This document shows positions 1 through 64,000 of a stretch of 64,000 nucleotides of DNA, piece by piece. Source of the DNA: Vairimorpha necatrix. Lineage: Eukaryota. The notes under the pieces were generated by a model. The model saw nothing but the letters and a program-made list of their open reading frames with translations, did not search any database and had not been told where the DNA came from. The DNA is taken from contig CP142730.1 of the NCBI GenBank assembly GCA_036630325.1, forward strand, positions 1,054,001 through 1,118,000, in the 5' to 3' direction. The position numbers and the translations under genes are program-made. Position 1 is the stretch's first letter. Each line of letters starts with the position of its first letter.

Positions 1-637
1 AGTAAAAAGAGTAATACCGATAAAAAAATCGTGTATAAAATGATATAAATTGCTTTGCAAACATTTTTGCATTCAGAAGAAACAATTCATATAAACCCGT
101 ACTAATCTTATTAAATAAAAGTTTTAACTTAAAATCTTGGTTTAAAAATTTAATTAAAGTCGTTTTATTTTAGGTAAAGAATTTTAACTATCGAAAGTGG
201 TCAATATTTCTTTTCCTCTACTTTCTCCTCCTTTTTTTGCTCTTCATTTTTGGGGTTCAAAAAAAATCGTAGCGCCTCAAATGCGTGGGCTGATAGTTAT
301 CTTTAGCCATTTGCTTGCATACTTTTTAGCAAATATTTATTGTGGTATTTCTCAGTGGGACATTCTCCGTACAAAGAAAACTCTCTACTATATTCGTTAT
401 AGTTTTATAATTTTGTTTAATAAGATTTTTATTGTAATTAATACAGTCCATTTCATTTTTATAGACACCTTGTTTCATAATTATAGACACCTTGTTCCAT
501 TTTTATAGACACCTTGTTTCATTTTTATAGAACCCTCATTTTATTATTATTATAGACACCTTGTTTCATTTTTATAGAACCCTCATTTCATTATTATAGA
601 CACCTTGTTTCATTTTTATAGACACCTTGTTATAAAA

Positions 638-675
638 TGTAGGGTTTAGAACCCTTAATAAATAAATGGTTAACA
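638..675 (+). repeat. 5' LTR, 38 bp: TGTAGGGTTTAGAACCCTTAATAAATAAATGGTTAACA
   Basis: Direct repeat of 3674-3711; reverse complement occurs at 45184-45221 and 48221-48258. Confidence 0.95.
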
Positions 676-3488
676 TGGCGAACACAAGGATGAACAGGGA
701 AACAAGAGAGTCCCGTAGTCAAGAGGCTAGAACATTAGAGAAAGAGGCAATTAGGATAGATAAGAGACTAAAGTTAATATTGAAAGTTGAGAAAGTTGAG
801 TGGAAAGATGTTATGGATTTGGCATCTGCGAACTTGCAGGATTATATTTTTGAAAATTTTTGTGACGGAAGGAGCAGTTGGGAGGAAATTTATAAAGGCT
901 TACAAAAAGGAGCAGAATTTGAGAGAGAGTCAGAAGAAAGACAAGAAATGATTAAAGAGATTATGGATAAAGTGTTGAAAGAGTTTAGGGAAGAAAGAAA
1001 AGAAAATCTTAGGATGTATAGGAAAAGAAGAGAAATCAGAGAAACTACAAAATGTTTTATATGTAAGAAAGAAGGGCATTACGCTAGAGAATGTCATGAA
1101 AGTGTAGCTGGTAGGGAAAAATATAAAATTAAAAAGGAACAAGTTTTACAGAAAGAACCAATTATCAACAATGAAGGGAAAAGATGTAAAACAGTAAATA
1201 AGTTAGAAAATTTAATTAAAAAGTATCCGGAAGTTTTTAAAGAATCAGAAGAAAAGATAAAATATCTCACAGGAGAGAAGTGTCCAATAAATACTAAGCA
1301 AGGTGAAAAGGTTGTGAAAAGAGGGCAGAATGTGCCATACTACCTTAGGGTGAAATTTGAGGAGTACTTGAATAAGTTGAAAAATAGAGGGGTTATAAGA
1401 CGTTCCAAAAGTGAGTGGAGGAGTCCAATAAGAGCACTTGAAAAACCAAATGGGGACGTAAGATTGGTAAGCAATTTGATGGCGTTAAACGATTTGGTTG
1501 ACAAGGACCAGTACTCACTACCGTTAATTAAGGATATTATGAGAGCCACACAGGGGTCAAAAGTATTTACGGTTATCGACTTAAAAGAAGGGTTTTATCA
1601 TATTGAGATTGAGGAGCACCATAAGCACAAAACAGCATTTGAAGTGAATGGTCGAGTATACGAATGGAATAGTATGGTTATGGGGTTTAAGAATTCGCCT
1701 CATATAATGCAGAGAGTAATGAACAGAGTTTTAGATGAATTCAGAGGTAAAGGCGTGGAAGTATATATGGATGATATAGTTATTCATGGTAAAGACGTAA
1801 GAGTGCATGACGAGTTACTAGAGAGGGTAATTAAAAAGTTTAAAGAGTGTGGGTTGAGAATAAACCAAACAAAGATACAATACAAAAAAGATGAGGTGAT
1901 GTTGCTGGGAGTAACAATTAATGGGGAGGTCATGGGACCGAATGAGATTAAAAAGCAGGAGACATTGGAATATAGAAAACCTGAGAATGTTAGAGAGTTA
2001 AGAAGATTTTTAGGACTAACTGGTTGGTTTAGAGACTTTATTCCCAACTATGCGTATAGAACAGTAAGGCTTACTGAGGCTTTAAAGAAAGATGTTAAGT
2101 GGAATTGGACGGAGGATATGGAAAGAGCTTTTGAGGATATGAAGCAAGGCTTGAGAGATATGAAAAAGTTGAAGATTCCGGACGGAAAAAAGCTATTTAG
2201 AGTAAGAACTGATGCGTGTGATACGGGGATCGGAGCAATTCTATTACAAGAAAATAAAGAGGGTGAGTGGATTCCGATACAATGGGCATCGAAAATGTTG
2301 ACTCCTACCGAGCGAAGATATACGATAAGTGAGAAGGAGATGTTGGCGGTGTTTTTTGGAATAAAGAAGTTTGAAAGTGATTTGAGAGGAAGGAAATTTC
2401 ATTTGATGACGGATCATAAAGCATTAGCAGAGATCAGAAATAAGCCATACTTCAATAATAACAGAATAAACAGATGGGTAGAACAGATACAAGAGTTTGA
2501 CTTTACAATAGAGTATGTGAAAGGGGAGTTGATGACAGATGCAGATGCGTTAAGTAGGCAGTATGATCAGGTAGAAGTTTCGGATGAACAAAAAGAAAAG
2601 GACAACAAGAGAAAAGAAGTGATCGAAAAACAAATTTTGGGAAAAAAGCAGAAACATATTAAAGAAAAGGACGGTAAACAGTATTGGGAATTTTCCACAG
2701 GTGAGGTGAAAGAGATATTGAGCCTAGATAGTAGAGAACATGAAATAACAAGAGTACATGAGGAGTTAAACCATAGAGGTGTCAAAGGCACTTATTATAA
2801 CATTAAACAAAGATGGTATTGGCCTGGTATGAAAGATCATATTAATAAGGTAATTAAGAATTGTGAAATATGTGGGATTAACAATAGGAAAAACACAGGA
2901 GGATGTGATTTCGTAGTAACTAGAAAGAAATTGGAGAAAGTGGCGTTGGATTTAATGGACATAGGTGGAGAGAATAGGTATGTGTTACTGGGTATTGATT
3001 ACTTTACTAGAAGGTTGTGGGGTTCGAATTTGAGATGTAAAGAGAGTAGTGAAGTTATAGAGGTATTACAAAAGTGGATAAGGGAAGATGGATTTCCAGA
3101 GGAATATGTGACAGACAACGGAAAAGAGTTTGTAAGTAATAGATTTAAAGAATGGTGTAGTATTAATGATATTAAACATAGGAAAGTGGGCTTAGAAGCT
3201 CATAGGAGTAATGGTAGAATCGAGAGATGCATCAGAACTATAAGAGAGACATTGATAAAGCAAAATGATGGGAATATTTCTGAAAAGATAGAAAGAGCAA
3301 TCAAAGGATATAATAATACACTACATACAGCAATAAAATGTACGCCGATGGAAGCGTGGAGAGATCAAACTGCTGAAGTTATAATTGAAAATGATGAAAA
3401 TGGAAAATATGCTGGTCGGTTCAAGAGAAGACACAGAGAGACATTTACAGTAGGCCAAGAGGTAAGAATCGCTAGGAGAGAAAATTAA
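666..3488 (+). CDS. Gag(short)-CCHC-RT-RNaseH-integrase polyprotein, C-terminally truncated by a nonsense codon
   Basis: CFICKKEGHYAREC knuckle; RT motifs IDLKEGFYHI, MVMGFKNSP and YMDD; RNase H RTDACDTGIGA and EKEMLAV; integrase HHCC and D,D35E. A TTA>TAA change at 3486-3488 and a 1-bp deletion near 3590 relative to copy 2. Confidence 0.93.
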   Translation: MVNMANTRMNRETRESRSQEARTLEKEAIRIDKRLKLILKVEKVEWKDVMDLASANLQDYIFENFCDGRSSWEEIYKGLQKGAEFERESEERQEMIKEIMDKVLKEFREERKENLRMYRKRREIRETTKCFICKKEGHYARECHESVAGREKYKIKKEQVLQKEPIINNEGKRCKTVNKLENLIKKYPEVFKESEEKIKYLTGEKCPINTKQGEKVVKRGQNVPYYLRVKFEEYLNKLKNRGVIRRSKSEWRSPIRALEKPNGDVRLVSNLMALNDLVDKDQYSLPLIKDIMRATQGSKVFTVIDLKEGFYHIEIEEHHKHKTAFEVNGRVYEWNSMVMGFKNSPHIMQRVMNRVLDEFRGKGVEVYMDDIVIHGKDVRVHDELLERVIKKFKECGLRINQTKIQYKKDEVMLLGVTINGEVMGPNEIKKQETLEYRKPENVRELRRFLGLTGWFRDFIPNYAYRTVRLTEALKKDVKWNWTEDMERAFEDMKQGLRDMKKLKIPDGKKLFRVRTDACDTGIGAILLQENKEGEWIPIQWASKMLTPTERRYTISEKEMLAVFFGIKKFESDLRGRKFHLMTDHKALAEIRNKPYFNNNRINRWVEQIQEFDFTIEYVKGELMTDADALSRQYDQVEVSDEQKEKDNKRKEVIEKQILGKKQKHIKEKDGKQYWEFSTGEVKEILSLDSREHEITRVHEELNHRGVKGTYYNIKQRWYWPGMKDHINKVIKNCEICGINNRKNTGGCDFVVTRKKLEKVALDLMDIGGENRYVLLGIDYFTRRLWGSNLRCKESSEVIEVLQKWIREDGFPEEYVTDNGKEFVSNRFKEWCSINDIKHRKVGLEAHRSNGRIERCIRTIRETLIKQNDGNISEKIERAIKGYNNTLHTAIKCTPMEAWRDQTAEVIIENDENGKYAGRFKRRHRETFTVGQEVRIARREN

Positions 3489-3673
3489 GGTACACGTGCG
3501 AAAACAGACAAGGGAAGATTCACGGGTCGCGGAAGGATCGTAGCTATAAGTGAAAATGATTCATATATTGTGAGACTACTGGATGGTAAATTGTTAAAAA
3601 GAGGCATTATGATTTGAAAGAGATAAGGAAGAGTTGTTTAGAAGATGGAGAGACTACCCGTCTGGAGTGGGGA

Positions 3674-3711
3674 TGCAGGGTTTAGAACCCTTAATAAATA
3701 AATGGTTAACA
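3674..3711 (+). repeat. 3' LTR, 38 bp
   Basis: TGCAGGGTTTAGAACCCTTAATAAATAAATGGTTAACA, one substitution relative to the 5' LTR. Confidence 0.95.
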
Positions 3712-3856
3712 TAAAATTTATTTTTATTTTTTTCATAATTTATTTATATAGTTGAATCGTAAAGAAGAGATAACGATATAGATATAAACATCAATATTTA
3801 CATGGCAAACTATGAAAACATCTTAGAAGTTTTTAATTAAAATTTTTAATATTAAT

Positions 3857-4947
3857 TCAGAAAAAAATTCTCATTGACAAGAGCTTTCTCGATAAATTCT
3901 CTCATATGAGAAAAGTAACCATTTATGACGAATACTTCTGTGTTAAACACGTCCTCAATACAATCAATTAACAAAGGAGTGGTTGTTACATAGAGCTCTC
4001 TGTTTTACTCGGGACTTGAAACTGTTTAAAAACTCCTCGATGGGGTTTAGTTGTGGAGAATAAGGAGGGAGAAGTTTTAGACTGTATCCTTTGTTTCTAA
4101 ATGCAGCAGCTACTTCGGATTTTCTGTGTATAGGTGTGTTATCCAATATTATAAATCTGTTTTCCTCTTGCTCACAAATAGGTAAATTATTGTTATTGAA
4201 TTGACAAAATCTGTAGATTTAAAATTCCGACTTTAGTTTTATGCGCATATAATCCAATAACGCTTATAGCACACATTTAAGAAACATTAGTCCCTTTCGA
4301 ATTCGGGATTGTTACACAACACTTAGTATTTCTTAAAGGATAACCAAAAGTATTGTTAAGGTGCAGATTTAAACCAGGTTTATCGAGAAATAATAAATTA
4401 TCATTTGATATGATATTTATTACTCTCGCATATTGACACCGTAACAGCCTGTTCTGAGGACTGTTTCTACTTAGTGGAATTAAAGTCGGGGTTTAGAACT
4501 ATACCCTATTTTTTTAACAAGTCTGTAAACAGTTGACTTAGAGTAATGTCCCGTGGAATTTAAATTTTGCAATTTATCGGATAAATTATATAGACCTAGA
4601 CAAGGATTACGGGCTATTTTTGTTGCAATAATATTTGAAACCATAGAAATATCTTTTAAAGATTCGCTCTTTTTTTGTCCTGCCGTTTTAAAAGTTAAAG
4701 GTTGGTAAATTCTCCGTAAGATTCTTTTTATATAGGCGTTTAAGGCTAGACTTACTGAGATTTAAAGCAACTTCCATATCAATAAATTTCATACCAGGCC
4801 GAGTAACGAAAGAATTTTCGTTACTCGACCTGGTAATCATCTTCCTGGTTTTTCTTGGGGTAGAAGGTTGCGTTTCATCTTCTATCTTAGCAAATGATCT
4901 TTATCACGATATTCCTTAAGTTCATCTCTGACATTTAGGTTTCTCAT
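3857..4947 (-). pseudogene. Tc1/IS630 DD34E transposase pseudogene
   Basis: Fragment DNTPIH...LLPPYSPQLNPIE. Colinear with 14458-15550, with multiple stops and frameshifts. Confidence 0.88.
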
Positions 4948-5539
4948 ATTTTAAGGGTTAAAAATTTTAAAGGAAAGTAAAATAAATTTTGTGCAAAGGT
5001 GTCTATAAAAATGAAACAAGGTGTCTATAATAATGAATGGGGGTTCTATAAAAAATAAAACAAGGTGTCTATAATAATGAAATGAGGGTTCTATAAAAAT
5101 GAAACAAGGTCTATAAAAATGGAACAAGGTGTCTATAATTATGAAATAAACAGTATATTTATTGTTATTATTGTTGTTGTTCATTCTTTCTAAAATACTT
5201 GCCCTTAAACATATTATTTTTATTTATACAAAAATAATTTCTAGAAAATTCGTTATGATGTCAATAATCTCATGTGGTTTATATCACATTTATATAAAAA
5301 AAATTGACAAAAGTTTCAAAGTATGTGTAACACATATTATCATCATCATTCTTTGTACGTCAAAAAATGTCAAACGTCTCAGTTGATTTTTTATCAATGT
5401 CAAAAATCATTGTTTTTGAAAAATTCGGCGATCGGCCTAAAATTACCACATAGCGCCTAATTTTTCAATACAACAGTTTTTTTTTCTCTAAATTTTTTTT
5501 TGTATAATTTATATGAAAAAATTCTAGTTAGCCCATAAA

Positions 5540-6589
5540 ATGTTTTTAATATTAGATTTAGTATATTGCGCTAATTTAAATCTAGATGCGCACTTAGAAT
5601 GTTCAATTTACAAAAATAGTAATGATACTTCTAATACATCTACTCAAGAAAAGTTTGATAATGAATCACATGCAGAAATTCTTAAACAAAATTCAAATAT
5701 CGATGGTTTAAATTATGAATCTGCTAATGATTTATGTGGTATCACTAATTTCATATTTGAAAATATTATTAATTTTAATATAAACAATGACTATCAAGAT
5801 TTAAATTCTTTAAAGGAAGAAATGGCTAGTACGTATTTAGGTAAAGACTATAACGATTCTTTGGAAATTGACGATATAAATATTATAACAATTGAGTCTC
5901 AAGATGAAGATACAAAATCTTCTCAAACAACGGATAAAGTAGGGGACATACCGCAAAACACCAAAAGTTTAGCCCCCGACAGCTCTTGTTATTTTTTTAC
6001 AGTAAAGGAAAGATTATCTCAGTGTGAGGAAAAAATCAAAACAATTCTTAATAAAGGAAACTTGGAAAAAATTATATTAGAGAAAAAAAATCAAAATGGG
6101 ATAAACGAAAAAATGATCGATAAAGAGATTATGAAATCCTATAATAAAAAATTAACAAAAACCAGATTGCATAATCGTAAACTAAACGTTAAAAATTTAC
6201 GAGCTTATGAAAAAGTATTAAGTGAACCATGGATACCTACAGATATAAAAAACATAATAACTGATTTTATAAGAATTTTCAACTTATTTATAGAAATTTT
6301 TTATATTAATGCAAGACTACCCAAACTGAAAGTAGGATCAGTTGAATCCAGAATCAATATCCAAAATTTCAACATCAAAATTTTTTCCCAATATAAAAAC
6401 ATACCAATTTTAGAAAGTTTTCACTTACTAGAAGATAAATTAGAAACATATGAATACAAATATGTTGAAATTAAATATGTTTTAGAACAGCTTATAACTA
6501 GAATTAAAACGAAATTAACAACCTTGATCCTACACTATAACGAAACTATAAACATTCTTAGAGGGTTGAATCAATTATACTACAATTAA
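5540..6589 (+). CDS. Unknown 349-aa protein, possibly secreted (paralog A)
   Basis: Long ORF with GCCC upstream of the ATG. Short hydrophobic N-terminus MFLILDLVYC, acidic N-half, basic and probably helical C-half. Paralog at 17387. Confidence 0.85.
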   Translation: MFLILDLVYCANLNLDAHLECSIYKNSNDTSNTSTQEKFDNESHAEILKQNSNIDGLNYESANDLCGITNFIFENIINFNINNDYQDLNSLKEEMASTYLGKDYNDSLEIDDINIITIESQDEDTKSSQTTDKVGDIPQNTKSLAPDSSCYFFTVKERLSQCEEKIKTILNKGNLEKIILEKKNQNGINEKMIDKEIMKSYNKKLTKTRLHNRKLNVKNLRAYEKVLSEPWIPTDIKNIITDFIRIFNLFIEIFYINARLPKLKVGSVESRINIQNFNIKIFSQYKNIPILESFHLLEDKLETYEYKYVEIKYVLEQLITRIKTKLTTLILHYNETINILRGLNQLYYN

Positions 6590-8914
6590 TAAACTTCTTA
6601 AATGCGTTTTCTATATTATGTTGTAGTTAAAAATGGCACTTTTTGTAGACTATTTTATTTATTTCTGCAATAAGTTTTACGAGATAATTCAATGAGTAAA
6701 AAATTTAACTTTCGATTTCATCGCATTGAGATAATGGAATGCCGTATAAACATGATAAATGAAATTAGATGTATTTAATTGTTCAGTGTAATACTTGATA
6801 AATCTATACATAGAAAAGTACTCTATTTGAAACTTAATAATTTGCATCTTTGATCTGCATGAAATCAATCGCGGATTATTTTGGATAAGTACAGAAAAAA
6901 GCACCAAATATTACAATATAACAGCTCATGATCACCCGACAACTAAAGAAACTTAATTTTAAATATGGCAATTGCCTCATAAACATGCTAGAACCAAGAA
7001 TACCCTTTAAAGTGCTTGGCTTCGCCAACTTATAACATAAAGATCTTGAAACTATATTTGTAATTTCTTCGATTTTTATGTAAAAAACAATAAAATTCAT
7101 GATTATTAATCGTTAAAAAAATTTTAGAACATAAACAGATCATAAATACACACTTAAAAGGCCGCTACAGTATTTACAAATAAATTTGCAAACGAACTAT
7201 TAAAAACTTTGTTGTATAATATCAATTCTTGTTTATATATATATATATACAAGAAAATGTTTTTTAATAGAAAAATATCTTAATTCTTCATACTAAAACT
7301 TTCCCGCGCATAGGTATTCAATCTTTTCCTCTTCTAAAAATAAAATTACTTATTTTTAATTATACAATTCAATCATATGTTTTTTATTAACTTGACATAT
7401 AATGTAGGAATGAAAGGATCGTTGGATATAATCCTTACAATATCGTCCAAAGCTAAAAAGTTTAGATGTCTATTATATTTATGTATAGTATCTTCTACCA
7501 ATACAATATTGCATAGTAATGTTTTTTATGTGTTTTGTTTGAAAAAAACTGTTTTTACTTGTTAATTATTTTCAAATATATATTTTTAGTAAGTCTAAAT
7601 TTTCTTAATTTAAAGCCTTTGGGTGCAAAGTTTATTGCCGTATTAATTTTTTTTATTTTGACAATTGAGCTCATTATCATCTGTCTTAACAATCTTATTT
7701 TTTCTTGTTTGTTTTCGCCTTCTCTAATCTTTCAAGTTTATCCTTTAAACAATGCTTTATAGAAGTTACATGGAAGGCAATTTGTTTTTCTTATTCTGTT
7801 TCTTATATAGTCACTAAATTTTTTTACTACATTAGAAATCAATATATTCAGATTGAATTCTTTGTAATATTTTCAAAAACTTAAAAAAATCGTACTTGAT
7901 TTTTTTTTCTAAAACGTGTTTGCTTTGGAGCGTAGAAAAAGTAATTTATTGCAGTAAACATACATGGGCTTACCTTTGGGCCTATATTTTCAAAGGGCGT
8001 CTTCCCCGCCTTTTTAGGCTTCAATATGTGTTTTTAGCGTAAACCTTGCCGAAGTGTATCCTTAAGCATAATACATTCTTTTTTATTCTCGTACTTTGAT
8101 TTATTTAATATTTAAAAGTCTTCATATGAACACTCACTGTCCATCAACTAATCTGTTATGAATCAATTTATTTTTTTAGATAAAAAGCTTTAAACGCAGT
8201 GTAATCAGTAGAAATCAAGTTTTTTATAAATAACCATTATTTAAAGCATTTAATCGACTATACAGCTAAAGTTTCTTCCTATGTGATAGTTTACTAATTT
8301 CGCATCTCTAGGTTGCCCGGATACAAATGATATCGATAGTTCTATTCAATTACAAATTTAGTCTAATATTGCATCTAGTCCCAATGATACGTGTAAACAG
8401 TAAAAAAAATTAGATTATAGAATGCTTACAATATGTATAGTATTAAACTCAATGTTTTTTTGTATTATTAATTGGAATTCTTCCCATATATATTGGCATT
8501 TTCCTTTATTAACAGTATTGGAGGACTGCAGATTTCTGCACAGTACAAAAAAACTTCTATGCTAGATGATAATTCCTAGTTTTTTTTAACATCCTTCGAG
8601 TTTTTAGGTCATTTGTAGTAACTAATTCCTTTTGTTCTATATTCTATTGGTTGACTTCTATAATGTAAATTTTTTTGCCATAAATACAAATTAATGCTTC
8701 TAATTGTTATTTTATTTTTTTTTAATAATTGAAATAGATATATTAAACGGTATCTAAAGCTTTTTGATGCTCTCTAATAGTTTTGTAGTGTACTAAAATA
8801 TCGATGACATATAAAAAGCGTGTCTATACACCTATAAATATTAACTTTATTTTTACTTTTAAACGTGTCCTAATATTTTAAACCCGTTTATTAAGTACAT
8901 ATAAATAAATTCCA

Positions 8915-10300
8915 TTAGGGTATACTTATTGTAATTTATATTTTAGTTAAACAAGGATAGGTTCCGCGTTAGGGTCTCCTGCTTGTAGGTGGCTTCTCGT
9001 TTCTATAGTCCTTTCCACATCGGCTTCGTCTCCTCTCCTTCGGTAGTCCAAAGAAATGCTTTCTAGCGTCTTCTATAGCGTGATCATCTGGATATACGCT
9101 TCTACCTTATTAGGATTCTCAAGTCTTGTGGTATAAAATTTGTGAAACTTAGTCACTATACCGTCCTAAGTGATTACGTAGGAAATTATTTCTGTTTAAA
9201 AATCATATATTAGGCCTAATTCGTTCGCGAGGATTCTATACTTTCTTAAATTATCGTTTTCTACTTGCTGTAACACTCTTGTGATGTGACACCTATTTCG
9301 ATTATTCTGATCAATTTGTTCTTTTTATCTACTACGACAATGTCTGGTTTATTATATTTGATCTTTATGTTTTTTTACTGTCGTGTCTATTCTTATTTAC
9401 ATATTTGTTGGCAACTATCTGTTGTACTGAGTGGTTTCTTAATTTCTTCTTATCTGCACTTTATATTTTTCACACAGTAATAGGTAGATACATTTAAAAT
9501 ATCAAAATGCAGTCTCGTATAATCGTGTCCTGGCATTTTTCGCACATTGTCGCTAGATGATCCACGGCCTTTGCTGATTTATTACAATAAAAGCAATTTC
9601 CAATCGATTTATTAAATATATTTCGGTCTTGTAGGGCACATAACTTAATTTCTGTCCTGGTATTCGTGCTACCTACCTCAAGCCACAGTGATGAATTGTT
9701 AATGTCGACTATTTCATATTCTAATGCCTTAAACAACTTTTTATGTTTGTTTTATTATTTATGTTGTTGTATAGGGTATTCTATTGAGCATCCGTCAGTG
9801 GTTTTTGTTCCACATCTATTAGCTTATATTTTTCCTGGACATATGCTTTAATTAGAAAAAAGTGAGTTTTCTTTTTTTTTCTGGCTTAATATAATAGCTC
9901 GTCTTCTGGGGCAGATATTGACCGATTGTTTGAGTCCGTTTTTACTTTAAGTAGCATGCTTTCACTTTTACACACTGCACTAGTAAGTCCTTCCCGACCG
10001 CATCGCAAAGAAAGTATAGCCTTTCTTTTTATGACGGCTGTGAATGACCTATCTGTACGTTCAATGGCATTATAATGAGTCTATCTCAGGTTCTATATCT
10101 AGTACACCAACGTAAAAATTTATAATTTAAATAGCAAATTCGAAAATTGACCTTAAGGTGTTTTTGGCGTTAAGTTTTGTACTACAAATCTAATAAGTAC
10201 ATAATATGTTTTTATTTTATATTTAAGGGCTGTATGTTCTCTGTATGATTGTTTAAGTTTGCCCCCAAAAGCTTCTTATAGATCTATTAGCCAAGTACTG
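8915..10300 (-). pseudogene. Degenerate non-LTR retrotransposon 3' part, restriction-like endonuclease type (R4/Dong-like)
   Basis: LCALQD, CFYC..DHLATMC knuckle, DYTRLH (RHD-like), KPDIVVVDKK..EIGVT..KY (PD-(D/E)xK RLE). Upstream RLY..GKDL resembles RLYxxRxxGGRGL. Upper boundary is approximate. Confidence 0.8.
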
Positions 10301-10627
10301 GTATATAAACATAATTGTATTAATTTATCCGTCAGTCTATAACTTTCTAAATCTACAAGATTATTGAGTTTAATTAAAAACTAGTAAATCTAAAGCTACT
10401 TTCAAACAGCAGGGCTCGCTTTTCTTCCCACGTCAATCAGACTCTATAATACATTTTTTAAGTAACAATCTTCGTAGTTACACTTCCTCTTTCCTTTTCC
10501 AACCTTGTGAAATTATATATAGTCTTTCGACAACATTTCTCTCACATTTAAGTGTTAAATATAAGATAAAATCTTTTATTCCTTTGTTTTTCAAGTACAA
10601 ATTATAAATTTCGATACCTGGATCTGA

Positions 10628-11051
10628 AACGATTCCTTCAGAGGGTATTTACTTTATTTTTCTAACCCCTAAAATATAAGGCAAAACAAGAAAAGCATGC
10701 ACTAGCACTCAAATTACTACTATTATTTAATATTAAAAATACCAAATTTAAATACATAAGTCATAAAATTCAATTTTTAAATCATGTTACAAATATAATG
10801 CGCTTTTTAAATTTCAATGAAGTTTGTTTATAAAAATTAGACACACGTTTTACATTTTAAATTAAATAAGTCGAAATAATTCTAAATATATAGTCTAATT
10901 TATATCTAATAATTTAAAATTGAATTTTATACACAAATGTATTTTTATTTGGTATTTTTAAGATTTAAAGATATCAGTAATGTTTTTCCTTCCTTTTTGC
11001 ACTACATTTTGGGGTTAAAAAAATAAAGTGAACCATCTCCGGGGAGCCGTT
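10628..11051. repeat. Imperfect long inverted repeat or foldback (~170-bp arms); second copy at 22460-22882
   Basis: CTTTATTTTTCTAACCCCTAAAAT pairs with ATTTTGGGGTTAAAAAAATAAAG; TTAAAAATACCAAAT with ATTTGGTATTTTTAA; ATAAAATTCAATTTT with AAAATTGAATTTTAT. Confidence 0.7.
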
Positions 11052-11360
11052 AGAATATCTCGGCCAAAAAATAGGATTTATTATTGAATTTTTTTTACAA
11101 ATAATACAAGAATATAATATTTAAACTTCTACAAAAATTCCATACAAATAATTTATTGATTGTGTCGGTATATATTGAACATATTAACTTAGCATTTTTC
11201 TAATATCATTTCTTTTATTTGTAAGTATACAAAATTAAAAACGAATGTGAAATATACGCCAAAAAAGTTAGAAATAACAGGACTGAAGTCATATAGATTT
11301 AATTGTACAGAAATATGAGATAATAAGAAGGAATCTATTCTATAATAAATTAGAAGAATG

Positions 11361-12435
11361 GGCTAAAAACAGCTTTAGTGTAAAAAAATGGGGGGGGGGG
11401 GTCAAAATTTTTAAAAAATTGCCCCTTTTTTTTAAAAAGGAAGAGAAGAGAAAACTTCAGAAAAAAAATAAAATATAATTAAGAGATAAAAATGCATGAA
11501 AATTAAATTTAAAATAAATAAAATATATCAAAAACATAATTTTAATAATGCTTTGAAGATGTCTTTGCTCTCATTTCTTTTAATCATATATAGAACTAAA
11601 TATATTTCAGCAAGTTCATAAGTCTTACACCTATTAGGTATAGAGGCTTTTAAAAACCTCCAATTCCCTTCTATGGTGTTTGTATGCACACCTGTCTCTA
11701 AAAGTTTGACTGTGATTCACAGTCCTATGGTCCGCATAATGATTTTTTAACGTTGCATACGCCCTCCACATATCCGAATAAATTACGGATTCAAAATTTA
11801 CATGCTTAAACATGATTGGAAATAATGTATTTCTGTCTCTTTTCTTTATAATTACGAATACAATCATCTTTGCTTCGGTTCGTTCCACCATACCGAAACA
11901 CCAAAACCCCTTAACTTATCTTCCCCTATGATGCTTATTTTTTCCAATTTTACTTTCATCGATCTCCAATATAGTATTTTCACCTCCTATTTGCTTTGTT
12001 TTATTTATATATTTCTCATAAAATTTTAATTTATATAATTTTTCCAGTGTAGAAGTTACATTTTGAATGATACAGTTTAAAATTTTAGAAATATGCGCTA
12101 CTTTAAGTCCCATTGTCTATAGATTAACAATTTTCAGCATAAGAATATGATCTGTCTTACTATTTATATTTAGAGTATTATTCCATTTTTAAAATCTTTG
12201 GCCGCATTTGGGAAACTTACATCTCAGATAAGCTGTTTCATTGGATACTCTAGATGTATTCCCACCACAAATTGTACATTTTTGCTTATTTTTTTTTATT
12301 TTGTAGGTTTTCATAAAAATCTATAATTTCTTCATTGCTCAGCATTCCCTTCCTTTTTTTAGAAAAGGGCAATTTTTTAATAATTTTTACCCCCCCCCCC
12401 CCCCAATTTTTTTTACACTAAAGCTGTTTTTAGCC
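11361..12435 (-). mobile_element. Merlin (IS1016/IS1595-like) DNA transposon with a disrupted transposase
   Basis: TIRs GGCTAAAAACAGCTTTAGTGTAAAAAAA (~80 bp, imperfect). 8-bp TSD GAAGAATG/GAAGATTG. Motifs EIDESKIG, IYSDMWRAY, HRTVNHS, HTNTIEG. Empty site GAAGATTG at 23181-23188. Confidence 0.92.
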
Positions 12436-14273
12436 GAAGATTGTATTAAAAGAATTAAGATTTATGATAAATTAAATTACATTAATAAGGCAATTCTAAG
12501 AAAATTTTTTTTAGAAAATAAAATGTATAGGACTAACAAGTAAAATTTTAAATTTTTTCGTTGAAGATAATAGGAGGAAGTTTGAGAACGAGTTGAGACA
12601 AGAAGCACTTAAAGAAATAGATAAATTATTACATAAGATTCGGGGATAAGTACCCAATTCATAAATGAGTATAAACAAGAAGAATTAGAAGTATTTTATA
12701 AAAAGCTGTCCGATATTGTAAAAATACAATTTAGAAGAAGTAGTAAAAGATATTCGATAAAGCTTTACTAGAATAATTTAGGAGTGAAATATTTGTACTG
12801 GATCAGAAGACATTTTTAAGCATAAAGAATATAATATCAAACTTGAATAACAAAGAAATGATAGTAAAAATTTTAGGTATACATGATAGTCTTATAAAAA
12901 AATATTAAGTAATTTACCATGACAATATATACTCTTTAATTTTACATTGTTTTAGTGAAATTGATCATATCTTATGTGTTAAGAAAATGTGGTATTGTCT
13001 CAATTTATAGATATTTAATACAAAGCAAACAAAATAAAATTAAATATTGAAAATAATGTTAAAAAACTTTATAAATTTCTTCCTATATAAATTTGATAAT
13101 ATTAGTTTAAGTTTTACTTCTGCGATTAAAGTTAAAATTGCTCGTTTTAAAATCTTATATGTACTTCTTTTTTAAAATTATTTTCATGAGCATAAATTTA
13201 AGGCTTCTGATATCTTTATATGTCTAATGCTAGAAATGCATGAATAAAAATGTTGATTATGAATGCATTCAAGCAAATGAAAATTTTTAATATACTAACC
13301 AAATATTAATTTGCAAGACAGGCCGCATCATACATTAAATAGTATAAGAAAAGGATATTACATTTACTATGGTTTAATAAGGGTATCTACATAAAATATT
13401 GTTTAGAATGAATATGAAAATAATATAAATCTCAAAACATCAACCAATAAACTGATCTGAACTAATTGAAAAAAAGTGCATGCAAATGACTCTCGTAAAG
13501 TATTAAAATATGTATGCTCATCTTAAATTCATTACTCAATTTGATATGATCCTCTGTATTAATATCAACCCTCAGTTTACAAATACTAATATATTAAATT
13601 TGGTGAACTTCTAAATCTAAAACTAAGGAGCGTTTTTTGTGATTGTCACGTTATGTATGTCTAAGGTCTTTTGAAATATAGTCTGATGCAGCAGATTGAT
13701 AAAAAACTGTATAAAATACATTATCGGAGAATTATATGTAATAAAGTCTTAAATTTATGTTAACTATATAATTCAAAACATATTTAGATCTTTAATCCCT
13801 ATATATAGATTAAAAAATTTTTTAAATTTCACTGACGTTAAGAGATTAGTTCTCAAACTCGAAAAAATTAAAATGCCATTAAATTCCTTTTAAGTTATTT
13901 ACACTATCTAAATATATTAAATTAACTATTTATTAAGAACTTTTGAAATTTACTTTGTAAAATATTTTAAAAAAGCATATACAAGACATATGAAACCGTC
14001 TTTGAGATATTAATTTTATAACTTCAAAAAATTGATAACTTCGATGTCTTCGAATTCGTAAATATATTTATCTTTTAAACACATATCACACGAATTATTT
14101 AAAATCCCTTTCTTAAAAGATATTATAACACATAAATATAAATTATGTATTTGTATTCAGACTGCGTTAGATATATAAAATCGTTTCATAGACATTATCT
14201 GTTTCTAATCTATTGATAAACAAAGAATTTATTATCGTATTTATTGAAAACTTCTTTTTATAACATCTTTTTA

Positions 14274-15842
14274 CAGTCCATTTCATTTTTATAGACACCT
14301 TGTTATAAAATTTATAGACTCCTCATTTTATTAAAGACACCTTGTTATAAAATTTATAGACACCTTATTTCATTTGTATAGAACCCTCATTCATTATTAT
14401 AGAACCCTTGTTCTAAAATTTATTTTACTTTCCATTAAAATTTTTAACCCTTAAAATATGAGAAACCTAAATGTCAGAGAAGAACTTGAGGAATATCGTA
14501 CAGAAGAATCATTTGTCGAGATAGAAGTTGAAATGCAGTCTTCTACCCCAAGAAAACCCAGGAAGATGATTACCAGGTCGATAATCGAAAGTTTTCTTTC
14601 GTTACTCGACACTGGTATGAAACTTATTGATATGGAAGTTGCTTTAAATCTCAGCAAGTCTAGCCTCACACGCCTATATAAAAGATATCTTACAGGAGAT
14701 TTTACCAACCTTTCAACTTTTAAAACGGCAGGACAAAAAAAGAGTGAATTTTTAAAAGATATTTCTATGGTTTCAATTATTATTGCAACGGAAATAGCCC
14801 CGAATCCTCGTCTAGGTCTTTATAATTTATCCGATAAATTGCAAAATGTAAATTCCACGGGACATTACTAAAAGTCAACTGTTTGCAGACTTGTTAAAAA
14901 ATTGGGGTATAGTTCTAAAACCCCGACCTTGATTCCACTAGGTAGTAACAGTCCTCAGAACAAGCTGTTAAGGTCTCAATATGCGAGAGTAATAAATATC
15001 ATATTAAATGATAATTTAATATTTCTCGATGAAACTGGTTTAAATCTGCACCTTAATACTTTTGGTTATTCTTTAAGAAATACTAAGTGTTGTGTAACGG
15101 TCCCGAATTCTGAAGGGACTAATGTTTCGTTAATGTGTGCTATAAGCGTTAATGGATTATATGAGCATAAAACTAAAGTCGGAAGTTTTAAATCTACAGA
15201 TTGTCGAATTCATTAACAACTATTTACCTATTTGTGAGCAAGGGGAAAACAGAATTTTAATATTGGATAACGCATCTATACACAGAACATCCGAAGTAGC
15301 TGCTGCATTTAGAAACAAAGGATACAGTCTAAAACTTCTCCCTCCATATTCTCCACAACTAAACTCCATCGAGAAGTTTTTTAACAGTTTCAAGTCCAGA
15401 GTAAAACAGAGACCTAGACCAACAACCACTCCTTTGTTAATTGATTGTATTGAGGGCGTGTTGAACACAGAAGTATTCGTCATGGATGGTTACTTTTCTC
15501 ATATGAGAGAATTTATCGAGAAAGCTCTTGTCAATACGGATTTTTTCTGAATTAATGAAATTAAAAAATTTAATTTAAAATTTCTAGGATGTTTTCATTG
15601 TTTGGCATGTAAATATTGATGTTTATATCTTTATCATTGTCTCTTCTTCGCGATTCAACTATATAAATAAATTATGAAAAAAATAAAAATAAATTATATA
15701 ACAAGGTGTCTATAAATTTTATAACAAGGTGTCTATAAATTTTATAACAAGGTGTCTATAAAAATAAAATGAGTTGTCTATAAAAATGAAACAAGGTTTC
15801 TATAATTATAAAACAAGGTGTCTATAAAAATGAAATGGACTG
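14274..15842 (+). mobile_element. Tc1/IS630-family DNA transposon copy 2 (full length)
   Basis: 31-bp perfect TIRs CAGTCCATTTCATTTTTATAGACACCTTGTT, TA on both sides, subterminal repeat arrays. Confidence 0.95.
14458..15550 (+). pseudogene. DD34E transposase with one in-frame stop (14869-14871) and a frameshift near 15200
   Basis: HTH-like N-terminus; FLDETG; LDNASIH with 34 residues between D and E (YSPQLNSIE); AACCCTT upstream of the ATG. Confidence 0.9.
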
Positions 15843-17386
15843 TATATCCTATTCTTCTCTTTAGTTGTATTGTTTTTTGTAACATATTTATCATTTAAAA
15901 ATTCAAATAAAAACTTTAATTAATAGTCCTCTTTTTACAACAGCAATTGCAAAATGTAAAAAATAAACACAAAGTTCGATGATTTACTCAAAAATTTTTA
16001 TATTAATACAATAATAAAAGTTTGATTGTAAAGTGAATATTTATATATTTAGTACCACGTACCCCTATACTGCTAGTGATGACGCTCTACAATGTTGTAG
16101 AATAATTATTTTAATTTAATTGTCTCTATTTTCTTTTACACCTCTTGTGTTTATCTCTCATTATCTCTTCTTTTGTATCTTTTTTATGAAAAAAATTTCT
16201 AAATTTTCTAAAAAATTGACACATCTTAGAAAAACAGTCCATAGTATTTGTAAGAATCATATGTATCATTGTTAAAAATTGTACGCAATAAAAAATGTAA
16301 AATCATAATCTATAAATTTATTAAAATATGTTGTAATAAAAAAACTTCGGAGTTCGAGTAGAAAAAGATCATAAAAAGTGTTGCTTTCGTTTTCTACATA
16401 ACAATGAAGCACTAAAATTTATAAGTTAGGCAGACAAAAATATTCGACTATTTCTACATTGAAAAAAAGATATTATGAAATAGCTAAAAATTAAAATTTA
16501 CAGTATATTTTTAATGTCGCTATAATTATTAAGTATTTTTTATAATTTTAATTTTGTAAAATATTCAAAATGTTTACCTATTATATACGAAATTTGCTTT
16601 AAAGATCTTTAAATTTTACAATAAATGTTAAAATGCAATACGGGTCTTAGATAGAACACATATTTCACACTCTAAAATCAATGCTCTAAGAAAGGAAAAT
16701 TTTACATATATTATGTCTAATTGTTGCAACATAAAATTAAAATTTTGTATCTAACAATATAGTTATTATATCTTTTAAATTATAGGTTCAAATGGTTTTG
16801 TCTTGATCTTGCTCCTCCTTTTTGCCTTAATTTTATATGTTAATGAGAAAACCAAAACTCTTTTGGAAGTGTTTGCTACTTTCTACCAAAAACTATAAGT
16901 ATTTGATCGCAAAAAATCAACCATAATTGGTTTCTATGCAAATTGTTTTAACGTGCCAGGAAATGTACATTTTCTTTTTTATGAACATCTTTCGGGGTAT
17001 ATCTAAATATTACTGTTTCGAATTTGTCTCTACACAATAATCTTGAAAATTTATAAACATACCAGTTAAAAGTTAAGTGTTAATTACTCACGATACACTT
17101 CTTGTAGTAATTTGCTTGCATACTTTTTAGAAAATATTTATATAAAAAAATTGACAAAAGTTTCAAAATATGTGTAAACACATAATATCATCATAATTCT
17201 TTGTACGTCGAAAAATGTCAAACGTCTCAGTTGATTTTGTATCAATGTCAAAAATCATTGTTTTTGAAAAATTTGGCGATCGGCCTAGATTTACCGCATA
17301 GCGCCTAATTTTTCAATACAACAGTTTTTTTTTCTCTAAATTTTTTTTGTATAATTTATATAAAAAAATTCTAGTTAGCCCATAAA

Positions 17387-18439
17387 ATGTTTTTAATATT
17401 AGATTTAGTATATTGTGCTAATTTAAATCTAGATGCGCACTTAGAATGTTCAATTTACAAAAATAGTAATGATACTTTTAATACATCTACTCAAGAAAAG
17501 TTTGAACATGAATCACATGCAGAAATTTTTAAACAAAATTCAAATATTGATGGTTTTAATTATGAATCTGCTAATGATTTATATGGTATTACTAATTTTA
17601 TAGTTGAAAGCTTTACTAATTTTGATATAAACAATGACTATCAAGATTTAAATTCTTTAAAGGAAGAAATGGGGAGTACGTATTTAGGTAAAGACTATAA
17701 CGATTTCATGGAAATTGACGATATAAATATTATAACAATTGAGTCTCAAGATGAATATACAAAATCTTCTCAAACAACGGATCAAGTAGGGGACATCCCG
17801 CAAAACACCAAAAGTTCAACCCCCGAAAGCTCTTGTTATTTTTTTACAGTAAAGGAAAGATTATTTCAGTGTGAGGAAAAAATCAAAACAATTCTTAATA
17901 AAGGAAACTTGGAAAAAATTATATTAGAGAAAAAAAATCAAAATGGGATAAACGAAAAAATGATCGATAAAGAGATTATGAAATCCTATAATAAAAAATT
18001 AACAAAAACCAGATTGCATAATCGTAAACTAAACGTTAAAAATTTACGAGCTTATGAAAAAGTATTAAGTGAACCATGGATACCTACAGATATAAAGAAC
18101 ATAATAACTGATTTTATAAGAATTTTCAACTTATTTATAGAAATTTTTAATATTAAGGCAAGAATGCCCAAACTGAATGTAGGATCAGTTGAATCCAGAA
18201 TCAATATCCAAAATTTCAACATCAAAATTTTTTCCCAATATAAAAACATACCAATTTTAGAAACTCTAAACTTGTTGGTAAGCAAATTAGAAACATATAA
18301 ATACGAAAATATATTAATTAAACATAATATACGAAGGCTTATAACTAGAATTAAAACGAAATTAACAACCTTGATCCTACGCTATAACAAAACTATAAAC
18401 ATTCTTGAAGAGTTGAATCAATTATACTACAACCAATAA
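17387..18439 (+). CDS. Unknown 350-aa protein, possibly secreted (paralog B)
   Basis: Paralog of 5540-6589; about 43 amino acid differences by manual count. Confidence 0.85.
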   Translation: MFLILDLVYCANLNLDAHLECSIYKNSNDTFNTSTQEKFEHESHAEIFKQNSNIDGFNYESANDLYGITNFIVESFTNFDINNDYQDLNSLKEEMGSTYLGKDYNDFMEIDDINIITIESQDEYTKSSQTTDQVGDIPQNTKSSTPESSCYFFTVKERLFQCEEKIKTILNKGNLEKIILEKKNQNGINEKMIDKEIMKSYNKKLTKTRLHNRKLNVKNLRAYEKVLSEPWIPTDIKNIITDFIRIFNLFIEIFNIKARMPKLNVGSVESRINIQNFNIKIFSQYKNIPILETLNLLVSKLETYKYENILIKHNIRRLITRIKTKLTTLILRYNKTINILEELNQLYYNQ

Positions 18440-20759
18440 ACTATTTAAATGCGTTTTCTATATTATGTTCTAGTTAAAAATGGCACTTTGCGTAGACTAT
18501 TCTATATATTTCTGCAATAATTTTTACGAGATAATTCAATGAGTAAAAATTTAACTTACGATTTCATCGCATTGAGATAATGGAATGCCGTATAAACATG
18601 ATAAATGAAATTAGATGTATTTATTTGTTCAGTGTAATACTTGATCAATCTACACATAGTAAAAGTACTCTATTTGAAATTAATAAATTTCATCCTTTGA
18701 TCTGCATGAAATCAATCGCGGATTATTTTGGATAAGTACAGAAACAAGCACCAAATATTACAATATAACAGCTCTTGATCATCCGACAAATAAAGAAACT
18801 TAATTTTAAATGAGGCAATTGCCTTATAAACATGCTAGAACCAAGAATACCCTTTAAAGTGCTTGGCTTTGCCAACTTATAACATAAAGATCCTGAAACT
18901 ATATTTGTAATTTCTTCGATTTTTATGTAAAATACAATAAAATTCATGATTATTAATCGTTTAAAAATTTTAGAACATAAACAGATCATAAATACACACT
19001 TAAAAGGCCGCTACAGTATTTACAAATAAATTTGCAAACGAACTATTAATAACTTTGTTGTATAATATCAATTCTTGTTTCTATATATATACAAGAAAAT
19101 GTTTTTTAATAGAAAAATATCTTAATTCTTCATACTAAAACTTTCCCGCGCATAGCTATTTAATATTTTCCTCTTCTAAAAATAAAATTACCTAATTTTA
19201 ATTATACAATTCAATCATATGTTTTTTATTAACTTGACATATAATGTAGGAACGAAAAGGATTGTTGGATATAATCCTTACAATATCGTCCAAAGCTAAA
19301 AAGTATAGATGTCTATTATATTTATGTATAGTATCTTCTACCAATACAATATTACATAGTAATGTTTTTATGTGTTTTGTTTGAAAAAAAAATTTTTACT
19401 TGTTAATTATTTTCAAATGAATATTTTTAGTAAGTCTAAATTTTCTTAATTTAAAGCCTTTGGGTGCAAAGCTTATTGCCGTATTAATTTTTTTTATTTT
19501 GACAATTGGGCTCATTATCAACTCTCTTAACAATCTTATTTTTTTTTTCTTGTCTGTTTTCGCCTTCTCTCATCTTTCAAGTTTATCCTTTAAACAATGC
19601 TTTATAGAAATTAAATAAAGGCAAATTTGTTTTCTAATTCTGTTTCTTATATAGACACTAAATTTTTTTTACTACTCTAAAAATCAATATATTAAGATTG
19701 AATTCTTTGTATATTTTCAAAAACTTAAAAAAATTCGTACTTGATTTTTTTTTCTAAAACGTGTTTGCTTTGGAGCGTAGAAAAAGTAATTTATTGCAGT
19801 AAACATACATGGGCTTACCTTTGAGCCTATATTTTCAAAGGGCATCTTCCCCGCCTTTTTAGGCTTCAATATGTGTTTTTAGCGTAAACCTTGCCGAAGT
19901 GTATCCTTAAGCATAATACATTCTTTTTTATTCTCGTACTTTGATTTATTTAATATTTAAAAGTCTTCATATGAACACTCACTGTCCATCAACTAATCTG
20001 TTATGAATCAATTTATTTTTTTAGATAAAAAGCTTTAAACGCAGTGTAATCAGTAGAAATCAAGTTTTTTATAAATAACCATTATTTAAAGCATTTAATC
20101 GACTATACAGCTAAAGTTTCTTCCTATGTGATAGTTTACTAATTTCGCATCTCTAGGTTGCCCGGATACAAATGATATCGATAGTTCTATTCAATTACAA
20201 ATTTAGTCTAATATTGCATCTAGTCCCAATGATACGTGTAAACAGTAAAAAAAAATTAGATTATAGAATGCTTACAATATGTATAGTATTAAACTCAATG
20301 TTTTTTTGTATTATTAATTGGAATTCTTCCCATATATATTGGCATTTTCCTTTATTATCTGTTTTAGAGGACTGCAGATTTCTGCACAGTACAAAAAAAA
20401 ACTTCTATGCTAGATGATAATTCCTAATTTAATAACATCCTCCGAGTTTTTAGGTCATTTGTAGTAACTAATTCCTTTTGTTCTATATTCTATTAGTCGA
20501 CTTCTATAATGTAAATTTTTTTGCCTAAAATACAAATTAATGCTTTCAATTGTTATTTTATCTTTTTTTAAACATTGAAATAGATATATTAAACGGTATC
20601 TAAAGCTTTTTGATGCTCTCTAATAGTTTTGTAGTGTACTAAAAGATCGATGACATATAAAAAGCGTGTCTATACACCTATAAATATTAACTTTATTTTT
20701 ACTTTTAAACGTGTCCTAATATTTTAAACCCGTTTAATAAGTACATATAAATAAATTCC

Positions 20760-22130
20760 ATTAGGGTATACTTATTGTAATTTATATTTTAGTTAAACAA
20801 GGATAGGTTCCGCGTTAGGGTCTCCTGCTTGTAGGTTGCTTTATGTTTCTATAGTCCTTTCCACATCGGCTTCGTCTCCACTCCTTCGGTAGTCCAGAGA
20901 AATGCTTTCTAGCGTCTTCTTTTGCAATTTGTCTGGGTATCCGCTTTTACCTTATTAGGATTCTCAAGTCTTGTGGTATAAAATTTGTGAAACTTAGTCA
21001 CTATACCGTCCTAAGTGATTACGTAGGAAATTATTTCTGTTTAAAAATCATATATTAGTCCTAATTCATCCTCGAGGATTCTATACTTTCTCAAAATAAC
21101 GTTTTCTACTTGCTGTAACACTCTTGTGATGTGACATCTATTTCGATTATTCTTTTTATCTACTACGACAATGTCTGGTTTATTATATTTGATCTTTATG
21201 TTTTTTTACTATCGTGTCTATTCTTATTTACATCTTTGTTGGCAACTATCTGTTGTACTGAGTGGTTTCTTAATTTCTTCTTATCTGCACTTTATATTTT
21301 TCACACAGTAATAGGTAGATACATTTAAAATATCAAAATGCAGTCTCGTATAATCGTGTCCTGGCATTTTTCGCACATTGTCGCTAGATGATCCACGGCC
21401 TTTGCTGATTTATTACAATAAAAGCAATTTCCAATCGATTTATTAAATATATTTCGGTCTTGTAGGGCACATAACTTAATTTCTGTCCTGGTATTCGTGC
21501 TACCTACCTCAAGCCACAGTGATGAATTGTTAATGTCGACTATTTCATATTCTAATGCCTTAAACAACTTTTTATGTTTGTTTTATTATTTATGTTGTTG
21601 TATAGGGTATTCTATTGAGCATCCGTCAGTGGTTTTTGTTCCACATCTATTAGCTTATATTTTTCCTGGACATATGCTTTAATTAGAAAAAAGTGAGTTT
21701 TCTTTTTTTTTCTGGCTTAATATAATAGCTCGTCTTCTGGGGCAGATATTGACCGATTGTTTGAGTCCGTTTTTACTTTAAGTAGCATGCTTTCACTTTT
21801 ACACACTGCACTAGTAAGTCCTTCCCGACCGCATCGCAAAGAAAGTATAGCCTTTCTTTTCATGACGGCTGTGAATGACCTATCTGTACGTTCAATGGCA
21901 TTATAATGAGTCTATCTCAGGTTCTATATCTAGTACACCAACGTAAAAATTTATAATTTAAATAGCAAATTCGAAAATTGACCTTAAGGTGTTTTTGGCG
22001 TTAAGTTTTGTACTACAAATCTAATAAGTACATAATATGTTTTTATTTTATATTTAAGGGCTGTATGTTCTCTGTATGATTGTTTAAGTTTGCCCCCAAA
22101 AGCTTCTTATAGATCTATTAGCCAAGTACT
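20760..22130 (-). pseudogene. Degenerate RLE-type non-LTR retrotransposon (duplicate of 8915-10300)
   Basis: Same motifs; the 80-aa ORF at 21325-21567 is identical to that at 9494-9736. Confidence 0.8.
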
Positions 22131-23631
22131 GGTATATAAACATAATTGTATTAATTTATCCGGGCAGTCTATAACTTTCTAAATCTACAAGATTATTGAG
22201 TTTAATTAAAAACTAGTAAATCTAAAGCTACTTTCAAACAGCAGGGCTCGCTTTTCTTCCCACGTCAATCAGACTCTATAATACATTTTTTAAGTAACAA
22301 TCTTCGTAGTTACACTTCCTCTTTCCTTTTCCAACCTTGTGAAATTATATATAGTCTTTCGACAACATTTCTCTCACATTTAAGTGTTAAATATAAGATA
22401 AAATCTTTTATTCCTTTGTTTTTCAAGTACAAATTATAAATTTCGATACCTGGATCTGAAACGATTCCTTCAGAGGGTATTTACTTTATTTTTCTAACCC
22501 CTAAAATATAAGGCAAAACAAGAAAAGCATGCACTAGCACTCAAATTACTACTATTATTTAATATTAAAAATACCAAATTTAAATACATTAGTCATAAAA
22601 TTCAATTTTTAAATCATGTTACAAATATAATGCGCTTTTAAATTTCAAAGAAGTTTGTTTATAAAAATTAGACACACGTTTTACATTTTAAATTAAATAA
22701 GTCGAAATATTTCTAAATATATAGTCTAATTTATATCTAATAATTTAAAATTGAATTTTATACACAAATGTATTTTTATTTGGTATTTTTAAGATTTAAA
22801 GATATCAGTAATGTTTTTCCTTCCTTTTTGCACTACATTTTGGGGTTAAAAAAATAAAGTGAACCATCTCCGGGGAGCCGTTAGAATATCTCGGCCAAAA
22901 AATAGGATTTATTATTGAATTTTTTTTTACAAATAATACAAGAATATAATATTTAAACTTCTACAAAAATTCCATACAAATAATTTTTTGATTGTGTCGG
23001 TATATAATGAACATATTAGCTTAGCATTTTTCTAATATTATTTCTTTTATTTGTAAGTTTACAAAATTAAAAACGAATGTGAAATAGACGCCAAAAAAGT
23101 TAGAAATAACAGGACTGAAGTCATATAGATTTAATTGAAAGAAATATGAGATAATAAAAACGATTTCTCATAATTAGCAAGAAGATTGTATTAAAAGATT
23201 TATGATAAAGTCAAATTATCATAAAAGCTTAATTCCTAATTTATACGATGATGATACAATTAGGAAATATGAGGGTAAAGAATTAAAGATAATATTTCAA
23301 ATAAGATCTGGGAGTAAGCAAACAATTTATGAACGAGAAGTAGTTTAAATTATTTGGGAATGATAAAAAGTGTCAAAGAAATGTCTAAACTTGAACCATA
23401 GAAAGAAACATTAAAGTAAAAATCTAAAGTGTTTTTAAGCCTATAAAATTATTCTTCTCTAAATTTGTAAACAATTATTCAAAATATTAAACAAAAGTAC
23501 ACATGATAAATAATATGTAATTTCTTTTAAATATGTTTACTTTTTGGATTTTTTCATTTTCTTGAGTTTATTTGTTTGCGCTTTATTTTTTTTAGCCCTT
23601 TTTCTATAAATACAATTTTTCTTGTTAACCC

Positions 23632-26600
23632 ATGAACAAATTGGAAAAATTTTTTAATACACTTTTATCTTCAAATTCTTCTTTATTAAAAAAATACACT
23701 ACAGACGAATTGACTTCACAAATCAAAGAATACGTCGATTTTACTCCTTATTTAGTCCAAAATATTTACAAACTTCTTATTTCCAATAATTCTGATGATA
23801 GAATTAATGGTTCAGAAATATTAAAATCTTTAATGTTTCAATTTAAACTTATTACAAATTTCAAAATTGAATTTAAAAATAAAAATGAAGAATATTTAAG
23901 TTCAACAGGAATCGAATTTGAAGGAAAAAACGAATTTAAAAGTAAAAATTTTTCAGAACAAAAAAAAATTTTAAAAGAAATTGCAAATTTAGAACATGTT
24001 GAAAATAATTTAGTTACAGAAATTGATTTCAAATTTGATAGCAAATTTTGTATAAAAAAACAAAAAATTAAAGACAAAAAAATCGAAAATGTTTTCGATT
24101 TTTTTGAAAATTTAACTAATAATTTGTTAAATTTTGAATGGAATAAAAGACATGGTGCATTTTTAGCTTATAATGCGATTTTCGAATCAGAAACTAAAGG
24201 TGATATAGAAATTAAAATAGATTCAGAATTATTTAATAAAATTTATGAAATATTAAAAAATGATAAATTTACAGATTTTGTAGAAGATAAAGCTACTTGT
24301 CCTGTAAGAGAAGCTGCTTCTAAATTATTAGGTGGAATTTATCCAAGAATTTGTAAAAATAATATAATTGAAGAAATAATAAAATTTCTTGATGATGAAG
24401 ATTGGCAGACACAATATTCAGGGTTATTAGCAATAAAAAATCTTAAAGATTTTATTAATAATCCAACTTTCTTATGTAATAAATTGTACAATTTATTAAA
24501 TTGTAAAGATGAAGATGTAAAATATTTAGCAGCAGAAATTTTAAATTTTTTTTTTGATTTTACAGATAAAAATATAATTTTTAGTAAATGTATAGAAAAT
24601 TTAAAAGATAATGAAGAAATTAGTATTAGTAAAGTTTCCATTTTGAATTTATTAAAGAAATGTAATAATTTAGAAGAAGTAGATTTTTTATATGATTATT
24701 TTACATCACCAATTTTAGAAGTAAGAAAAAGTGTATTAGATTTATCTAATACACTTAGAAATAATTCTCTAAATTTTTTAATAGGTGAATTAATATTAAT
24801 AGATGAAAAAGAAGAAATTAGAAATGAAGCTATAAAAATTTTAAGAGAAAAAGAATTGACAGAAGATTTTTTAAATCATTTTATGAATATTTTAGGGATT
24901 TCTTTGTATGAGCCATACAATACGAATTTGTTTGTTTCTTATGATGACTCATATTTCACTAAGAGTGGAATACAGAGTATAGGGAAGAATAAGATATTAA
25001 ATAATAGAGTGAAGTTATTTCAAATAATGATTAGGAATAAAGGAGATATTTCTTATGTACCTAGTACATTAATAGGAGATGTGTTTTATAAGATATTTAA
25101 TGAAAATCAATATAAGGAAAGAAATGAAATTATTAGAAAGCGAATAAAAAAAGATGAAGAAAAAGATAATTTAAATATTTTGTATGATAAATTTAAGGAT
25201 ATCAAATTATTACCAATGAAAGAATTAATTTTTAAACTTAATAATCCTGATAAATTGTCTTTACATCCTCTAGGAGAATCAATTTTCGTAGATTTTTTAA
25301 GATGGAAAAGTGTCCAGGAATACCCAAAGATATCAGAAAATTTAATAAATTTCTATAAATACGAGAGAAGTGTAGAATTCTTAGAATTCTACACTTCTCT
25401 CATAATTGAAGATTATGACAAGGATCAAATTAATTTAGACTTCTTTATTTCTGAATCTTATAAATTTCTAATATTAGGATATGAGAACTTTCTAATATTC
25501 TTTAAGATATTTGGATTTAGAATTTTCTCTAGTGCTTTTTATAAGAATAAGATCTTAAAAGATGAGAAGAAATATAAGTTCTTTAGTTTGACGATATTTT
25601 ATTATAAAGACAATTTGAAAGATTTAAGATTTTTATATGAAGAAGTAATGAGTCGATATATTCAAGACAATTCTAATGACTTAAATAATATTGACAATAC
25701 TAATAACAAAGATTTTAATAACTTAGATTATAATAATACTAATTTTAGTTATGACAATGTTGTTTATAGGGAAATAATTAAGGGCTTCTTGGTGGATTTA
25801 AGTTACACTGAAGATTTCATAGACAAATTCCTTGGAAATCTAAATCTCAATTTACTGGATCCTTTGATTTCTTTCATTGATCATTCATTTTACCCTGTCT
25901 TAGTCAAGCCTCTTTTAGGCTTGACTTCTTCCTCTAAACTCTTCTCTTTTATAATTCCCAGACTCAATTTCAAGATAAATCAAAATATCTCGGCCGCCTG
26001 GACTTCTAAGATTTCTTCTAGTAAAGAAGACTTAGAATGTCTACTGGATAATAAAAAGATAAAAGATTATAAAATCAAATGTCCCACTACAGTAAAATTA
26101 AGGAATTATCAAATAGAAGGAGTCAGATGGATAAACTTCTTATATAATTTCAGGCTTAATGGAATATTAGCAGACGACATGGGACTAGGGAAGACAATAC
26201 AAGTATTGTCATTTATATGTAGTGAAATATATAAGACAGAGAAAAAAGTACTGGTGATTTGTCCGTCGAGTTTGACGGGACACTGGAATATGGAAATTAA
26301 GACATTTTTTCCTGATATAAAATCTGGAATTTATTCTAAGAAACAAACAAATTCGTCCTCTGACGTCATAATAGTAAGTTATGACTCATTTAGAAATGAC
26401 CACGAAGATTTCATCCAAAAAGACTGGTTTTATATAATTCTCGATGAAGGACACATTCTCAGGAATTCTAATACACTTCTTTATAAGAGGATTAGTAAAT
26501 TTAAATGTAGACAGAGACTTATCTTGACTGGTACACCAGTGCACAATAGTGTAGAAGATTTAGTATCTCTTTTTAATTTACTAATGCCTGGTTATTTAGG

Positions 26601-27546
26601 GAATATCAAAGATATTCCCTTTATGACTAGTAAAATGTCAGATAAAGAGTTAGAGAGTGTAAATTTGAGACTTAAGAATCTTAATAAACAGATATTGCCA
26701 TTTATAATGAGGAGATTGAAAGTTGATGTATTGACAGATTTACCACCTAAGATAATAAGAGACATAGTAGTTGAGATGGGACCAGAACAAAGGCAAATAT
26801 ACGACAATATACACATGAAGACCAATACTATAAAAGATGTATATCAAGATGGAAATCAAATAAGTCAAGATGAAAGTAAAATAAGTCAAGATGGAAATCA
26901 AGTTAGTACAAAAGATGATGATCTTAGTTATAAATCTCTAAATAAAAGTGATGGTTTAAAAAGAACAAGAGATTTATTAAATGCCACGTCACACATCTCA
27001 TACTTCAAGAAATCTACAGAATTATCTTGTAAGTTCAAAGGTCTAGAAGATATCATAAATTTATACGGAGGAGAAGACATAAAAAACAAGATCTTAATCT
27101 TCTTCCAGTACAAAACTACCATAGACTTCGTCCTGGAAGATTTTAAAAAGAAATTTAATCTGAAATATCTCAGACTAGACGGGAGTGTGCCTACCACTAA
27201 AAGGGCGAAGATAGCACAAGATTTTAATGTGGGAAATATCCCCATATTATTCTTGACTACTCATATAGGAGGCCTGGGACTAAATCTAACAGGAGCAGAT
27301 ACAGTCATTTTTTATGAACATGACTGGAACCCATTTAATGATCTCCAGGCTATGGACAGGGCTCATAGGATAGGCCAGAAAAATACAGTGAATGTGTTCA
27401 GGCTGATAACAAAAAACAGTGTAGAAGAAAAAGTGATGAATTTACAGAGTTTTAAAGTTTTTATAGCGTCGAGTATAGTGAGTCAACAGAATGCGGATAT
27501 TGAGACAATGAACACTAAAGATTTATTAGAAAGATTTACTAAATAA
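23632..27546 (+). CDS. MOT1: Mot1/BTAF1 TBP-associated Snf2-family ATPase
   Basis: HEAT-like N-terminus with WNKRHGA and DFVEDKATCPVREAAS. Helicase motifs GILADDMGLGKT, DEGH, LTGTPVHN, GGLGLNLTGAD, WNPFNDLQAMDRAHRIGQ. Confidence 0.95.
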   Translation: MNKLEKFFNTLLSSNSSLLKKYTTDELTSQIKEYVDFTPYLVQNIYKLLISNNSDDRINGSEILKSLMFQFKLITNFKIEFKNKNEEYLSSTGIEFEGKNEFKSKNFSEQKKILKEIANLEHVENNLVTEIDFKFDSKFCIKKQKIKDKKIENVFDFFENLTNNLLNFEWNKRHGAFLAYNAIFESETKGDIEIKIDSELFNKIYEILKNDKFTDFVEDKATCPVREAASKLLGGIYPRICKNNIIEEIIKFLDDEDWQTQYSGLLAIKNLKDFINNPTFLCNKLYNLLNCKDEDVKYLAAEILNFFFDFTDKNIIFSKCIENLKDNEEISISKVSILNLLKKCNNLEEVDFLYDYFTSPILEVRKSVLDLSNTLRNNSLNFLIGELILIDEKEEIRNEAIKILREKELTEDFLNHFMNILGISLYEPYNTNLFVSYDDSYFTKSGIQSIGKNKILNNRVKLFQIMIRNKGDISYVPSTLIGDVFYKIFNENQYKERNEIIRKRIKKDEEKDNLNILYDKFKDIKLLPMKELIFKLNNPDKLSLHPLGESIFVDFLRWKSVQEYPKISENLINFYKYERSVEFLEFYTSLIIEDYDKDQINLDFFISESYKFLILGYENFLIFFKIFGFRIFSSAFYKNKILKDEKKYKFFSLTIFYYKDNLKDLRFLYEEVMSRYIQDNSNDLNNIDNTNNKDFNNLDYNNTNFSYDNVVYREIIKGFLVDLSYTEDFIDKFLGNLNLNLLDPLISFIDHSFYPVLVKPLLGLTSSSKLFSFIIPRLNFKINQNISAAWTSKISSSKEDLECLLDNKKIKDYKIKCPTTVKLRNYQIEGVRWINFLYNFRLNGILADDMGLGKTIQVLSFICSEIYKTEKKVLVICPSSLTGHWNMEIKTFFPDIKSGIYSKKQTNSSSDVIIVSYDSFRNDHEDFIQKDWFYIILDEGHILRNSNTLLYKRISKFKCRQRLILTGTPVHNSVEDLVSLFNLLMPGYLGNIKDIPFMTSKMSDKELESVNLRLKNLNKQILPFIMRRLKVDVLTDLPPKIIRDIVVEMGPEQRQIYDNIHMKTNTIKDVYQDGNQISQDESKISQDGNQVSTKDDDLSYKSLNKSDGLKRTRDLLNATSHISYFKKSTELSCKFKGLEDIINLYGGEDIKNKILIFFQYKTTIDFVLEDFKKKFNLKYLRLDGSVPTTKRAKIAQDFNVGNIPILFLTTHIGGLGLNLTGADTVIFYEHDWNPFNDLQAMDRAHRIGQKNTVNVFRLITKNSVEEKVMNLQSFKVFIASSIVSQQNADIETMNTKDLLERFTK

Positions 27547-28099
27547 AAAAATATTATTCTAAAAATGTTCTATATTAAAAATGTTCTATATTAAAAATAT
27601 TCTATATTAATGAACTAAAACATAAATATAGATGTTGAATATAAGTATTAAGTATGACTATTATATTCTAAATTTGTTTGTTTTTAATTTATTTATTTTT
27701 ATAGAAAAAATAAACACATGTCAAAATGCCCCAGTAAACATTGATCAATGAACAAACACAACAATAAAGAAAGATATAAAAAATTTTGACTTGTATTTTA
27801 ATTATAAAATTTTTGAGTCGTAATATTAATTCTAAAATTTTTTCGTGTTTTTCAATATACAAATAAATATCATTTAAACAACATAATATTAAAATAATAT
27901 TAATTATAAATATTAAAATAAATATCATTTAAACAACATAATATTACATTAAACATAATATTACATTAAACATAAATATTATAAGATATACTATTTTATA
28001 CAACATAATATTAAACATAAAATTAATTTTTTTTTTATATTGTTTACTGGCCTGAAACAATCAATTTACAATTCTAAAAGTGTTTACAAAATAAACAAC

Positions 28100-29125
28100 A
28101 TGGACAGATCTTTCCAATCTCCATTCATAAATCCATCTTATTTCCCAGATTACGATATTAATAAAATCCCAGAAATCTTCTCTCCTCTAATAATCTCTCA
28201 ATCTTACAGAGAAATCCAGACTAAATCACTAGCAGACGACTTCTATTCTAATTTATTAGATTGGCACAATGATAAAATTTATTTCGCTATTGAAGATACT
28301 GTCTATATTCATGATTTCCATACTAGTAAAACTTCTTTATTACAAACAATTTATGATAATAATATCACATGTGTAAAAGGAATAGGAACTAAATTATTAT
28401 TAGGTACTAGTTCTGGACATTTACATACACTAGATTTAATTAAAAATAAAATTAATAGAAATTTAGTACATAAATCTAGGATAGGAGTTATAAAAATAGA
28501 GAATAATACGATATTAACTGGTAGTAGAGATAAAAAGATCAAGTTGATTGATACTCGCTCTGGTAAAATTACTAGTGTTATTTGTCAACATAGTCAAGAA
28601 GTATGCGGGATGGATTTAAATAAAAATTTTAAGACACTTGTAACAGGCGGGAATGATAATAAAATGTACATATTTGATTATAGAAATTTAGATTTACCAT
28701 TAAAAAAGTGTAATCAGCACAAAGCGGCAGTCAAAGGGATATCTTTTTCACCTTTAAACACGAATTTGTTTGTTACAGGAGGTGGGTCAGCGGACAAGAC
28801 AGTGAAATTGTGGGATATGAGTTTGATAAATAATACTAATAATAATTTATTAGTTAAGTCTACAAATTACGGGTCACAGATTTGTAATTTAAAGTGGCTT
28901 AGAAATAATCAAATATTAAGTACACATGGGTATTCTAAAGATGATATAAGAATGTGCGGATCTTATGATTTCCAGTGTACTAGACAGTTTTTAGGACATA
29001 GAAATCGAGTAATACATTTTTCGGTGAGTGAAGATGAGAAATATTTTGTGACAGGATCTTCTGATTGTAATATAAGATTCTGGGAGATATATGGGGAGAC
29101 ACGAAAAGAGTTAGAAATACGATAA
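28100..29125 (+). CDS. CDH1: APC/C co-activator, CDC20/CDH1 (fizzy) WD40 family
   Basis: LADDFYSNLLDW, HSQEVCG, GGNDN, HKAAVK, GGGSADK and a C-terminal IR tail. First ATG is at 28100 (the ORF track starts at TTG 28040). CDH1 versus CDC20 is not resolved. Confidence 0.85.
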   Translation: MDRSFQSPFINPSYFPDYDINKIPEIFSPLIISQSYREIQTKSLADDFYSNLLDWHNDKIYFAIEDTVYIHDFHTSKTSLLQTIYDNNITCVKGIGTKLLLGTSSGHLHTLDLIKNKINRNLVHKSRIGVIKIENNTILTGSRDKKIKLIDTRSGKITSVICQHSQEVCGMDLNKNFKTLVTGGNDNKMYIFDYRNLDLPLKKCNQHKAAVKGISFSPLNTNLFVTGGGSADKTVKLWDMSLINNTNNNLLVKSTNYGSQICNLKWLRNNQILSTHGYSKDDIRMCGSYDFQCTRQFLGHRNRVIHFSVSEDEKYFVTGSSDCNIRFWEIYGETRKELEIR

Positions 29126-29403
29126 TAAAATGGATTAAATACAAAATAATATTATAAAAAATTTAAAAAAATCAATATTATTAAAATTTAAATGGTATTA
29201 GAATTTTTATATATTATAAAAAATTTAAATATTATAGAAAAAATATAAGTAAAAATTTTAAAAAAACTATAGGTAAAAATTTTACAGATTATTAAAATTT
29301 AAATGTTATCAAAAATTTTACATATTATAAAAAAAATCAATTTTTATATATTTACAATATTAGAAAAATCAATTTTTGTAAAATTTTAAATATTACTTTA
29401 ATA

Positions 29404-29628
29404 TTATAATTCATTCCTAAAGTGCACATCTCTCGCTACATCAAATTTGACTAGTTTATTTATTATCTCTGCATTCCCTAAGAACATCCTTCTACAACAG
29501 TATCTCTTAATGTCTAATTCATTAAGGGCTTCCGCCTCTGTATTCTCAGTCTTGATTAAGTACTGGTAGGCTTCCCACTTACTGGAGATTTCTTTATTAC
29601 AAGTGAAGCATCTAACAGGAATCAACAT
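29404..29628 (-). CDS. RPB10: RNA polymerase I/II/III shared subunit RPB10
   Basis: MLIPVRCFTC...RYCCRRM; CTCCC upstream of the ATG at 29628. Confidence 0.96.
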   Translation of the reverse strand: MLIPVRCFTCNKEISSKWEAYQYLIKTENTEAEALNELDIKRYCCRRMFLGNAEIINKLVKFDVARDVHFRNEL

Positions 29629-29644
29629 ATAAAAAAGAAGGGAG

Positions 29645-29910
29645 TAAAAACATAAGCAGAAAAACAACATAGTGGAAAAACATATAGTGGAATAAGATTA
29701 AGGAAATGCATAGTGGAAAAACATAACAAAAAAAAACCAAAATCAAAAAACATAACAAAAATAAGACAAAAAAAAACAAGACAAAAAAACAAGACAAAAA
29801 AATAAGACAAAAAACAAGACAAAAAAAAAGACAAAAAAAATAACAAAAACAAGACAAAAAACCAAAATCAAAAAAAAAAACATAAAAAATAAGACAAAAA
29901 TCAAAAATCT
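29645..29910. repeat. A-rich low-complexity array (CATAGTGGAA x3; AAGACAAAAA x~8) in the divergent RPB10/PIN1 spacer
   Basis: Directly visible; it generates four spurious F/C/L-rich minus-strand ORFs. Confidence 0.85.
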
Positions 29911-29955
29911 CATCAACAAATAAATCTTCATTTTCTTTCTTTACACCCCTTTTTC

Positions 29956-30366
29956 ATGTGGCACAAAATTAAAGAAAATGACTCTGTTTATTTCTACAAC
30001 TCTGACACAAAAGAGAAATCCCAAGAAAGACCAAAAGAAGGCTTCAGATTGTACCACATCCTCATAAAACACATTAACTCCAGGAATCCAGTAGAAAGAA
30101 GTGAACTTGAGTCACTAAATCTTTGTAAAAAGATTTATGAAGAATTACAGACAAATATAAATATTGAGAATTTTAGGGAATATTTCAAGTCTAAAGCCAG
30201 GGAACTTTCAGAATGCAAGTCGAGTCTGAAAGGAGGGGACTTGGGATTTGTGTGTAAAAATGAGATGTATAAAGAATTTGAGAAGGCGGCATTTATTTTA
30301 AAAAGGGGGCGGATTATAGGGCCAGTGAAGACGCCTTCAGGATACCACATAATATTTAGGAGATAA
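29956..30366 (+). CDS. ESS1: Parvulin-type peptidyl-prolyl isomerase Pin1/Ess1 with a degenerate WW domain
   Basis: W..VYFYNSDT..ERP; HILIKH; SECKSS..GGDLG; M.KEFEKAAF; GPVKTPSGYHII. Confidence 0.9.
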   Translation: MWHKIKENDSVYFYNSDTKEKSQERPKEGFRLYHILIKHINSRNPVERSELESLNLCKKIYEELQTNINIENFREYFKSKARELSECKSSLKGGDLGFVCKNEMYKEFEKAAFILKRGRIIGPVKTPSGYHIIFRR

Positions 30367-30419
30367 ACCAAATAAATTAACTAATATAAATACTAATATA
30401 AATAAATTTTATAGTAATT

Positions 30420-30553
30420 TAAATCTTCAAGCTTGATTTAATCTTAAGTTTGATTAAAATAGTTAAGCTTGTTTAAATCTTAAATATCTCTTAAGTGTTT
30501 TCTTAAATCTTTGAGCTTAAATCTTAAGCTTGTTTAAATCTTAAGCTTAAATC
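30420..30553. repeat. Degenerate ~18-bp tandem repeat (AAATCTTAAGCTTGTTT) upstream of MCM5
   Basis: About 6-7 imperfect units rich in CTTAAG and AAGCTT palindromes. Confidence 0.7.
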
Positions 30554-30609
30554 ACGCTCGACAATTTCAAAATATGTTTCAAAATATTTTTCATTTTTTT
30601 TTGGCCCTA

Positions 30610-32640
30610 ATGACTTTTGATGAACAGAGAATTACAAGTGTAGATCTCATCACTAACTCTCTTCCTTTTAATAAATCCACTATCCAGTCAAGTTTCTTGG
30701 ATTTTATCCAGAATTTTAGATCTGATCATAGGGAATATATTCATACCCTTACTAATAATATAAATCAACATATTTATGAACTAGTTATAAAACTAGAACA
30801 CATAAATCAGTACTCTGATACTCTTTCAAAATTCATTACTACTAATCCTGAGAAATTTATAGAATATTCTGAAGAAATTATAATTAAAGAATATTTTTTA
30901 GACCCAGTAAAAAATTTTCAATTACATATTATTAGTAGTGAACAAATCCAGAATATTAGAAATATAAACGCGTCAAAAACACACAGAATTATAAGAATTA
31001 AAGGACTTGTAGTCTCAGCATCTTCTATAATTACAAAACCAAAAAAATTATATATTGTCTGTAGAAATTGTCTAAATGGCAAATTTGTAACAGAAATTAT
31101 TCCTAGAACATGTGAATCTTCTTGTCCAATTGATCCTTACATTATTGTACCAGAAAAAAGTCAAGTACTGGATATTCAATATATAAAAATCCAAGAAGAA
31201 TTTGAAGATATTCCTATGGGAGAAACACCACGACATTTTAGTCTTATAATGGAGAAAAATCTAGTAAATAAAATCATACCGGGATGTTTAGGAATATTTA
31301 CAGGGATTTATGGGATAACAAATAAAGGAAATAATAACTACTGTTATATAAAAGTAATAGGCTTAGAAACAGTAAAAAATAAAATAAGTAGACGATTTAG
31401 TGACGAAGAAATTGAAGAATTTAAAAATATGGCAAAACAACAAATTTACAAGAAACTTACAAAAAGTATAGCGCCGAGTATATTTGGACATGAAGATATA
31501 AAAAAGGCACTAGCTTGTATGCTTTTTGGTGGTACAAGACGAGTAATGGAAGATAAAATTAATTTGAGAGGAGACATAAATGTTTTATTATTAGGCGACC
31601 CTGGGGTCGCAAAAAGTCAACTACTAAAATTTATGGAAAATGTCGCGCCGATAGGCGTGTACACCTCCGGAAAAGGAAGTTCGGCCGCCGGCCTGACGGC
31701 CAGCGTCATAAAAGACCACAATGGGGATTTCTATTTAGAAGGAGGCGCCTTGGTTTTGGGGGATAATGGAATTTGCTGTATTGACGAATTTGATAAAATG
31801 AATGAACAAGACAGAGTCGCAATACATGAAGCTATGGAACAACAGACTATAAGTATAGCGAAAGCGGGTATCACTACAATATTAAATACAAGAACTAGTA
31901 TTCTAGCAGCTGCTAATCCTGTATTTGGTAGGTATGATGATTATAAAACACCTGATGAAAATGTGGAATTTGGTACTACAATTTTGAGTAGATTTGATTG
32001 CATTTTCATTTTAAAAGACAAACATGGGCCAAATGACCTTGCGATGGCCAAACATGTACTTGGAATTCATAAAAAAGATATTGAAGAAAAAGATGACGAA
32101 GATATTATTAATATTGACAAATTAAGAAGATATGCTCAATATGCCAAGTCTAAAGTATTCCCAGTCTTGTCTGAGTCAGCCGGGAAATTATTAATAAATT
32201 ATTATGTCAATACAAGAAAAGAAGTCAAGGATCTAGAAAAAGACACTTTTAAAAAGAGTGCGATTCCTATAACAGTAAGACAATTAGAAGGAATTATAAG
32301 GATAAGTGAATCTTTGGCTAAAATGGAGTTACTTGATAAAGTATTAGAGAGACATGTAGAAGAAGCTATAAGGATTTTCAAAGTGTCGACAATGAACGCA
32401 GTGTCACAAGGGCACATGCTTGAAGGGATGGTCAGGTCTGATGTACTGGAGAAGATAGAAGGAATATGTGAGAAAATAAGGAATTTAGTGCCTTTGGGGG
32501 CGAGTGTAAAATATAGTGAATTGATTAGTAAAATAGGGAGACAAGATGAGAATTTGGGGAAGAAGGCTATTGACTACATGTGTAAACAAGGGAAATTGAT
32601 TTACTATGAAAATGGGAAGTCTCTTGTGAGGCAGCCCTAA
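30610..32640 (+). CDS. MCM5: DNA replication licensing factor Mcm5
   Basis: RGDINVLLLGDPGVAKSQLLK, IDEFDKM, SRFD, IPITVRQLE. ATG 30610 follows GCCC; the upstream in-frame ATG at 30574 is less likely. Confidence 0.93.
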   Translation: MTFDEQRITSVDLITNSLPFNKSTIQSSFLDFIQNFRSDHREYIHTLTNNINQHIYELVIKLEHINQYSDTLSKFITTNPEKFIEYSEEIIIKEYFLDPVKNFQLHIISSEQIQNIRNINASKTHRIIRIKGLVVSASSIITKPKKLYIVCRNCLNGKFVTEIIPRTCESSCPIDPYIIVPEKSQVLDIQYIKIQEEFEDIPMGETPRHFSLIMEKNLVNKIIPGCLGIFTGIYGITNKGNNNYCYIKVIGLETVKNKISRRFSDEEIEEFKNMAKQQIYKKLTKSIAPSIFGHEDIKKALACMLFGGTRRVMEDKINLRGDINVLLLGDPGVAKSQLLKFMENVAPIGVYTSGKGSSAAGLTASVIKDHNGDFYLEGGALVLGDNGICCIDEFDKMNEQDRVAIHEAMEQQTISIAKAGITTILNTRTSILAAANPVFGRYDDYKTPDENVEFGTTILSRFDCIFILKDKHGPNDLAMAKHVLGIHKKDIEEKDDEDIINIDKLRRYAQYAKSKVFPVLSESAGKLLINYYVNTRKEVKDLEKDTFKKSAIPITVRQLEGIIRISESLAKMELLDKVLERHVEEAIRIFKVSTMNAVSQGHMLEGMVRSDVLEKIEGICEKIRNLVPLGASVKYSELISKIGRQDENLGKKAIDYMCKQGKLIYYENGKSLVRQP

Positions 32641-32877
32641 AATTAAAAATTTAATAGTTTATTAAATTTATACTATTTTATTTTTTACTACATTTTATTT
32701 TTTTCTATTAAAATTTAATTTTTTATACTATTTTATTTCTTATATTAAAACTATTTTATTTTATTATTACGACTTATTTTTTTTATAAATTTTTTTGCAT
32801 TTGATTTTTTTTCGTTTTTTTGCTTTCTCCCATATATTACATCGTAATATATAATTCTTTTCTAAATTTGACCCCTA

Positions 32878-33483
32878 ATGCAAGAGAATGACAGACATAC
32901 TAATTCATATTTACATGACATCCTCACATTCTTAAAATCAACTTCTGGCTCAGTCACTTTCACTGACTTATACAATAAACTAAAAATCGACATACACAGC
33001 AATCTTCGTCTCTTAAATGCTCTCCAATCTAATGAGAAAATCCGGATACAAAACAATCTTATTGAATATTTGTACACTTACAATATTAAAAATAAAGAAG
33101 ATTTAGTCGAAATATTCAAAAACAAGAAAGAAGGAATAGAACTAGTAAAACTAAAAGATAATCCTGTAGACATCAGTGGATTCTTAGAAGACTTCTTGAT
33201 TCTTAAAGATAATGATGGAAGTGAAGTCGTGTTTTATAATGAACTACATATTGACAAACTGGACGAGGAATTAATAAACTTATGGAGAGCAGTAAAGATA
33301 CCAGGATATCAAGATATGCTTAGTGAACTTAATTGTGCGGGATTGAAGAGCGACAAGAATGAAGTGGTAAAGAGGAAAATAATAAATAAAAAAGCGAAGA
33401 GTAAAAAATATAGAAGGAATATAAAGATAACTAATACACATGTAAAAGGATTAGATCTGAGTGGGATGGATGATCATCCATAA
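32878..33483 (+). CDS. TFA2: Transcription factor IIE beta subunit
   Basis: Winged-helix-sized protein with YNIKNKEDL, LW..VKIP and a basic tail ending KITNTH; ACCCC upstream of the ATG. Confidence 0.8.
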   Translation: MQENDRHTNSYLHDILTFLKSTSGSVTFTDLYNKLKIDIHSNLRLLNALQSNEKIRIQNNLIEYLYTYNIKNKEDLVEIFKNKKEGIELVKLKDNPVDISGFLEDFLILKDNDGSEVVFYNELHIDKLDEELINLWRAVKIPGYQDMLSELNCAGLKSDKNEVVKRKIINKKAKSKKYRRNIKITNTHVKGLDLSGMDDHP

Positions 33484-34368
33484 AATAAAAAAAAAATTTT
33501 AAGTGTAAAATATATTAAAAGACATGTATCTTATTCTAAAATAAAGCTTATTAAAAAATAGAGATCTTTTCGACGCTAGTTATATAAATATATAGGCCAT
33601 ATATAGAAATTAGATGTATAAAAAAATACTATTTTAAGTACAATACGATTAGATTGACATTTGGAACTACTTTACAATTGAAATTGACATATAAAAGAAG
33701 ACATTGTAAAAAAATCTAAACGACTGCAATTTATAATATAAATAAAACACATGGAAACCACAGTAAAAAAAATATAACATCTTTTTAAAAATGAATTGGG
33801 CTTAACATATGAAAAAAAAAAGCACTGATTATATTGGTTAAAAAATTTTATTACTAGGTGAAAATATTTGTTCGAAATTTTTTTTAAAATAAGATTATCT
33901 GATAAAAAAATTCTAGTTCAGCTTTGCTAAATGACATAGTTTTAAAATCTTTTTGAATTGCACAAAAGCTTTGATTCGTTCTATTTTTTAGTGGGCTTGT
34001 TGCTGATTTCATCTTATCATAGAAGAAAATTTAAGTGTCTTGTACTTATTAATGACATATTAATAAATTGTATAGAAATACACAAACAAATTATATTTAT
34101 GCCTTTTCAACTTAAACTACACTAAAATCCATATGACGTAATTTTTAAAACTTTACAATAAAAATTTGTTTTTTTTTATACAGTTAGTTATAGACACAAT
34201 CTACCACGAGTCTCTGTCATATATTCATCTTTTTAATTTAATAAAGTATTTCAGTAACATATAAATTCAAGTATGTTTATATTGTGTCTACATGTTAATT
34301 ATTTTGTAGATACTAAATAAGAATAATGTATTACAAATAATAAAAAAATGATGTGTAATTTTTTTTTA

Positions 34369-34770
34369 TTATTTTCTTATCGTATTCTGTAGAATCTCGC
34401 CCAATGATATGTCATTAATCTTATTTTTCAAATCATCGTCTTCTTTATTATCAATACCATCATAAAAAAGACAATCATTTTCTGATAAAAAAATAACTTT
34501 TTGAAATTTTTTCATTTTTAATTCATTTATAATATTAGTGAGATCTTCTATAAATTTTATTCTGTATTTATTAAAATATGTTAAACTATTCAAAGAAAAT
34601 CCCAATGCACAGTTTACATTCTCAATTTCTCTAGTTATTGGAACAGTTTTATAAAAAACTTCTTCGCTATTTTTTATTTTATAAGTTATGTCGTCTACTA
34701 CTTGTTCAATATCTTTTATATTATAAGAAGCAGTGTAGATGCAAAATATATAAAAGAAATAACAAATCAT
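34369..34770 (-). CDS. Small unknown protein, probably secreted (133 aa)
   Basis: Hydrophobic N-terminus MICYFFYIFCIYTAS; AACCCC 5 nt upstream of the ATG. Confidence 0.7.
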   Translation of the reverse strand: MICYFFYIFCIYTASYNIKDIEQVVDDITYKIKNSEEVFYKTVPITREIENVNCALGFSLNSLTYFNKYRIKFIEDLTNIINELKMKKFQKVIFLSENDCLFYDGIDNKEDDDLKNKINDISLGEILQNTIRK

Positions 34771-36437
34771 GATATGGGGTTAAAAAAAATTTATTTATAT
34801 TGAACAACTCGTTATGGGTGTAAACAAAAGCAAAATTATTATATTATTTTTGAATATGAATCATAAGAAAGAAACATTAAAATTGTGCTGTGTCATAATA
34901 TTGTAGACTAATTATTTGATAAATGTCAAACATGTCAAGTATTTAAATTACTAACGAAAAAATATTTGCTGAAAAATATAGAAAAAAGTTGAATATATGA
35001 AAAATACAGCAGCTCCGTATGAGCACCAGTGGACATATTATTACACATGTAAGGACTAGATTTTGAGGTACACATATATAAAACTAAGCTAACTCAAAAA
35101 TCATTATTTCTTTTTCTTTAAGTTATAACAAATACATTAAGATAAAAATTTTGGTTTTGGATATAATATTATTTTTTTAGTCAAAATAAGAGATTTTTTT
35201 TTATTGGTGTTTTATAATCTTATTTTGGTGCGAGACATAATGAAATTATTGTCATGTGTATTGATGTAAACAAACTTATTTTTGAAGCTAGAAGACTATA
35301 ATAGTGAATAGTACAAATAAGAAAATACTTACCAATATATTTAAATATCAATAAAAAATGAATAATTTAAAGTTATGTATTAAAGATGGGTTTGAAAATT
35401 ACATCAACAATGCAATGATTAAACAAAGTTTATATTTAAGACATCGTAAAAATTTGTGCAAGATTATAAAAATATAAAGTAACTTTTACTGTAAAAATTG
35501 TATTAACCTAAAAAACTTGATTTTATCGACAAGTATACTAAATATTTACATATCAAAGTAAATAAAAAATATAATTTTTTTGATAATAAAAGTATCTAGT
35601 GGGTTGAAAAATCTAAATATTAAAGATAACAGCGTTTTATATTACAACTACCATTAAATCGCACATTTCTGATAAATAAACGTTATCAAACTGTAGTTAT
35701 CGTTTTTAATCATCTTCCAGGGTCTTCAATAATTTAAAACAAAAAGAATTTCGTGTCTTAAAGAGATTAATGAATGGATCTTATTTTTATTTATAGATAC
35801 ATTAGAACTTTTACTATGTTTATCGAAAATATGATTCAACACAGACTATAAACCATAGTAATTGAAATTTTCATATGAAGATAGATGATTTGGAAAAAAA
35901 TTTAGACATGCAGCTTTTTCGTCCCAGACCATCTATTATTAAAAATTTTGTATGTTTAAAAATTCAGTAGTATATAAAATCGATTTAGTGGAGAGTGTGT
36001 TTCAAATAAAATACTTAAATTAATACTCGAGATACGTATTATTGATGTACATTTTCTAAAACTTTAATCAACATTGAAATAATAACTATTTAAGATTATG
36101 TATAGTACCGAAACATTGTAAAGATCCATCAAAAAGAAGAAAATGAAGATTTAGTATTAGTGGTAAAAATCGTGATATTTACGACTTAAATAACAAAAAA
36201 AACCATAAAATTATTTATTTTCTATGTTGACGAAAAATATGATAGATTTATACTGTATATAAATAGCAATGACGCTAAAACATATGTCTTTCATAGGCCG
36301 GATATATATATTTTAGAATTTTGACCTTAATAAATGCTAATGAAAATGAAAGTATCAATTATTTGACGACATAAACTAAAATATCCGACATTTCGACAAA
36401 TAATTTTTACCACATATCGATTTTCAAAAAATTAATT

Positions 36438-37058
36438 TTAAAAAAAATCTTTTTTAATTAAGTTGCTTCTTTTTTTGTAGTTCAAACTGATCATATTTTT
36501 ATTATCATTTAATTTCTGGTTTTTTGTATTAAGTTTTTTGTCTTTATAGTAGAGACCTGTTGAATAATCTTTTACATGTTTTAATATAAGGTATAACAGA
36601 AACAAAAAAACAATTAATAAAACTACATTGACCCCTAATATTATATAAATATTATCACTTAAGAAAGTAAATATACTTCCAGACATCCTGAACTCTTTCT
36701 TGGAATCTATATTAGTTTCAGCCGTTGTAGCATTTAATACTGAAGTTGATTCAATTGTTATTAGATTGTTAAAAAACGTTGTTTTTTTTAACGTAGCATC
36801 ATTGATAGTAGTTGATTTGATTGTAAAGTTGATAGTACTAAAGGTTTTGGGTGTTTATTCGGTTATAATATAATCTGTTGATCCTATGTTTGTAATTATT
36901 AGCGGTTAAGAGCCATGAATTCCCCGCAGTTTCCACGTTTTGTCGATGTTTCATGCTCTTGTTGAATTTTTTTTAGTTCTATATGTTACATTTCGACCAA
37001 ATATGCAAAATTTAAATATTTGTATCAAAGCATTATAAAAAAAACTTTTCATTTTCAT
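36438..37058 (-). pseudogene. Thr/Ser-rich single-pass membrane protein gene with three in-frame stops
   Basis: One 207-codon frame from ATG 37058, with stops at 36951-53, 36906-08 and 36855-57. The TM segment resembles that of 38770-39711. Confidence 0.7.
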
Positions 37059-38769
37059 ATTTTTGGCTTTATTTATAGAGGATAAATGTCATTAAAAGAA
37101 GATTTTAAGTAACTATGTTTTCCATACGATTCAAGACTAATTTTTTTCAGAAAAGATAGATATTACGAAAAGAGAAAATTTAACTGTGTCTTTTATTAAT
37201 GCTACGTTGTTGTATTTTTACTGCTCACTGATTGATTGTAGTAATTAGCAATTAAAAAGCCATTACAAATTTATTTTTTTGTTTACAACTCTTAAATCAT
37301 TGGCAGTTTTGTTACGCCATTCTACTCCTGTTAAGCCAAATACTAATTTACATCGTCCTTATTTTTTTTTTTGGAAAGAATGCTCTTTTATACAAGTCTT
37401 TTTGGAGGTGTGGTTTAGCACTTACGTGCATTACTTATTCTTTATTAATTTTTTCGGGGGGGGGGGTTTGTATGAATATTAAGTGTAGAATATGCCATTG
37501 GTTAAATACTCATTTAAATTACTGTACCCTTGACGTATTATATGTGACCAAGTCATGATATATGTATACATATTTGCGGAAATTAGCAGATTTGTTGTCT
37601 TAATGCATTTCATAGCATAAAAATATTTGAGCAAATCTCAAAGCATCATGAAATTTTATTTGCAGGTGTAAAATAATGCAATTTATTATTTAAAACGAAA
37701 CCAAGTAATTAAGATATTTATGTGATATCGGCATAAAAATTCTATCTTAGAAAAAAATTTAAAACATTATAAAATGTTTAATAGCATAAATGAGGGGTTT
37801 ATAGTAATATATCTTCGATTGCTAAAACAAACACAATTATCTTTAGATCTTTAAATTTGTCGTGATGATGGCAATATTTTCTCCGACTTACAGCTTTAAA
37901 ATTTTCTAAGCTAATTACATTGTAAAATGACTAAAAAATGAATTTAATAGCTACAATTGAATAATTTTTTATTACATCTTAGTTCGTGTTTATAATCAAC
38001 TTTGTATCATTAAACCCATTGCTTAATGCTCAATTTACCAAAAATATATTATATTTACTAATTGCCTTTTTAAATGATTATAGATTTGTTATTGATTTCA
38101 AAACGGTGTATAACTTCAATACAACTGAATTTGTACTTCGATTAATAAAGTTTTTTATACAAACAATCGTCTTAAAATCTGGGCATATACATAGTAATTA
38201 ACTTAAATACAACTATAGAATTTCATAAAATTTTTTAAACGCATTTATTTGATCATCATTTTTATGGTAACAATTAATAATACAACCATTTTATTCGTTT
38301 TAATCTTTCAGAATAAATCAAAACTATTAAATTGTTTCTTTAAAATCATATTTTTTGGTTAAAATGTAAATTTTTACTTCTTAGACAAGAAGATTGCTCA
38401 GACATATTTACTTGCTAATAATATAAAAATAAATTCTTTTAATACTTTGTATAAGGTGTGAATCATCTGTGATATTTCTATTACTATGTTCAATTTGAAT
38501 TGCCATTTTATATCGTACTTTGCAATATGTATTATACTTGATAAATTGGGTTTGTATTTATATATTTTATAAAAAACGTTCTAGACAATATTTTATGAGT
38601 CTAAGAACAAATGTATATGTCATTGAACTTTCAATGTTCTGCAAATTAATACTGCACATGCAAAAGGAAATACTACGTGTTTTACCTAATAACCAAAATA
38701 ATTGATAAATAAATGTAATAATTTACTTAATATAAAAATTTATCTTAAGTATTGTTTACAAAGGTTCGT

Positions 38770-39711
38770 TTATACTCGGATTTCATTTAATTCAATTTCC
38801 TCGTGAACTTTTTTAGGCTTGTTTTTTGAAACCCTTTTACAATACTTATCGACTCTTAAGTGTCTTCCTCTTAATGATCCGCATGCACTATTTATCTTCC
38901 AGTAAGCTATAGAAACTACAACAATAATTAAAAACGCATTAATTCCCATTAAAATATAAAAATTGTCATGGATAAATGTACTTAAAGCTTCGCCAATTTC
39001 GTAGGTGCTTTCATGATTTATCACAGTATTATTGTCTTCAATTGGCATATCTTCATAACATACTGCCTTTGATATTTGTCTTCTGTTTTCCTTTAAAACG
39101 TTAACAATATTTTCTTTCCCTTCTAATCCATAACAATTCTTGTTATGAGATATGAGTGTATTGCACATTCTATAGAGGATTCCAGGAATTTCTCCTATTC
39201 CCTTGAATACATAACATGTGTTTTTATATATAATGTCTTTAATCGCATTTTCCACCGACGAAGAAGCCTCTAGTACATCTTTAAAACATATTCCCAACGT
39301 ATTATAAAATCTTATTGTAATATCTACGATTTCATTAATAAAAATTTGCACAGAAAAATCAAATTTATCTAAAATAAAAGGGTCCCAAGCCTCAATTTTA
39401 AATTTTTGCTTAATTACAATCTCAAATACATTCTTCAATTCGTTTTTTACCTCAACAAAACTATTATCTGTATCATTGCTTTGAGCCATTCGTTTAAATA
39501 TAATATGTTCCGTTATACTTTTCCACACTATTTCAGCAAAATCCTGGATAGTCATCGGAGGTTGGCCTGTTATATTCGCAATTCCGTCATATGTACTGCA
39601 TAATTTATAATGATTGATATCATAAGAATCAATACTCATATTATTTTCAGTTGTTCTTATTATTGATATTAGTATTAAGATCAGATTAAAAGAATAAAAT
39701 AATAAACTCAT
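38770..39711 (-). CDS. Six-cysteine type I membrane protein family member (313 aa)
   Basis: Signal peptide, W..I..H.IF motif, YN.L..CFKD, NTCY, RMC, NCY, AVC, TM segment and basic tail. Confidence 0.88.
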   Translation of the reverse strand: MSLLFYSFNLILILISIIRTTENNMSIDSYDINHYKLCSTYDGIANITGQPPMTIQDFAEIVWKSITEHIIFKRMAQSNDTDNSFVEVKNELKNVFEIVIKQKFKIEAWDPFILDKFDFSVQIFINEIVDITIRFYNTLGICFKDVLEASSSVENAIKDIIYKNTCYVFKGIGEIPGILYRMCNTLISHNKNCYGLEGKENIVNVLKENRRQISKAVCYEDMPIEDNNTVINHESTYEIGEALSTFIHDNFYILMGINAFLIIVVVSIAYWKINSACGSLRGRHLRVDKYCKRVSKNKPKKVHEEIELNEIRV

Positions 39712-40365
39712 TAAAGGGTATAATATATTTTACTTAAAAAAGAATAGGATCATTCTATTTTTTTATATATTAAAAAAACTACTTTAAATTATATTAAAAA
39801 GTTATAAACTAGCTATTCCAATCTAACCATTTGTTTTCCATTTTTTTAAAACCCGGTCTAAAAATTTTGACTGAATTATATAAATCTTTAGAAAACCTTT
39901 AATTAATCAGCTAAATACTAAATAAGTATGTTGGATAATTATACGAGTTTTCGGTTTGTTTTTATATTTATATCAAATTTTGTGATTTTTACATCTATAC
40001 ATAATTATTTTCTCGGAATAAAATTATATGTATAGTTTATTGTTTTTTACTATAAATTAATAAAAATATAGTAGTATTTCAAATTTATAATGAAACATAA
40101 ATTGTAGGAATATTATAAAAACATGCCGTTTAGGATATTGGTTTTAAAGTAATTATTAAAAAAAAATAAGTTTGGTCTTGCTTGGTCATTTTATTTTAAA
40201 TAATTCTTGGAGCAAATTATAACAACTTTGATTTATATTATTAATAAAAATATAATAACAAGTATCATTTTCAAAATAATGTGATAATGATATAAATTTG
40301 AACATAGCGGTTTTCTATAGTCATTTGAGATGTAATAAATTTTTAATGAGACGTGGATTTTTTGC

Positions 40366-40988
40366 AGTGGATGACCGTTGGGAACCCGCAATGAAAATTT
40401 AAAATGACCATACACGATGTAAAAAAATAGCAAGATCTGTGAAAACAAAATTTATTGTAACATATGAATTTTATGGTGATAAATAGTTTTGAATATTTAA
40501 AATAGATGAAAACTTAATTGAAAAATGTAATAAAACAAAATCTGAGTGTGGCTACTCGTTCCTGTAGCTAAATAAAAACAGCTATTCTCTCGAGATAATA
40601 CAAGATGAGGGATTCCCGGTTCTATTGTAATCCTGATCAATGGAAAGAATACGATGCAGCATTTATACAAATTACAGTATAGAGCAATCTAACCGCGAAA
40701 CCTCTATAAACATTGTGCCTATAAGCAATCCTGAGATACATACCAACAAAATGAGAAATTTAAGTCTCTTTCCAGATATATCTTCTGTCTGTACATAAAA
40801 TAAAAATGACGAACACTATGAGTATTTTTTACAATTTATCTAGGCCTATAAATATCGAAAAATTGGCGTGTAAATCACCATATTTTATTTTTTAAGGTAA
40901 AATTTTAAGGTTCTTTTTTATTTTTCAACTGCTTTTCAATTTTCATTGCGAGTATATATTCTAATGGGGTTTTAAACGGGCAGGCACC
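40366..40988 (+). mobile_element. Old, decayed copy of the 61779-62486 TIR element
   Basis: ATGACCGTTGGGAACCCGCAATGAAA left end and a degenerate right end ...AAACGGGCAGGCACC. Shares the internal GAACACTATGAGTA and ATCAATGG. Confidence 0.7.
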
Positions 40989-43429
40989 TAATTATTATAT
41001 GATCATGTCTATTAATTTATATGAACTTACTGCACGTTAAAGTCTACAATGCTTCTTTTTATGTTTACTTCTGGTCTTATTAAAGTATAACGCATTAATA
41101 GAAAATTACGGAAGTACTAAACAAAATAAGCCTAATAATCATTTTCCGCTTTTGATAGCATTTAGAGTTTAGATATTGAACAATAAAATGAAGTACTAAA
41201 CGCAGAAAAAAAGCGCCTTAAGCACACGGTGTAATAACAAGCATAAAAGTTAAGTTTGGGTTGTCAAGTGTGCATACAAGACAAAAAATAACCGTTTTAC
41301 CCCCAATCAGAATTTTTTTTCTACTTATATAAAGTAAAAAATTAATGTCAAGCTTTTTTATACTTCAATATATCTAGACCTTATTTGGGCAGGGATCTTG
41401 TAATTTTTTCAAAGTTTGTGTGTTTTATTGCTTTGTCTTATTCCGTTTGACCTATAAACCAAAATATCTGTGACCGATTATACACACAGATTGTATTTTT
41501 TACCTATGCACATACATGCAACAAGATAAATTTTCGCTGTAACTTCTGTGACTTTACAGTTAAGATCCCTTTGTATCATTAAAAAAGATATAATATATCA
41601 CGCTCTTGTCGAGGTTGACTACTATGCGTGAGAAATATGTAAATTAAAAATCACCGTGATTTAATCGAAGAAAACATGAACCTTTTGCAAACGGACTGAG
41701 TCTAATACAAAAATCGGACAATAATAGTTCTTTATGGGATGAAGCGGAGATAAATTTAATGGAAAGTACATCATAGAGCAAACCCCCTATTATACGGCGT
41801 ATAGATCCAGCTTACTGTGCCAAAAAGACTTTAGAATATATCCATGTTACTAAAATACAAGGAAAGGAAAAATAATAAGAAGTATTGGTAGATCTGTAAG
41901 CGCACTATCTAAAAGAAAAGTTGATTTAGTAGGGTGGGGGAAATAGAACTAGACTTATACTAACATGCGTCAAAAGTATGCACATTATCATTGTATCTAA
42001 AATCTGCTGAAAGCACATTATCGTGCGGACACAGAAATATAGGTGTCATAGTTGATTGTAATATAGAAAAACGAGAAAATATAAATCAAGAAAGTTATTT
42101 TATTTATAAAATATATTAAAATGTTTACAAAAATATCTTGTTTTATATAGATACTAGTTTAGCTTTGATGTTGATATAGCGAGATTTGCGTAAATGTTAT
42201 AGCATTTTTATTTTGATTTACCAATATAGTTAGAAAATATAAGGAGAGGTATATTTTGGAAACAACAAAAAAATCATTAAATTTAACTTAAATAGAAAAT
42301 TGAATTATAACTTATCTATAAAATTCGGGGAATAACTTCATATGTTTTAAATTCAATTTCAAAAAATTCTTCTAACAAAATCTTGATGTTAATACTTTTT
42401 TCATTTTTGGCGAAATAGTTAAAAAAATCTTAAAGTCGATATTTTAAAACTGGTTTTTAGACAGATAATAATCAATAAAATGTATTAATATTTAATATAC
42501 TCACTTATTAATATTAAATTATTGCAAATAATTCATATTTAATTCTTCATTGAATAGATAAGTGCAAAAAATGATTTTTAAATTCAAAAGAACGGAAAAA
42601 GTGGTGATAGAAAATTAAATTTTTTTTTGTAATATAGTAGAACTATATAGATATTACAGCAAAATTTAGACATTTTGCTTATAGGAACTATTTGTATTGT
42701 ACAAATTTTTTTAATATTTTTTTAATTTATTAGATATATGAGTTGCATTTATTCCAAAAAATCTAAAAATGTAACTAAACTAAAAGTCTGATTATACTTA
42801 GTCACATTTTAGCAACCCACACTAATTAGATGCCGACTAAGCAACAAAATTATAAAAAATTATTTATTGAAAAGAGGGCCGTGTACCACACGCGTTTGTA
42901 AAGATTTTTGACAATAATCAATGTCTTAATTAAATTTAAACAAGGTTTTTTGGCACATATCTTTCTGAGATACAACTTTATTAAAGATAAATTTTAGTTA
43001 AGGTTTATATTTTTATCATCCATGTCCATAAATATGGATTTCTTTTAAAAAATTTTATTATTGTTTATGAAGTAAAAAAATCAAGATATGACAATATAAT
43101 ATGCTTATGTGGGATACCACAATTTTATATTATGATACAATGTCCATTATTAACATAGATGGAAGCTGTGTATACCTGTTTGAATATCGAATTATATTTA
43201 ATCATTTGTTCTTCAAAGTACTTCAAAAGCATTTTTAAGAAGTAATCAAAGGCAGAGATAGTAACTTAATAACTATAAAAAATTTAAAAACGTAAATTAT
43301 TAAGCACGGGATATAATATAAGATAAAAACTTTGCGAGTCAGGCTTCTGCCTAGCTGCTATAATGCTTTTTATTGAAAATGCTTTTATATTATAAACTTT
43401 CTCTGAGTGTTTCATTTCCTTTTCTCTTC

Positions 43430-43650
43430 TTACTTTCATGCCCCAGGTGTGTTTTTGCTTAAATAGTATAGAATGACCGTTTTGACATGTTTGGCTTCAA
43501 AAGTACAGTTGTAAAACATGGTAGTTAGGCCTTCACAAATTCTCCTGTCATATCTCGACAATATTGTTGTCTCTCCAGAGACCTGTCAAAACACATGTCA
43601 TTCCTTGGACAGGGCAAATCTCAGTATGCACCTAGGCTTGTACTCTGCAA
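43430..43650 (+). pseudogene. Possible fossil Ty3/gypsy RT fragment (different family)
   Basis: FMPQ.. followed by SYLDNIVVS..LDRANLS, resembling MPFG..YLDDILV..L..ANL. Confidence 0.4.
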
Positions 43651-43783
43651 AACTTTTTTTACAATATTCTCTAAGAAAATCATACATACTTTTCTATATT
43701 TATACAAAAATTAGCTTACGAATTTGTTTAAATAAAAAAATAAGTTAAAATTACATTTAATTTTTAATTGAAAAAAATTAGAA

Positions 43784-44758
43784 TTAATATTTAATCGAAT
43801 TTTCTTTTGATCCTTCAAACCAATTAATAAAATTATCAGCAGCTTTTTTTGCAGCCTTCAGTATCTTTGGAAGAATATTATAAGCGTGGATTAACAGAAA
43901 TGGCGTAACAACCCAGGAAGCCAATGTTTGATATAGATTCAATAACATAAAAATTAACGCGATGGTATTATTGTAGAGGCCCTGTGAAAGATCAAATTCT
44001 CTATATGTAAAAAAACCATTAACCCCGAAATTTATAACCGTTTCAATTGGGCCGAGTTTAAGCATTTGTCCCACAGCGCCCATACCAAAATCTATAATTT
44101 TTTTCCAAAGAGGTTTTTTAGGAGATTCTTTTATAACATTAGATTTATAAAAAACACATTTTTCTGCATTCTCCGCAAGCTCTTTGCTAAAATCTGCATT
44201 TTTATAGCTAGATAAATCATATTCCAGAGACACCAATTCTTCTTTATCGTTCAACTTCAATTTAATCTCATTTAAAATAAAATTTCTGATTTTCAGTTCT
44301 TTTGGAATTGAATCACTACCGGGGTTATCAAAAATATATAAAGAAATTTCATATGATTCAATTGTGAAATCTGCCATTTTTTCAACAAAAGATTTTTCAG
44401 ATTCAGTAAGATAATCGAATTTTACAGAATCTGGATCGATCAGATTTTTTTTTAGCAAAATGTAATCGTTAAAGGCGCGCTTCATTTTTTGTTGTTTTTC
44501 TTCGAAAGTACTTTCAGAGGTATTTTTTGCTAATAATTCTATTGTTTTATCATTTTCTACTATAGCTTCCCATACGACTTTTATGAATTCTTGCAAATCA
44601 GACATTTTTATAAAATTAAGTTTTCCGTTTTCAATTAATTCGTCGAATCGCCCGTTAATATTAAAATTGGATTTTAATATATCTACTTTGCTGCTGCTTG
44701 TTCTAACTAAATGTAGCATTAGATGCAACAATTGAAATAAACGGAGTGAGGATCTCAT
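43784..44758 (-). CDS. Divergent, Cys-poor member of the surface protein family (324 aa)
   Basis: Signal peptide; LQEFIKVVWEAI and FVEKMADFTIESY align with the family core; hydrophobic C-terminus with FTYREFD. Confidence 0.85.
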   Translation of the reverse strand: MRSSLRLFQLLHLMLHLVRTSSSKVDILKSNFNINGRFDELIENGKLNFIKMSDLQEFIKVVWEAIVENDKTIELLAKNTSESTFEEKQQKMKRAFNDYILLKKNLIDPDSVKFDYLTESEKSFVEKMADFTIESYEISLYIFDNPGSDSIPKELKIRNFILNEIKLKLNDKEELVSLEYDLSSYKNADFSKELAENAEKCVFYKSNVIKESPKKPLWKKIIDFGMGAVGQMLKLGPIETVINFGVNGFFTYREFDLSQGLYNNTIALIFMLLNLYQTLASWVVTPFLLIHAYNILPKILKAAKKAADNFINWFEGSKENSIKY

Positions 44759-45183
44759 TAAGGGGAAGAAAGAAAAAATTATCTAAATAAAAATTAATAA
44801 ATTTTGAAGTAGGAATTTAATATTTTTATAATGTTTATTAAAACTTCCAGAATCATATGATATTTGTTATTATTTGATTTTTTACTAATTCTTGTGCGTT
44901 TTATATTGAAGCCGCTAGGAATCAATTAAAATTACATCTTGTCGAATCTTTATATAACAATTAGAATTTATTAACTTGATTTAGAAATAATCAATTGTAT
45001 ACTTGGCTAATATTAGTAAACACTACTATAAACAAGTAAAATAATTATTGATGATCTATCAACATAAATAAAATGTTCAAATTTATGACATAAGGAAGTC
45101 AATTTTAGTGATAAATTGATTTGTTTTTAACCCATAAAAAAGAACATGTTTAAATTGAACAAAATTTTATTTTTTTTATATAT

Positions 45184-48100
45184 TGTTAACCATTTATTTA
45201 TTAAGGGTTCTAAACCCTACATCCCCCCTCCAGACGGGTAGTCTCTCCATCTTCTAAACAACTCTTCCTTATCTCTTTCAAATCATAATGCCTCTTTTTA
45301 ACAATTTTACCATCCAGTAGTCTCACAATATATGAATCATTTTCACTTATAGCTACGATCCTTCCGCGACCCGTGAATCTTCCCTTGTCTGTTTTCGCAC
45401 GTGTACCTAAATTTTCTCTCCTAGCGATTCTTACCTCTTGGCCTACTGTAAATGTCTCTCTGTGTCTTCTCTTGAACCGACCAGCATATTTTCCATTTTC
45501 ATCATTTTCAATTATAACTTCAGCAGTTTGATCTCTCCACGCTTCCATCGGCGTACATTTTATTGCTGTATGTAGTGTATTATTATATCCTTTGATTGCT
45601 CTTTCTATCTTTCCAGAAATATTCCCATCATTTTGCTTTATCAATGTCTCTCTTATAGTTCTGATGCATCTCTCGATTCTACCATTACTCCTATGAGCTT
45701 CTAAGCCCACTTTCCTATGTTTAATATCATTAATACTACACCATTCTTTAAATCTATTACTTACAAACTCTTTTCCGTTGTCTGTCACATATTCCTCTGG
45801 AAATCCATCTTCCCTTATCCACTTTTGTAATACCTCTATAACTTCACTACTCTCTTTACATCTCAAATTCGAACCCCACAACCTTCTAGTAAAGTAATCA
45901 ATACCCAGTAACACATACCTATTCTCTCCACCTATGTCCATTAAATCCAACGCCACTTTCTCCAATTTCTTTCTAGTTACTACGAAATCACATCCTCCTG
46001 TGTTTTTCCTATTGTTAATCCCACATATTTCACAATTCTTAATTACCTTATTAATATGATCTTTCATACCAGGCCAATACCATCTTTGTTTAATGTTATA
46101 ATAAGTGCCTTTGACACCTCTATGGTTTAACTCCTCATGTACTCTTGTTATTTCATGTTCTCTACTATCTAGGCTCAATATCTCTTTCACCTCACCTGTG
46201 GAAAATTCCCAATACTGTTTACCGTCCTTTTCTTTAATATGTTTCTGCTTTTTTCCCAATATTTGTTTTTCGATCACTTCTTTTCTCTTGTTGTCCTTTT
46301 CTTTTTGTTCATCCGAAACTTCTACCTGATCATACTGCCTACTTAACGCATCTGCATCTGTCATCAACTCCCCTTTCACATACTCTATTGTAAAGTCAAA
46401 CTCTTGTATCTGTTCTACCCATCTGTTTATTCTGTTATTATTGAAGTATGGCTTATTTCTGATCTCTGCTAATGCTTTATGATCCGTCATCAAATGAAAT
46501 TTCCTTCCTCTCAAATCACTTTCAAACTTCTTTATTCCAAAAAACACCGCCAACATCTCCTTCTCACTTATCGTATATCTTCGCTCGGTAGGAGTCAACA
46601 TTTTCGATGCCCATTGTATCGGAATCCACTCACCCTCTTTATTTTCTTGTAATAGAATTGCTCCGATCCCCGTATCACACGCATCAGTTCTTACTCTAAA
46701 TAGCTTTTTTCCGTCCGGAATCTTCAACTTTTTCATATCTCTCAAGCCTTGCTTCATATCCTCAAAAGCTCTTTCCATATCCTCCGTCCAATTCCACTTA
46801 ACATCTTTCTTTAAAGCCTCAGTAAGCCTTACTGTTCTATACGCATAGTTGGGAATAAAGTCTCTAAACCAACCAGTTAGTTCTAAAAATCTTCTTAACT
46901 CTCTAACATTCTCAGGTTTTCCATATTCCAATGTCTCCTGCTTTTTAATCTCATTCGGTCCCATGACCTCCCCATTAATTGTTACTCCCAGCAACATCAC
47001 CTCATCTTTTTTGTATTGTATCTTTGTTTGGTTTATTCTCAACCCACACTCTTTAAACTTTTTAATTACCCTCTCTAGTAACTCGTCATGCACTCTTACG
47101 TCTTTACCATGAATAACTATATCATCCATATATACTTCCCCGCCTTTACCTCTGAATTCATCTAAAACTCTGTTCATTACTCTCTGCATTATATGAGGCG
47201 AATTCTTAAACCCCATAACCATACTATTCCATTCGTATACTCGACCATTCACTTCAAATGCTGTTTTGTGCTTATGGTGCTCCTCAATCTCAATATGATA
47301 AAACCCTTCTTTTAAGTCGATAACCGTAAATACTTTTGACCCCTGTGTGGCTCTCATAATATCCTTAATTAACGGTAGTGAGTACGGGTCCTTGTCAACC
47401 AAATCGTTTAACGCCATCAAATTGCTTACCAATCTTACGTCCCCATTTGGGTTTTCAAGTGCTCTTATTGGACTCCTCCACTCACTTTTGGAACGTCTTA
47501 TAACCCCTCTATTTTCCAACTTATTCAAGTACTCCTCAAATTTCACCCTAAGGTAGTATGGCACATTCTGCCCTCTTTTCACAACCTTTTCACCTTGCTT
47601 AGTATTTATTGGACACTTCTCTCCTGTGAGATATTTTATCTTTTCTTCTGATTCTTTAAAAACTTCCGGATACTTTTCAATTAAATTTTCTAACTTATTT
47701 ACTGTTTTACATCTTTTCCCTTCATTGTTGATAATTGGTTCTTTCTGTAAAACTTGTTCCTTTTTAATTTTATATTTTTCCCTACCAGCTACACTTTCAT
47801 GACATTCTCTAGCGTAATGCCCTTCTTTCTTACATATAAAACATTTTGTAGTTTCTCTGATTTTTCTTCTTTTCCTATACATCCTAAGATTTTCTTTTCT
47901 TTCTTCCCTAAACTCTTTCAACACTTTATCCATAATCTCTTTAATCATTTCTTGTCTTTCTTCTGACTCTCTCTCAAATTCTGCTCCTTTTTGTAAGCCT
48001 TTATAAATTTCCTCCCAACTGCTCCTTCCGTCACAAAAATTTTCAAAAATATAATCCTGCAAGTTCGCAGATGCCAAATCCATAACATCTTTCCACTCAA

Positions 48101-48258
48101 CTTTCTCAACTTTCAATATTAACTTTAGTCTCTTATCTATCCTAATTGACTCTTTCTCTAATGTTCTAGCCTCTTGACTACGGGACTCTCTTGTTTCCCT
48201 GTTCATCCTTGTGTTCGCCATGTTAACCATTTATTTATTAAGGGTTCTAAACCCTACA
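45184..48258 (-). mobile_element. Miniature Ty3/gypsy LTR retrotransposon copy 2 (identical 38-bp LTRs, TSD TATAT)
   Basis: LTRs at 45184-45221 and 48221-48258. TATAT at 45179-45183 and 48259-48263. PPT GGAGGGGGGA. Confidence 0.96.
45210..48230 (-). CDS. Uninterrupted 1006-aa Gag-CCHC-RT-RNaseH-IN polyprotein with no recognisable protease
   Basis: ATG lies inside the 5' LTR and TAG inside the 3' LTR. All RT, RNase H and integrase catalytic motifs are present. Confidence 0.95.
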   Translation of the reverse strand: MVNMANTRMNRETRESRSQEARTLEKESIRIDKRLKLILKVEKVEWKDVMDLASANLQDYIFENFCDGRSSWEEIYKGLQKGAEFERESEERQEMIKEIMDKVLKEFREERKENLRMYRKRRKIRETTKCFICKKEGHYARECHESVAGREKYKIKKEQVLQKEPIINNEGKRCKTVNKLENLIEKYPEVFKESEEKIKYLTGEKCPINTKQGEKVVKRGQNVPYYLRVKFEEYLNKLENRGVIRRSKSEWRSPIRALENPNGDVRLVSNLMALNDLVDKDPYSLPLIKDIMRATQGSKVFTVIDLKEGFYHIEIEEHHKHKTAFEVNGRVYEWNSMVMGFKNSPHIMQRVMNRVLDEFRGKGGEVYMDDIVIHGKDVRVHDELLERVIKKFKECGLRINQTKIQYKKDEVMLLGVTINGEVMGPNEIKKQETLEYGKPENVRELRRFLELTGWFRDFIPNYAYRTVRLTEALKKDVKWNWTEDMERAFEDMKQGLRDMKKLKIPDGKKLFRVRTDACDTGIGAILLQENKEGEWIPIQWASKMLTPTERRYTISEKEMLAVFFGIKKFESDLRGRKFHLMTDHKALAEIRNKPYFNNNRINRWVEQIQEFDFTIEYVKGELMTDADALSRQYDQVEVSDEQKEKDNKRKEVIEKQILGKKQKHIKEKDGKQYWEFSTGEVKEILSLDSREHEITRVHEELNHRGVKGTYYNIKQRWYWPGMKDHINKVIKNCEICGINNRKNTGGCDFVVTRKKLEKVALDLMDIGGENRYVLLGIDYFTRRLWGSNLRCKESSEVIEVLQKWIREDGFPEEYVTDNGKEFVSNRFKEWCSINDIKHRKVGLEAHRSNGRIERCIRTIRETLIKQNDGNISGKIERAIKGYNNTLHTAIKCTPMEAWRDQTAEVIIENDENGKYAGRFKRRHRETFTVGQEVRIARRENLGTRAKTDKGRFTGRGRIVAISENDSYIVRLLDGKIVKKRHYDLKEIRKSCLEDGETTRLEGGCRV

Positions 48259-49537
48259 TATATTAATAATTTTGTCCTACATGTTAGTCTAAAAAATTTT
48301 TAATTGTTTGCTTTTTTCCTAACTTATGTAGAATTCAAGGTGAACTATATTAATATTTTATTCATTTGTATGAATTAAATTGAATATTTTACCACGTTCA
48401 AGAAAAAAACAAAATAAAGAATTAATAAAAACAATATTCTTAACAGATAAAAAAATATCTTCAAAGGTTAAGTAAGTTTCCCGTTTCTGTAAGATTTTTA
48501 TAACGGCAAATTACTTTTCTAGATATCGTCTACCATTAGCACTGTCATTTGAAAGTGAGCTTATCCTTTTTAAGCATTCAAGATAAAAAAAAAATTTTCA
48601 TCAAAAATTGATAAATAATCTATAACTTATATGATCAAATACAAAGATCTTTGTATTTTTTTCTAAGGTAATTTGTATCTATACAGTTTCAGGCCAAAAT
48701 TTATGGTGATATTTTTTCTTTGAGCAAATTTCATAACTATACATCAAAACTTCATATATTTAAAAACAAAGATAGTCATGGTAAGACAACACGTTACAAG
48801 TTTTATTCTTTAGTTGCTCTACAAAAAGAAGGGTTTCGTTAAAAAAATAGTGCATGCTTCAAAAACCTACAGAACAGTCAGTTTAAATATTGTTATTAGT
48901 TGTTTATAAATTTTTTTTTTTGCACTTTCGTATTTTCATCACATTAAAAAAATTTAGTTTGGCCGTTTGAGAATAATCTATTAATGATGGATTTGACATG
49001 TCGATGAAATACTTAATATTATAAGCAAGACAATAGTGATTTAATGTCTATTAGAATCTTAGAACATTGGTGCAAGACTAAAACGTCCTCGATGAGGTTG
49101 TTTTGTTTCTGTAAAATTTCCTCACATGTTTTTTAAACAATCATCAAGCCCATATTAATTTAACCAATAAACTTGACAAACAAACTAGTTTTAAAAATAC
49201 ATTTCAAATTATGTAAAAAAAGATTACAAAGTCCGGAGTGAGCTATAAAAGCGAAGCACGAAAAATTAAAATGACTAAGTAAAAATATAACTAATTATAG
49301 TCGTTCATTGCGAAAAATTTTACAGTTGTGTGGCAGAGAAAAATCTATAAATTACTAATTTAAATGCAATCATTATTTCTGTATCGGCATATTTTTGATT
49401 TTTTTACTTAATATAATTAGTGTAAAAATTTTATAATTCTAAAGATTTTGAATTTAAAAAGCCAAAATAGACCCAAAATATTCTAATTTATGAAAGAAAA
49501 ACGTATACTTATATATTATTAGAAGTAATAATCTTTA

Positions 49538-50455
49538 TTATTCTTCTTTATATAATATCTTTTTCTTTTTTGTTACATTAAAAAGGTTACTACTTTTTTC
49601 ACATAAGTAAAGAAACCCCTTTGCTATTAGTGCTACTATTAGAATATAGAAAGTAAAAACATTAAAATATTTATAAGACGACCAAATTCCACCAAAAAAA
49701 TTTTCATATGTGCTATTATTAGGATCGTACTCTCTATAACTAGAAAACATACCAAAAAAGAAGCTAAACAGAAAGGCCCCAAATCTATAACTATACAGCT
49801 TGTTGAGTATACTTTTATTACAAGATTGCAATTTTGAAATGGTTGTTTTTGACTTGTTTTTTATTTCAGTTATCTCTGCAATCCTTTCAAGATCTTCTTT
49901 TTTATATGCTGGAATTATAAACCTCAAGCCAATAAGTGCTCCGTTTACGTCTTTTAGTAAGCTAATGTTATTAAAAATGCACTTTTTTATTTCTCTTCTT
50001 TTTTCTTCTGAATTGGTTGTTTCATTTGGCCATTTATAATGAAACATATTATATGCATTTACTGTAAACCTTGACAAATCATCAACGATTGTTATGTCGG
50101 GCTCTGGTAGTCTTTGGAATAACTTAGAGTTATTATCAGACATGTTTAACTTCAGCATAACTAATTCACTGTGCGCGATGTGTAACATCTTCAGTCTCAC
50201 CTCTAAGCTGTTTTTAGACTTACTCTTTTCTAATGCCTCTTTAAAACCATCACTTCCTGCCATATTTCCATATACAGTTTCAATGAAATCTTTAAGATCC
50301 TTCAACTGAGGGAATTTTTTTTCTAAATTGTCCTTCAATCTAACACATTTTTTCTTATAAGAACATGATTCTACTTCATCTGTTCTTATGTTGCTTCCTA
50401 AAACTAATCGCATCATACAAAGCACCAGTGGAAAAAAATTAAGCGACAATTTCAT
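49538..50455 (-). CDS. Divergent member of the surface protein family (305 aa), closest to 43784-44758
   Basis: Signal peptide; LKDFIETVY, DDLSRFTVNAYNM and FSSYREYD; two C-terminal hydrophobic segments. Confidence 0.85.
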   Translation of the reverse strand: MKLSLNFFPLVLCMMRLVLGSNIRTDEVESCSYKKKCVRLKDNLEKKFPQLKDLKDFIETVYGNMAGSDGFKEALEKSKSKNSLEVRLKMLHIAHSELVMLKLNMSDNNSKLFQRLPEPDITIVDDLSRFTVNAYNMFHYKWPNETTNSEEKRREIKKCIFNNISLLKDVNGALIGLRFIIPAYKKEDLERIAEITEIKNKSKTTISKLQSCNKSILNKLYSYRFGAFLFSFFFGMFSSYREYDPNNSTYENFFGGIWSSYKYFNVFTFYILIVALIAKGFLYLCEKSSNLFNVTKKKKILYKEE

Positions 50456-51212
50456 TGGGGTAGAAAAAAAAATTATTTAGATAAAAATGAAATAAATCAT
50501 AGGTAGATAATTTATATAAATAATGTTTTTTAAAAAACTTTAAAATCATAGATAATTTGTAATTATTGGCTTTTGTTTTTTTCTGATACATTAAAATTTT
50601 ATCTATAATAGACAAATAAAATACAATTAGTTAAAAGATACCGTTGTCGTGTTAGTCTCGAGACAATAATTAGTGGGCTTGTGAGAAGAAGGTGAATTAT
50701 TAGTTAATCGTTTATTACTCATCGTACCCTTGTTCGGGCATTTTCTTAAATACTTTTACTTAAAGTTTCCCTCCGAAATGTAGCATTTTGGGCGGGAAAT
50801 AAAGACAGGATAAAAGTTGTAGAAATATGTGTAGTACACATATTTGAGACATAATGGTGAGTTACCAAAAATGTCAAAAATCTCATTTGTTCCAAATAAA
50901 TACAGAATTAATTATGACTAGGAATTCTGATGGTCGGCGTAGGTTTACCGCATGACAGAAACATTGTTTTATATCATAAAAGTAAGACAACTGATATTGT
51001 TTTAATACTATAATTCATGATATGGATAAAATATCAAAAACATAGAAAAAAATATTATTTAATGACTTCAACTACAAACAAAGTACTACAATAAGCATTT
51101 TCGATGGATTAATTTGAAGATCTAGTTAACTTTACCATCGTATAAATTGTTAAAATGTTAATTCGCTGTAGTGCAATATATAGTTTGAAAACAAATCAAT
51201 TAACTAATACTA

Positions 51213-51444
51213 ATTTAATAGAATATAATTAGAGTATGCTTATTGTAGTTTATACTTCTAGTTAAACAAGGATAGGTTTCGCGTTAGCGTCTCCTGCTTG
51301 TAGGTAGCTTCCGGCTCCATAGTTCTTTCCACATCGGCTTCGTCTCCCCTCCTTCGGTAGTCCAGAGAAATGCTTTCTATCGTTTTTTTCCAGCGTAACT
51401 ATCTGGATGTACGCTTCTACCTTATTAGGATTCTCAAGTCTTGT
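51213..51444 (-). mobile_element. 5'-truncated insertion (~230 bp) of the RLE non-LTR element's 3' end
   Basis: Matches ~8915-9128. Flanked by a 14-bp direct repeat ATTAACTAATACTA (51199-51212) and ATTGACTAATACTA (51445-51458). Confidence 0.8.
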
Positions 51445-52799
51445 ATTGACTAATACTATTTATATTTATTTATATGGTATAAACATATTAAATATTCATT
51501 AATTTCTCTAGACCGTTGGTGTCAATATTTTCATGTTTCTATAAATTTTTCGATATTGATTATTTATTTGGTTATAATTATCTAGATAATAAATGAATTA
51601 TGATATTGTTCTTAAGATTTTGGCATTACTGATGAAAAAAATACTTATTTTTTTTTTTAAATAAAAATGTATTACTTTAAAAACATCTCTCGTTTATTAA
51701 ATATTATCATTTATAGAATTAATATGATTTTCTAAAATATATGGAATTGTGAGTAGAGAATACAATCCGCAAAATATAATTGATTTCTAATATAAATTTC
51801 AATACATTAAACCAGTTTTTTTTACTAACTAATACATTTTTTACTATTAATATATGTGATAATTTTTTATTGGTTATAAATAAGAGATTTCATAATATTG
51901 TATAAATGAGAAGTTTAACTGTTAAAAATAAGTAGAATTTAGCTAATATAATACTTGTAAAGTTATTTATTTATGTTAAAGGAAAATTAAATATGCTGAA
52001 ACATTTTTAAAAATTTTATTCATGTCTCTTAGTGTTTGAAACTTACATACTTACAAAATACTCATTTTAAAGACCGTTTATTTTAAATTTATTTGTCTTT
52101 CCACTTAAAAAACTAATCCCAAAAAGGGGATAGAAAAAAATGACCACTTTCAATAACAAAAATAACATGTAAATTTGATTTACATGCATGCAATACTTTC
52201 ATCACGTACCTTATGAATTTATTTGACAAATTTTAATAATTTTTTCTTTGCACTTTAAAGCAATTTGGAAATATTAGAGATATATTTTATTTATTCTGAC
52301 TAAATTCCGCTGTTACGGCGAGTTAATATTAAAGAGTTTTTATACATCCTCCTCTAAAATAGGCAGAAGTATTGAATAATTAACACTTCATCTTAAAATG
52401 TACAAAATAATAGTTGTTTCGGTTTAAATTGAATGTTGTACAATAACATTTTTTATTTAAACAAAAAAATTTTCTTAATATTTGTTCCTTTCTCCCAACC
52501 AATATATAAATTTACTATAAATAATGCTTCTATCAACAAAAACGAAACATTTTAACCAATTTTAGTAAAAATTTTTATCAAGACTTAAAATTTTACTGGC
52601 TTAAATATATTCTCTAATTATTTATTATGTTGTGTGCAACATTAAAATGCTTACACTACCATAGAATTCTTAGTTTAAATTCTTGTAATTTTCTGCGAAA
52701 AAATACATTATGTTAAAGTAGTAACAATGTCCTTCATGTAATTTTTTGTAAATAACTTAGGTTATTTAAATACCAAGTGTGTAATCCAATATAGAATTT

Positions 52800-53450
52800 T
52801 GATTGTACAAAAAGACACAACGAAAAATTAGATTTGTAGGTATTACTGAAGAAAACATACAAAGTACGTGAGACCACGAAAAAAATATCGCGTGGATACG
52901 ATGAATACTAGAATAATTACTAATAAAAAAATTTACCTTACTATGATTGATATTCTCGTGTTCATCAAAAGGGAGGATATCAATATTCGAAGATTATATA
53001 AGCAAAAAAACCTACTTTTCTACTCAAAGCTATTACAAAAATGGATGCAATTATAAAACAGAACTGATGCATATGAATCAAACAATAGTAAATCGTTGTT
53101 TAATAACATGAAATAAAATATCGATTCAATATTTTCGACAATATAAGGCACGTCTGAAATCGATTTTTACACATCACGGCTATTGTGTCGAAAAAGCATA
53201 GAATCTACCTCAAAAAACAAAGACGAAATATTAAAAAAAAAAAATTTAAAGAGCAGTAAATGCATTTATGGAAGTCAACTGCCAGCAAATAGATTTGTTC
53301 GGCGAAGAAACTGTAAACCAGGAGCTATTTTGAAATTCAACAAAAAGCTAAAAAGAAGGGGAAAATTCCTTTTATTATTTAAAAATTTAAAAGTTTGACG
53401 AGACATAGATATATTCAGAAGCTCATGTAATATATTAGAGGTATTAACTA
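52800..53450 (+). pseudogene. Possible heavily decayed gypsy RT/RNase H remnant
   Basis: Scattered GYY and RTDAY (TDAS-like) fragments in purine-rich sequence; no continuous frame. Confidence 0.3.
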
Positions 53451-54368
53451 TAAGAAGCAAAATTTTTTTACTAAACTTATCACCAAAGACTGTCTTGCGT
53501 CTACTCTAAGTTATAATAAAGTATCGAATAATTTAGCGAAAATAGCTCTATGGGGTTGATTTCTTTTGACTATTAGAATCAACGACGAAAACTTGCGAAA
53601 TAACTCTCTATACAATATATAGCTTAAGGTAAAACAATCTTACAATAAGTCAACAAAAATTTAAAAATGTTATTAGGAGGGAACAATTAGTTGTGTATTT
53701 TAATTCGAACGCATTTGTTTGAATGTTAAAAAAAACCAAATGAATATCTTATAAGAGGTTACTGTTTTTCACCTACCGTGATAAAATAAAATTGAAATGG
53801 TACTCGATAAAGTAAAAAAACAAATGTAGGCATATTTTTCACAGATTCGTTAATACTGTACAAATAACTAGTTTCCTTCACAATATATATTTAATTAGTT
53901 TTTTGATAAAAAAATTTGAATCCACCTTTCAAATTTTTGTATTTCGGCTTTTGATTTATTTGCCATTTAATATCATAAATGACATGTATACGACATTTAT
54001 GACAAGCTATTAAATATTACAAAGGACAATAAATTTTAAATCGTTCATAAGTTTTTATTACATTTAATTCAAGAACAAAGGTTTTTACTGACAAAAGGTA
54101 ACATTTTATCTGAGACTATATAGTTTTATCTGGCTTTAGTCATAAAAGTTTAGAGCCGCATTAATGCTATAGTGAAAATATTTGTTATACATAATTTTAG
54201 GTTTTACGATAATATTGAGCACATATTTAATTTTTCTCAAAAATATGACTATTTTAAATATTTTGAAATAAGTATTTATAATGCAAAACAATATAATTTG
54301 GTTGATCAACAGTCAATTAGAAAAAAATTAATATAATTTCAATTAAATGTATGAATTTTAGACCCCAA

Positions 54369-55265
54369 ATGAGCTTGGTTTGTATATTAACTCAATTATT
54401 TATTTTCAAAACATATACAACAAAATCTTGTAAAAATATTTCTGATCCGATAGATTTGATTATTAAAAGTGGGAAAATTTGTGATGTTTTAAATACAAAA
54501 TTTAACGAAACCGGCCTGTCATTTGAAACTGTTCAAAGCTTTGGGGAAAGTATGTGGTACGCAGTAATAAATCATGAAATTTTCATTAATATGACAAAAA
54601 ATATTATCATGAAAGCTGATTTCTCGCAAAGACTAATAAATTTGAAAAACGCATACTTAGAAATGATTAGAGGAATATTTATAACAAGTACTTGGAATTC
54701 TACAATAATAGATTTGATTCCAGCGAATGATCAACACTTCATTGATGAACTTATTTACGGTACATTAGAGTATTACAATATGTTACTTATGTGTTATAAA
54801 GATAGAATTTTAAGTTCAAACTGCATTAAAGACGCAATCGAAGAAATTATTAGACAAAATACATGTTACATTAAAAATGGAACAGAGAAATTTCCTAGTC
54901 TCGTTTTTAAAATTTGTAAAGGCCTTATCCCTCATTTTAAGGAGTGTTATAAAGATAAAGGCATGGAATACATTTATAATGAAATAAAATACAATCAAGA
55001 TCAATTATTAAGAGCTGAGTGTATAAACAATTCTAATTATGATGTTAGTAATATTAAAAACATCACTGACATTTTCACGTACGATTTTTTAAACGTAAAT
55101 TATGATAATAAAGTCGCCGAAAATGATACTGGTACAGTACCATTGATATCAAAATGGGGGTTTCTCATATTGATGTGTTTAGGCTTATTATTATTAGGAT
55201 GGGTGTATTACAAAAAGAGAATTAGAAAAAAAATACAATATACAACAGTTTACAATATTTATTAA
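54369..55265 (+). CDS. Six-cysteine type I membrane protein family member
   Basis: ATG 54369 follows ACCCC; WYAVINHEIF, YNMLLMCYKD, NTCY, KIC, ECY, AEC, TM, YYKK. Confidence 0.9.
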   Translation: MSLVCILTQLFIFKTYTTKSCKNISDPIDLIIKSGKICDVLNTKFNETGLSFETVQSFGESMWYAVINHEIFINMTKNIIMKADFSQRLINLKNAYLEMIRGIFITSTWNSTIIDLIPANDQHFIDELIYGTLEYYNMLLMCYKDRILSSNCIKDAIEEIIRQNTCYIKNGTEKFPSLVFKICKGLIPHFKECYKDKGMEYIYNEIKYNQDQLLRAECINNSNYDVSNIKNITDIFTYDFLNVNYDNKVAENDTGTVPLISKWGFLILMCLGLLLLGWVYYKKRIRKKIQYTTVYNIY

Positions 55266-57495
55266 ATTTTTTATTTGAATTATATAAAAAATTAAAGTTT
55301 GTTAATAAATAATAAGCTAAAAACAACTCATATGAGGCAAATCAAACGCTGCATAAAATATTAATATCTGACCGAACATGATCTTATTTATATCTTAGAT
55401 TAATTATTTTTTTTGAGAAATATGAAGAAATATAAAATATAAAACGATATTAAAGTAAAATTTCATAAAACAGCTTGAAACTAATTGAGTGCAATTTTTT
55501 ATGAATTAAATTTTTAGAATGTTATGAAAATTAAGCTATCAGGACCTTAATGAATTGTTTAAGGATTTTTTTCGTATGACTTATAATAATACATTCAAAT
55601 CGATGGAGGCTATGTTGCATCAATTTTCATTTTTTACTAATACTAACATATTTATCAGAAAACCTTGTTATATGTCAGTGTTGGAGCTGCTAGCTTTTAT
55701 TTTATACTTCGTTGATTTTTATTATTATATGAACACCATTCCAAACATCGATAATACAAAAAATGACACACTGTCAGCATTGCAATTGAATATAATTAAC
55801 AAATTATTCTAGAAATATATATATATATATGCTTCAGACAGATTTTAAATAAAAAACAATTTCGTTTGAATAAATATTGACAAACTTTATCCAGATTTTA
55901 TACTTAGCTCTTTATTTTTAAGAAATTAGTTAAATAAATGTGTTTATGTAATTCAAAATGTTAACATAATAAATTACAGTGATTATTTGTATAAATGAGC
56001 AAAGGCTTCTTTTTTTTTAAAAAAATAGAAAAATAACTAATATTTCTACTTATTAGTATGTACTGACCCTTTCTTTTACACGGGCGTTTAATGAGATATA
56101 AAGACTTATAGAGTTATACATAAGAGTAATCAAAATATTAACAAAAAGACGATATTAAATCGTAACAACTAAGGTATTAGGGACAAATCAAATTTCATAT
56201 ACTCGAAGAAAAAATATTTTGGTTGTTCTAAGATAAAATCAAAATATTCTACTTTATCACTGGTAAATACAAAAATAAAAACTTTTAGTTTTTAATAAAA
56301 ACATTTAAACAAAAAAATTCTTATTACATAAAATTTAAGATGGAACATGGATAAGAAAACTCGTAATAAAAAAAAATATTATTTGCGTGATTTTTAAGCT
56401 ACATTGTTAAAAATATATTTTAAATAAATTGCATGATTAAATTGTTAAGGAACAAAAAAATGATATAATATGTACGTAAGCAAACACGACTCAATTTACA
56501 CCATATAAATATGCATTTTAAATTTTGATGATTGGAAGATTTTGCATATTTCAATTTTTTTAAATTTTTTGCATCATTCACAAATATATACTTATCGTAT
56601 TATTTGATATTAATTATTTTTATAGCACAATCATTATGTTTATAACTTGCATTATGACTTACTTTAAATATTATGTTACACAAAACTATTGTTTATGTTT
56701 ACTTGGAAAAAATCACCAATTTTTTTTATATTTAGAGGAGTAACATTTTGATTATTGTCGATCTATATAAAATTAGCGGGTAACTCAGCTTAAATATTTT
56801 TTTTCTCGCACTTTACATGATTTTTAATTTTTGTGAAACTTCATATTTATTTAATGAATATTTTTAATAAAAATGATGACTAAATTTATCAAAAAAAATA
56901 AACGTCATAGTTACTAAAAAATACAAGGTTGTGATCATACATATTACTTTGTTCTTTGATTGTGAAACTTTATTTACACATAAATTTTAAGGTAAAAAAT
57001 TAGACATCCTCAATAATCTTACTTAATTTCTAGCTACACAATGTCAAAAAATGAAAACATTATGTGCTAAGAAGAAAAACAAAGAAATTTACAAAATTTT
57101 TAGTTTATATTCAGATATTATTAAGTAAATTAATATTTCAAGAGAAGCAGATTTAATAAAATAAAGTATCTAGAGTTTTGATAGACAGATACCTAGAGAA
57201 TTTTGCTCATTTTAAAAAATATATGAAGTTTTTAAAAAATATGACAGGTGTTTTTAGTTTTTAAATATTGAAATAATTTAAATAAATACTATTAATTAAA
57301 GAACATCAGTATGTTAATTTTAAAGTTATCAATTAAATTTACAAATAATTACATGTCTCCTATACAACCCTTTATCAAAAAACTTACACAGTGTGGTATT
57401 TTTTTAATATGAATTGAGAACAATTTTGCAATTAAATTTTTATTAAAAAGCTATTTATTTTAATTATATAAATGTTTCCTTGTTGTTGCCCATAA

Positions 57496-58428
57496 ATGAA
57501 GTTAAAATATTTTTCTATTCAGATTCTAATATACACATTTGGTATAATAAAAGCCGGAAACAACGTAACTGAAAATTTACATGATATGATGAATAGTAAT
57601 TTAAATAAAAGTCAGATTTGTAATTCTTTACACAATAACGTTGGTGATAATGGCCTGTCATCAAATGCAGTTCTTGATTTTGGCTTTTTATTTTGGGATG
57701 CGATAACAAACCATGATATTTTCAAAAACATGACACAGAACATAACGTCACCAGAAAGTTTCAATTTTTTACACTTAATATTGAAAGTCTATTATATTGA
57801 GAAAATTAAGGAAGTATTTAGATTAAAAAAATGGAACCCAGAATTGCTGGATGGAATTTCATCGACTGTGAGAAACTTTACTTATGAGTTTGTAGACGGA
57901 ACACTAGATGCTTATAACATGCTACGTTTATGTTTTAAAGATACAATTAATGACTCTAATTCTACCAAAGAATCTATAGAGAGAATTCTTAAGGAAAACA
58001 CATGCTTTATACCCAAAGGGATAAGTGAGACCATTCCATCTTTTGTTATTAAAATGTGTGCAGGTATCCGTCCATATTACAACGAGTGTTATGGAAATCG
58101 AAGCACTCTTCTTTTTTTGGAGGATGTGAGAAAAAATCATGACCAAATATATAGAGCTGAATGTAGCAATGATATTTATGATTTTAAAAATATGAATACA
58201 AAAGATTTAAGACTTGAAGATAACGTTAAATTTTCATATTTAAATATGTTAGAAGCCAAAAATAATGGATATATTTTTAATTTGAGTCCTAATTTATGTG
58301 TCGGTATTATAATTATTTGTTTAATGTTTACCTTTTGTGGATACTTGTATTACAAAAAATGTATTAAAAAAAGATCTGATCAATATAAAGCTTATGATTC
58401 GATGGAAAAGGAAAGAGTTGAAGTTTAA
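57496..58428 (+). CDS. Six-cysteine type I membrane protein family member (310 aa)
   Basis: WDAITNHDIF, YNMLRLCFKD, NTCF, KMC, ECY, AEC, TM, YYKK; many NxS/T sequons. Confidence 0.92.
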   Translation: MKLKYFSIQILIYTFGIIKAGNNVTENLHDMMNSNLNKSQICNSLHNNVGDNGLSSNAVLDFGFLFWDAITNHDIFKNMTQNITSPESFNFLHLILKVYYIEKIKEVFRLKKWNPELLDGISSTVRNFTYEFVDGTLDAYNMLRLCFKDTINDSNSTKESIERILKENTCFIPKGISETIPSFVIKMCAGIRPYYNECYGNRSTLLFLEDVRKNHDQIYRAECSNDIYDFKNMNTKDLRLEDNVKFSYLNMLEAKNNGYIFNLSPNLCVGIIIICLMFTFCGYLYYKKCIKKRSDQYKAYDSMEKERVEV

Positions 58429-60320
58429 AACTTTTTTGATGTAAATAAATAATTTAGTTTGTAGAATTCTTTTCTTGGTAAAAAATATTTTATAGGGAGT
58501 AATTTCTAATATGTATATTGATACGTCAAAAATATTCTATAAAAAATTTAAACAATTAATTTTTAACATTATCCTTTGCAAAAAAAAATTATTTACGTTT
58601 TGAAAAGGATTTTTGTGATGTATTTTAACTAATTAAAAAAAAATTGTATGATTTAGTAAAAGATTTAACTTGATTAAATATATGTATTATTATTTTGATG
58701 TACTTGAAAATCGAAAAAAAAATCTAGATTTTAAACTGAAAAATATAGTATAAAGTAAAGAAAGGATAAAAATACAAAAATATATGCATATAAATAGAAG
58801 CATTTTCATATATAAATACTTTGTGATAGGCTCTTAAGACATTTTATCAAAACCCAGATTAGAAAATGTTAGAACAAAAAAAAATTATTTTTAAAATTCA
58901 ATGAAACGACATGTCGAATATATTGAACCTATGCACAGCATTTTTGACACGCACTGCTCTTCCTATATAGACGATAATAGGTTATAAAAAAAGACTATTC
59001 GACACTTATAATCCAGAACATCTAAATATTTTTTTACTTCCATTTTGTTATATCTAAAATACAAAATAATATTTTCTGTCTTACTATAAAAAAATCTTGT
59101 GAACTTACAAATGTAAATATTTCACACGTGTTGTACATAATTAGCATGTTTTTCTTGTAAACTCGTTCATTAATATTGACTTTTCTATAGGCTGTGAATA
59201 TAAATTCAAATACTAATAAAATAAAAAAAATAAAACAGGATCTTCGTAGTATTATATGACTTGGCTTCCAGGTCTCTTTTGCTGCCTATTACAACAATAC
59301 AGAGTATAAATATCAATTTTTATAGCTTTTTCTGTAGGTAAGTATATGTTTTTATGCAATTCAATATAAGAGAATTACAAAGCTTTTAAAGTATTTTGTC
59401 TTTTGAATTATTTGTTTAGTGAGCAAGAAAGCGTTAAGAGTTACAATCGCCACAGATGTAATTTTTTTTAAAATTTGGAGGCATTATAACAAATTAAAAA
59501 CTCTAAAAACGAGTTAAATAATTATAATGATTACCAGTATGTGTATAACAACTCATTATAAAACACAACTGGTAAAAATAATTTAGAAACTAAATATTAT
59601 TCTTAAACGTTTAGAATGGTTTAACAATAAATTATGTATTATTTAAGCTAAAAAGAGCATCCTTATACTTTTAGTGCATCTACTCTACGTATTACACTAT
59701 ATTTTTCGTAATTTTTTGTACAGGCTTTTACATTTTTTTATAAAACATAAGTTATTTAAGTGGGAGATGAAAGCACACGTATAAATTATCCACACAATGT
59801 AATACTATAAAATTATTGAAAATGTGTAAACGAATCGATAAAAGACATTATAACGATAGATAGATTAAATTTATACAAATGCAAATTTATTATGTGGCAT
59901 AAGTTAATATTTAAAAATTTAATCCGGGTTGTTTGCCTACTACTTTAGATGTATTAGGCAATAAAATAATAAACTGAAAATCATTGACTTTGCAATTAAA
60001 TTATTTAGTTTAAATTAAACTGACGATGTAGTTTAAATCATTTTTAATCAAAAATTATAGCAAAAAAAAAGAGCCAATACAAAAAAAATATACGTTTTAT
60101 TATGCGTTTTGAGGAATTTCTAAGCAGAATTATATCTACATCAACTATGACCTGTATTACTAATAATTTACAAACGTGATTCTACCGATATACATATAAA
60201 TTAATGTTCAGATACTTTATAATTATGTTAGATAATATTTACTATACTTTGTATATAATTTTAATCTCAACAAGTTGTATTAATTTATATTATAAATATA
60301 GTAAATTGTAATGCCCCCAA

Positions 60321-61253
60321 ATGAAGTTATTTAAATGTTCTTTCCTTTCAAGTTACATTATTTTTTGTATAACAAATACGGATGATAATGTTTCCAAGCT
60401 TTTACACTCTATGGTTAATAGTAATCTAACTAGGAATCAAACTTGTGATTCTTTAAATAATAACGTTGGTGGTAGTGGTCAATCAGTTGAGACTATTAAA
60501 GCTTTTAGTAAACTGTTCTGGGAAACAATAATAAATCATGATATTTTTAAAAGATTGACAAAAAATAATACCGCAACTTCTTTTTTTGTTGATATACGTG
60601 CATTATTGCAAGACAGATATTTAGAATTAGTTAAACAAGCATTTAAATTAACGAAATGGGATCCCGACTTATTATTATATTTTCCATCGTCTGAAAAAAT
60701 TTTCACATATGATCTAGTGGGCGGCACATTGGATTATTATAACATGTTACGTTTATGTTATAAAGATACAATTAATAATTCGAACTCGACTCAAGAAGCT
60801 ATAAAACAGATATTTATTGAAAACACATGTTTTATACCAAAAGGCTTAAGTGATATCATTCCTTCAACTGTTTTTAAGATGTGTAAAGGTCTACGTCCGT
60901 ATTACGACGAGTGTTATGGAAATAGAAGTACACTCCTTTTCTTGGAGGATGTGAAAAAAAATCAAGAAAAATTATCAACTGCAGAGTGCATGACTAACTT
61001 ATATGATTTCAAAAATATAACTACTGCGATCAATAATACAACTGAAAATATAAGGTTTGAATATCTAAATATGTCAGAAGATCAAAGTACAAATTTTTAT
61101 GGTTGGTTTGGATCTATCTTTGGAGTTGGTATAATAATATTCTGTCTAGTATTTATTTTATCTGGATATTTATATTATAAAAAAAATAATGAAAAAAGAT
61201 CTGCAGCTTTTAAAACCTATAAATTAGTTGAAATGGAAAAAAATAAAGCTTAA
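60321..61253 (+). CDS. Six-cysteine type I membrane protein family member (310 aa)
   Basis: Close paralog of 57496-58428. Confidence 0.92.
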   Translation: MKLFKCSFLSSYIIFCITNTDDNVSKLLHSMVNSNLTRNQTCDSLNNNVGGSGQSVETIKAFSKLFWETIINHDIFKRLTKNNTATSFFVDIRALLQDRYLELVKQAFKLTKWDPDLLLYFPSSEKIFTYDLVGGTLDYYNMLRLCYKDTINNSNSTQEAIKQIFIENTCFIPKGLSDIIPSTVFKMCKGLRPYYDECYGNRSTLLFLEDVKKNQEKLSTAECMTNLYDFKNITTAINNTTENIRFEYLNMSEDQSTNFYGWFGSIFGVGIIIFCLVFILSGYLYYKKNNEKRSAAFKTYKLVEMEKNKA

Positions 61254-61778
61254 AAGGTTTTTTATATTTTAAAATTTTCTTTCCATTTAATGTGTTTTTT
61301 ATAAATATACAATGTACATATATATCATTTTTTTAGTATAATGCAAATTACAATAAAATTTAAGGCTCATTTTTTTAAGATATAAATCTCCTGTGATATC
61401 GTTAAGTGTTATATTGTGTTTCAAAAGTTTCGAATTTCATTAAAAATACTATAGTTACAAGCATAATTTTTAAAAATAGGAAGTTTATTAGTTTTGTTGC
61501 ATCTAAAATATTTCTAAAAGATTTATAATAGTTCTAATGCAATTGTAAATAAATATTTAAATACAAACGCTACATACTAATTATTCTTTTTACATTATAG
61601 ACTATAATTTAAATGAATTTGTATAATTTTGTTCATTTCCTCGTAAGAATAAATCCATAATTTCAGTTTTTTTTATATACAGTTCATATACTTATTTTCT
61701 TTTATATTTTACAAAAAAAAATTATTTAACAAATTATGACATCTATTCGTCAGATCACCTCAGTTAATAAAAATTTTG

Positions 61779-62486
61779 GGTACATGGCCGTTTGGAACCC
61801 GCTTTGGGAAAATGAACCCGCATTGAAATTTTAAAGGACCCCCCTTTAAAAAAATGGCAAAATTGGCAAAAACAATGTTTGTTGAGGCAGATGAGGTTTT
61901 TAGTGATGTAATGTATTTATACGTGGAATATAAAGAAAAGTTTATTTTGGAAACATTTGATGCTGAATCAGTGCGCCTTGCTCGTTTCTGTAACTAGTAG
62001 AATACTGCTTTTTCCTTGAGGTGATACAAGAAAATGTATAACCTGTTTCTATATGATCTCTAATCAATGGGTAGCATGTGATGTCACATTAGCTAAGCAA
62101 AGGGATGGAGCACAGTATTAAGAATCACTCCATAAATGCCGTAACCTCTAGCGATTCTGAGTCACAATATTATATAATTTAGTTGGTTTCGGCTCATTCC
62201 TATAAGAGATATTTGATCTTAACATAAACAAAGAAGAACACTATGAGTACCTTTTACAGTTTCACTAGGCTTTTCAAATTCCCAAAAATTAACGGATAAA
62301 TTGTCTTCTGTCATTATTAATAATAAATCATCAAGTCCTTTTTTTATAACTTTTTTTTATTTTTCCCTTTTTTTGAATTTTTCAAAGCGAGTTTATTTTC
62401 CCAAAGCGGGTTCATTTTCCCAAAGCGGGTTCATTTTCCCAATGCGGGTTCATTTTCCCAAAGCGGGTTCCAAACGGTCATGTACC
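61779..62486 (+). mobile_element. Non-autonomous TIR element (708 bp, 8-bp TSD AAATTTTG), Mutator-like or Merlin-like
   Basis: 47-bp TIR GGTACATG(G/A)CCGTTTGGAACCCGCTTTGGGAAAATGAACCCGCATTG. 19-bp unit AAAGCGGGTTCATTTTCCC x~5 at the right end. TSD at 61771-61778 and 62487-62494. Confidence 0.9.
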
Positions 62487-63579
62487 AAATTTTGTAATTT
62501 TTCATATTAATTACTCTTAAATGTAATTCACATATAGTTCTAAAAAATGATTTAAAATTTTTGAAGTATACGGGTACATTACTAGACTAGCTTTAATTAT
62601 AGTTGCATGTTTGTTAATATTTTACTATACTACAAATTTTATTTAAATACATCATTCGGCTTCTTGAATTGTCGTCGTGTATAAACATTCATTCAGCATA
62701 ATTAGTACGCAACATCTATTTTTATTGATATGTTAGCGCGATTTTATGCTTATTGAATATAAATATATAATCACGCATTTTTATATTAGGATTTATATAT
62801 GTTCGATTTATAAATGAGCATATTTATATAGAATTACAATATCAATTATTTAAATTAATATTTTTATGATAATGGTATTTCGGTGTACAATCTTTTCAAT
62901 GCTTTTATTTTTTCTGCTTCCGTTTAATTACACCAACTATTATTGTAATATATTATATATTGTGATAAAAATGCTGACTTCGACAATAAAACATTTCCTT
63001 GTGACAAAATATATTTAATACATATAATCAAAGAATAAATTAATTATTTATATAAACCAAAGGAGCTTTGCGGAATGAACATAAAAATTATACCATGTGT
63101 TTGCTCTAAAAAATAAAGATTTGTTCAGCTAATTTTTATTCTCTGTACCCAATAAATTATGAATTAAAGTAAATACGTACTATAATATGAGATTTAAAAA
63201 CTTGTTCCAATTCAATTAAATAAAAAATATCAATTTGTTTTATTTTAAAATTCATCGAAATCATAAGCACAATTAAAAAAAAAAACAAAATGAAATTAGT
63301 AATTATTTGATTTTTTTCTTCATTATTACAATAAAAAAATTCCAGTCAGCGGTGACGTGTGTTGACAATTTACAAAAATCAATTTATCACAAAAAAATGT
63401 TCTTATTTTAAGATATATCATTAAATTTGCCCAAAATAATGGTTTGATAAAAAATTATTTTTTTCTAAACACTTTACGAGAGTTGTTTGGATTAAAAATT
63501 AACATAAAAAAGTTTTACAACAATGTAAAAAATGTTTTCTGATAAATTATATATAATAATAAAATTTTAGTACCCATAT

Positions 63580-64000
63580 ATGAAATTCGAGCAATGTTTT
63601 TCTGGGTTATTTTACTTATTTCTTGGTGTAAAAAATGCGAGTGATAGTATGTCCGATATTTTACATGACATGATTAATAGTAATTTGACAAAAGATCAAC
63701 TTTGTGATTCTTTAGATAATAAAGTTGGAGGAAATGGATTGTCATTATTAACTGTTCGAATATATAGTGAATTATTTTGGGAAACGATAACAAATCACAA
63801 AATTTTTAAGGATATGGTACAAAATGATGTCTCAATATATAGCTTTGTAAATCTACGCTATTTGTTAAAAGATGGATATGTAGAATTAATTAGACAGTTA
63901 TTTAGAATAATAAAATGGGATCCTTATTCATTAGACTTTCTTTCAATGTCAGAAAAAAAATTTATTTATGAACTAGTTGAGGGCACCTTGCATTATTATA
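63580..64000 (+). CDS. Six-cysteine family member, partial (runs off the window; absent from the ORF track)
   Basis: ACCC then ATG; MKFEQCFSGLFYLFLG...LHDMINSNLTKDQLCDSL...FWETITNHKIF...WDP...ELVEGTLHYY, open to the window end. Confidence 0.9.
   Translation, partial: MKFEQCFSGLFYLFLGVKNASDSMSDILHDMINSNLTKDQLCDSLDNKVGGNGLSLLTVRIYSELFWETITNHKIFKDMVQNDVSIYSFVNLRYLLKDGYVELIRQLFRIIKWDPYSLDFLSMSEKKFIYELVEGTLHYY

Follow-up and report, generated by a model that had tools for sequence, protein, structure and literature searches.

The 38 bp at positions 638–675 of the window, by which we mean the whole stretch of 64,000 nucleotides analyzed here, are a genuine and unusually tiny LTR of a microsporidian retrotransposon. 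LTRs usually measure from about 100 bp to several kb, and the present one lies below that range. On the evidence of the sequences described below, we consider it fairly probable that these 38 bp would represent the complete LTR of a very compact and recently active Ty3/gypsy-type element, bearing a single ORF and no protease. The letters of the repeat are exactly those of the string set out in an earlier sequence-only reading of this DNA, and its inventory of the segment agrees with the letters, namely, two overlapping AATAAA hexamers followed by an ATG and a distance of 16 nt from the TAG stop to that start (table 1). Its claim that U3, R, and U5 must each be tiny follows arithmetically, because the whole LTR amounts to 38 bp.

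A search allowing up to three mismatches located the 38-mer at four sites in the window, whereas the mean over 100 shuffles was 0.00; one of these sites (3674–3711) carries a single mismatch. The four sites pair as the ends of two element copies on opposite strands, which exhibit 99.5% identity over 3,075 nt (blastn). An alignment of both copies including 60 nt of flanking DNA revealed 14 substitutions and one 1-base indel, and the likeness ended at the edges of the repeats. The 5-bp duplications bordering each copy fit only with a repeat that starts with TGT and ends with ACA. Immediately after the 5′ LTR of copy 1 lies a PBS-like stretch, whose 18-nt extent is nominal and whose certain part is the TGG start; here, A675 of the LTR together with T676 and G677 composes a second, in-frame ATG at the LTR/PBS junction. 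The purine run preceding the right LTR is G-rich in both copies. Repeats, TG..CA ends, 5-bp duplications, TGG, and purine tract are what typically characterizes LTR retrotransposons, and together they bear out the identification of the string as an LTR with att ends. In the search for a partner of the PBS, no tRNA gene was detected with ARAGORN in the window or in the eight loci introduced below. Searches of the window with copy 2 (blastn and tblastn) returned neither solo LTRs nor fragments beyond the two full copies. No tandem copies were found in the window either: the two copies are solitary, each with its own target duplication, which speaks against the tandem transcripts that had been put forward.

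Table 1. Coordinates of the two element copies in the window, of the motifs inside the first repeat, and of the terminal repeats in related contigs
Feature	Position	Strand	Details
Element copy 1	638..3711	+	3,074 bp
Copy 1 5′ target-site duplication TAAAA	633..637	+	same 5 nt at 3712–3716
Copy 1 5′ LTR	638..675	+	38 bp, TGT start, ACA end
TGT in copy 1 5′ LTR	638..640	+	
Arm AGGGTT	641..646	+	
TAG between the arms	647..649	+	
Arm AACCCT	650..655	+	
CCC	652..654	+	motif ACCCTT
TAG-to-ATG gap	650..665	+	16 nt
First AATAAA	657..662	+	pair spans 657–666
Second AATAAA	661..666	+	overlaps the first
ATG	666..668	+	
ACA in copy 1 5′ LTR	673..675	+	
Copy 1 ORF, broken	666..3488	+	940 aa to nonsense codon 3486–3488
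Copy 1 PBS-like stretch	676..693	+	starts TGG right after the LTR, inside the ORF
Copy 1 polypurine tract GGAGTGGGGA	3664..3673	+	one T interrupts; adjoins 3′ LTR
Copy 1 3′ LTR	3674..3711	+	38 bp; third base differs from 5′ LTR
Copy 1 3′ target-site duplication TAAAA	3712..3716	+	same 5 nt at 633–637
Element copy 2	45184..48258	-	3,075 bp
Copy 2 5′ target-site duplication ATATA	48259..48263	-	same 5 nt at 45179–45183
Copy 2 5′ LTR	48221..48258	-	38 bp, identical to 638–675
Copy 2 ORF, intact	45210..48230	-	1006 aa; ATG in 5′ LTR, TAG in 3′ LTR
Copy 2 polypurine tract GGAGGGGGGA	45222..45231	-	adjoins 3′ LTR
Copy 2 3′ LTR	45184..45221	-	38 bp, same as copy 2 5′ LTR
Copy 2 3′ target-site duplication ATATA	45179..45183	-	same 5 nt at 48259–48263
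L001 LTR	2724..2761		38 bp; 3′ end only, preceded by purine tract; 66% aa identity
L002 repeats	416..482, 3879..3945		two identical 67-bp repeats; about 38% identity
L003 repeats	229..286, 3535..3592		two 58-bp repeats; about 36% identity
L007 putative LTR			about 47 bp, 5′ end only, left edge provisional; best tblastn segment 52% aa identity

The intact ORF of copy 2, read from 48230 to 45210, starts at an ATG located 10 nt before the end of the 5′ LTR and closes at a TAG (45210–45212) between the inverted-repeat arms of the 3′ LTR, exactly as expected from the earlier claim that the frame both starts and stops inside the LTR. The companion claim, that the TAG is the ORF's own stop, is true of copy 2 and fails for copy 1, the copy on which that reading was made, in which the frame is broken earlier. 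Comparison with Pfam located, in the copy 2 product, a CCHC zinc knuckle (residues 129–144), RVT_1 (reverse transcriptase, 261–418), RNase H (481–611; RT_RNaseH 508–611), Integrase_H2C2 (690–741), and the rve integrase core (766–839). This order of zinc knuckle, RT, RNase H, and integrase with a DDE core is that of Ty3/gypsy elements (Metaviridae). The knuckle scored 21.6 bits on a fragment (cut-off 20.8) and 17.8 bits on the whole ORF. The aspartic protease that Ty3/gypsy elements have between Gag and RT is missing: no protease family matched the whole ORF at E up to 0.1 or residues 100–270 at E up to 1, and the zinc knuckle is separated from the onset of RT homology by no more than about 40 residues; the related contigs L002 and L003 produced weak, sub-threshold protease matches. 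Likewise, no capsid family was detected in the 1006-aa ORF, the first 128 residues of which had no family match. An assignment to DIRS/Ngaro, whose members have a tyrosine recombinase, split or inverted repeats, and no target duplication, was ruled out by the DDE integrase (rve), the plain direct repeats, and the 5-bp duplications, and an assignment to the nonautonomous TRIM/SMART class by the intact 1006-aa ORF of copy 2.

Copy 1 has, besides its nonsense codon, a 1-base deletion near 3587, and the leftover frame runs on to the TAG at 3683–3685 in its 3′ LTR. Twelve of the 14 ORF substitutions between the copies alter the protein, one of them being the nonsense codon, and two are silent; this preponderance of protein-altering differences fits independent decay after insertion. 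Each copy also harbors substitutions of its own at positions where the relatives vary little or not at all.

Of 7,999 candidates scored in a search with the ORF, 143 proteins matched at E up to 0.001. The named close relatives belong to Nosema granulosis, Vairimorpha necatrix, and Enteropsectra breve, and other close relatives are filed in records that carry the label of bacterial metagenome bins. Fourteen relatives (996–1039 aa) are encoded on contigs of 3,035–3,283 bp, which leaves 25–163 nt outside the ORF, compared with 54 nt in the window element. As judged from these records, extreme compaction is a trait of the element family, the small contigs by themselves not fixing the size of the LTR. 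The window ORF was aligned with 29 relatives, and the protein ends were compared for the best 46 of the 143. Within the first eight residues (at residue 30 in one case), 20 of these best 46 exhibit the motif [Asn/His/Tyr/Asp]-Met-[Ala/Gly], and six more start at Met-[Ala/Gly]. Asn, His, Tyr, and Asp are the four residues with -AC codons, and the N-terminal motif therefore fits an ..ACA|TGG(C/G) junction read inside the ORF. Most of the other 20 begin further inside, and P0019, P0030, P0033, P0034, and P0045 have other N-termini; in none of these 20 did we see a Met-Ala/Gly preceded by another residue near the N-terminus. At the opposite end, eight relatives among the best 46 (P0001, P0007, P0011, P0014, P0015, P0016, P0021, and P0025) have Gly-rich tails in different frames (..GGC, ..GDVV.., ..GMLG..), and such C-termini in varied frames fit a G-run followed by TGT.

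Sister DNA was obtained through one scan of a bacterial/archaeal genome collection, which yielded eight small metagenome-bin contigs with relatives, and four of these contributed terminal repeats (table 1). Three contigs were set aside: of the two that were translated in search of further 5′ ends, L005 is decayed and L008 belongs to a different family, with a protease; in L004, the 3′ end is decayed. The LTR of the closest contig, L001, is the same as that of the window at 29 of 38 ungapped positions, with a TAG stop at positions 12–14, ATTAAA plus AATAAA, and an ATG 10 nt from its end. The ORF of L003 begins with the last A of its LTR and stops at LTR positions 16–18, and that of L002 opens within the 5′ repeat and closes 83 nt short of the 3′ one. 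All five LTRs compared (window, L001, L002, L003, and L007) begin with TGT, end with ACA, and carry a poly(A) hexamer; the longer ending TAACA is common to window, L001, and L003. In the four with a 5′ junction (window, L002, L003, and L007), TGG follows straight after the LTR, composing the junction ATG (ACA|TGG). The conservation of AATAAA and ATG in sister elements, by which the sequence-only reading had offered to be judged, was thus found: the hexamer in all five LTRs, and the ATG kept.

The spacing within these repeats is also conserved. From the last C of the CCC to the end of the LTR we counted 21, 20, 19, and 21 nt in window, L001, L003, and L002, respectively, a near-constant distance, while the total length spans 38–67 bp and the part left of the CCC takes up 14–43 nt. 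The putative LTR of L007 is without CCC. The hexamers are located just after the CCC in window and L001 and just before it in L003 and L002. In the extra left-hand part there is a AAAAAATTTT run in L003 and TATAAATA in L002, and a TATA-like or AAATTT-like element is present in these 58- and 67-bp LTRs. The purine tracts of L001 and L002 are similar to that of the window, and L003 has GCGGCGGCA, which is not purely purine. No target duplications flank the repeats of L002 or L003, both being metagenome contigs whose flanks may be chimeric.

The CCC of the repeat is also a signal of the host. Apart from the element, the window contains 16 ORFs of 120 aa or longer, and in 12 of them a CCC occurs no more than 15 nt 5′ of the ATG; the corresponding background is 4.3% when every 15-nt stretch is counted and 4.5% when every ATG is (binomial P = 7e-14). 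Published accounts agree: for N. ceranae and E. cuniculi, a CCC motif was described that lies no further than 15 bp from gene starts (PMC2685015), with a reported peak at −10 to −3 before host genes, and in E. cuniculi RACE recovered 5′ UTRs of less than 7 nt and an AAATTT-like signal was noted upstream of the CCC (PMC2803860). The proposal that ACCCTT is the host's CCC motif is supported by both lines. The 12 host genes in the window have their CCC at −3 to −10, whereas that of the LTR begins 14 nt before the first ATG, within the 15-nt definition but beyond the 3–10 nt of the host genes. The LTR core AACCCTTAA is also found before a host-like ORF at 14458 and before the inverted copy of this ORF near 4959. 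In the 17 nt left of the LTR CCC, no TATA-like or AAATTT-like element was found. Regarding 3′ ends, the same source on E. cuniculi places AAUAAA or AUUAAA near the stop and, for two genes, cleavage 16–17 nt past it (PMC2803860). As in these compact microsporidian gene boundaries, stop, CCC, AATAAA, and ATG are packed within 22 nt in the LTR; here, in contrast, the module is mobile, with one copy at either end of a retroelement. Homologues of SNF2-type helicase, MCM5, CDC20, and TFIIE-beta are among the products of the remaining ORFs in the window; the MCM5 shares 69% identity with its Nosema granulosis counterpart and 62–65% with the Encephalitozoon and N. bombycis proteins.

These features are most likely accommodated by ordinary LTR replication with an R–U5 of up to about 21 nt, for which no exotic strand transfer would be needed. 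We infer the TSS, the cleavage site, and the sizes of R and U5 from motifs and spacing. As in host genes, RNA polymerase II would start a few nucleotides downstream of the LTR CCC, and the RNA would carry no more than about 21 nt of LTR sequence (R plus U5) ahead of the PBS, which lies inside the ORF; a transcript that includes the first ATG would retain 11–21 nt of LTR. The first AATAAA would then belong to U3 and be intact in RNA only from the 3′ LTR, by which premature cleavage at the 5′ end would be avoided. In the 3′ LTR, AATAAA would direct cleavage 10–20 nt further on, at or just beyond the LTR edge, and a few flank bases at the RNA 3′ end would be harmless because it is the repeat to which the strong-stop DNA anneals, and from there it is extended to the left. 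With a length of about 11–21 nt, equal to or less than the shortest retroviral R, this minus-strand DNA would transfer to the corresponding part of the 3′ LTR and copy U3; the plus strand would be primed at the purine tract adjoining the 3′ LTR, and the remainder would be canonical. Translation would begin at the LTR ATG, or at the in-frame ATG created by the obligatory ACA|TGG junction, and the ORF would read on to the first stop inside the 3′ LTR. The best internal evidence is the constant 19–21 nt from CCC to LTR end beside a variable left part, which suggests that the right part corresponds to R–U5 and the left to a shrinking U3.

MMTV has long U3 and U5 regions in an LTR of more than 1 kb, whereas the whole LTR of the window element comprises 38 bp. 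The R of MMTV measures 16 nt, the lower figure given for retroviral R in PMC6088434, which also describes partial strong-stop DNA transferring early, before R is fully copied; first-strand transfer can accordingly work with a repeat of about 16 nt, in the range proposed here (up to 21 nt of R plus U5). The unusual transfer mechanism that had been deduced from the size of the repeat is not required. Self-priming of the Tf1 type was also considered, as Tf1 and the window element are both single-ORF Ty3/gypsy-type elements of a fungus-related host. Unlike in Tf1-type elements, in which the 5′ end of the RNA is complementary to the PBS, the LTR has no complementarity above 6 nt to the following 80 nt, with G.U pairs allowed, and self-priming is therefore not indicated.

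One alternative is an RNA beginning in upstream host DNA or at the first LTR base and ending downstream of the element, which would carry the full 38-nt repeat, place the hairpin inside R, and depend on a template switch by the reverse transcriptase at or before the left edge of the LTR. Transcriptional overrun and multigene transcripts are described as frequent in microsporidia (PMC2803860), the early transfer of partial strong-stop DNA would be compatible with such an RNA (PMC6088434), and no recognisable TATA-like or AAATTT-like element lies left of the LTR CCC. However, a strong-stop DNA reaching the host flank would presumably end in a non-homologous 3′ stretch, unmatched at the 3′ LTR, which makes 5′ read-through the less likely course. 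The CCC with its constant 19–21 nt to the LTR end in four elements suggests an internal start, the nearest same-strand ORF upstream of copy 2 ends about 1.3 kb off, and the copies of the window are not in tandem. We therefore regard this alternative as unlikely and retain the internal start a few nucleotides downstream of the CCC.

The AGGGTT and AACCCT arms raise a separate question, namely, whether the RNA hairpin AGGGTT-TAG-AACCCT acts in minus-strand transfer, 3′-end formation, or stop-codon recognition. The perfect 6-bp stem with TAG as its 3-nt loop is indeed present as the predicted RNA fold (MFE −5.9 kcal/mol), but it is no better than shuffled sequence: relative to dinucleotide shuffles its z is −0.24, with 78 of 200 folding at least as well, and a perfect stem of at least 6 bp with a loop of 3–8 nt occurred in 1,120 of 20,000 mononucleotide shuffles (5.6%). 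At the same place, L001 retains a 5-bp version with one G.U (−4.6 kcal/mol), in which the outermost pair is lost, a single A-to-G change keeps the pairing, and the TAG is also found. This partial retention argues for function, whereas the L001 stem too is matched by shuffles (z = −0.09, 83 of 200), no equivalent stem was found in L002, L003, or L007, and a comparison covering two sequences is too small for covariation. The internal TSS favored above would, moreover, put the stem in U3 and leave it out of the RNA 5′ end. Conservation of the hairpin in sister elements, another point by which the sequence-only reading had offered to be judged, thus fails in three of the four contigs, and a functional hairpin seems to us improbable. 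A CCC...GGG stem from a conserved box to the purine tract was also considered and folded no better than shuffles, leaving just the conserved sequence of the box.

The same inverted repeat could instead be a protein-binding palindrome of opposed ACCCT-type motifs, that is, a compact and possibly bidirectional promoter element. According to PMC2803860, GGG motifs replace CCC before some microsporidian genes and palindromic signals have been proposed to serve divergent genes, and a GGG motif precedes the Pol gene of Anncaliia algerae (PMC4072689). L001 keeps both GGG and CCC while the bases between them change, and what it keeps could equally be two opposed start-site motifs. On the other hand, no binding factor is known, the GGG arm is missing from L002, L003, and L007, and neither flank has an ATG after the outward-facing motif, so that we give this possibility about as low a probability as the functional hairpin. 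Most likely, as far as these alignments and folds indicate, AGGGTT/AACCCT is a chance feature or repeats the CCC motif in inverted form, and is not an RNA hairpin that the element needs.

The view of the 38 bp as what is left of a longer LTR, or as the ends of dead copies moved by other means and without replicative meaning, draws on the broken state of copy 1, the substitutions of copy 2 at conserved positions, and the mere two copies seen in the window, but is already largely refuted and very improbable, given that two independent insertions share the 38-bp ends, exact TG..CA termini, and own 5-bp duplications, that copies 99.5% alike lose their likeness at the repeat edges, and that the 66%-identical L001 has a 38-bp LTR of the same layout, with 58- and 67-bp LTR pairs elsewhere.

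Single-polyprotein Ty3/gypsy elements are known in microsporidia, where Parisot et al. (2014, PMC4202319) distinguish three microsporidia-specific groups. With those groups and with Nbr of Nosema bombycis, the window element has in common the RT–RNase H–integrase order and the single ORF in place of separate gag and pol; the host phylum is the same, and the best named matches of its ORF are microsporidian. It differs from them in having no detectable protease. In the main texts searched, we found no LTR lengths, LTR anatomy, or in-LTR ORF ends for microsporidian elements; an earlier description may exist in supplements or in Repbase. Very short LTRs have been described in grasses, in FRetro129/SMART, with non-coding elements bounded by 85-bp terminal repeats, and in FRetro64, a 5.2-kb copia element with LTRs of 76/90 bp (PMC3281118). 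TGT..ACA ends, a 5-bp target duplication, and very short LTRs are common to both and to the window element; the grass LTRs are, however, about twice as long, whereas the element bounded by the 38 bp here is of the gypsy type, measures 3.07 kb, and carries an ORF. An LTR of 38 bp on such a coding element is, in sum, a marked extreme of a known kind and not a new kind.

A bolder reading, which we put forward tentatively and with more doubt than confidence, is that of the minimal natural LTR retroelement, 3.07 kb long and free of protease, with no promoter of its own beyond the CCC, an R of about 10–15 nt or, with cleavage at or past the LTR edge, no separate U5, and the shortest strong-stop DNA among all retroelements. 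Transfer would depend on a zinc-knuckle chaperone that, for want of processing, remains in one polyprotein with RT and integrase, and the LTRs (38, 58, and 67 bp) would have shrunk together with the host signals. The size of these repeats also has a practical side, as the default minimum LTR length of LTRharvest (minlenltr) is 100 bp (PMC2253517, Table 1), far above 38 bp, and structure-based surveys of microsporidian genomes that use a default of this kind would miss or misclassify such elements; contigs of the family are already mislabelled in bacterial metagenome bins. If the 38-bp LTR works as proposed here, it would set a natural lower bound on what an LTR must contain, the minimal set being the integrase ends, a start motif, a poly(A) signal, and about 20 nt of repeat, and it would provide a very small system for the study of strand transfer and LTR promoters. 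The repeat also shows the mobile element of a parasite taking up the miniature signals by which the parasite marks the boundaries of its own genes.

Eight contigs (L001-L008), 1.3-6 kb in length and coding for retrotransposons of microsporidian type related to the Ty3/gypsy-type element of the window, carry the metagenome-bin labels Clostridium, Turicibacter, Erysipelotrichales and Thermoguttaceae; most likely, these contigs represent mis-binned eukaryotic (microsporidian) DNA. Within the compact clade, comprising the window's element (45210-48230, minus strand) and its close relatives, the CCHC knuckle was present and no protease was detectable. In the more distant elements of L002 (467-3796) and L003 (286-3552), residues 214-306 weakly matched an aspartic protease, and D-T-G-S/A-type motifs were observed in distant relatives upon alignment. 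The CCHC knuckle was absent from those distant elements with protease-type matches or motifs, including L002 and L003.

When the 38-bp LTR at 638-675 is read on the minus strand, the left arm of its inverted repeat constitutes an outward-facing ACCCT-type motif located 4 nt from the LTR edge, which we take to be similar to the telomere-repeat-like promoter boxes of other eukaryotes. No ATG was found following this motif in either flank.

The window also harbors a direct segmental duplication of ~6 kb (5329-11305 and 17177-23137; 91-100% identity, spacing of ~11.84 kb), which sits just downstream of copy 1 of the element along with inverted repeats. This duplication includes paralogous ORFs of 349/350 aa (5540-6589 and 17387-18439) without a Pfam match, and contains stretches lacking a long ORF, at 8-10 kb and 20-22 kb, in which G+C is elevated. 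A 22-bp tandem repeat (unit TTTCATTTTTATAGACACCTTG, variant units TATAGAACCCTCA) forms arrays that adjoin duplicated host-like ORFs, with AACCCTTAA at the starts of these ORFs, and the end of one array lies at most 6 nt from the target duplication of copy 1. Two further neighboring paralogous ORFs of 310 aa (57496-58428 and 60321-61253), ~77% alike in DNA over 300 nt and without a Pfam family, are each preceded by the CCC motif found at host start sites.

Coordinates of the conserved box, the 22-bp repeat arrays and the inverted arms
Feature	Location	Positions	Strand
Conserved box	Window, copy 2	45232-45255	-
Conserved box	Window, copy 1	3640-3663	+
Conserved box	L001	about 2697-2712	
Conserved box	L002	about 3850-3862	
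Conserved box	L003	about 3505-3516	
22-bp repeat array	Window	451-631	
22-bp repeat array	Window	4996-5149	-
22-bp repeat array	Window	14288-14423	
22-bp repeat array	Window	15689-15835	-
Inverted arms	Window	3994-4699 and 14712-15415	

The window's element, L001, L002 and L003 have in common a conserved box, GAGAC followed by CCCG, which precedes the purine tract by 12-20 nt. Between the window's element and L001, this box shows 100% identity across 19 nt, whereas the proteins are only 66% identical; its trace at the protein level is the tail ..ETTRL... Predicted folds of the box were not better than those of shuffled sequences. The box is a candidate cis-acting signal, which may serve plus-strand priming or packaging.

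Follow-up and report, generated by a model that had tools for sequence, protein, structure and literature searches.

In LTR schemes, Ty3/gypsy elements (Metaviridae) have the order Gag-PR-RT-RH-IN, and the textbook schemes all include the protease (PR). The Tf1 and Tf2 elements of Schizosaccharomyces pombe use a single ORF from Gag to integrase with no frameshift or stop; Tf1 reportedly encodes and needs a protease, and is said to self-prime from its own 5' end. Retroelements that do without a protease include DIRS/Ngaro, LINE ORF2 and hepadnavirus P, and foamy-virus Pol keeps PR and RT fused; in each a multi-domain reverse-transcribing protein works without full maturation cleavage. These systems rely on a tyrosine recombinase, an endonuclease or protein priming, or have kept the protease, and serve only as a working analogy for the element described here; we know of none among them that pairs LTRs and a DDE integrase with the lack of a protease. 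Part of the canonical coding set is also missing from TRIM, LARD, TR-GAG and BARE-2 elements. These are without RT and integrase or without Gag, and each relies on a master element to which it is closely related.

The Nbr family of Nosema bombycis and the Anncaliia algerae groups come from the same host phylum as the present element. In the accessible text of Parisot et al. 2014 (PMC4202319), microsporidian Ty3/gypsy elements have a single-polyprotein organisation, as found here, and the word protease does not occur. The accessible text of PMC2474625, citing Xu et al. 2006, gives Gag, protease, RT, RNase H and integrase for 'nearly all' N. bombycis elements. Neither a protease-less gypsy clade nor LTRs of ~40 bp were described in the accessible text of PMC4202319, PMC2474625, PMC2387174, PMC13174016, PMC5381614, PMC10759460, PMC3601003 or PMC3248453; subscription journals and Repbase lay outside this literature search, so an earlier description is possible.

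The window analysed here is a 64-kb stretch of contig CP142730.1 from the microsporidian parasite Vairimorpha necatrix. It contains two copies of a gypsy-type jumping gene of ~3.07-3.1 kb, with the following outer features (window positions):

638-3711, + strand: copy 1, whole element
633..637, + strand: copy 1, 5' target-site duplication TAAAA
638..675, + strand: copy 1, 5' LTR of 38 bp (TG..CA); it includes the ATG at 666 as well as a GGGTT/AACCC hairpin, a CCC motif and AATAAA
676..689, + strand: copy 1, candidate primer-binding site (PBS) starting TGG, inside codons 4-8 (MANTR)
666..3488, + strand: copy 1, polyprotein ORF of 940 aa, truncated because codon 941 has become a stop
3664..3673, + strand: copy 1, polypurine tract (PPT) directly before the 3' LTR
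3674..3711, + strand: copy 1, 3' LTR, one mismatch to the 5' LTR
3712..3716, + strand: copy 1, 3' target-site duplication TAAAA
45184..48258, - strand: copy 2, whole element of 3,075 bp, 99.5% identical to copy 1
48221-48258 and 45184-45221, - strand: copy 2, identical pair of LTRs
48259-48263 and 45179-45183, - strand: copy 2, flanks ATATA
45210..48230, - strand: copy 2, intact polyprotein ORF of 1006 aa, with its start in the 5' LTR and its stop in the 3' LTR

Both copies showed direct terminal repeats of the form TG..CA and 5-bp target duplications that differ between the copies, with the LTR pairs matching at 38/38 (copy 2) and 37/38 (copy 1) positions. The LTR sequence itself gave four matches in the window compared to none expected. 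Copies 1 and 2 occupy unrelated sites, and copy 1 sits in a repeat of a kind for which an empty-site paralogue near 15700 (minus strand) reads through without interruption. The element was recently mobile; its insertions are recent and of the integrase type.

The position of the PBS and PPT followed the Ty3/gypsy pattern, with TGG immediately after the 5' LTR and a purine run before the 3' LTR. The LTR length, by contrast with Ty3/gypsy elements, lies far below the usual range, and these are the shortest LTRs known to us. The single ORF runs from the 5' LTR to the 3' LTR, so that LTR, PBS and PPT are all overlapped by coding sequence, a further difference from Ty3/gypsy. The MANTR residues at the PBS are kept at the N-termini of relatives. 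No tRNA gene was found in the window, and the PBS has no priming-tRNA match there. Unlike self-priming Tf1, the element contains no stretch of 7 nt or more that is complementary to the 18 nt following its LTR. In L001, a relative with 66% amino acid identity and the one relative used for comparing the LTR and PPT DNA ends, the 38-bp LTR was also conserved, and the PPT and ~20 nt upstream of it were nearly identical. Compactness is family-wide: 14 relatives of ~1000 aa lie in contigs with just 25-261 nt outside the ORF. This miniaturisation, and the clade-wide loss of the protease reported below, extend beyond what had been predicted for the locus.

A CCC motif was present at most 12 nt upstream of the ATG in 11/14 host ORFs of the window, and the LTR carries CCC 11 nt before its own ATG. 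The LTR may hold its promoter at this host-type motif. RNA folding of the first 100 nt was no better than shuffled sequences (z = -0.23), the small LTR hairpin being the sole stable structure, and Rfam gave no matches at E<=1 in window positions 1-6000.

The polyprotein was divided into these parts (window positions, with residues in the ORF):

666..1052, + strand: Gag-like N-terminal domain, aa 1-129; in the AF2 model it consists of helices only, one of them 56 residues long (aa 72-127)
1053..1094, + strand: CCHC zinc knuckle, aa 130-143, C-X2-C-X4-H-X4-C
1095..1202, + strand: 36-aa linker, aa 144-179, the expected place of a protease, with no D[ST]G
1203..1442, + strand: RT lead-in, aa 180-259, with LENLI.KYPEVF from aa 180
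1443..1919, + strand: RT core (Pfam RVT_1), aa 260-418, with YMDD
2106..2498, + strand: RNase H, aa 481-611, site of the only DTG
2733..3182, + strand: integrase, HHCC finger aa 690-741 and DDE core aa 766-839
47694..47843, - strand: copy 2, CCHC knuckle and 36-aa linker, aa 130-179, laid out as in copy 1

The original prediction, which centred on window positions 1053-1240 (aa 130-192 of the copy 1 ORF), was borne out for the layout of the polyprotein. In both copies 36 aa without a D[ST]G lie between the knuckle and the RT lead-in, the Gag part ahead of the knuckle is short (129 aa), and no stop or frameshift separates gag from pol. The last of these is an arrangement shared with Tf1/Tf2. 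Two of the relatives have database names that include 'Tf2'.

The Pfam domains RVT_1, RT_RNaseH, Integrase_H2C2 and rve occurred in the gypsy Pol order, and the best PDB match was Ty3 of Saccharomyces cerevisiae, whose RT-RNase H is homologous (7q5b Ty3 Gag-Pol, E 1e-61, query 223-633 on 600-1010; also 4ol8). The likeness to Ty3/gypsy therefore comprises the RT-RNase H-integrase order, an integrase with HHCC and DDE parts, TG..CA ends, the 5-bp duplication, the TGG of the PBS, the PPT and a CCHC motif before Pol. PFV PR-RT structures (7o0h/7o24) were also among the PDB matches. The catalytic residues were invariant in 26/26 aligned members: Y367/D369/D370 in RT, D516/E556/E558/D583 in RNase H and H698/H703/C733/C736/D762/D817/E853 in integrase. 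A non-autonomous assignment of the TRIM/LARD/TR-GAG type was rejected on the presence of RT, RNase H and integrase with these invariant residues; in contrast to those elements and BARE-2, the family has all three enzymes intact and conserved, and no close protease-bearing master was seen among the relatives found.

Compared to L001, pS was saturated (0.74-0.85), with pN at 0.13 (RT and RNase H) and 0.22 (integrase). By this measure the enzymes are under purifying selection. Between the two window copies, 12 of the 14 coding differences were nonsynonymous and 2 synonymous, and copy 1 has, besides the nonsense change, a 1-base indel at codon 975, past that codon. Read alone, such changes would fit dead, neutrally evolving deletion derivatives of a normal Gag-PR-RT-RH-IN element. 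That reading is contradicted, and very improbable, given that the same architecture is common to 25/25 aligned relatives at 42-56% identity, that the catalytic residues do not vary, that pN is far below the saturated pS, and that both insertions are young and still have their target duplications intact. The 12:2 ratio is neutral decay after insertion, and the between-copy changes are uninformative for or against function. Copy 2, with its open ORF, has changes at otherwise conserved positions beside YMDD and in the RT thumb region.

Unlike Ty3/gypsy elements in general, the family has no retropepsin. D[ST]G occurs once per copy, at aa 519 in the TDACDTG of RNase H, as had been predicted, and not between Gag and RT. 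A retropepsin is a beta-rich domain of ~90-120 aa with a catalytic D[ST]G; here 36 aa are available, and the AF2 model of aa 1-260 was all-helical with no strands and no retropepsin fold. In Pfam searches no peptidase was found in the window protein even at E<=1, and no retropepsin family at E<=0.1 in the 26 aligned members. Our own protease profile, built from 22 protease-annotated distant relatives, matched a protease core in 0/36 close relatives and nowhere in the window protein, and found nothing in six-frame translations of both copies. Pol does start at aa 180. The BLASTP alignment to a protease-bearing relative begins at query residue 180, right after the relative's protease, and in PDB protease-RT chains the alignment opens at residue 112-123, opposite query 160-180.

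A cryptic or non-canonical protease hidden in the polyprotein was weighed against these results. Profiles notoriously miss retroelement proteases, according to the accessible text of PMC3248453, and the precomputed Pfam lists had indeed missed the proteases of the sister elements P0041 and P0042; in addition, aa 612-689 and 900-1006 lie outside the structure model. However, both searches passed a positive control: our profile matched the sister elements P0041, P0042, P0046 and P0049, and Pfam at E<=0.1 gave near full-length gag-asp_proteas in P0041, P0042 and P0305. The 36 aa between the knuckle and the RT lead-in leave little room, the N-terminal 160 aa are confidently helical, and in PDB protease-RT chains the aligned part starts only where the protease ends. 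The sole poorly modelled stretch, ~57 aa, is too short for a retropepsin, and the unassigned stretches are either too short or the usual integrase C-terminal region. No frameshifted or antisense protease was found in the six frames; as no other sense frame of the element is open for more than 55 aa, a hidden frameshifted protease is absent. The D[ST]G tripeptide in the linker of 2/25 relatives (P0010 and P0011) and a weak Peptidase_A17 match in 3/26 members (best E 0.047) were not significant. A cryptic protease is thus largely contradicted and hardly credible. The element has no protease of its own, and this is not an artefact of profile sensitivity.

The N-terminal part was modelled with confidence (pLDDT ~90 or more for aa 21-150 and ~88 for aa 151-160), falling below 60 for aa 171-220. 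C130, C133, H138 and C143 of the knuckle were invariant in 26/26. In Foldseek searches of PDB and BFVD no fold matched the N-terminal domain at E<=0.001, nor did the capsids of Ty3 and Arc, and phmmer searches of the N-terminus against PDB found zinc knuckles only. A phmmer search with aa 1-180 against 1.84 billion representatives returned 64 matches, which were short same-family fragments or generic CCHC proteins. In contrast to Ty3, the domain has no capsid fold recognisable by the model and fold searches, and only 222 residues precede the point that corresponds to residue 600 in Ty3. The N-terminal 129 aa may be a stub of a coat protein, a non-capsid 'Gag'.

To place the loss, a tree of 65 rows was built from RT to IN. 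The window element fell in a 33-row clade (SH-aLRT 100) in which 27 members had complete N-termini without a protease, six were N-truncated and none had a protease. The successive sisters of this clade were P0041+P0042 and P0044+P0046, with a protease in P0041, P0042 and P0046 and a truncated N-terminus in P0044; the outgroup of the clade also carries a protease. The protease-less clade has diversified to ~45% identity, and its records are named for at least three microsporidian genera. On this tree the loss is old and clade-wide. A search for a helper protease, with the protease region of P0042 as query, found only two proteins, both unnamed, and was uninformative.

Another explanation is that the family lacks autonomy in its protease alone and borrows a retropepsin, and perhaps a capsid, from co-resident protease-bearing Ty3/gypsy elements. 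Sister lineages with a protease exist (P0041, P0042, P0305 and P0046), and among plant LTR elements BARE-2 is reportedly partially parasitic on BARE-1. Against such borrowing, the nearest protease-bearing relatives found share just 35-38% identity with the element, and their N-terminus differs and lacks the knuckle; no conserved cleavage motifs were seen; and the window contains no retroelement other than the two copies. Moreover, with the clade diversified across at least three genera, a helper would have to persist in each. We consider borrowing improbable. The original prediction had likewise offered parasitism on a complete family with the same ends, beside an uncleaved fusion and a host or helper protease. 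Its statements on the missing protease and the short Gag stood; the complete, same-ended parent family was not supported, given the distance of the protease-bearing relatives found and a clade that is old, diversified and under purifying selection.

The reading we favour, with a probability of roughly 45%, is that the element belongs to an old lineage of microsporidian Ty3/gypsy elements and has moved recently. The lineage would have lost the aspartic protease a single time, later spread and diversified without it, and be autonomous with an essentially uncleaved polyprotein. Transcription would start at the host-type CCC motif in the tiny LTR. The product is one polypeptide of ~1000 aa, in which a small helical domain is followed by a nucleocapsid-type CCHC knuckle and a short disordered linker, and these by RT, RNase H and integrase. 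The helical domain and knuckle may bind and chaperone the element's own RNA, forming a ribonucleoprotein and not a matured capsid; cDNA would then be made by the fused RT-RNase H, and the fused integrase would insert it, producing the 5-bp duplications observed. Such an uncleaved mode would be unprecedented for the class, since protease mutants of Ty1, Ty3 and Tf1 reportedly produce no cDNA. Somewhat more tentatively, the family may be the minimal autonomous LTR retroelement: ~3.07 kb with one ORF, no protease, a helical RNA-binding stub in place of a capsid, an uncleaved polyprotein-RNA particle, and 38-bp LTRs accommodating promoter, poly(A) signal and integrase sites.

The spacers of the polyprotein raise a different explanation for the same missing protease, namely that host-cell or microsporidian proteases (a DDI1-type retropepsin, for example, or non-specific trimming) cut the disordered linkers, so that the Gag-like, RT-RNase H and integrase parts are set free. 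That the element has no protease of its own supports this equally well. The knuckle-to-RT and RNase H-to-integrase spacers are charged, variable and poorly modelled (pLDDT <60 at aa 171-220), and would thus be open to proteases. On the other hand, the length of the knuckle-to-RT spacer lay anywhere between 56 and 195 aa in 25 relatives, its sequence was of low complexity, the spacers showed no conserved cleavage context among relatives that would mark a specific site, and the window holds no host protease candidate. Cutting by such proteases is less likely than the uncleaved mode, but more likely than borrowing.

If this minimal-element reading is true, the life cycle of LTRs and integrase can do without proteolytic maturation and without a retrovirus-type capsid, and genome reduction in microsporidia has reached the parasites' parasites. 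As a diversified, selected and recently mobile lineage with no protease, the family is a natural test of what the retroviral life cycle can dispense with. It also provides a very small RT-integrase machine for study, in which the fit of U3, R and U5 into 38 bp is testable. LTR finders that set minimum LTR lengths probably miss elements of this kind. They may also be mis-binned: one relative was found in a record whose title names a Clostridium MAG.

The product of copy 2 is a single uninterrupted protein of 1006 aa; the same protein in copy 1 is cut short by a nonsense change (codon 941) and also has a 1-base indel (codon 975). Five domains were matched in Pfam:

aa 129-144, CCHC knuckle (weak match)
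aa 260-418, reverse transcriptase (RVT_1)
aa 481-611, RNase H
aa 690-741, integrase HHCC finger
aa 766-839, integrase core

No peptidase family was matched by Pfam in the window protein, even at E<=1. Window positions 1053-1240 correspond to aa 130-192 and were alike in both copies, with the knuckle (aa 130-143) followed by 36 residues and then, at aa 180, by the RT lead-in LENLI.KYPEVF. The sole D[ST]G of the polyprotein was found at aa 519, within the RNase H of both copies. The original prediction had described a knuckle about 36 aa from the RT lead-in, no D[ST]G between them and a gag joined to pol without stop or frameshift; the layout and the D[ST]G scan of both copies bore it out in every particular. 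In BLASTP against the protease-bearing sister protein P0042, query residues from 180 onward aligned from subject residue 154, just past the DTGS-containing domain. As this alignment begins directly after the protease domain, aa 180 is the true start of Pol homology. Residues 112-123 of the protease-RT structures 7o0h and 7kse (foamy virus) and 8r0s aligned to query 160-180, and Ty3 Gag-Pol residue 600 to query residue 223.

Since failure to find a protease in surveys of retroelements tends to be put down to weak profiles (PMC3248453), controls were run. A protease HMM was trained on the sequence before the RT in 22 distant hits with a retropepsin in precomputed Pfam lists, and was searched against the window protein and the upstream parts of 109 proteins (hits with >60 residues before the RT). 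A protease core overlooked by the precomputed lists was recovered in four sister elements, P0042 (E 9e-8), P0049 (2e-7), P0046 (3e-5) and P0041 (1.5e-4), and in none of 36 close relatives nor the window protein, which matched weakly and only at the profile tail, corresponding to the RT lead-in. A live Pfam scan (E<=0.1) gave a near full-length gag-asp_proteas in P0041, P0042 and the further sister P0305 and in none of 26 family members, three of which showed a non-significant Peptidase_A17 match (best E 0.047). P0041 reads DRG where D[ST]G is expected. Six-frame translations of both copies contained no protease, and no alternative sense frame was open for more than 55 aa. The D[ST]G tripeptide was present in the linkers of two of 25 relatives (P0010 and P0011), in low-complexity surroundings and without profile support.

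A retropepsin fold within aa 1-200, which the original prediction had proposed to look for by structure prediction, was not seen. The AlphaFold2 model of aa 1-260, with a 26-sequence alignment as input, was all-helical and had no strands; it comprised helices at 15-37, 46-52 and 55-65, a 56-residue helix at 72-127, the knuckle and a helix at 147-162. The pLDDT was ~90 or more over aa 21-150 and ~88 over aa 151-160, and the sole low-confidence stretch (~aa 166-222) leaves too little room for a retropepsin. A cryptic protease inside the polyprotein is thus most improbable, given this model and the empty profile, Pfam and six-frame searches, the first two with a positive control on the sisters. 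The data show an element without its own protease, as predicted by the model for aa 1-260 and as indicated by sequence comparison for aa 260-1006.

The protein search returned ~45 relatives at 44-73% identity, the named ones from Nosema granulosis, V. necatrix and Enteropsectra breve; most are of ~1000 aa, with RT, RNase H and integrase and without a protease. Some microsporidian retrotransposon contigs, those of two of the relatives included, were filed as Clostridium sp. MAGs (the DNA of one relative, L001, NZ_JBOFRG010000340.1, and the proteins P0001 and P0046), and these records are evidently mis-binned contaminants. The knuckle was kept in 25/25 full-length relatives aligned. The very short pre-knuckle Gag noted originally recurred in these 25 (44-179 aa, typically 121-148), and the spacing from knuckle to RT motif was 56-105 aa (outliers 134 and 195), compared with 62 aa in the window.

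In a maximum-likelihood tree of RT to integrase (65 rows, 804 columns; IQ-TREE quick search, SH-aLRT support only), the window protein fell in a clade of 33 rows with support 100: 27 are complete at the N-terminus and lack a protease, six are N-truncated, and a protease is present in none. Proteases are carried by the successive sister groups of this clade, first P0041+P0042 and next P0044+P0046, as well as by the outgroup, except that P0044 is N-truncated and that no protease was scored in P0054, a long-branch row of the outgroup. With the root assumed on the protease-bearing outgroup, the tree points to a single loss. The CCHC knuckle was absent from the protease-bearing sisters P0041, P0042 and P0305 and present in the protease-less clade, which raises the possibility of an exchange of the entire N-terminal module instead of a simple deletion of the protease.

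Catalytic residues of RT, RNase H and integrase were invariant in 26/26 sequences. The nucleotide-level comparison was with one relative, L001 (66% aa identity, 3,024-bp contig), for which pS was 0.74-0.85, that is, saturated, against a pN of 0.13 in RT and RNase H, 0.22 in integrase and 0.42 in knuckle plus linker. This dN/dS-type check on RT and integrase, suggested at the outset, shows enzymes under selection; neutral evolution of the protease-less copies is contradicted by the pN well under pS and by the invariant residues. Between the two copies, 12 nonsynonymous and 2 synonymous differences were counted, a ratio expected from neutral decay after insertion and without bearing on selection in the lineage. 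That the copies are dead is barely credible.

Self-comparison of the window revealed one element twice, at 638-3711 (+) and 48258-45184 (-), with 99.5% identity across 3,075 bp. A 38-bp direct repeat, TG..CA, stands at both ends of each copy, with four matches in the window versus 0 expected (these four are listed first, followed by the LTR of L001):

638-675, LTR of copy 1
3674-3711, LTR of copy 1
45184-45221, LTR of copy 2
48221-48258, LTR of copy 2
2724-2761 of L001, LTR of this relative

The 5-bp target duplications differ (TAAAA for copy 1, ATATA for copy 2); a candidate primer-binding site (PBS) starting TGG directly follows the 5' LTR, and a purine run (PPT) directly precedes the 3' LTR. 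The element is therefore a bona fide LTR retrotransposon, recently inserted by an integrase-type reaction. Tf1-type self-priming was not supported. The ORF has its ATG within the 5' LTR and its stop within the 3' LTR, and PBS and PPT are both coding. We know of no LTR nearly as short as 38 bp. The 3' end of L001 shares this purine tract and carries a 38-bp TG..CA LTR, 29/38 identical as counted from the alignment; its PPT region and ~20 nt upstream are nearly identical to the window element, though coding sites are saturated. As the contigs that carry 14 relatives of ~1000 aa leave only 25-261 nt beyond the ORF, the miniature format is probably family-wide.

Based on RT-RNase H-integrase homology, LTR ends, target duplication, PBS and PPT, the element is a Ty3/gypsy derivative, differing in its missing retropepsin. 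Its N-terminus is 'Gag' solely by position and nucleocapsid-type knuckle. HIV-1 NC matched the knuckle (E 8e-4), and the Ty3 Gag match was confined to its knuckle. The helical part gave no match at E<=0.001 among solved or predicted viral folds and no relatives beyond the family among 1.84 billion representative proteins. The N-terminal MANTR recurs in many relatives, a conservation owed at least partly to the overlap of its codons with the PBS.

In the 60 nt preceding 14 host ORFs (e.g. 23632, 29956, 32878 and 38770-39711, minus strand), CCC or CCCC was present 3-12 nt before the start codon in 11, and host stop codons were often part of TAATAAA or TAAA-rich signals. The host motifs resemble core promoter and poly(A) signals of microsporidia, and the LTR mimics them: its CCC precedes the ATG at 666 by 11 nt, and it also contains AATAAA. 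The 38-bp LTR presumably holds a host-type core promoter, which would put R at ~10-15 nt; in MMTV, R is reported to span 11 bp (PMC3601003).

The knuckle and helical domain of the single polyprotein would bind element RNA, and the same polyprotein would reverse-transcribe it and integrate the cDNA, remaining uncleaved or being trimmed only by cellular proteases in disordered spacers. Of these two modes we prefer, at a probability of roughly 0.45, the uncleaved ribonucleoprotein: a conserved site is lacking in the spacers, the 1:1 stoichiometry is fixed, and the N-terminal domain does not resemble a shell-forming capsid. The same lack of a conserved site counts against trimming by host proteases, which we regard as less likely; a protease borrowed from another element is less likely still.

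In the literature searched, microsporidian gypsy elements are described as single-polyprotein (PMC4202319, PMC13174016) and N. bombycis elements as protease-containing (PMC2474625); in the V. necatrix genome paper, repeats were masked before gene calling and are not discussed (PMC10759460). No mention of protease loss or of ~38-bp LTRs was found in the parts of the microsporidian gypsy literature searched, Repbase and subscription journals lying outside it, and an earlier description of such elements may exist.

The window is AT-rich (GC ~25%), and its genes are compact, intron-free and eukaryotic (MCM5, CDC20, SNF2 helicase, parvulin, TFIIE-beta). Beyond the window's own entry, MCM5 had its nearest named relatives in Nosema granulosis (69%) and Encephalitozoon; the host is taken to be the microsporidian V. 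necatrix. A ~1.5 kb repeat lies at 441-641 + 3712-5158 and at 14272-15847 (minus strand), its two copies 89% identical; a 22-23 bp unit, tandemly repeated, forms inverted arrays at its two ends, and ORF 15152-15550 within it encodes a fragment of a DDE_3 (Tc1/mariner-type) transposase. Copy 1 is nested in one copy of this remnant, and the uninterrupted site is visible in the paralogue near 15700. A segmental duplication (5288-6589 / 17136-18439) encodes two Asn/Ile/Lys-rich paralogues of 349/350 aa, 88% identical and with no Pfam match, each adjoining a copy of this repeat. Seven divergent paralogues (22-52% identity, ~305-325 aa, hydrophobic N-termini, no Pfam family), probably a family of secreted or membrane proteins specific to the lineage, are clustered as follows:

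38770-39711 (-), paralogue
43784-44758 (-), paralogue
49538-50455 (-), paralogue
54351-55265, paralogue
57496-58428, paralogue
60321-61253, paralogue
63580-64000, paralogue

Two members of this cluster flank copy 2 of the retrotransposon.

Follow-up and report, generated by a model that had tools for sequence, protein, structure and literature searches.

A microsporidian Ty3/gypsy-type LTR retrotransposon with 38-bp LTRs, a single open reading frame and no detectable protease

Two copies of one 3-kb unit

The window analysed here, a 64-kb stretch of Vairimorpha necatrix DNA, contains two copies of an LTR retrotransposon, one open and one defective, whose features are collected in Table 1. Copy 2 has the same orientation as both of its neighbouring genes. 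Both copies end in terminal direct repeats of the form TG..CA, the LTR ends reading TGTAGGG...GTTAACA. On the plus strand, the exact 38-mer TGTTAACC...CCCTACA is found at 45184-45221 and 48221-48258, and its reverse complement corresponds to the LTRs of copy 1. At up to 3 mismatches, the 38-mer has 4 matches in the 64-kb window and 0 in each of 100 shuffles; as the matches are the four LTRs only, the 64 kb hold no solo LTR. Further gypsy remnants were likewise absent from the window, all 18 tblastn segments obtained with 9 family proteins lying inside copies 1 and 2.

Table 1. Features of the two element copies in the window
Feature	Position	Strand	Basis or remark
Copy 2, whole element, 3,075 bp, ORF open	45184..48258	-	38-mer search and copy alignment
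Copy 2 target-site duplication TATAT, 3' side	45179..45183	.	sequence
Copy 2 3' LTR, 38 bp	45184..45221	-	ORF stop TAG at LTR positions 10-12
AATAAATAAA in 3' LTR, positions 20-29: two overlapping AATAAA, putative poly(A) signals	45193..45202	-	putative function
Single ORF, 1,006 codons (3,021 nt incl. stop): Gag-like region, CCHC, RT, RNase H, integrase; no protease	45210..48230	-
Polypurine tract GGAGGGGGGA abutting 3' LTR, encodes part of LEGG	45222..45231	-	same arrangement in L001 and L002
Integrase catalytic core (rve), aa 766-839	45714..45935	-	Pfam
Integrase H2C2 zinc-binding domain, aa 690-741	46008..46163	-	Pfam
RNase H domain, aa 481-611	46398..46790	-	Pfam
Reverse transcriptase domain (RVT_1), aa 261-418	46977..47450	-	Pfam, PDB match, fold match
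CCHC zinc knuckle, aa 129-144	47799..47846	-	Pfam
Gag-like N-terminal helical region, aa 17-127, including one 56-residue helix	47850..48182	-	no Pfam family
Candidate primer-binding site TGGCGAACACAAGG, adjoins 5' LTR, encodes (M)ANTR	48207..48220	-	TGG-led
Copy 2 5' LTR, 38 bp, sense strand TGTAGGGTTTAGAACCCTTAATAAATAAATGGTTAACA	48221..48258	-	identical to copy 2 3' LTR (38/38)
ACCCTT, CCC-type microsporidian promoter motif in 5' LTR, positions 14-19	48240..48245	-	putative promoter function
Copy 2 target-site duplication TATAT, 5' side	48259..48263	.	sequence
Copy 1, whole element, 3,074 bp, defective	638..3711	+	premature stop and 1-bp deletion
Copy 1 target-site duplication TAAAA, 5' side	633..637	.	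sequence
Copy 1 5' LTR, 0 mismatches to 38-mer	638..675	+	38-mer search
Copy 1 3' LTR, 1 mismatch, at 3676 (37/38)	3674..3711	+	38-mer search
Copy 1 target-site duplication TAAAA, 3' side	3712..3716	.	sequence
Paralogous unfilled target site TATAA, in inverted sister of the repeat unit interrupted by copy 1	15694..15698	-

The repeat unit at 15547-15787 (minus strand) is paralogous to both flanks of copy 1, and both target-site duplications (TSDs) of this copy map onto the single pentamer TATAA at 15694-15698; the insertion therefore extends from LTR to LTR, to the base. Integrase-made TSDs of 4-6 bp are expected of an LTR retrotransposon and are represented here by TATAT, TAAAA and the unfilled site. 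The element has inserted at least twice as precisely the LTR-to-LTR unit, with a 5-bp TSD each time, and a target duplication of this size at each insertion is the mark of an integrase.

A reading of the sequence alone had described two near-identical copies (3,074 and 3,075 bp) with 38-bp TG..CA repeats and their own perfect 5-bp TSDs, and the 38-mer search and the flanks agree with that description. The near-identity holds for the structure of both copies but not for the coding capacity of copy 1, in which a stop at 3486-3488 and a frameshifting 1-bp deletion near 3587 interrupt the ORF. In total the copies show 15 differences, 14 substitutions and 1 indel, and 12 of the 14 substitutions are non-synonymous. 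In copy 2, K260N and G450E alter positions that are invariant across all 26 aligned relatives, and V364G alters one that is occupied by V or I in 24 of them. The changes at invariant residues, together with the preponderance of non-synonymous substitutions, indicate that both copies are decaying, and no copy in the window is demonstrably functional. The identity of the copy 2 LTRs stands (38/38), but the recent insertion that had been read from it is a weak proposition given these changes, even with the ORF of that copy open.

One reading frame and the signals within it

The ORF begins at LTR position 29, with an in-frame TAA immediately upstream of the ATG, and its extent was re-read as earlier given (1,006 codons, 3,021 nt, to the TAG at LTR positions 10-12). 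Pfam matches to RVT_1, RT_RNaseH, Integrase_H2C2, rve and CCHC place RT, RNase H and integrase in the Ty3/gypsy order. Among PDB sequences, Ty3 Gag-Pol matches best (7q5b, E 9.6e-62), and in Foldseek the predicted RT fold resembles the RTs of caulimovirus, MLV and Ty3. Identification as an LTR retrotransposon is borne out by this domain order along with the TG..CA repeats, the TSDs, the TGG and the polypurine tract. For the N-terminus Foldseek was uninformative, the whole model retrieving RT/RNase H structures only.

The N-terminal 128 aa are helical and about half the size of a two-domain capsid, and a CCHC knuckle is present. Pfam searches of the N-terminal region at E up to 10 returned zinc knuckles and chance DUFs only, with no Gag family, and the Atlas leads to gag/protease clusters reached a best score of 0.83, below the level that the tool itself counts as meaningful. 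With residues 1-222 as the query, an exhaustive phmmer search yielded 61 matches, 11 of them at E 1e-10 or better, mostly short fragments of relatives or multi-knuckle proteins.

The absence of a protease had escaped the sequence-only reading. No protease matched in Pfam even at E up to 10, and a D[TS]G[AS] motif upstream of RT is absent in 43 of the 46 best protein matches. From residue 17 to about 225, the AlphaFold model (mean pLDDT 79.3) consists of helices and a disordered linker only, and residues 128-225 form no beta-rich domain. The aspartic protease between Gag and RT by which Metaviridae are recognised is thus missing from this element. A protease hidden in another frame was considered and rejected, the sense-strand alternative frames being only 42 and 55 aa. 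Distant cousins do carry such traces, with a weak aspartyl-protease match in L002 and P0041 and DTG motifs in L002, L003 and P0042, and their retention there implies that the protease was lost in the clade of the window element.

At 38 bp, the LTR lies outside the range of about 100 bp to several kb given for LTRs with U3, R and U5. The motif ACCCTT is separated by 9 nt (LTR positions 20-28) from the LTR ATG at positions 29-31. CCC motifs at most 20 bp from starts are described in passages of PMC11592040, with ACCCTT in N. apis, and E. cuniculi is reported in part of PMC2803860 to have 5' UTRs of less than 7 nt and AAUAAA near stops. Within the window, 9 of 12 other ORFs have CCC 0-5 nt upstream of the ATG; the CCC in the LTR ends 11 nt ahead of the LTR ATG and is therefore farther from its start than in these host genes. 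The LTR motif is of the type typical of Nosema genes, and the limits of U3, R and U5 are predicted from it and from the putative poly(A) signals. An LTR that also accommodates two overlapping AATAAA and the start and stop codons would leave about 20 nt or less for any R. The earlier suggestion that the element is compacted like its host fits in that it uses the host's very compact expression signals, but intergenic stretches in the window are long and its repeats numerous.

Both the TGG after the 5' LTR and the polypurine tract GGAGGGGGGA fall within the ORF, as had been noted from the sequence, the latter as part of the codons for LEGG. A second in-frame ATG is formed by the A at the LTR end and the TG of TGG. 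The polypurine tract expected ahead of a 3' LTR has equivalents in GGAGGAGGGGA (L001) and GAGGGGGGA (L002), and TGG lies directly 3' of the 5' LTR in L002, L003 and L006 as it does here. ARAGORN found 0 tRNA genes in the window and 0 in six related loci, and it is the TGG that marks the candidate primer-binding site. Self-priming of the Tf1 type was rejected, as the LTR and the 18 nt after the 5' LTR share no complementarity of 5 nt or more.

Short LTRs among the relatives

The nearest named protein matches come from Nosema granulosis, Vairimorpha necatrix and Enteropsectra breve. In L001, with 66% aa identity, a homologous 38-nt 3' LTR shares 29 of 38 bases with the window LTR and is preceded by its polypurine tract. 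The LTRs of L003 measure 58 nt and those of L002 67 nt, the two L002 repeats being 100% identical. In the family of the window element, 38 bp is the normal LTR length. Given the homologous 38-nt LTR in L001 and the 58 and 67 nt of distant relatives, short LTRs are a trait of the clade and not the product of recent deletion. As its main refuting condition the sequence-only reading had named longer LTRs in other copies, of which the 38-bp form would be a deletion derivative; the relatives do not have long LTRs and do not overturn the reading.

The Ty3/gypsy consensus for LTR ends is 5' TGTTRNR ... YNYAACA 3' in a passage of PMC3601003. The ends of L001 (TGTTGGG...ACTAACA) and of L002 and L003 (TGTT...AACA) are of this kind, and those of the window element (TGTAGGG...GTTAACA) have one mismatch in each end motif. 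The ORF stops inside the 3' LTR in L001 and L003 and also runs through the polypurine tract in relatives, and the junction CA|TGG yields an in-frame ATG in L002, L003 and L006. Among the 46 best protein matches, 19 begin M-x(1-8)-[HYND]-M-[AG] and another 6 directly with MA or MG; for 16 of the 46, proteins with lengths of 949-1039 aa, the longest contig measures just 3035-3283 nt. The architecture belongs to the whole microsporidian clade and not to the window element alone.

In the complete relatives L002 and L003 the 5-nt flanks do not match (tttat/ctaac and aatac/gtttg), which could stem from chimeric metagenome assembly or from recombination. The same elements were also found in bacterial metagenome bins, where family members mark eukaryotic contamination.

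A proposed cycle and its place among known systems

With a probability of roughly 80%, we assign the element to a clade of Ty3/gypsy-type LTR retrotransposons in microsporidia that is reduced to near the minimum, the element having 3,075 bp, 38-bp LTRs, one ORF with a helical Gag-like region of ~110 aa and no protease, and operating through overlapping signals. It is among the most stripped-down elements of the Ty3/gypsy kind. Under the proposed mechanism, the LTR would bear all cis signals in overlapping form. Integrase would recognise the ends TGT...AACA, and the host-type CCC/ACCCTT core promoter (LTR positions 14-19) would direct transcription to start a few bases downstream, giving a U3 of about 17-27 nt. 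The poly(A) signals in AATAAATAAA (positions 20-29) may then lead to 3' end formation near or just beyond the end of the 3' LTR, in which case about 10-20 nt would remain as terminal redundancy (R, or R plus U5). The minus strand would be primed at the TGG-led site, equal to codons 4-8, a very short strong-stop DNA would be transferred to the 3' copy, and the polypurine tract that doubles as the LEGG codons would prime the plus strand. Translation could start from the LTR ATG or from the second in-frame ATG at the junction with TGG. The polyprotein, having no protease, may be active unprocessed or may be cut by one supplied in trans.

That the two copies arose by segmental duplication or as an assembly artefact is scarcely credible. 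Large segmental repeats are present in the window, but the flanks of the copies are unrelated, the copies lie 41 kb apart in opposite orientations, and similarity stops at the LTR ends, barring AT-rich chance matches; moreover, each copy has its own TSD and a paralogous unfilled site exists. It is also highly improbable that the 38-bp repeats are stumps of longer LTRs, with both copies being deletion derivatives of a conventional element. LTRs are normally longer than 100 bp, such as the 119-444 bp of Culex gypsy elements (in part of PMC3286476), yet the TSDs are flush with the 38-bp ends in two independent insertions, and the LTR has a homologue of 38 nt in a relative whose protein is only 66% identical, LTRs of 58 and 67 nt occurring in others. 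A further possibility is that the whole 38-bp repeat is R, with transcripts originating in the upstream flank or strong-stop DNA spanning the full LTR, so that there would be no real U3/R/U5 and expression would depend on the insertion site. In favour of this, a conventional promoter would not fit into so short an LTR, copy 2 is co-oriented with its neighbours, and transcriptional overrun is reported for microsporidia in a passage of PMC2803860. Nevertheless, CCCTT lies about 6-20 nt before the first in-frame ATG in the LTRs of the window element, L002 and L003, the place of the host promoter motif, and on standard-model reasoning a strong-stop DNA with flanking sequence at its 3' end would not be extendable after transfer; we hold this possibility to be quite unlikely.

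Autonomy without a protease is uncertain. Lacking a protease and most of a canonical capsid, the element might be non-autonomous or semi-autonomous, copied only with a protease, and perhaps particles, from protease-bearing relatives in the same genome. The absent protease would fit this dependence, as would the existence of relatives that show a DTG motif or match Asp_protease weakly (L002, L003, P0041, P0042) and the several divergent family members named from single microsporidian species. Set against it are the CCHC-bearing, protease-less form with open frames of about 1000 aa in many lineages at 44-73% identity, its presence in at least 3 named genera (Nosema, Vairimorpha and Enteropsectra), and the failure of tblastn with 9 family proteins to find a protease-bearing relative in the window. 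As the retention of the protease-less form across lineages argues for long-term selection on that form, we consider such dependence rather unlikely, though a serious contender. The broader proposal, that the whole microsporidian clade cycles with a 38-bp LTR of overlapping integrase ends, promoter, poly(A) signal, R of 20 nt or less and start and stop codons, and without encoding a protease, every function falling to a single uncleaved Gag-RT-RNase H-integrase protein, is a tentative one that we put somewhat short of an even chance. If it is true, the least that an autonomous LTR retroelement requires, in cis as well as in trans, would have to be set lower than before.

The functions of promoter, R and U5 are commonly taken to call for LTRs of hundreds of bases, and the protease is regarded as a standard retroelement gene. 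The present family appears to be spread through microsporidia with 38-67-bp LTRs, a primer-binding site and polypurine tract in coding sequence, and no protease. It may offer a natural minimal system for the lower limit of R length, for a host-type core promoter of a few bases replacing U3, and for the dispensability of polyprotein cleavage. Programs that find LTRs have a default minimum LTR length near 100 bp, so such elements would go undetected; they are then masked, or annotated under no other name than 'reverse transcriptase' or 'endonuclease'. This probably biases LTR content, solo-LTR counts and insertion dating for microsporidian genomes.

Among known systems, Ty3 of Saccharomyces cerevisiae is the best solved-structure relative over RT-RNase H (7q5b, 4ol8), with the same RT-RNase H-integrase order and a CCHC nucleocapsid knuckle, but the RT match begins at residue 600 of Ty3 Gag-Pol and at residue 223 of the window element. 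Like the window element, Ty3 makes a 5-bp TSD; its LTRs are some hundreds of bp long, its capsid has two domains, and it has a protease and a frameshifted GAG3-POL3. Tf1/Tf2 of Schizosaccharomyces pombe share the single Gag-Pol ORF, and the source annotation of one N. granulosis relative reads 'Transposon Tf2-9 polyprotein'. Tf1 is a protease-bearing element with long LTRs that primes itself with its own 5' end. TRIMs, LTR elements of very small size, likewise have short terminal repeats, a primer-binding site and a polypurine tract, but they are non-coding and wholly dependent on other elements, with repeats of about 100-250 bp. TRIMs and LARDs are defined by a lack of RT and integrase coding, whereas the window element encodes RT, RNase H and integrase and has repeats of 38 bp.

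Also comparable are the microsporidia-specific Ty3/gypsy groups of Parisot et al. 2014, which, in passages of PMC4202319, likewise have a single Gag-Pol polyprotein instead of two ORFs; that text contains the word 'protease' 0 times and its passages are without LTR lengths. The single ORF and the microsporidian origin of the nearest named matches are compatible with membership of these groups. The Nbr elements of Nosema bombycis (Xu et al. 2006), known second-hand from a passage of PMC2474625, have the order Gag-protease-RT-RNase H-integrase, whereas the window element is without the protease. In the open-access full texts searched, neither ultrashort LTRs nor loss of the protease is described for microsporidian elements; an earlier record of short LTRs may exist elsewhere.

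Retroviruses with a short R have long U3 and U5, in an LTR of more than 1 kb. As stated in part of PMC6088434, retroviral R can be as short as 16 nt, as in mouse mammary tumor virus, and first-strand transfer works with it, a length comparable to the R of about 20 nt or less that would be possible in the window element.

An exact LTR-to-LTR unit at two insertion sites

The element integrated twice as exactly one unit, from LTR to LTR, each time with a 5-bp duplication. The sequence-only reading had proposed an ultra-minimal element with 38-bp LTRs and an ORF running from one to the other, and its coordinates were borne out by four located matches to the 38-mer and two units bracketed by target-site duplications (TSDs). 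Only these four matches occur in the window at up to 3 mismatches, and none was found in any of 100 dinucleotide-preserving shuffles. Fourteen substitutions and one 1-bp indel separate the copies, and beyond the TSDs their flanks share no relationship. A 22-bp tandem array terminates a ~1.6 kb repeat unit, with copy 1 placed at the array's inner edge, and the window holds an unfilled counterpart of copy 1's target in the inverted sister unit. Both flanks of copy 1, left and right, can be aligned to that sister unit, where a single pentamer corresponds to the two TSD copies; the inserted unit was therefore exactly LTR to LTR. The G+C content is 36% in the element versus 27% in the window, and the element's sense strand is purine-rich. 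The ~1.6-kb unit has inverted arrays of the 22-bp repeat (consensus TTTCATTTTTATAGACACCTTG) at both borders, and the pair resembles a foldback-type element.

Eukaryotic housekeeping genes are clustered at 23632-33483. Among them, MCM5 shares 69% identity with the N. granulosis protein, 65% with that of N. bombycis and 62-64% with those of Encephalitozoon. The host belongs to the Nosema/Vairimorpha group of microsporidia. As the database's MCM5 protein has 676 aa versus 688 codons in the ORF here, translation probably begins downstream of the ORF's first codon. Irregular (A)nCAAGAC-like repeats form an A-rich low-complexity tract just 3' of CDC20. A direct segmental duplication of ~6 kb (92-100% identical, spacing ~11.84 kb) carries in each duplicate a 349/350-aa ORF matching no Pfam family, preceded at 5 nt from its ATG by a CCC motif. 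Another six ORFs, 304-324 aa in length, likewise match no Pfam family; five have a CCC motif 2-4 nt ahead of the ATG. A direct repeat with 77% identity between its copies overlaps the last two, which makes at least this pair paralogous, and the six may form a lineage-specific gene family. Two copies of a 74-nt sequence lie within the segmental duplication and a third outside it. The arms of an inverted repeat, 614 nt apart, could be the termini of a small DNA transposon.

Positions of the element, its protein domains and neighbouring features in the window
Feature	Position	Strand	Detail
Copy 1	638-3711	+	3074 bp
Copy 2	45184-48258	-	3075 bp
38-mer LTR	45184-45221, 48221-48258	+	TGTTAACCATTTATTTATTAAGGGTTCTAAACCCTACA; copy 2 ends
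38-mer, reverse complement	638-675 (exact), 3674-3711 (one mismatch)		copy 1 ends
Copy 1 TSD	633-637 and 3712-3716		TAAAA, perfect pentamer
Copy 2 TSD	45179-45183 and 48259-48263		TATAT, perfect pentamer
Unfilled target pentamer	15694-15698		TATAA; both copy 1 TSD copies map here
~1.6-kb repeat unit, two copies	411-640 plus 3712-5158; ~14272-15859		inverted orientation
ORF, copy 2	48230 to 45210	-	1006 codons
CCHC knuckle	residues 129-144		Pfam, E 0.0034
RVT_1	residues 261-418		Pfam, E 1e-29
RT_RNaseH	residues 481-611		Pfam, E 2.9e-30
Integrase_H2C2	residues 690-741		Pfam, E 2.7e-14
rve	residues 766-839		Pfam, E 3e-10
SNF2-type helicase	23632-27546		housekeeping gene
CDC20/Fizzy	28100-29125		housekeeping gene
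MCM5	30574-32640		housekeeping gene
TFIIE-beta	32878-33483		housekeeping gene
A-rich tract	29688-29904
Segmental duplication	5329-11305 / 17177-23137		direct
349/350-aa ORFs	5540-6589, 17387-18439
304-324-aa ORFs	38770-39711, 43784-44758, 49538-50455, 54351-55265, 57496-58428, 60321-61253
77%-identical direct repeat	57857-58156 / 60682-60981
74-nt sequence	9002-9075, 20848-20921, 51316-51389		92-100% identity
Inverted repeat	61766-61825 / 62440-62499		60-nt arms, 90% complementary

Terminal repeats of the relatives

A protein search gave 143 matches, 120 of them listed, and family counts were made on the best 46. The closest named matches among the 120 are all microsporidian: Nosema granulosis (73%, partial protein), Vairimorpha necatrix (~49%) and Enteropsectra breve (44%). 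For 16 of the best 46 of 143, proteins of 949-1039 aa come with a longest contig of only 3035-3283 nt, which suggests nearly all-ORF elements, contigs ending at repeats being another possible cause. DNA of relatives was read from six AT-rich contigs placed in bacterial metagenome bins (labelled Clostridium sp., Turicibacter sp. and Erysipelotrichales, with four of the six in a single bin); these look like eukaryotic contamination.

The sequence-only reading had named other copies with longer LTRs as grounds for refutation, and among these contigs no relative with long LTRs was seen. Contig L001 (66% identical in protein, with only the 3' part present) ends in GGAGGAGGGGA followed by an LTR of 38 nt, TGTTGGGTTATTAGCCCCTATTAAATAAATGACTAACA, identical to the window LTR at 29 of 38 bases, with the ORF stop at LTR positions 12-14. 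Two contigs hold complete elements: L003 (3364 bp) has 58-nt TG..CA repeats, the start-codon junction AACA·TGG and its stop at LTR positions 16-18, and L002 (3530 bp) has 67-nt repeats that match one another at 100%, an ATG within the LTR sharing its frame with CA·TGG, and GAGGGGGGA ahead of the 3' LTR. In L006 a 5' end of ~47 nt, whose left boundary is our own reading, precedes TGGCAACACC. The flanking pentamers are mismatched in L002 (tttat/ctaac) and L003 (aatac/gtttg), which counts against a clean picture; either chimeric assembly or recombination may account for this. These relatives show short LTRs to be a trait of the family.

The relatives' proteins carry what appear to be the same ends. 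Among the best 46 of 143 matches, 19 begin with M-x(1-8)-[HYND]-M-[AG] and six directly with MA or MG, while the remaining 21 include proteins annotated as partial or matching part of the query, plus N-termini fitting neither pattern. M-A/G is the translation of A·TGG-C/G, and NAY codons specify exactly H, Y, N and D, as predicted for an LTR ending in ...NACA. Eight matches have G-rich C-terminal tails (e.g. RLEEGMLGY, RLGGGC, GGDVVYI), the expected translation of a polypurine tract followed by TGT.... The LTR and polypurine-tract ends that we infer in this way agree with the four loci readable as DNA.

The polyprotein and its lost protease

The ORF starts at LTR position 29, immediately downstream of an in-frame TAA, and its TAG stop occupies positions 10-12 of the 3' LTR. 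Among solved structures, the ~117-kDa protein is best matched by Ty3 Gag-Pol (7q5b, E 9.6e-62) and Ty3 RT (4ol8), and an AlphaFold model (27-sequence alignment, mean pLDDT 79.3) superposes on the RTs of caulimovirus, MLV, foamy virus and Ty3; the element is therefore assigned to the Ty3/gypsy kind.

No aspartic protease family of Pfam matches the whole protein, and relaxing the cut-off to E up to 10 brought out none in residues 1-267. Ahead of the RT fold, the model contains helices 17-39, 46-52 and 55-65, a single 56-residue helix (72-127), the knuckle and a low-confidence linker (148-176), with no beta-rich domain. A protease hidden in another sense-strand frame would have to fit into at most 55 open codons. 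The D[TS]G[AS] motif is absent ahead of the RT in 43 of the best 46 database relatives (of 143). Distant cousins (L002, L003 and the protein P0042) have DTG motifs at the expected place and lack the CCHC knuckle, L002 and another cousin protein, P0041, match gag-asp_proteas weakly, short of the cut-off (E ~5e-4), and the RT begins ~120 residues earlier in the ~1000-aa CCHC clade than in these cousins. By these five agreeing lines (Pfam, model, frames, relatives' motifs and cousins), the protease has been lost in the CCHC-bearing clade that includes the window element.

Copy 1 no longer has an intact frame: a premature stop lies at 3486-3488, and 1 bp is deleted near 3587. The frame of copy 2 is open, and it encodes N at 260 and E at 450 in place of the K and G shared by 26/26 aligned relatives, and G at 364 in place of the V or I found in 24/26; of the 14 substitutions that separate the copies, 12 are protein-changing. 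Given these lesions, both copies are in decay, and they descend from a very similar source. The LTRs of copy 2 are indeed identical, as the earlier proposal of recent insertion held, but identical LTRs say little about age.

Putative signals and comparison with known elements

In Nosema, CCC motifs within 20 bp of start codons are linked with expression, with ACCCTT given for N. apis (PMC11592040), and E. cuniculi genes have 5' UTRs of <7 nt, with a CCC-like motif immediately preceding the start (PMC2803860). Nine of the 12 other ORFs of the window have CCC 0-5 nt ahead of the ATG. LTR positions 14-19 read ACCCTT, a putative promoter, which has counterparts in L002 (TACCCTT), L003 (AACCCTT) and L001 (GCCCCT); in the window LTR the CCC ends 11 nt ahead of the ATG, a greater distance than in host genes. 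Transcription would start just past the motif, at LTR positions 18-28, leaving a U3 of ~17-27 nt, two overlapping AATAAA signals (LTR positions 20-29) may act at the 3' LTR, and RNA would be cleaved near or past the LTR end, with poly(A) predicted anywhere from about position 35 of the 3' LTR to a few tens of bases within the flank. The redundancy for first-strand transfer would then be ~10-20 nt, and as the shortest retroviral R regions have 16 nt (PMC6088434), such a length would lie at the lower limit seen so far and not below it. In the primer-binding-site-like sequence TGGCGAACACAAGG after the 5' LTR, the established part is TGG only; a scan for tRNA genes to pair with it gave 0 in the window and 0 in the six contigs, and Tf1-type self-priming is unsupported by the sequence of the LTR and this region. 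The LTR ends fit the Metaviridae integrase-recognition consensus TGTTRNR...YNYAACA (PMC3601003) with one mismatch per end.

V. necatrix is among the species with named family members; the words LTR and retrotransposon are absent from its genome paper, in which repeat masking preceded gene calling (PMC10759460). The full-text literature searched holds no description of LTRs of tens of bases, a coding primer-binding site and polypurine tract, or protease loss in microsporidian elements, so the architecture is new in that literature, and an earlier record may exist. For scale, Culex gypsy LTRs span 119-444 bp (PMC3286476). The kind of element is already known, as microsporidia have their own Ty3/gypsy groups encoding a single polyprotein (PMC4202319; repeated in PMC13174016). 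However, the N. bombycis elements are described, at second hand, as Gag-protease-RT-RNase H-integrase (PMC2474625), whereas the window element encodes its polyprotein without the protease.

Follow-up and report, generated by a model that had tools for sequence, protein, structure and literature searches.

A compact Ty3/gypsy-derived LTR retrotransposon lineage of microsporidia with LTRs down to 38 bp and no protease recognised in its single polyprotein

Among the Ty3/gypsy elements of microsporidia, Nbr1-8 of Nosema bombycis were reportedly the subject of a study by Xu et al. in 2006. Three groups of microsporidian gypsy elements, characterised by a single polyprotein, were described by Parisot et al. 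in 2014 (PMC4202319). In their table of 50 complete consensus elements the median LTR measures 191 bp, and the ORF starts within the 5' LTR in 43 cases, ends within the 3' LTR in 30 and does both in 26 (PMC4202319). Very short LTRs are tabulated there for two elements of Anncaliia algerae, 45 bp for retro S and 50 bp (49 by our own count) for retro L, an element of 3127 bp with an ORF at 32-3049 that is listed in microsporidian group 1 beside Nbr5 (PMC4202319). The word 'protease' is absent from the main text of that paper, in which comment is made only on the single polyprotein (PMC4202319). The Ty elements of yeast are 5.4-6.2 kb in length, their LTRs measure 251-371 bp, and two ORFs are present in Ty1-4 (PMC7175516).

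The element considered here was found in a 64,000-nucleotide stretch of the Vairimorpha necatrix genome (assembly GCA_036630325.1, contig CP142730.1, positions 1,054,001 to 1,118,000 of the forward strand), referred to below as the window. A preliminary description made from the sequence alone had drawn attention to two near-identical copies of an LTR element and had placed them in a microsporidian host. This placement agrees with the TFIIE-beta encoded in the window, which among named matches is closest to Vairimorpha and Nosema proteins (Vairimorpha bombi 68%, V. ceranae 65%, Nosema granulosis 50%). Both copies were recovered at the coordinates first given for them. Copy 2 (45184-48258, minus strand; 3075 bp), which serves as the query in what follows, is bounded by identical 38-bp TG..CA LTRs, the 5' LTR at 48221..48258 and the 3' LTR at 45184..45221, and is flanked by a TSD of TATAT at 48259..48263 on the 5' side of the element and at 45179..45183 on the 3' side. 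Copy 1 (638-3711, plus strand; 3074 bp) has TG..CA LTRs of 38 bp with one mismatch between them and a TSD of TAAAA. Identity between the two copies is 99.5%, with 14 substitutions and 1 deletion separating them. The reading frame of copy 1 is interrupted by a stop at codon 941, and a 1-base deletion follows further on. No solo LTR or other LTR-like match was found within the window with up to 11 mismatches allowed.

Independent assemblies, all of them contigs, were compared with the window for 4 of 18 runs. In run X1 the pre-insertion site of copy 2 is seen in one contig of depth 3.6, with 44 letters on its short side and one extra T, which joins position 45177 to 48258 and contains one copy of the TSD; the 3080 bases that it omits correspond to the element (3075) plus the TSD (5). 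The X1 flanks differ from the window at scattered positions, and X1 is therefore taken to be another strain or a close relative. The element is also present in X1, where two contigs extend over 45193-48238 without gaps and with 8 other letters. Where the copies differ, at 15 positions, X1 follows copy 1 in 8 cases and copy 2 in 7, which points to private changes in each copy. Two of the 8 private changes of copy 2, N260 and E450, lie at nearly invariant columns of the alignment; the open frame of copy 2 is thus no proof of function, and given these two residues copy 2 itself may be inactive. Sequencing depth in X1 is ~61-65 on the element against 3-6 on the flanks, which suggests many copies, depth not being a copy number. 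Loose contig ends were observed just behind the 5' terminus of the element, where X2 shows a further flank and X3 one resembling that of copy 1.

The X1 empty site with its single TSD indicates that the element integrated in its present form and, together with the separate TSDs of the two copies, upholds the earlier proposal that it did so twice. The further flank in X2 adds another junction at the 5' end and is also taken as evidence of mobility in this form. The preliminary description had itself raised the possibility of a derivative of an element with longer LTRs. If the locus had arisen by deletion from a larger element, or were an artefact of assembly, the short LTR and the missing protease would both be accidental, and the private changes in both copies and the broken frame of copy 1 would fit such an origin. 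Against this, the X1 empty site omits exactly the element and its TSD and the X1 contigs cross the element without a gap. A homologous 38-bp LTR is moreover present at the 3' end of L008, a related locus with 66% amino-acid identity to the query, and 17 of the 50 best protein matches are proteins of 976-1040 aa on contigs of 3035-3283 bases. The empty site, the gapless contigs and the L008 LTR largely refute this explanation, which we regard as very remote.

A single ORF of 1006 codons (45210-48230, minus strand; 3021 nt) encodes a short Gag, reverse transcriptase (RT), RNase H and integrase, with the protease absent. It starts at position 29 of the 5' LTR and stops at positions 10-12 of the 3' LTR, so that the frame running from LTR to LTR is confirmed as first reported, as are the in-frame candidate primer-binding site (PBS) beginning TGG and the purine tract read as LEGG. 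On the same strand the RT (46791..47690) contains D305 and YMDD at residues 367-370, the RNase H (46335..46709) contains D516, E558, D583 and D627, and the integrase (45276..46163) has an HHCC motif, D762-D817-E853 and a conserved C-terminal part; the catalytic residues of all three enzymes are present. Pfam recognises the zinc knuckle, RT, RNase H and integrase in the query, and the best match to a solved structure is to Ty3 Gag-Pol (E 1e-61), over RT-RNase H with weaker stretches in the knuckle and integrase. In the Ty3 type of its RT, and in the succession of RNase H and integrase behind it, the query agrees with canonical Ty3/gypsy elements (Metaviridae), and it does so as well in its direct TG..CA terminal repeats and a TSD within the range of 4-6 bp. 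Between the query and L008, pN is 0.15 and pS 0.80 over RT-RNase H, and 0.22 and 0.77 respectively over integrase, with synonymous sites saturated; as judged from this comparison RT, RNase H and integrase are under purifying selection. From the ends, the TSDs, the empty site and the intact catalytic residues there is little doubt that this is a Ty3/gypsy-derived LTR retrotransposon whose movement still proceeds through reverse transcription and integration by enzymes of its own.

The point at which the ORF stops varies. Many relatives terminate before the purine tract, and an ORF reaching into the 3' LTR is often but not generally seen, so that the extension is read as a missing stop and not as a requirement. 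From these comparisons, and from the different frames in which the motif near the purine tract is read, this extension seems to be incidental.

The 5' LTR contains a 6-bp hairpin at LTR positions 4-19, CCC at 15-17 and the ATG at 29-31, while the 3' LTR carries AATAAA at 20-25 and 24-29, beyond the stop codon. The PBS candidate (48207..48220, minus strand) adjoins the 5' LTR and the polypurine tract (45222..45231, minus strand) precedes the 3' LTR. Immediately before the purine tract lies a conserved 14-base nucleotide motif, GAGACTACCCGTCT (45232..45245, minus strand), which is nearly letter-identical in the related loci L005, L008 and L010 and in retro L, whether coding or not, and is read in different frames among relatives; it is likely to be a cis signal, as yet putative. 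Pairing between this motif and the 5' region extends over only 6 bases, which is at chance level. A second ATG is formed by the last A of the LTR and the TG of the PBS. When 42 relatives were compared at the corresponding M[AG], 8 began at that M, 11 were without the motif and 23 had a preceding residue, which in 20 of the 23 was H, D, Y or N as required by a repeat ending in ACA. No tRNA gene was found within the window. Self-priming as in Tf1 was set aside after inspection by eye, in which pairing of the LTR with the PBS nowhere exceeded a few bases.

Short LTRs are also found at other related loci, with 49 bp in L005 (3' end only, as in L008) and 46-47 bp in L009 and L010 (one end each). 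Microsporidian genes have been described as having 5' UTRs of <7 nt, a CCC motif and AAUAAA/AUUAAA signals (PMC2803860), and CCC lies shortly upstream of the ATG in 9 of 12 host ORFs. A 38-bp LTR would be sufficient for the element since the signals of its host are equally small, with the CCC motif of the 5' LTR lying just ahead of the start codon and the AATAAA of the 3' LTR beyond the stop codon; the repeat R would be ~10-16 nt and U5 would be almost absent. Promoter and poly(A) use of the 38-mer, priming by a tRNA and the short R are what we infer from these signals. The novelty of the architecture is to be qualified: 38 bp is below the tabulated LTRs, but tiny LTRs and ORFs touching both LTRs (the 26 of 50 mentioned above) are tabulated for An. 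algerae (PMC4202319), and the tiny LTR is a modest step beyond the 45-50 bp on record.

No aspartic protease was found between Gag and RT of the query: Pfam recognises none there, no D[ST]G precedes RT and neither of the other two frames is open. At the place of the protease of relatives there is a charged linker of ~38 aa from knuckle to RT (47691..47801, minus strand), with an in-frame ATTAAA at 47763-47768. Pfam gave no protease family among the 25 families listed for 33 aligned group members. In 38 of the 39 clade proteins with a knuckle this linker measures 27-111 aa (171 in the other one) and a protease motif is present in none, whereas in 25 outgroup proteins with a knuckle it measures 138-466 aa and D[ST]G is present in 20. 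Sister elements with a single ORF carry a protease by Pfam (9/9 tested, some weakly). The best 50 of 120 protein matches are closely grouped, and N. granulosis and V. necatrix are represented there by named members; match candidates were up to 1761 aa long, so that length did not exclude protease-bearing relatives.

A tree of RT-RNase H sequences comprises 69 rows, of which the 43 without a protease fall on one side of a branch (support 99/93), nested in the 26 that bear one, and protease status changes once in 99% of bootstrap trees. The outgroup is not one side of a branch and the root is approximate, and some labels of protease status were set by hand. The tree covers the set that remains after removal of sister-search proteins of >1450 aa, rows with <330 aligned residues, 17 near-copies of one fungal element, most of the distant outgroups and 14 rows of unset protease status, mostly N-truncated; 7 of these 14 fall inside the protease-less branch in another tree that retains them. 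On the evidence of this tree the protease was lost once, long ago, in a lineage within which RT-RNase H identity to the query falls to ~38-42%.

Retro L, compared by eye and outside the tree, belongs by its sequence features to the same lineage and would likewise be without a protease. It shares with the query the LTR/PBS junction, the start of Gag, the motif before the purine tract and an ORF that starts in the 5' LTR, and it has ~65 aa from knuckle to RT with no protease motif. It is unlike the query in its LTR (50 bp as listed against 38 bp) and in an ORF that ends ahead of the purine tract. A single ORF coding for one polyprotein is a feature that the query shares with microsporidian group 1 (PMC4202319). 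With Ty3 of Saccharomyces cerevisiae the query has in common the order of RT, RNase H and integrase, the TG..CA ends, a candidate PBS, a polypurine tract and a 5-bp TSD, but it differs in having a length of 3.1 kb, one ORF, no protease and a Gag of ~145 aa. It descends from Ty3/gypsy elements and resembles them in the working of its ends and enzymes but, lacking the protease, is not filed here as a canonical member. The TRIM and SMART miniatures are also reduced LTR elements but encode no enzymes, in contrast to this lineage with its RT, RNase H and integrase kept under selection.

The Gag of the query is small, and in 29 group proteins Gag ends at residue 113-193. In structure models a helical domain (47946..48212, minus strand; ~residues 7-95) leads into a long helix, the predicted helices being at residues 7-38, 46-52, 55-66 and 72-127 (pLDDT 83), and the CCHC zinc knuckle follows at residues 130-143 (47802..47843, minus strand). 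A Gag profile aligns weakly, over its positions 19-86, with the first of the two capsid lobes in the Gags of sister elements (best E 6e-6, next ~1e-3, in a 13-sequence set), while the second lobe of these Gags is without a counterpart in the query. In a fold search with the Gag model, unrelated helical bundles outranked both the Arc lobes (Z 5.1-5.2) and the N-domain of the Ty3 capsid (Z 4.8). With a 96-residue model the best Z of 6.7 was to unrelated proteins, with no capsid in the 50 rows listed, and Foldseek with the Gag models gave no match at E 0.001. From the weak profile match, which the fold searches did not confirm, the helical domain is probably one capsid lobe, and the second lobe has apparently been lost in the core group. 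Gag-like clusters were returned by the Atlas at only 0.82-0.84 and are noted as a lead. The earliest-branching protease-less rows (P0044, P0139 and P0046) have longer Gags in which, by eye, the second lobe is kept; this tentatively suggests that the protease was lost first and the capsid lobe later.

Of 41 group proteins, 17 carry a motif, N-K-x4-Y, no more than 45 aa from the knuckle, compared with 3 of 600 background windows; it is followed mostly by a hydrophobic residue. Among other knuckle proteins it occurs in 2 of 39, both of them protease-bearing sisters in which it stands before the protease. The other 24 of the 41 clade proteins are without it, among them the query and the four relatives nearest to it. 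The N-K of L001, L005 and retro L is encoded by AATAAA with TA 12 bases later, a spacing equal to that from AATAAA to the final CA of the 38-bp LTR, and in the decayed L005 the codon concerned is a stop. The codons AAT AAA are used at the motif in 3/3 DNAs against 6/15 background N-K pairs, a difference too weak to decide. The query has only ATTAAA, then TTA 12 bases later, and L008 has neither signal. The motif may act in internal polyadenylation, which would generate a stop and with it a Gag without Pol, or it may be where the protein is cleaved. When proteins consisting of Gag only and terminating ahead of the Tyr were sought among 1253 candidates, 1 was returned, a 286-aa fragment running into RT, a result that speaks neither for nor against the poly(A) reading.

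It is improbable, in our estimation, that a protease of the host cuts the polyprotein and that the remaining cycle is ordinary. Candidates would presumably be Ddi1, with its retropepsin fold, and the proteasome, and a single loss followed by long survival, as well as a conserved linker motif, would be explained with no specific helper. The motif is nevertheless missing from the majority of clade proteins given above, the query among them. It is somewhat less improbable, though still unlikely, that the element is a hitchhiker, its RNA and polyprotein entering particles of protease-bearing gypsy elements of the same genome whose protease would free its RT and integrase. Protease-bearing single-ORF sisters do exist, and N-K-x4-Y with its hydrophobic neighbour resembles a retropepsin site and precedes the protease in the two sisters. 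There is a precedent in BARE2, which does not produce Gag and is packaged in BARE1 particles (PMC3735527). BARE2 resembles the query as a reduced LTR element with some proteins missing, but it is a subfamily tied to one helper (PMC3735527). Other observations sit poorly with a helper: all three enzymes are kept across a deep radiation, the RNase H-integrase linker is charged, the query is without the motif, and the clade Gags, only ~15-55% identical to that of the query, barely match those of the sisters, which is a poor fit with co-assembly.

The reading that we prefer, and to which we give an even chance, is of an uncleaved, cis-acting polyprotein. The 1006-aa product would work without cleavage, its zinc knuckle binding the element's own RNA in cis and the long Gag helix driving oligomerisation, so that a reduced particle would take the place of the normal Gag shell. 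A tRNA would anneal at the coding PBS, and the fused RT-RNase H-integrase would copy the RNA and then integrate the cDNA. In part of the lineage a Gag-only protein may come from an internal poly(A) site after the knuckle. It counts against an uncleaved protein that protease mutants of Ty1 and Ty3 do not transpose. To our knowledge an uncleaved Gag-RT-integrase is without precedent, given these immobile mutants and the cleavage of the polyproteins of Tf1, Tf2 and Ty5. The latter elements are like the query in having one ORF for Gag and Pol but unlike it are cut by their own protease, which also counts against the uncleaved reading, and the Tf LTRs measure 349-358 bp (PMC7175516). A broader proposal is put forward more tentatively, at rather less than even chances: that this is an autonomous LTR retrotransposon lineage needing neither protease nor conventional capsid, in which an uncleaved protein of ~1000 aa copies and integrates a 3.1-kb genome with 38-bp LTRs. 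In many families extra Gag would arise by internal polyadenylation, the AATAAA being read as N-K and the TA of the Tyr codon 12 nt later being completed to a UAA stop by the poly(A) tail.

No description of a protease-less gypsy lineage or of a 38-bp LTR was found in the literature searched, subscription journals lying mostly outside that search. LTR, gypsy and protease are not mentioned in PMC7313128, and the mention of 'protease-less' in PMC13149256 is irrelevant to this lineage. No relatives were found in the viral contig collection. Compaction is lineage-wide and is partly on record in the supplement of Parisot et al. (PMC4202319).

The broken copy 1, the private changes of copy 2, the missing protease and the ~145-aa Gag are points that go beyond the preliminary description. 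The larger departure lies in the missing protease, together with a capsid lobe that has apparently also been lost, and it is this protease-less lineage with a reduced Gag, beyond LTR size, that would surprise a specialist. The usual minimum LTR length of LTR finders is 100 bp; at this setting the family would be missed, and counts of microsporidian repeats may therefore be low. With its single ORF and a length of 3.1 kb, the element is of a size that would allow direct testing in yeast or in vitro. Strand transfer with a 38-bp LTR would take place over ~10-16 bases, as inferred above, which would set a lower bound on cis signals. LTR retrotransposons and retroviruses are regarded as depending on protease processing and on a Gag shell, and a lineage that lost the protease once and yet still spreads would set a lower bound on the machinery that such elements need.

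The edge of copy 1 (window 638-3711, +) coincides with the start of a 1.4-kb inverted duplication (window 3711-5124 and 14281-15699; 89%). AT-rich short tandem repeats are present at window 430-640, 4980-5150, 14270-14430 and 15690-15850, and one of these arrays adjoins the copy 1 insertion. A junction similar to that between copy 1 and the AT-rich array was found in the contigs of sequencing run X3. There is also a 6-kb direct duplication (window 5288-11332 and 17136-23163; 96%), within which lies an ORF of 349-350 aa.

Around copy 2 (window 45184-48258, -), six ORFs of 304-324 aa are spread over window 38770-61253, for none of which was a clear Pfam family found. Three of the six are related at the DNA level, two were observed to begin with a signal-peptide-like stretch, and copy 2 is placed 425 bp upstream of one.

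Further observations concern related element loci. At L005, a near-perfect 37-base palindrome with TG..CA ends (~82-118) precedes a decayed element and differs from the 3' LTR of that element. In L001 (50-310) and L002 (1092-1352), a lineage member has, in frame upstream of its Gag, an RNase H piece of another element. L008, L009 and L010 are retrotransposons of the microsporidian type; the small contigs that carry them are assigned to bacterial MAGs, probably through mis-binning.

In File S1 of a study of Anncaliia algerae retrotransposons (Parisot et al., 2014; PMC4202319), the retro N consensus, which is listed as incomplete, starts with approximately 34 bases running from TG to ACA and followed by TGG; this start is possibly a still shorter LTR. 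In A1, a protein alignment of relatives, the first residues after the ATG made by the primer-binding site differ (AN, AS, AT, AP, GA). This variation suggests that families may use different primer tRNAs.

The nearest element to the single ORF of copy 2 (window 45210-48230, -) is that encoding P0003 of N. granulosis (86% in RT-RNase H), whereas the TFIIE-beta of the window is only 50% identical to that of N. granulosis. Judged from this contrast between sequences, horizontal transfer of the element is possible.
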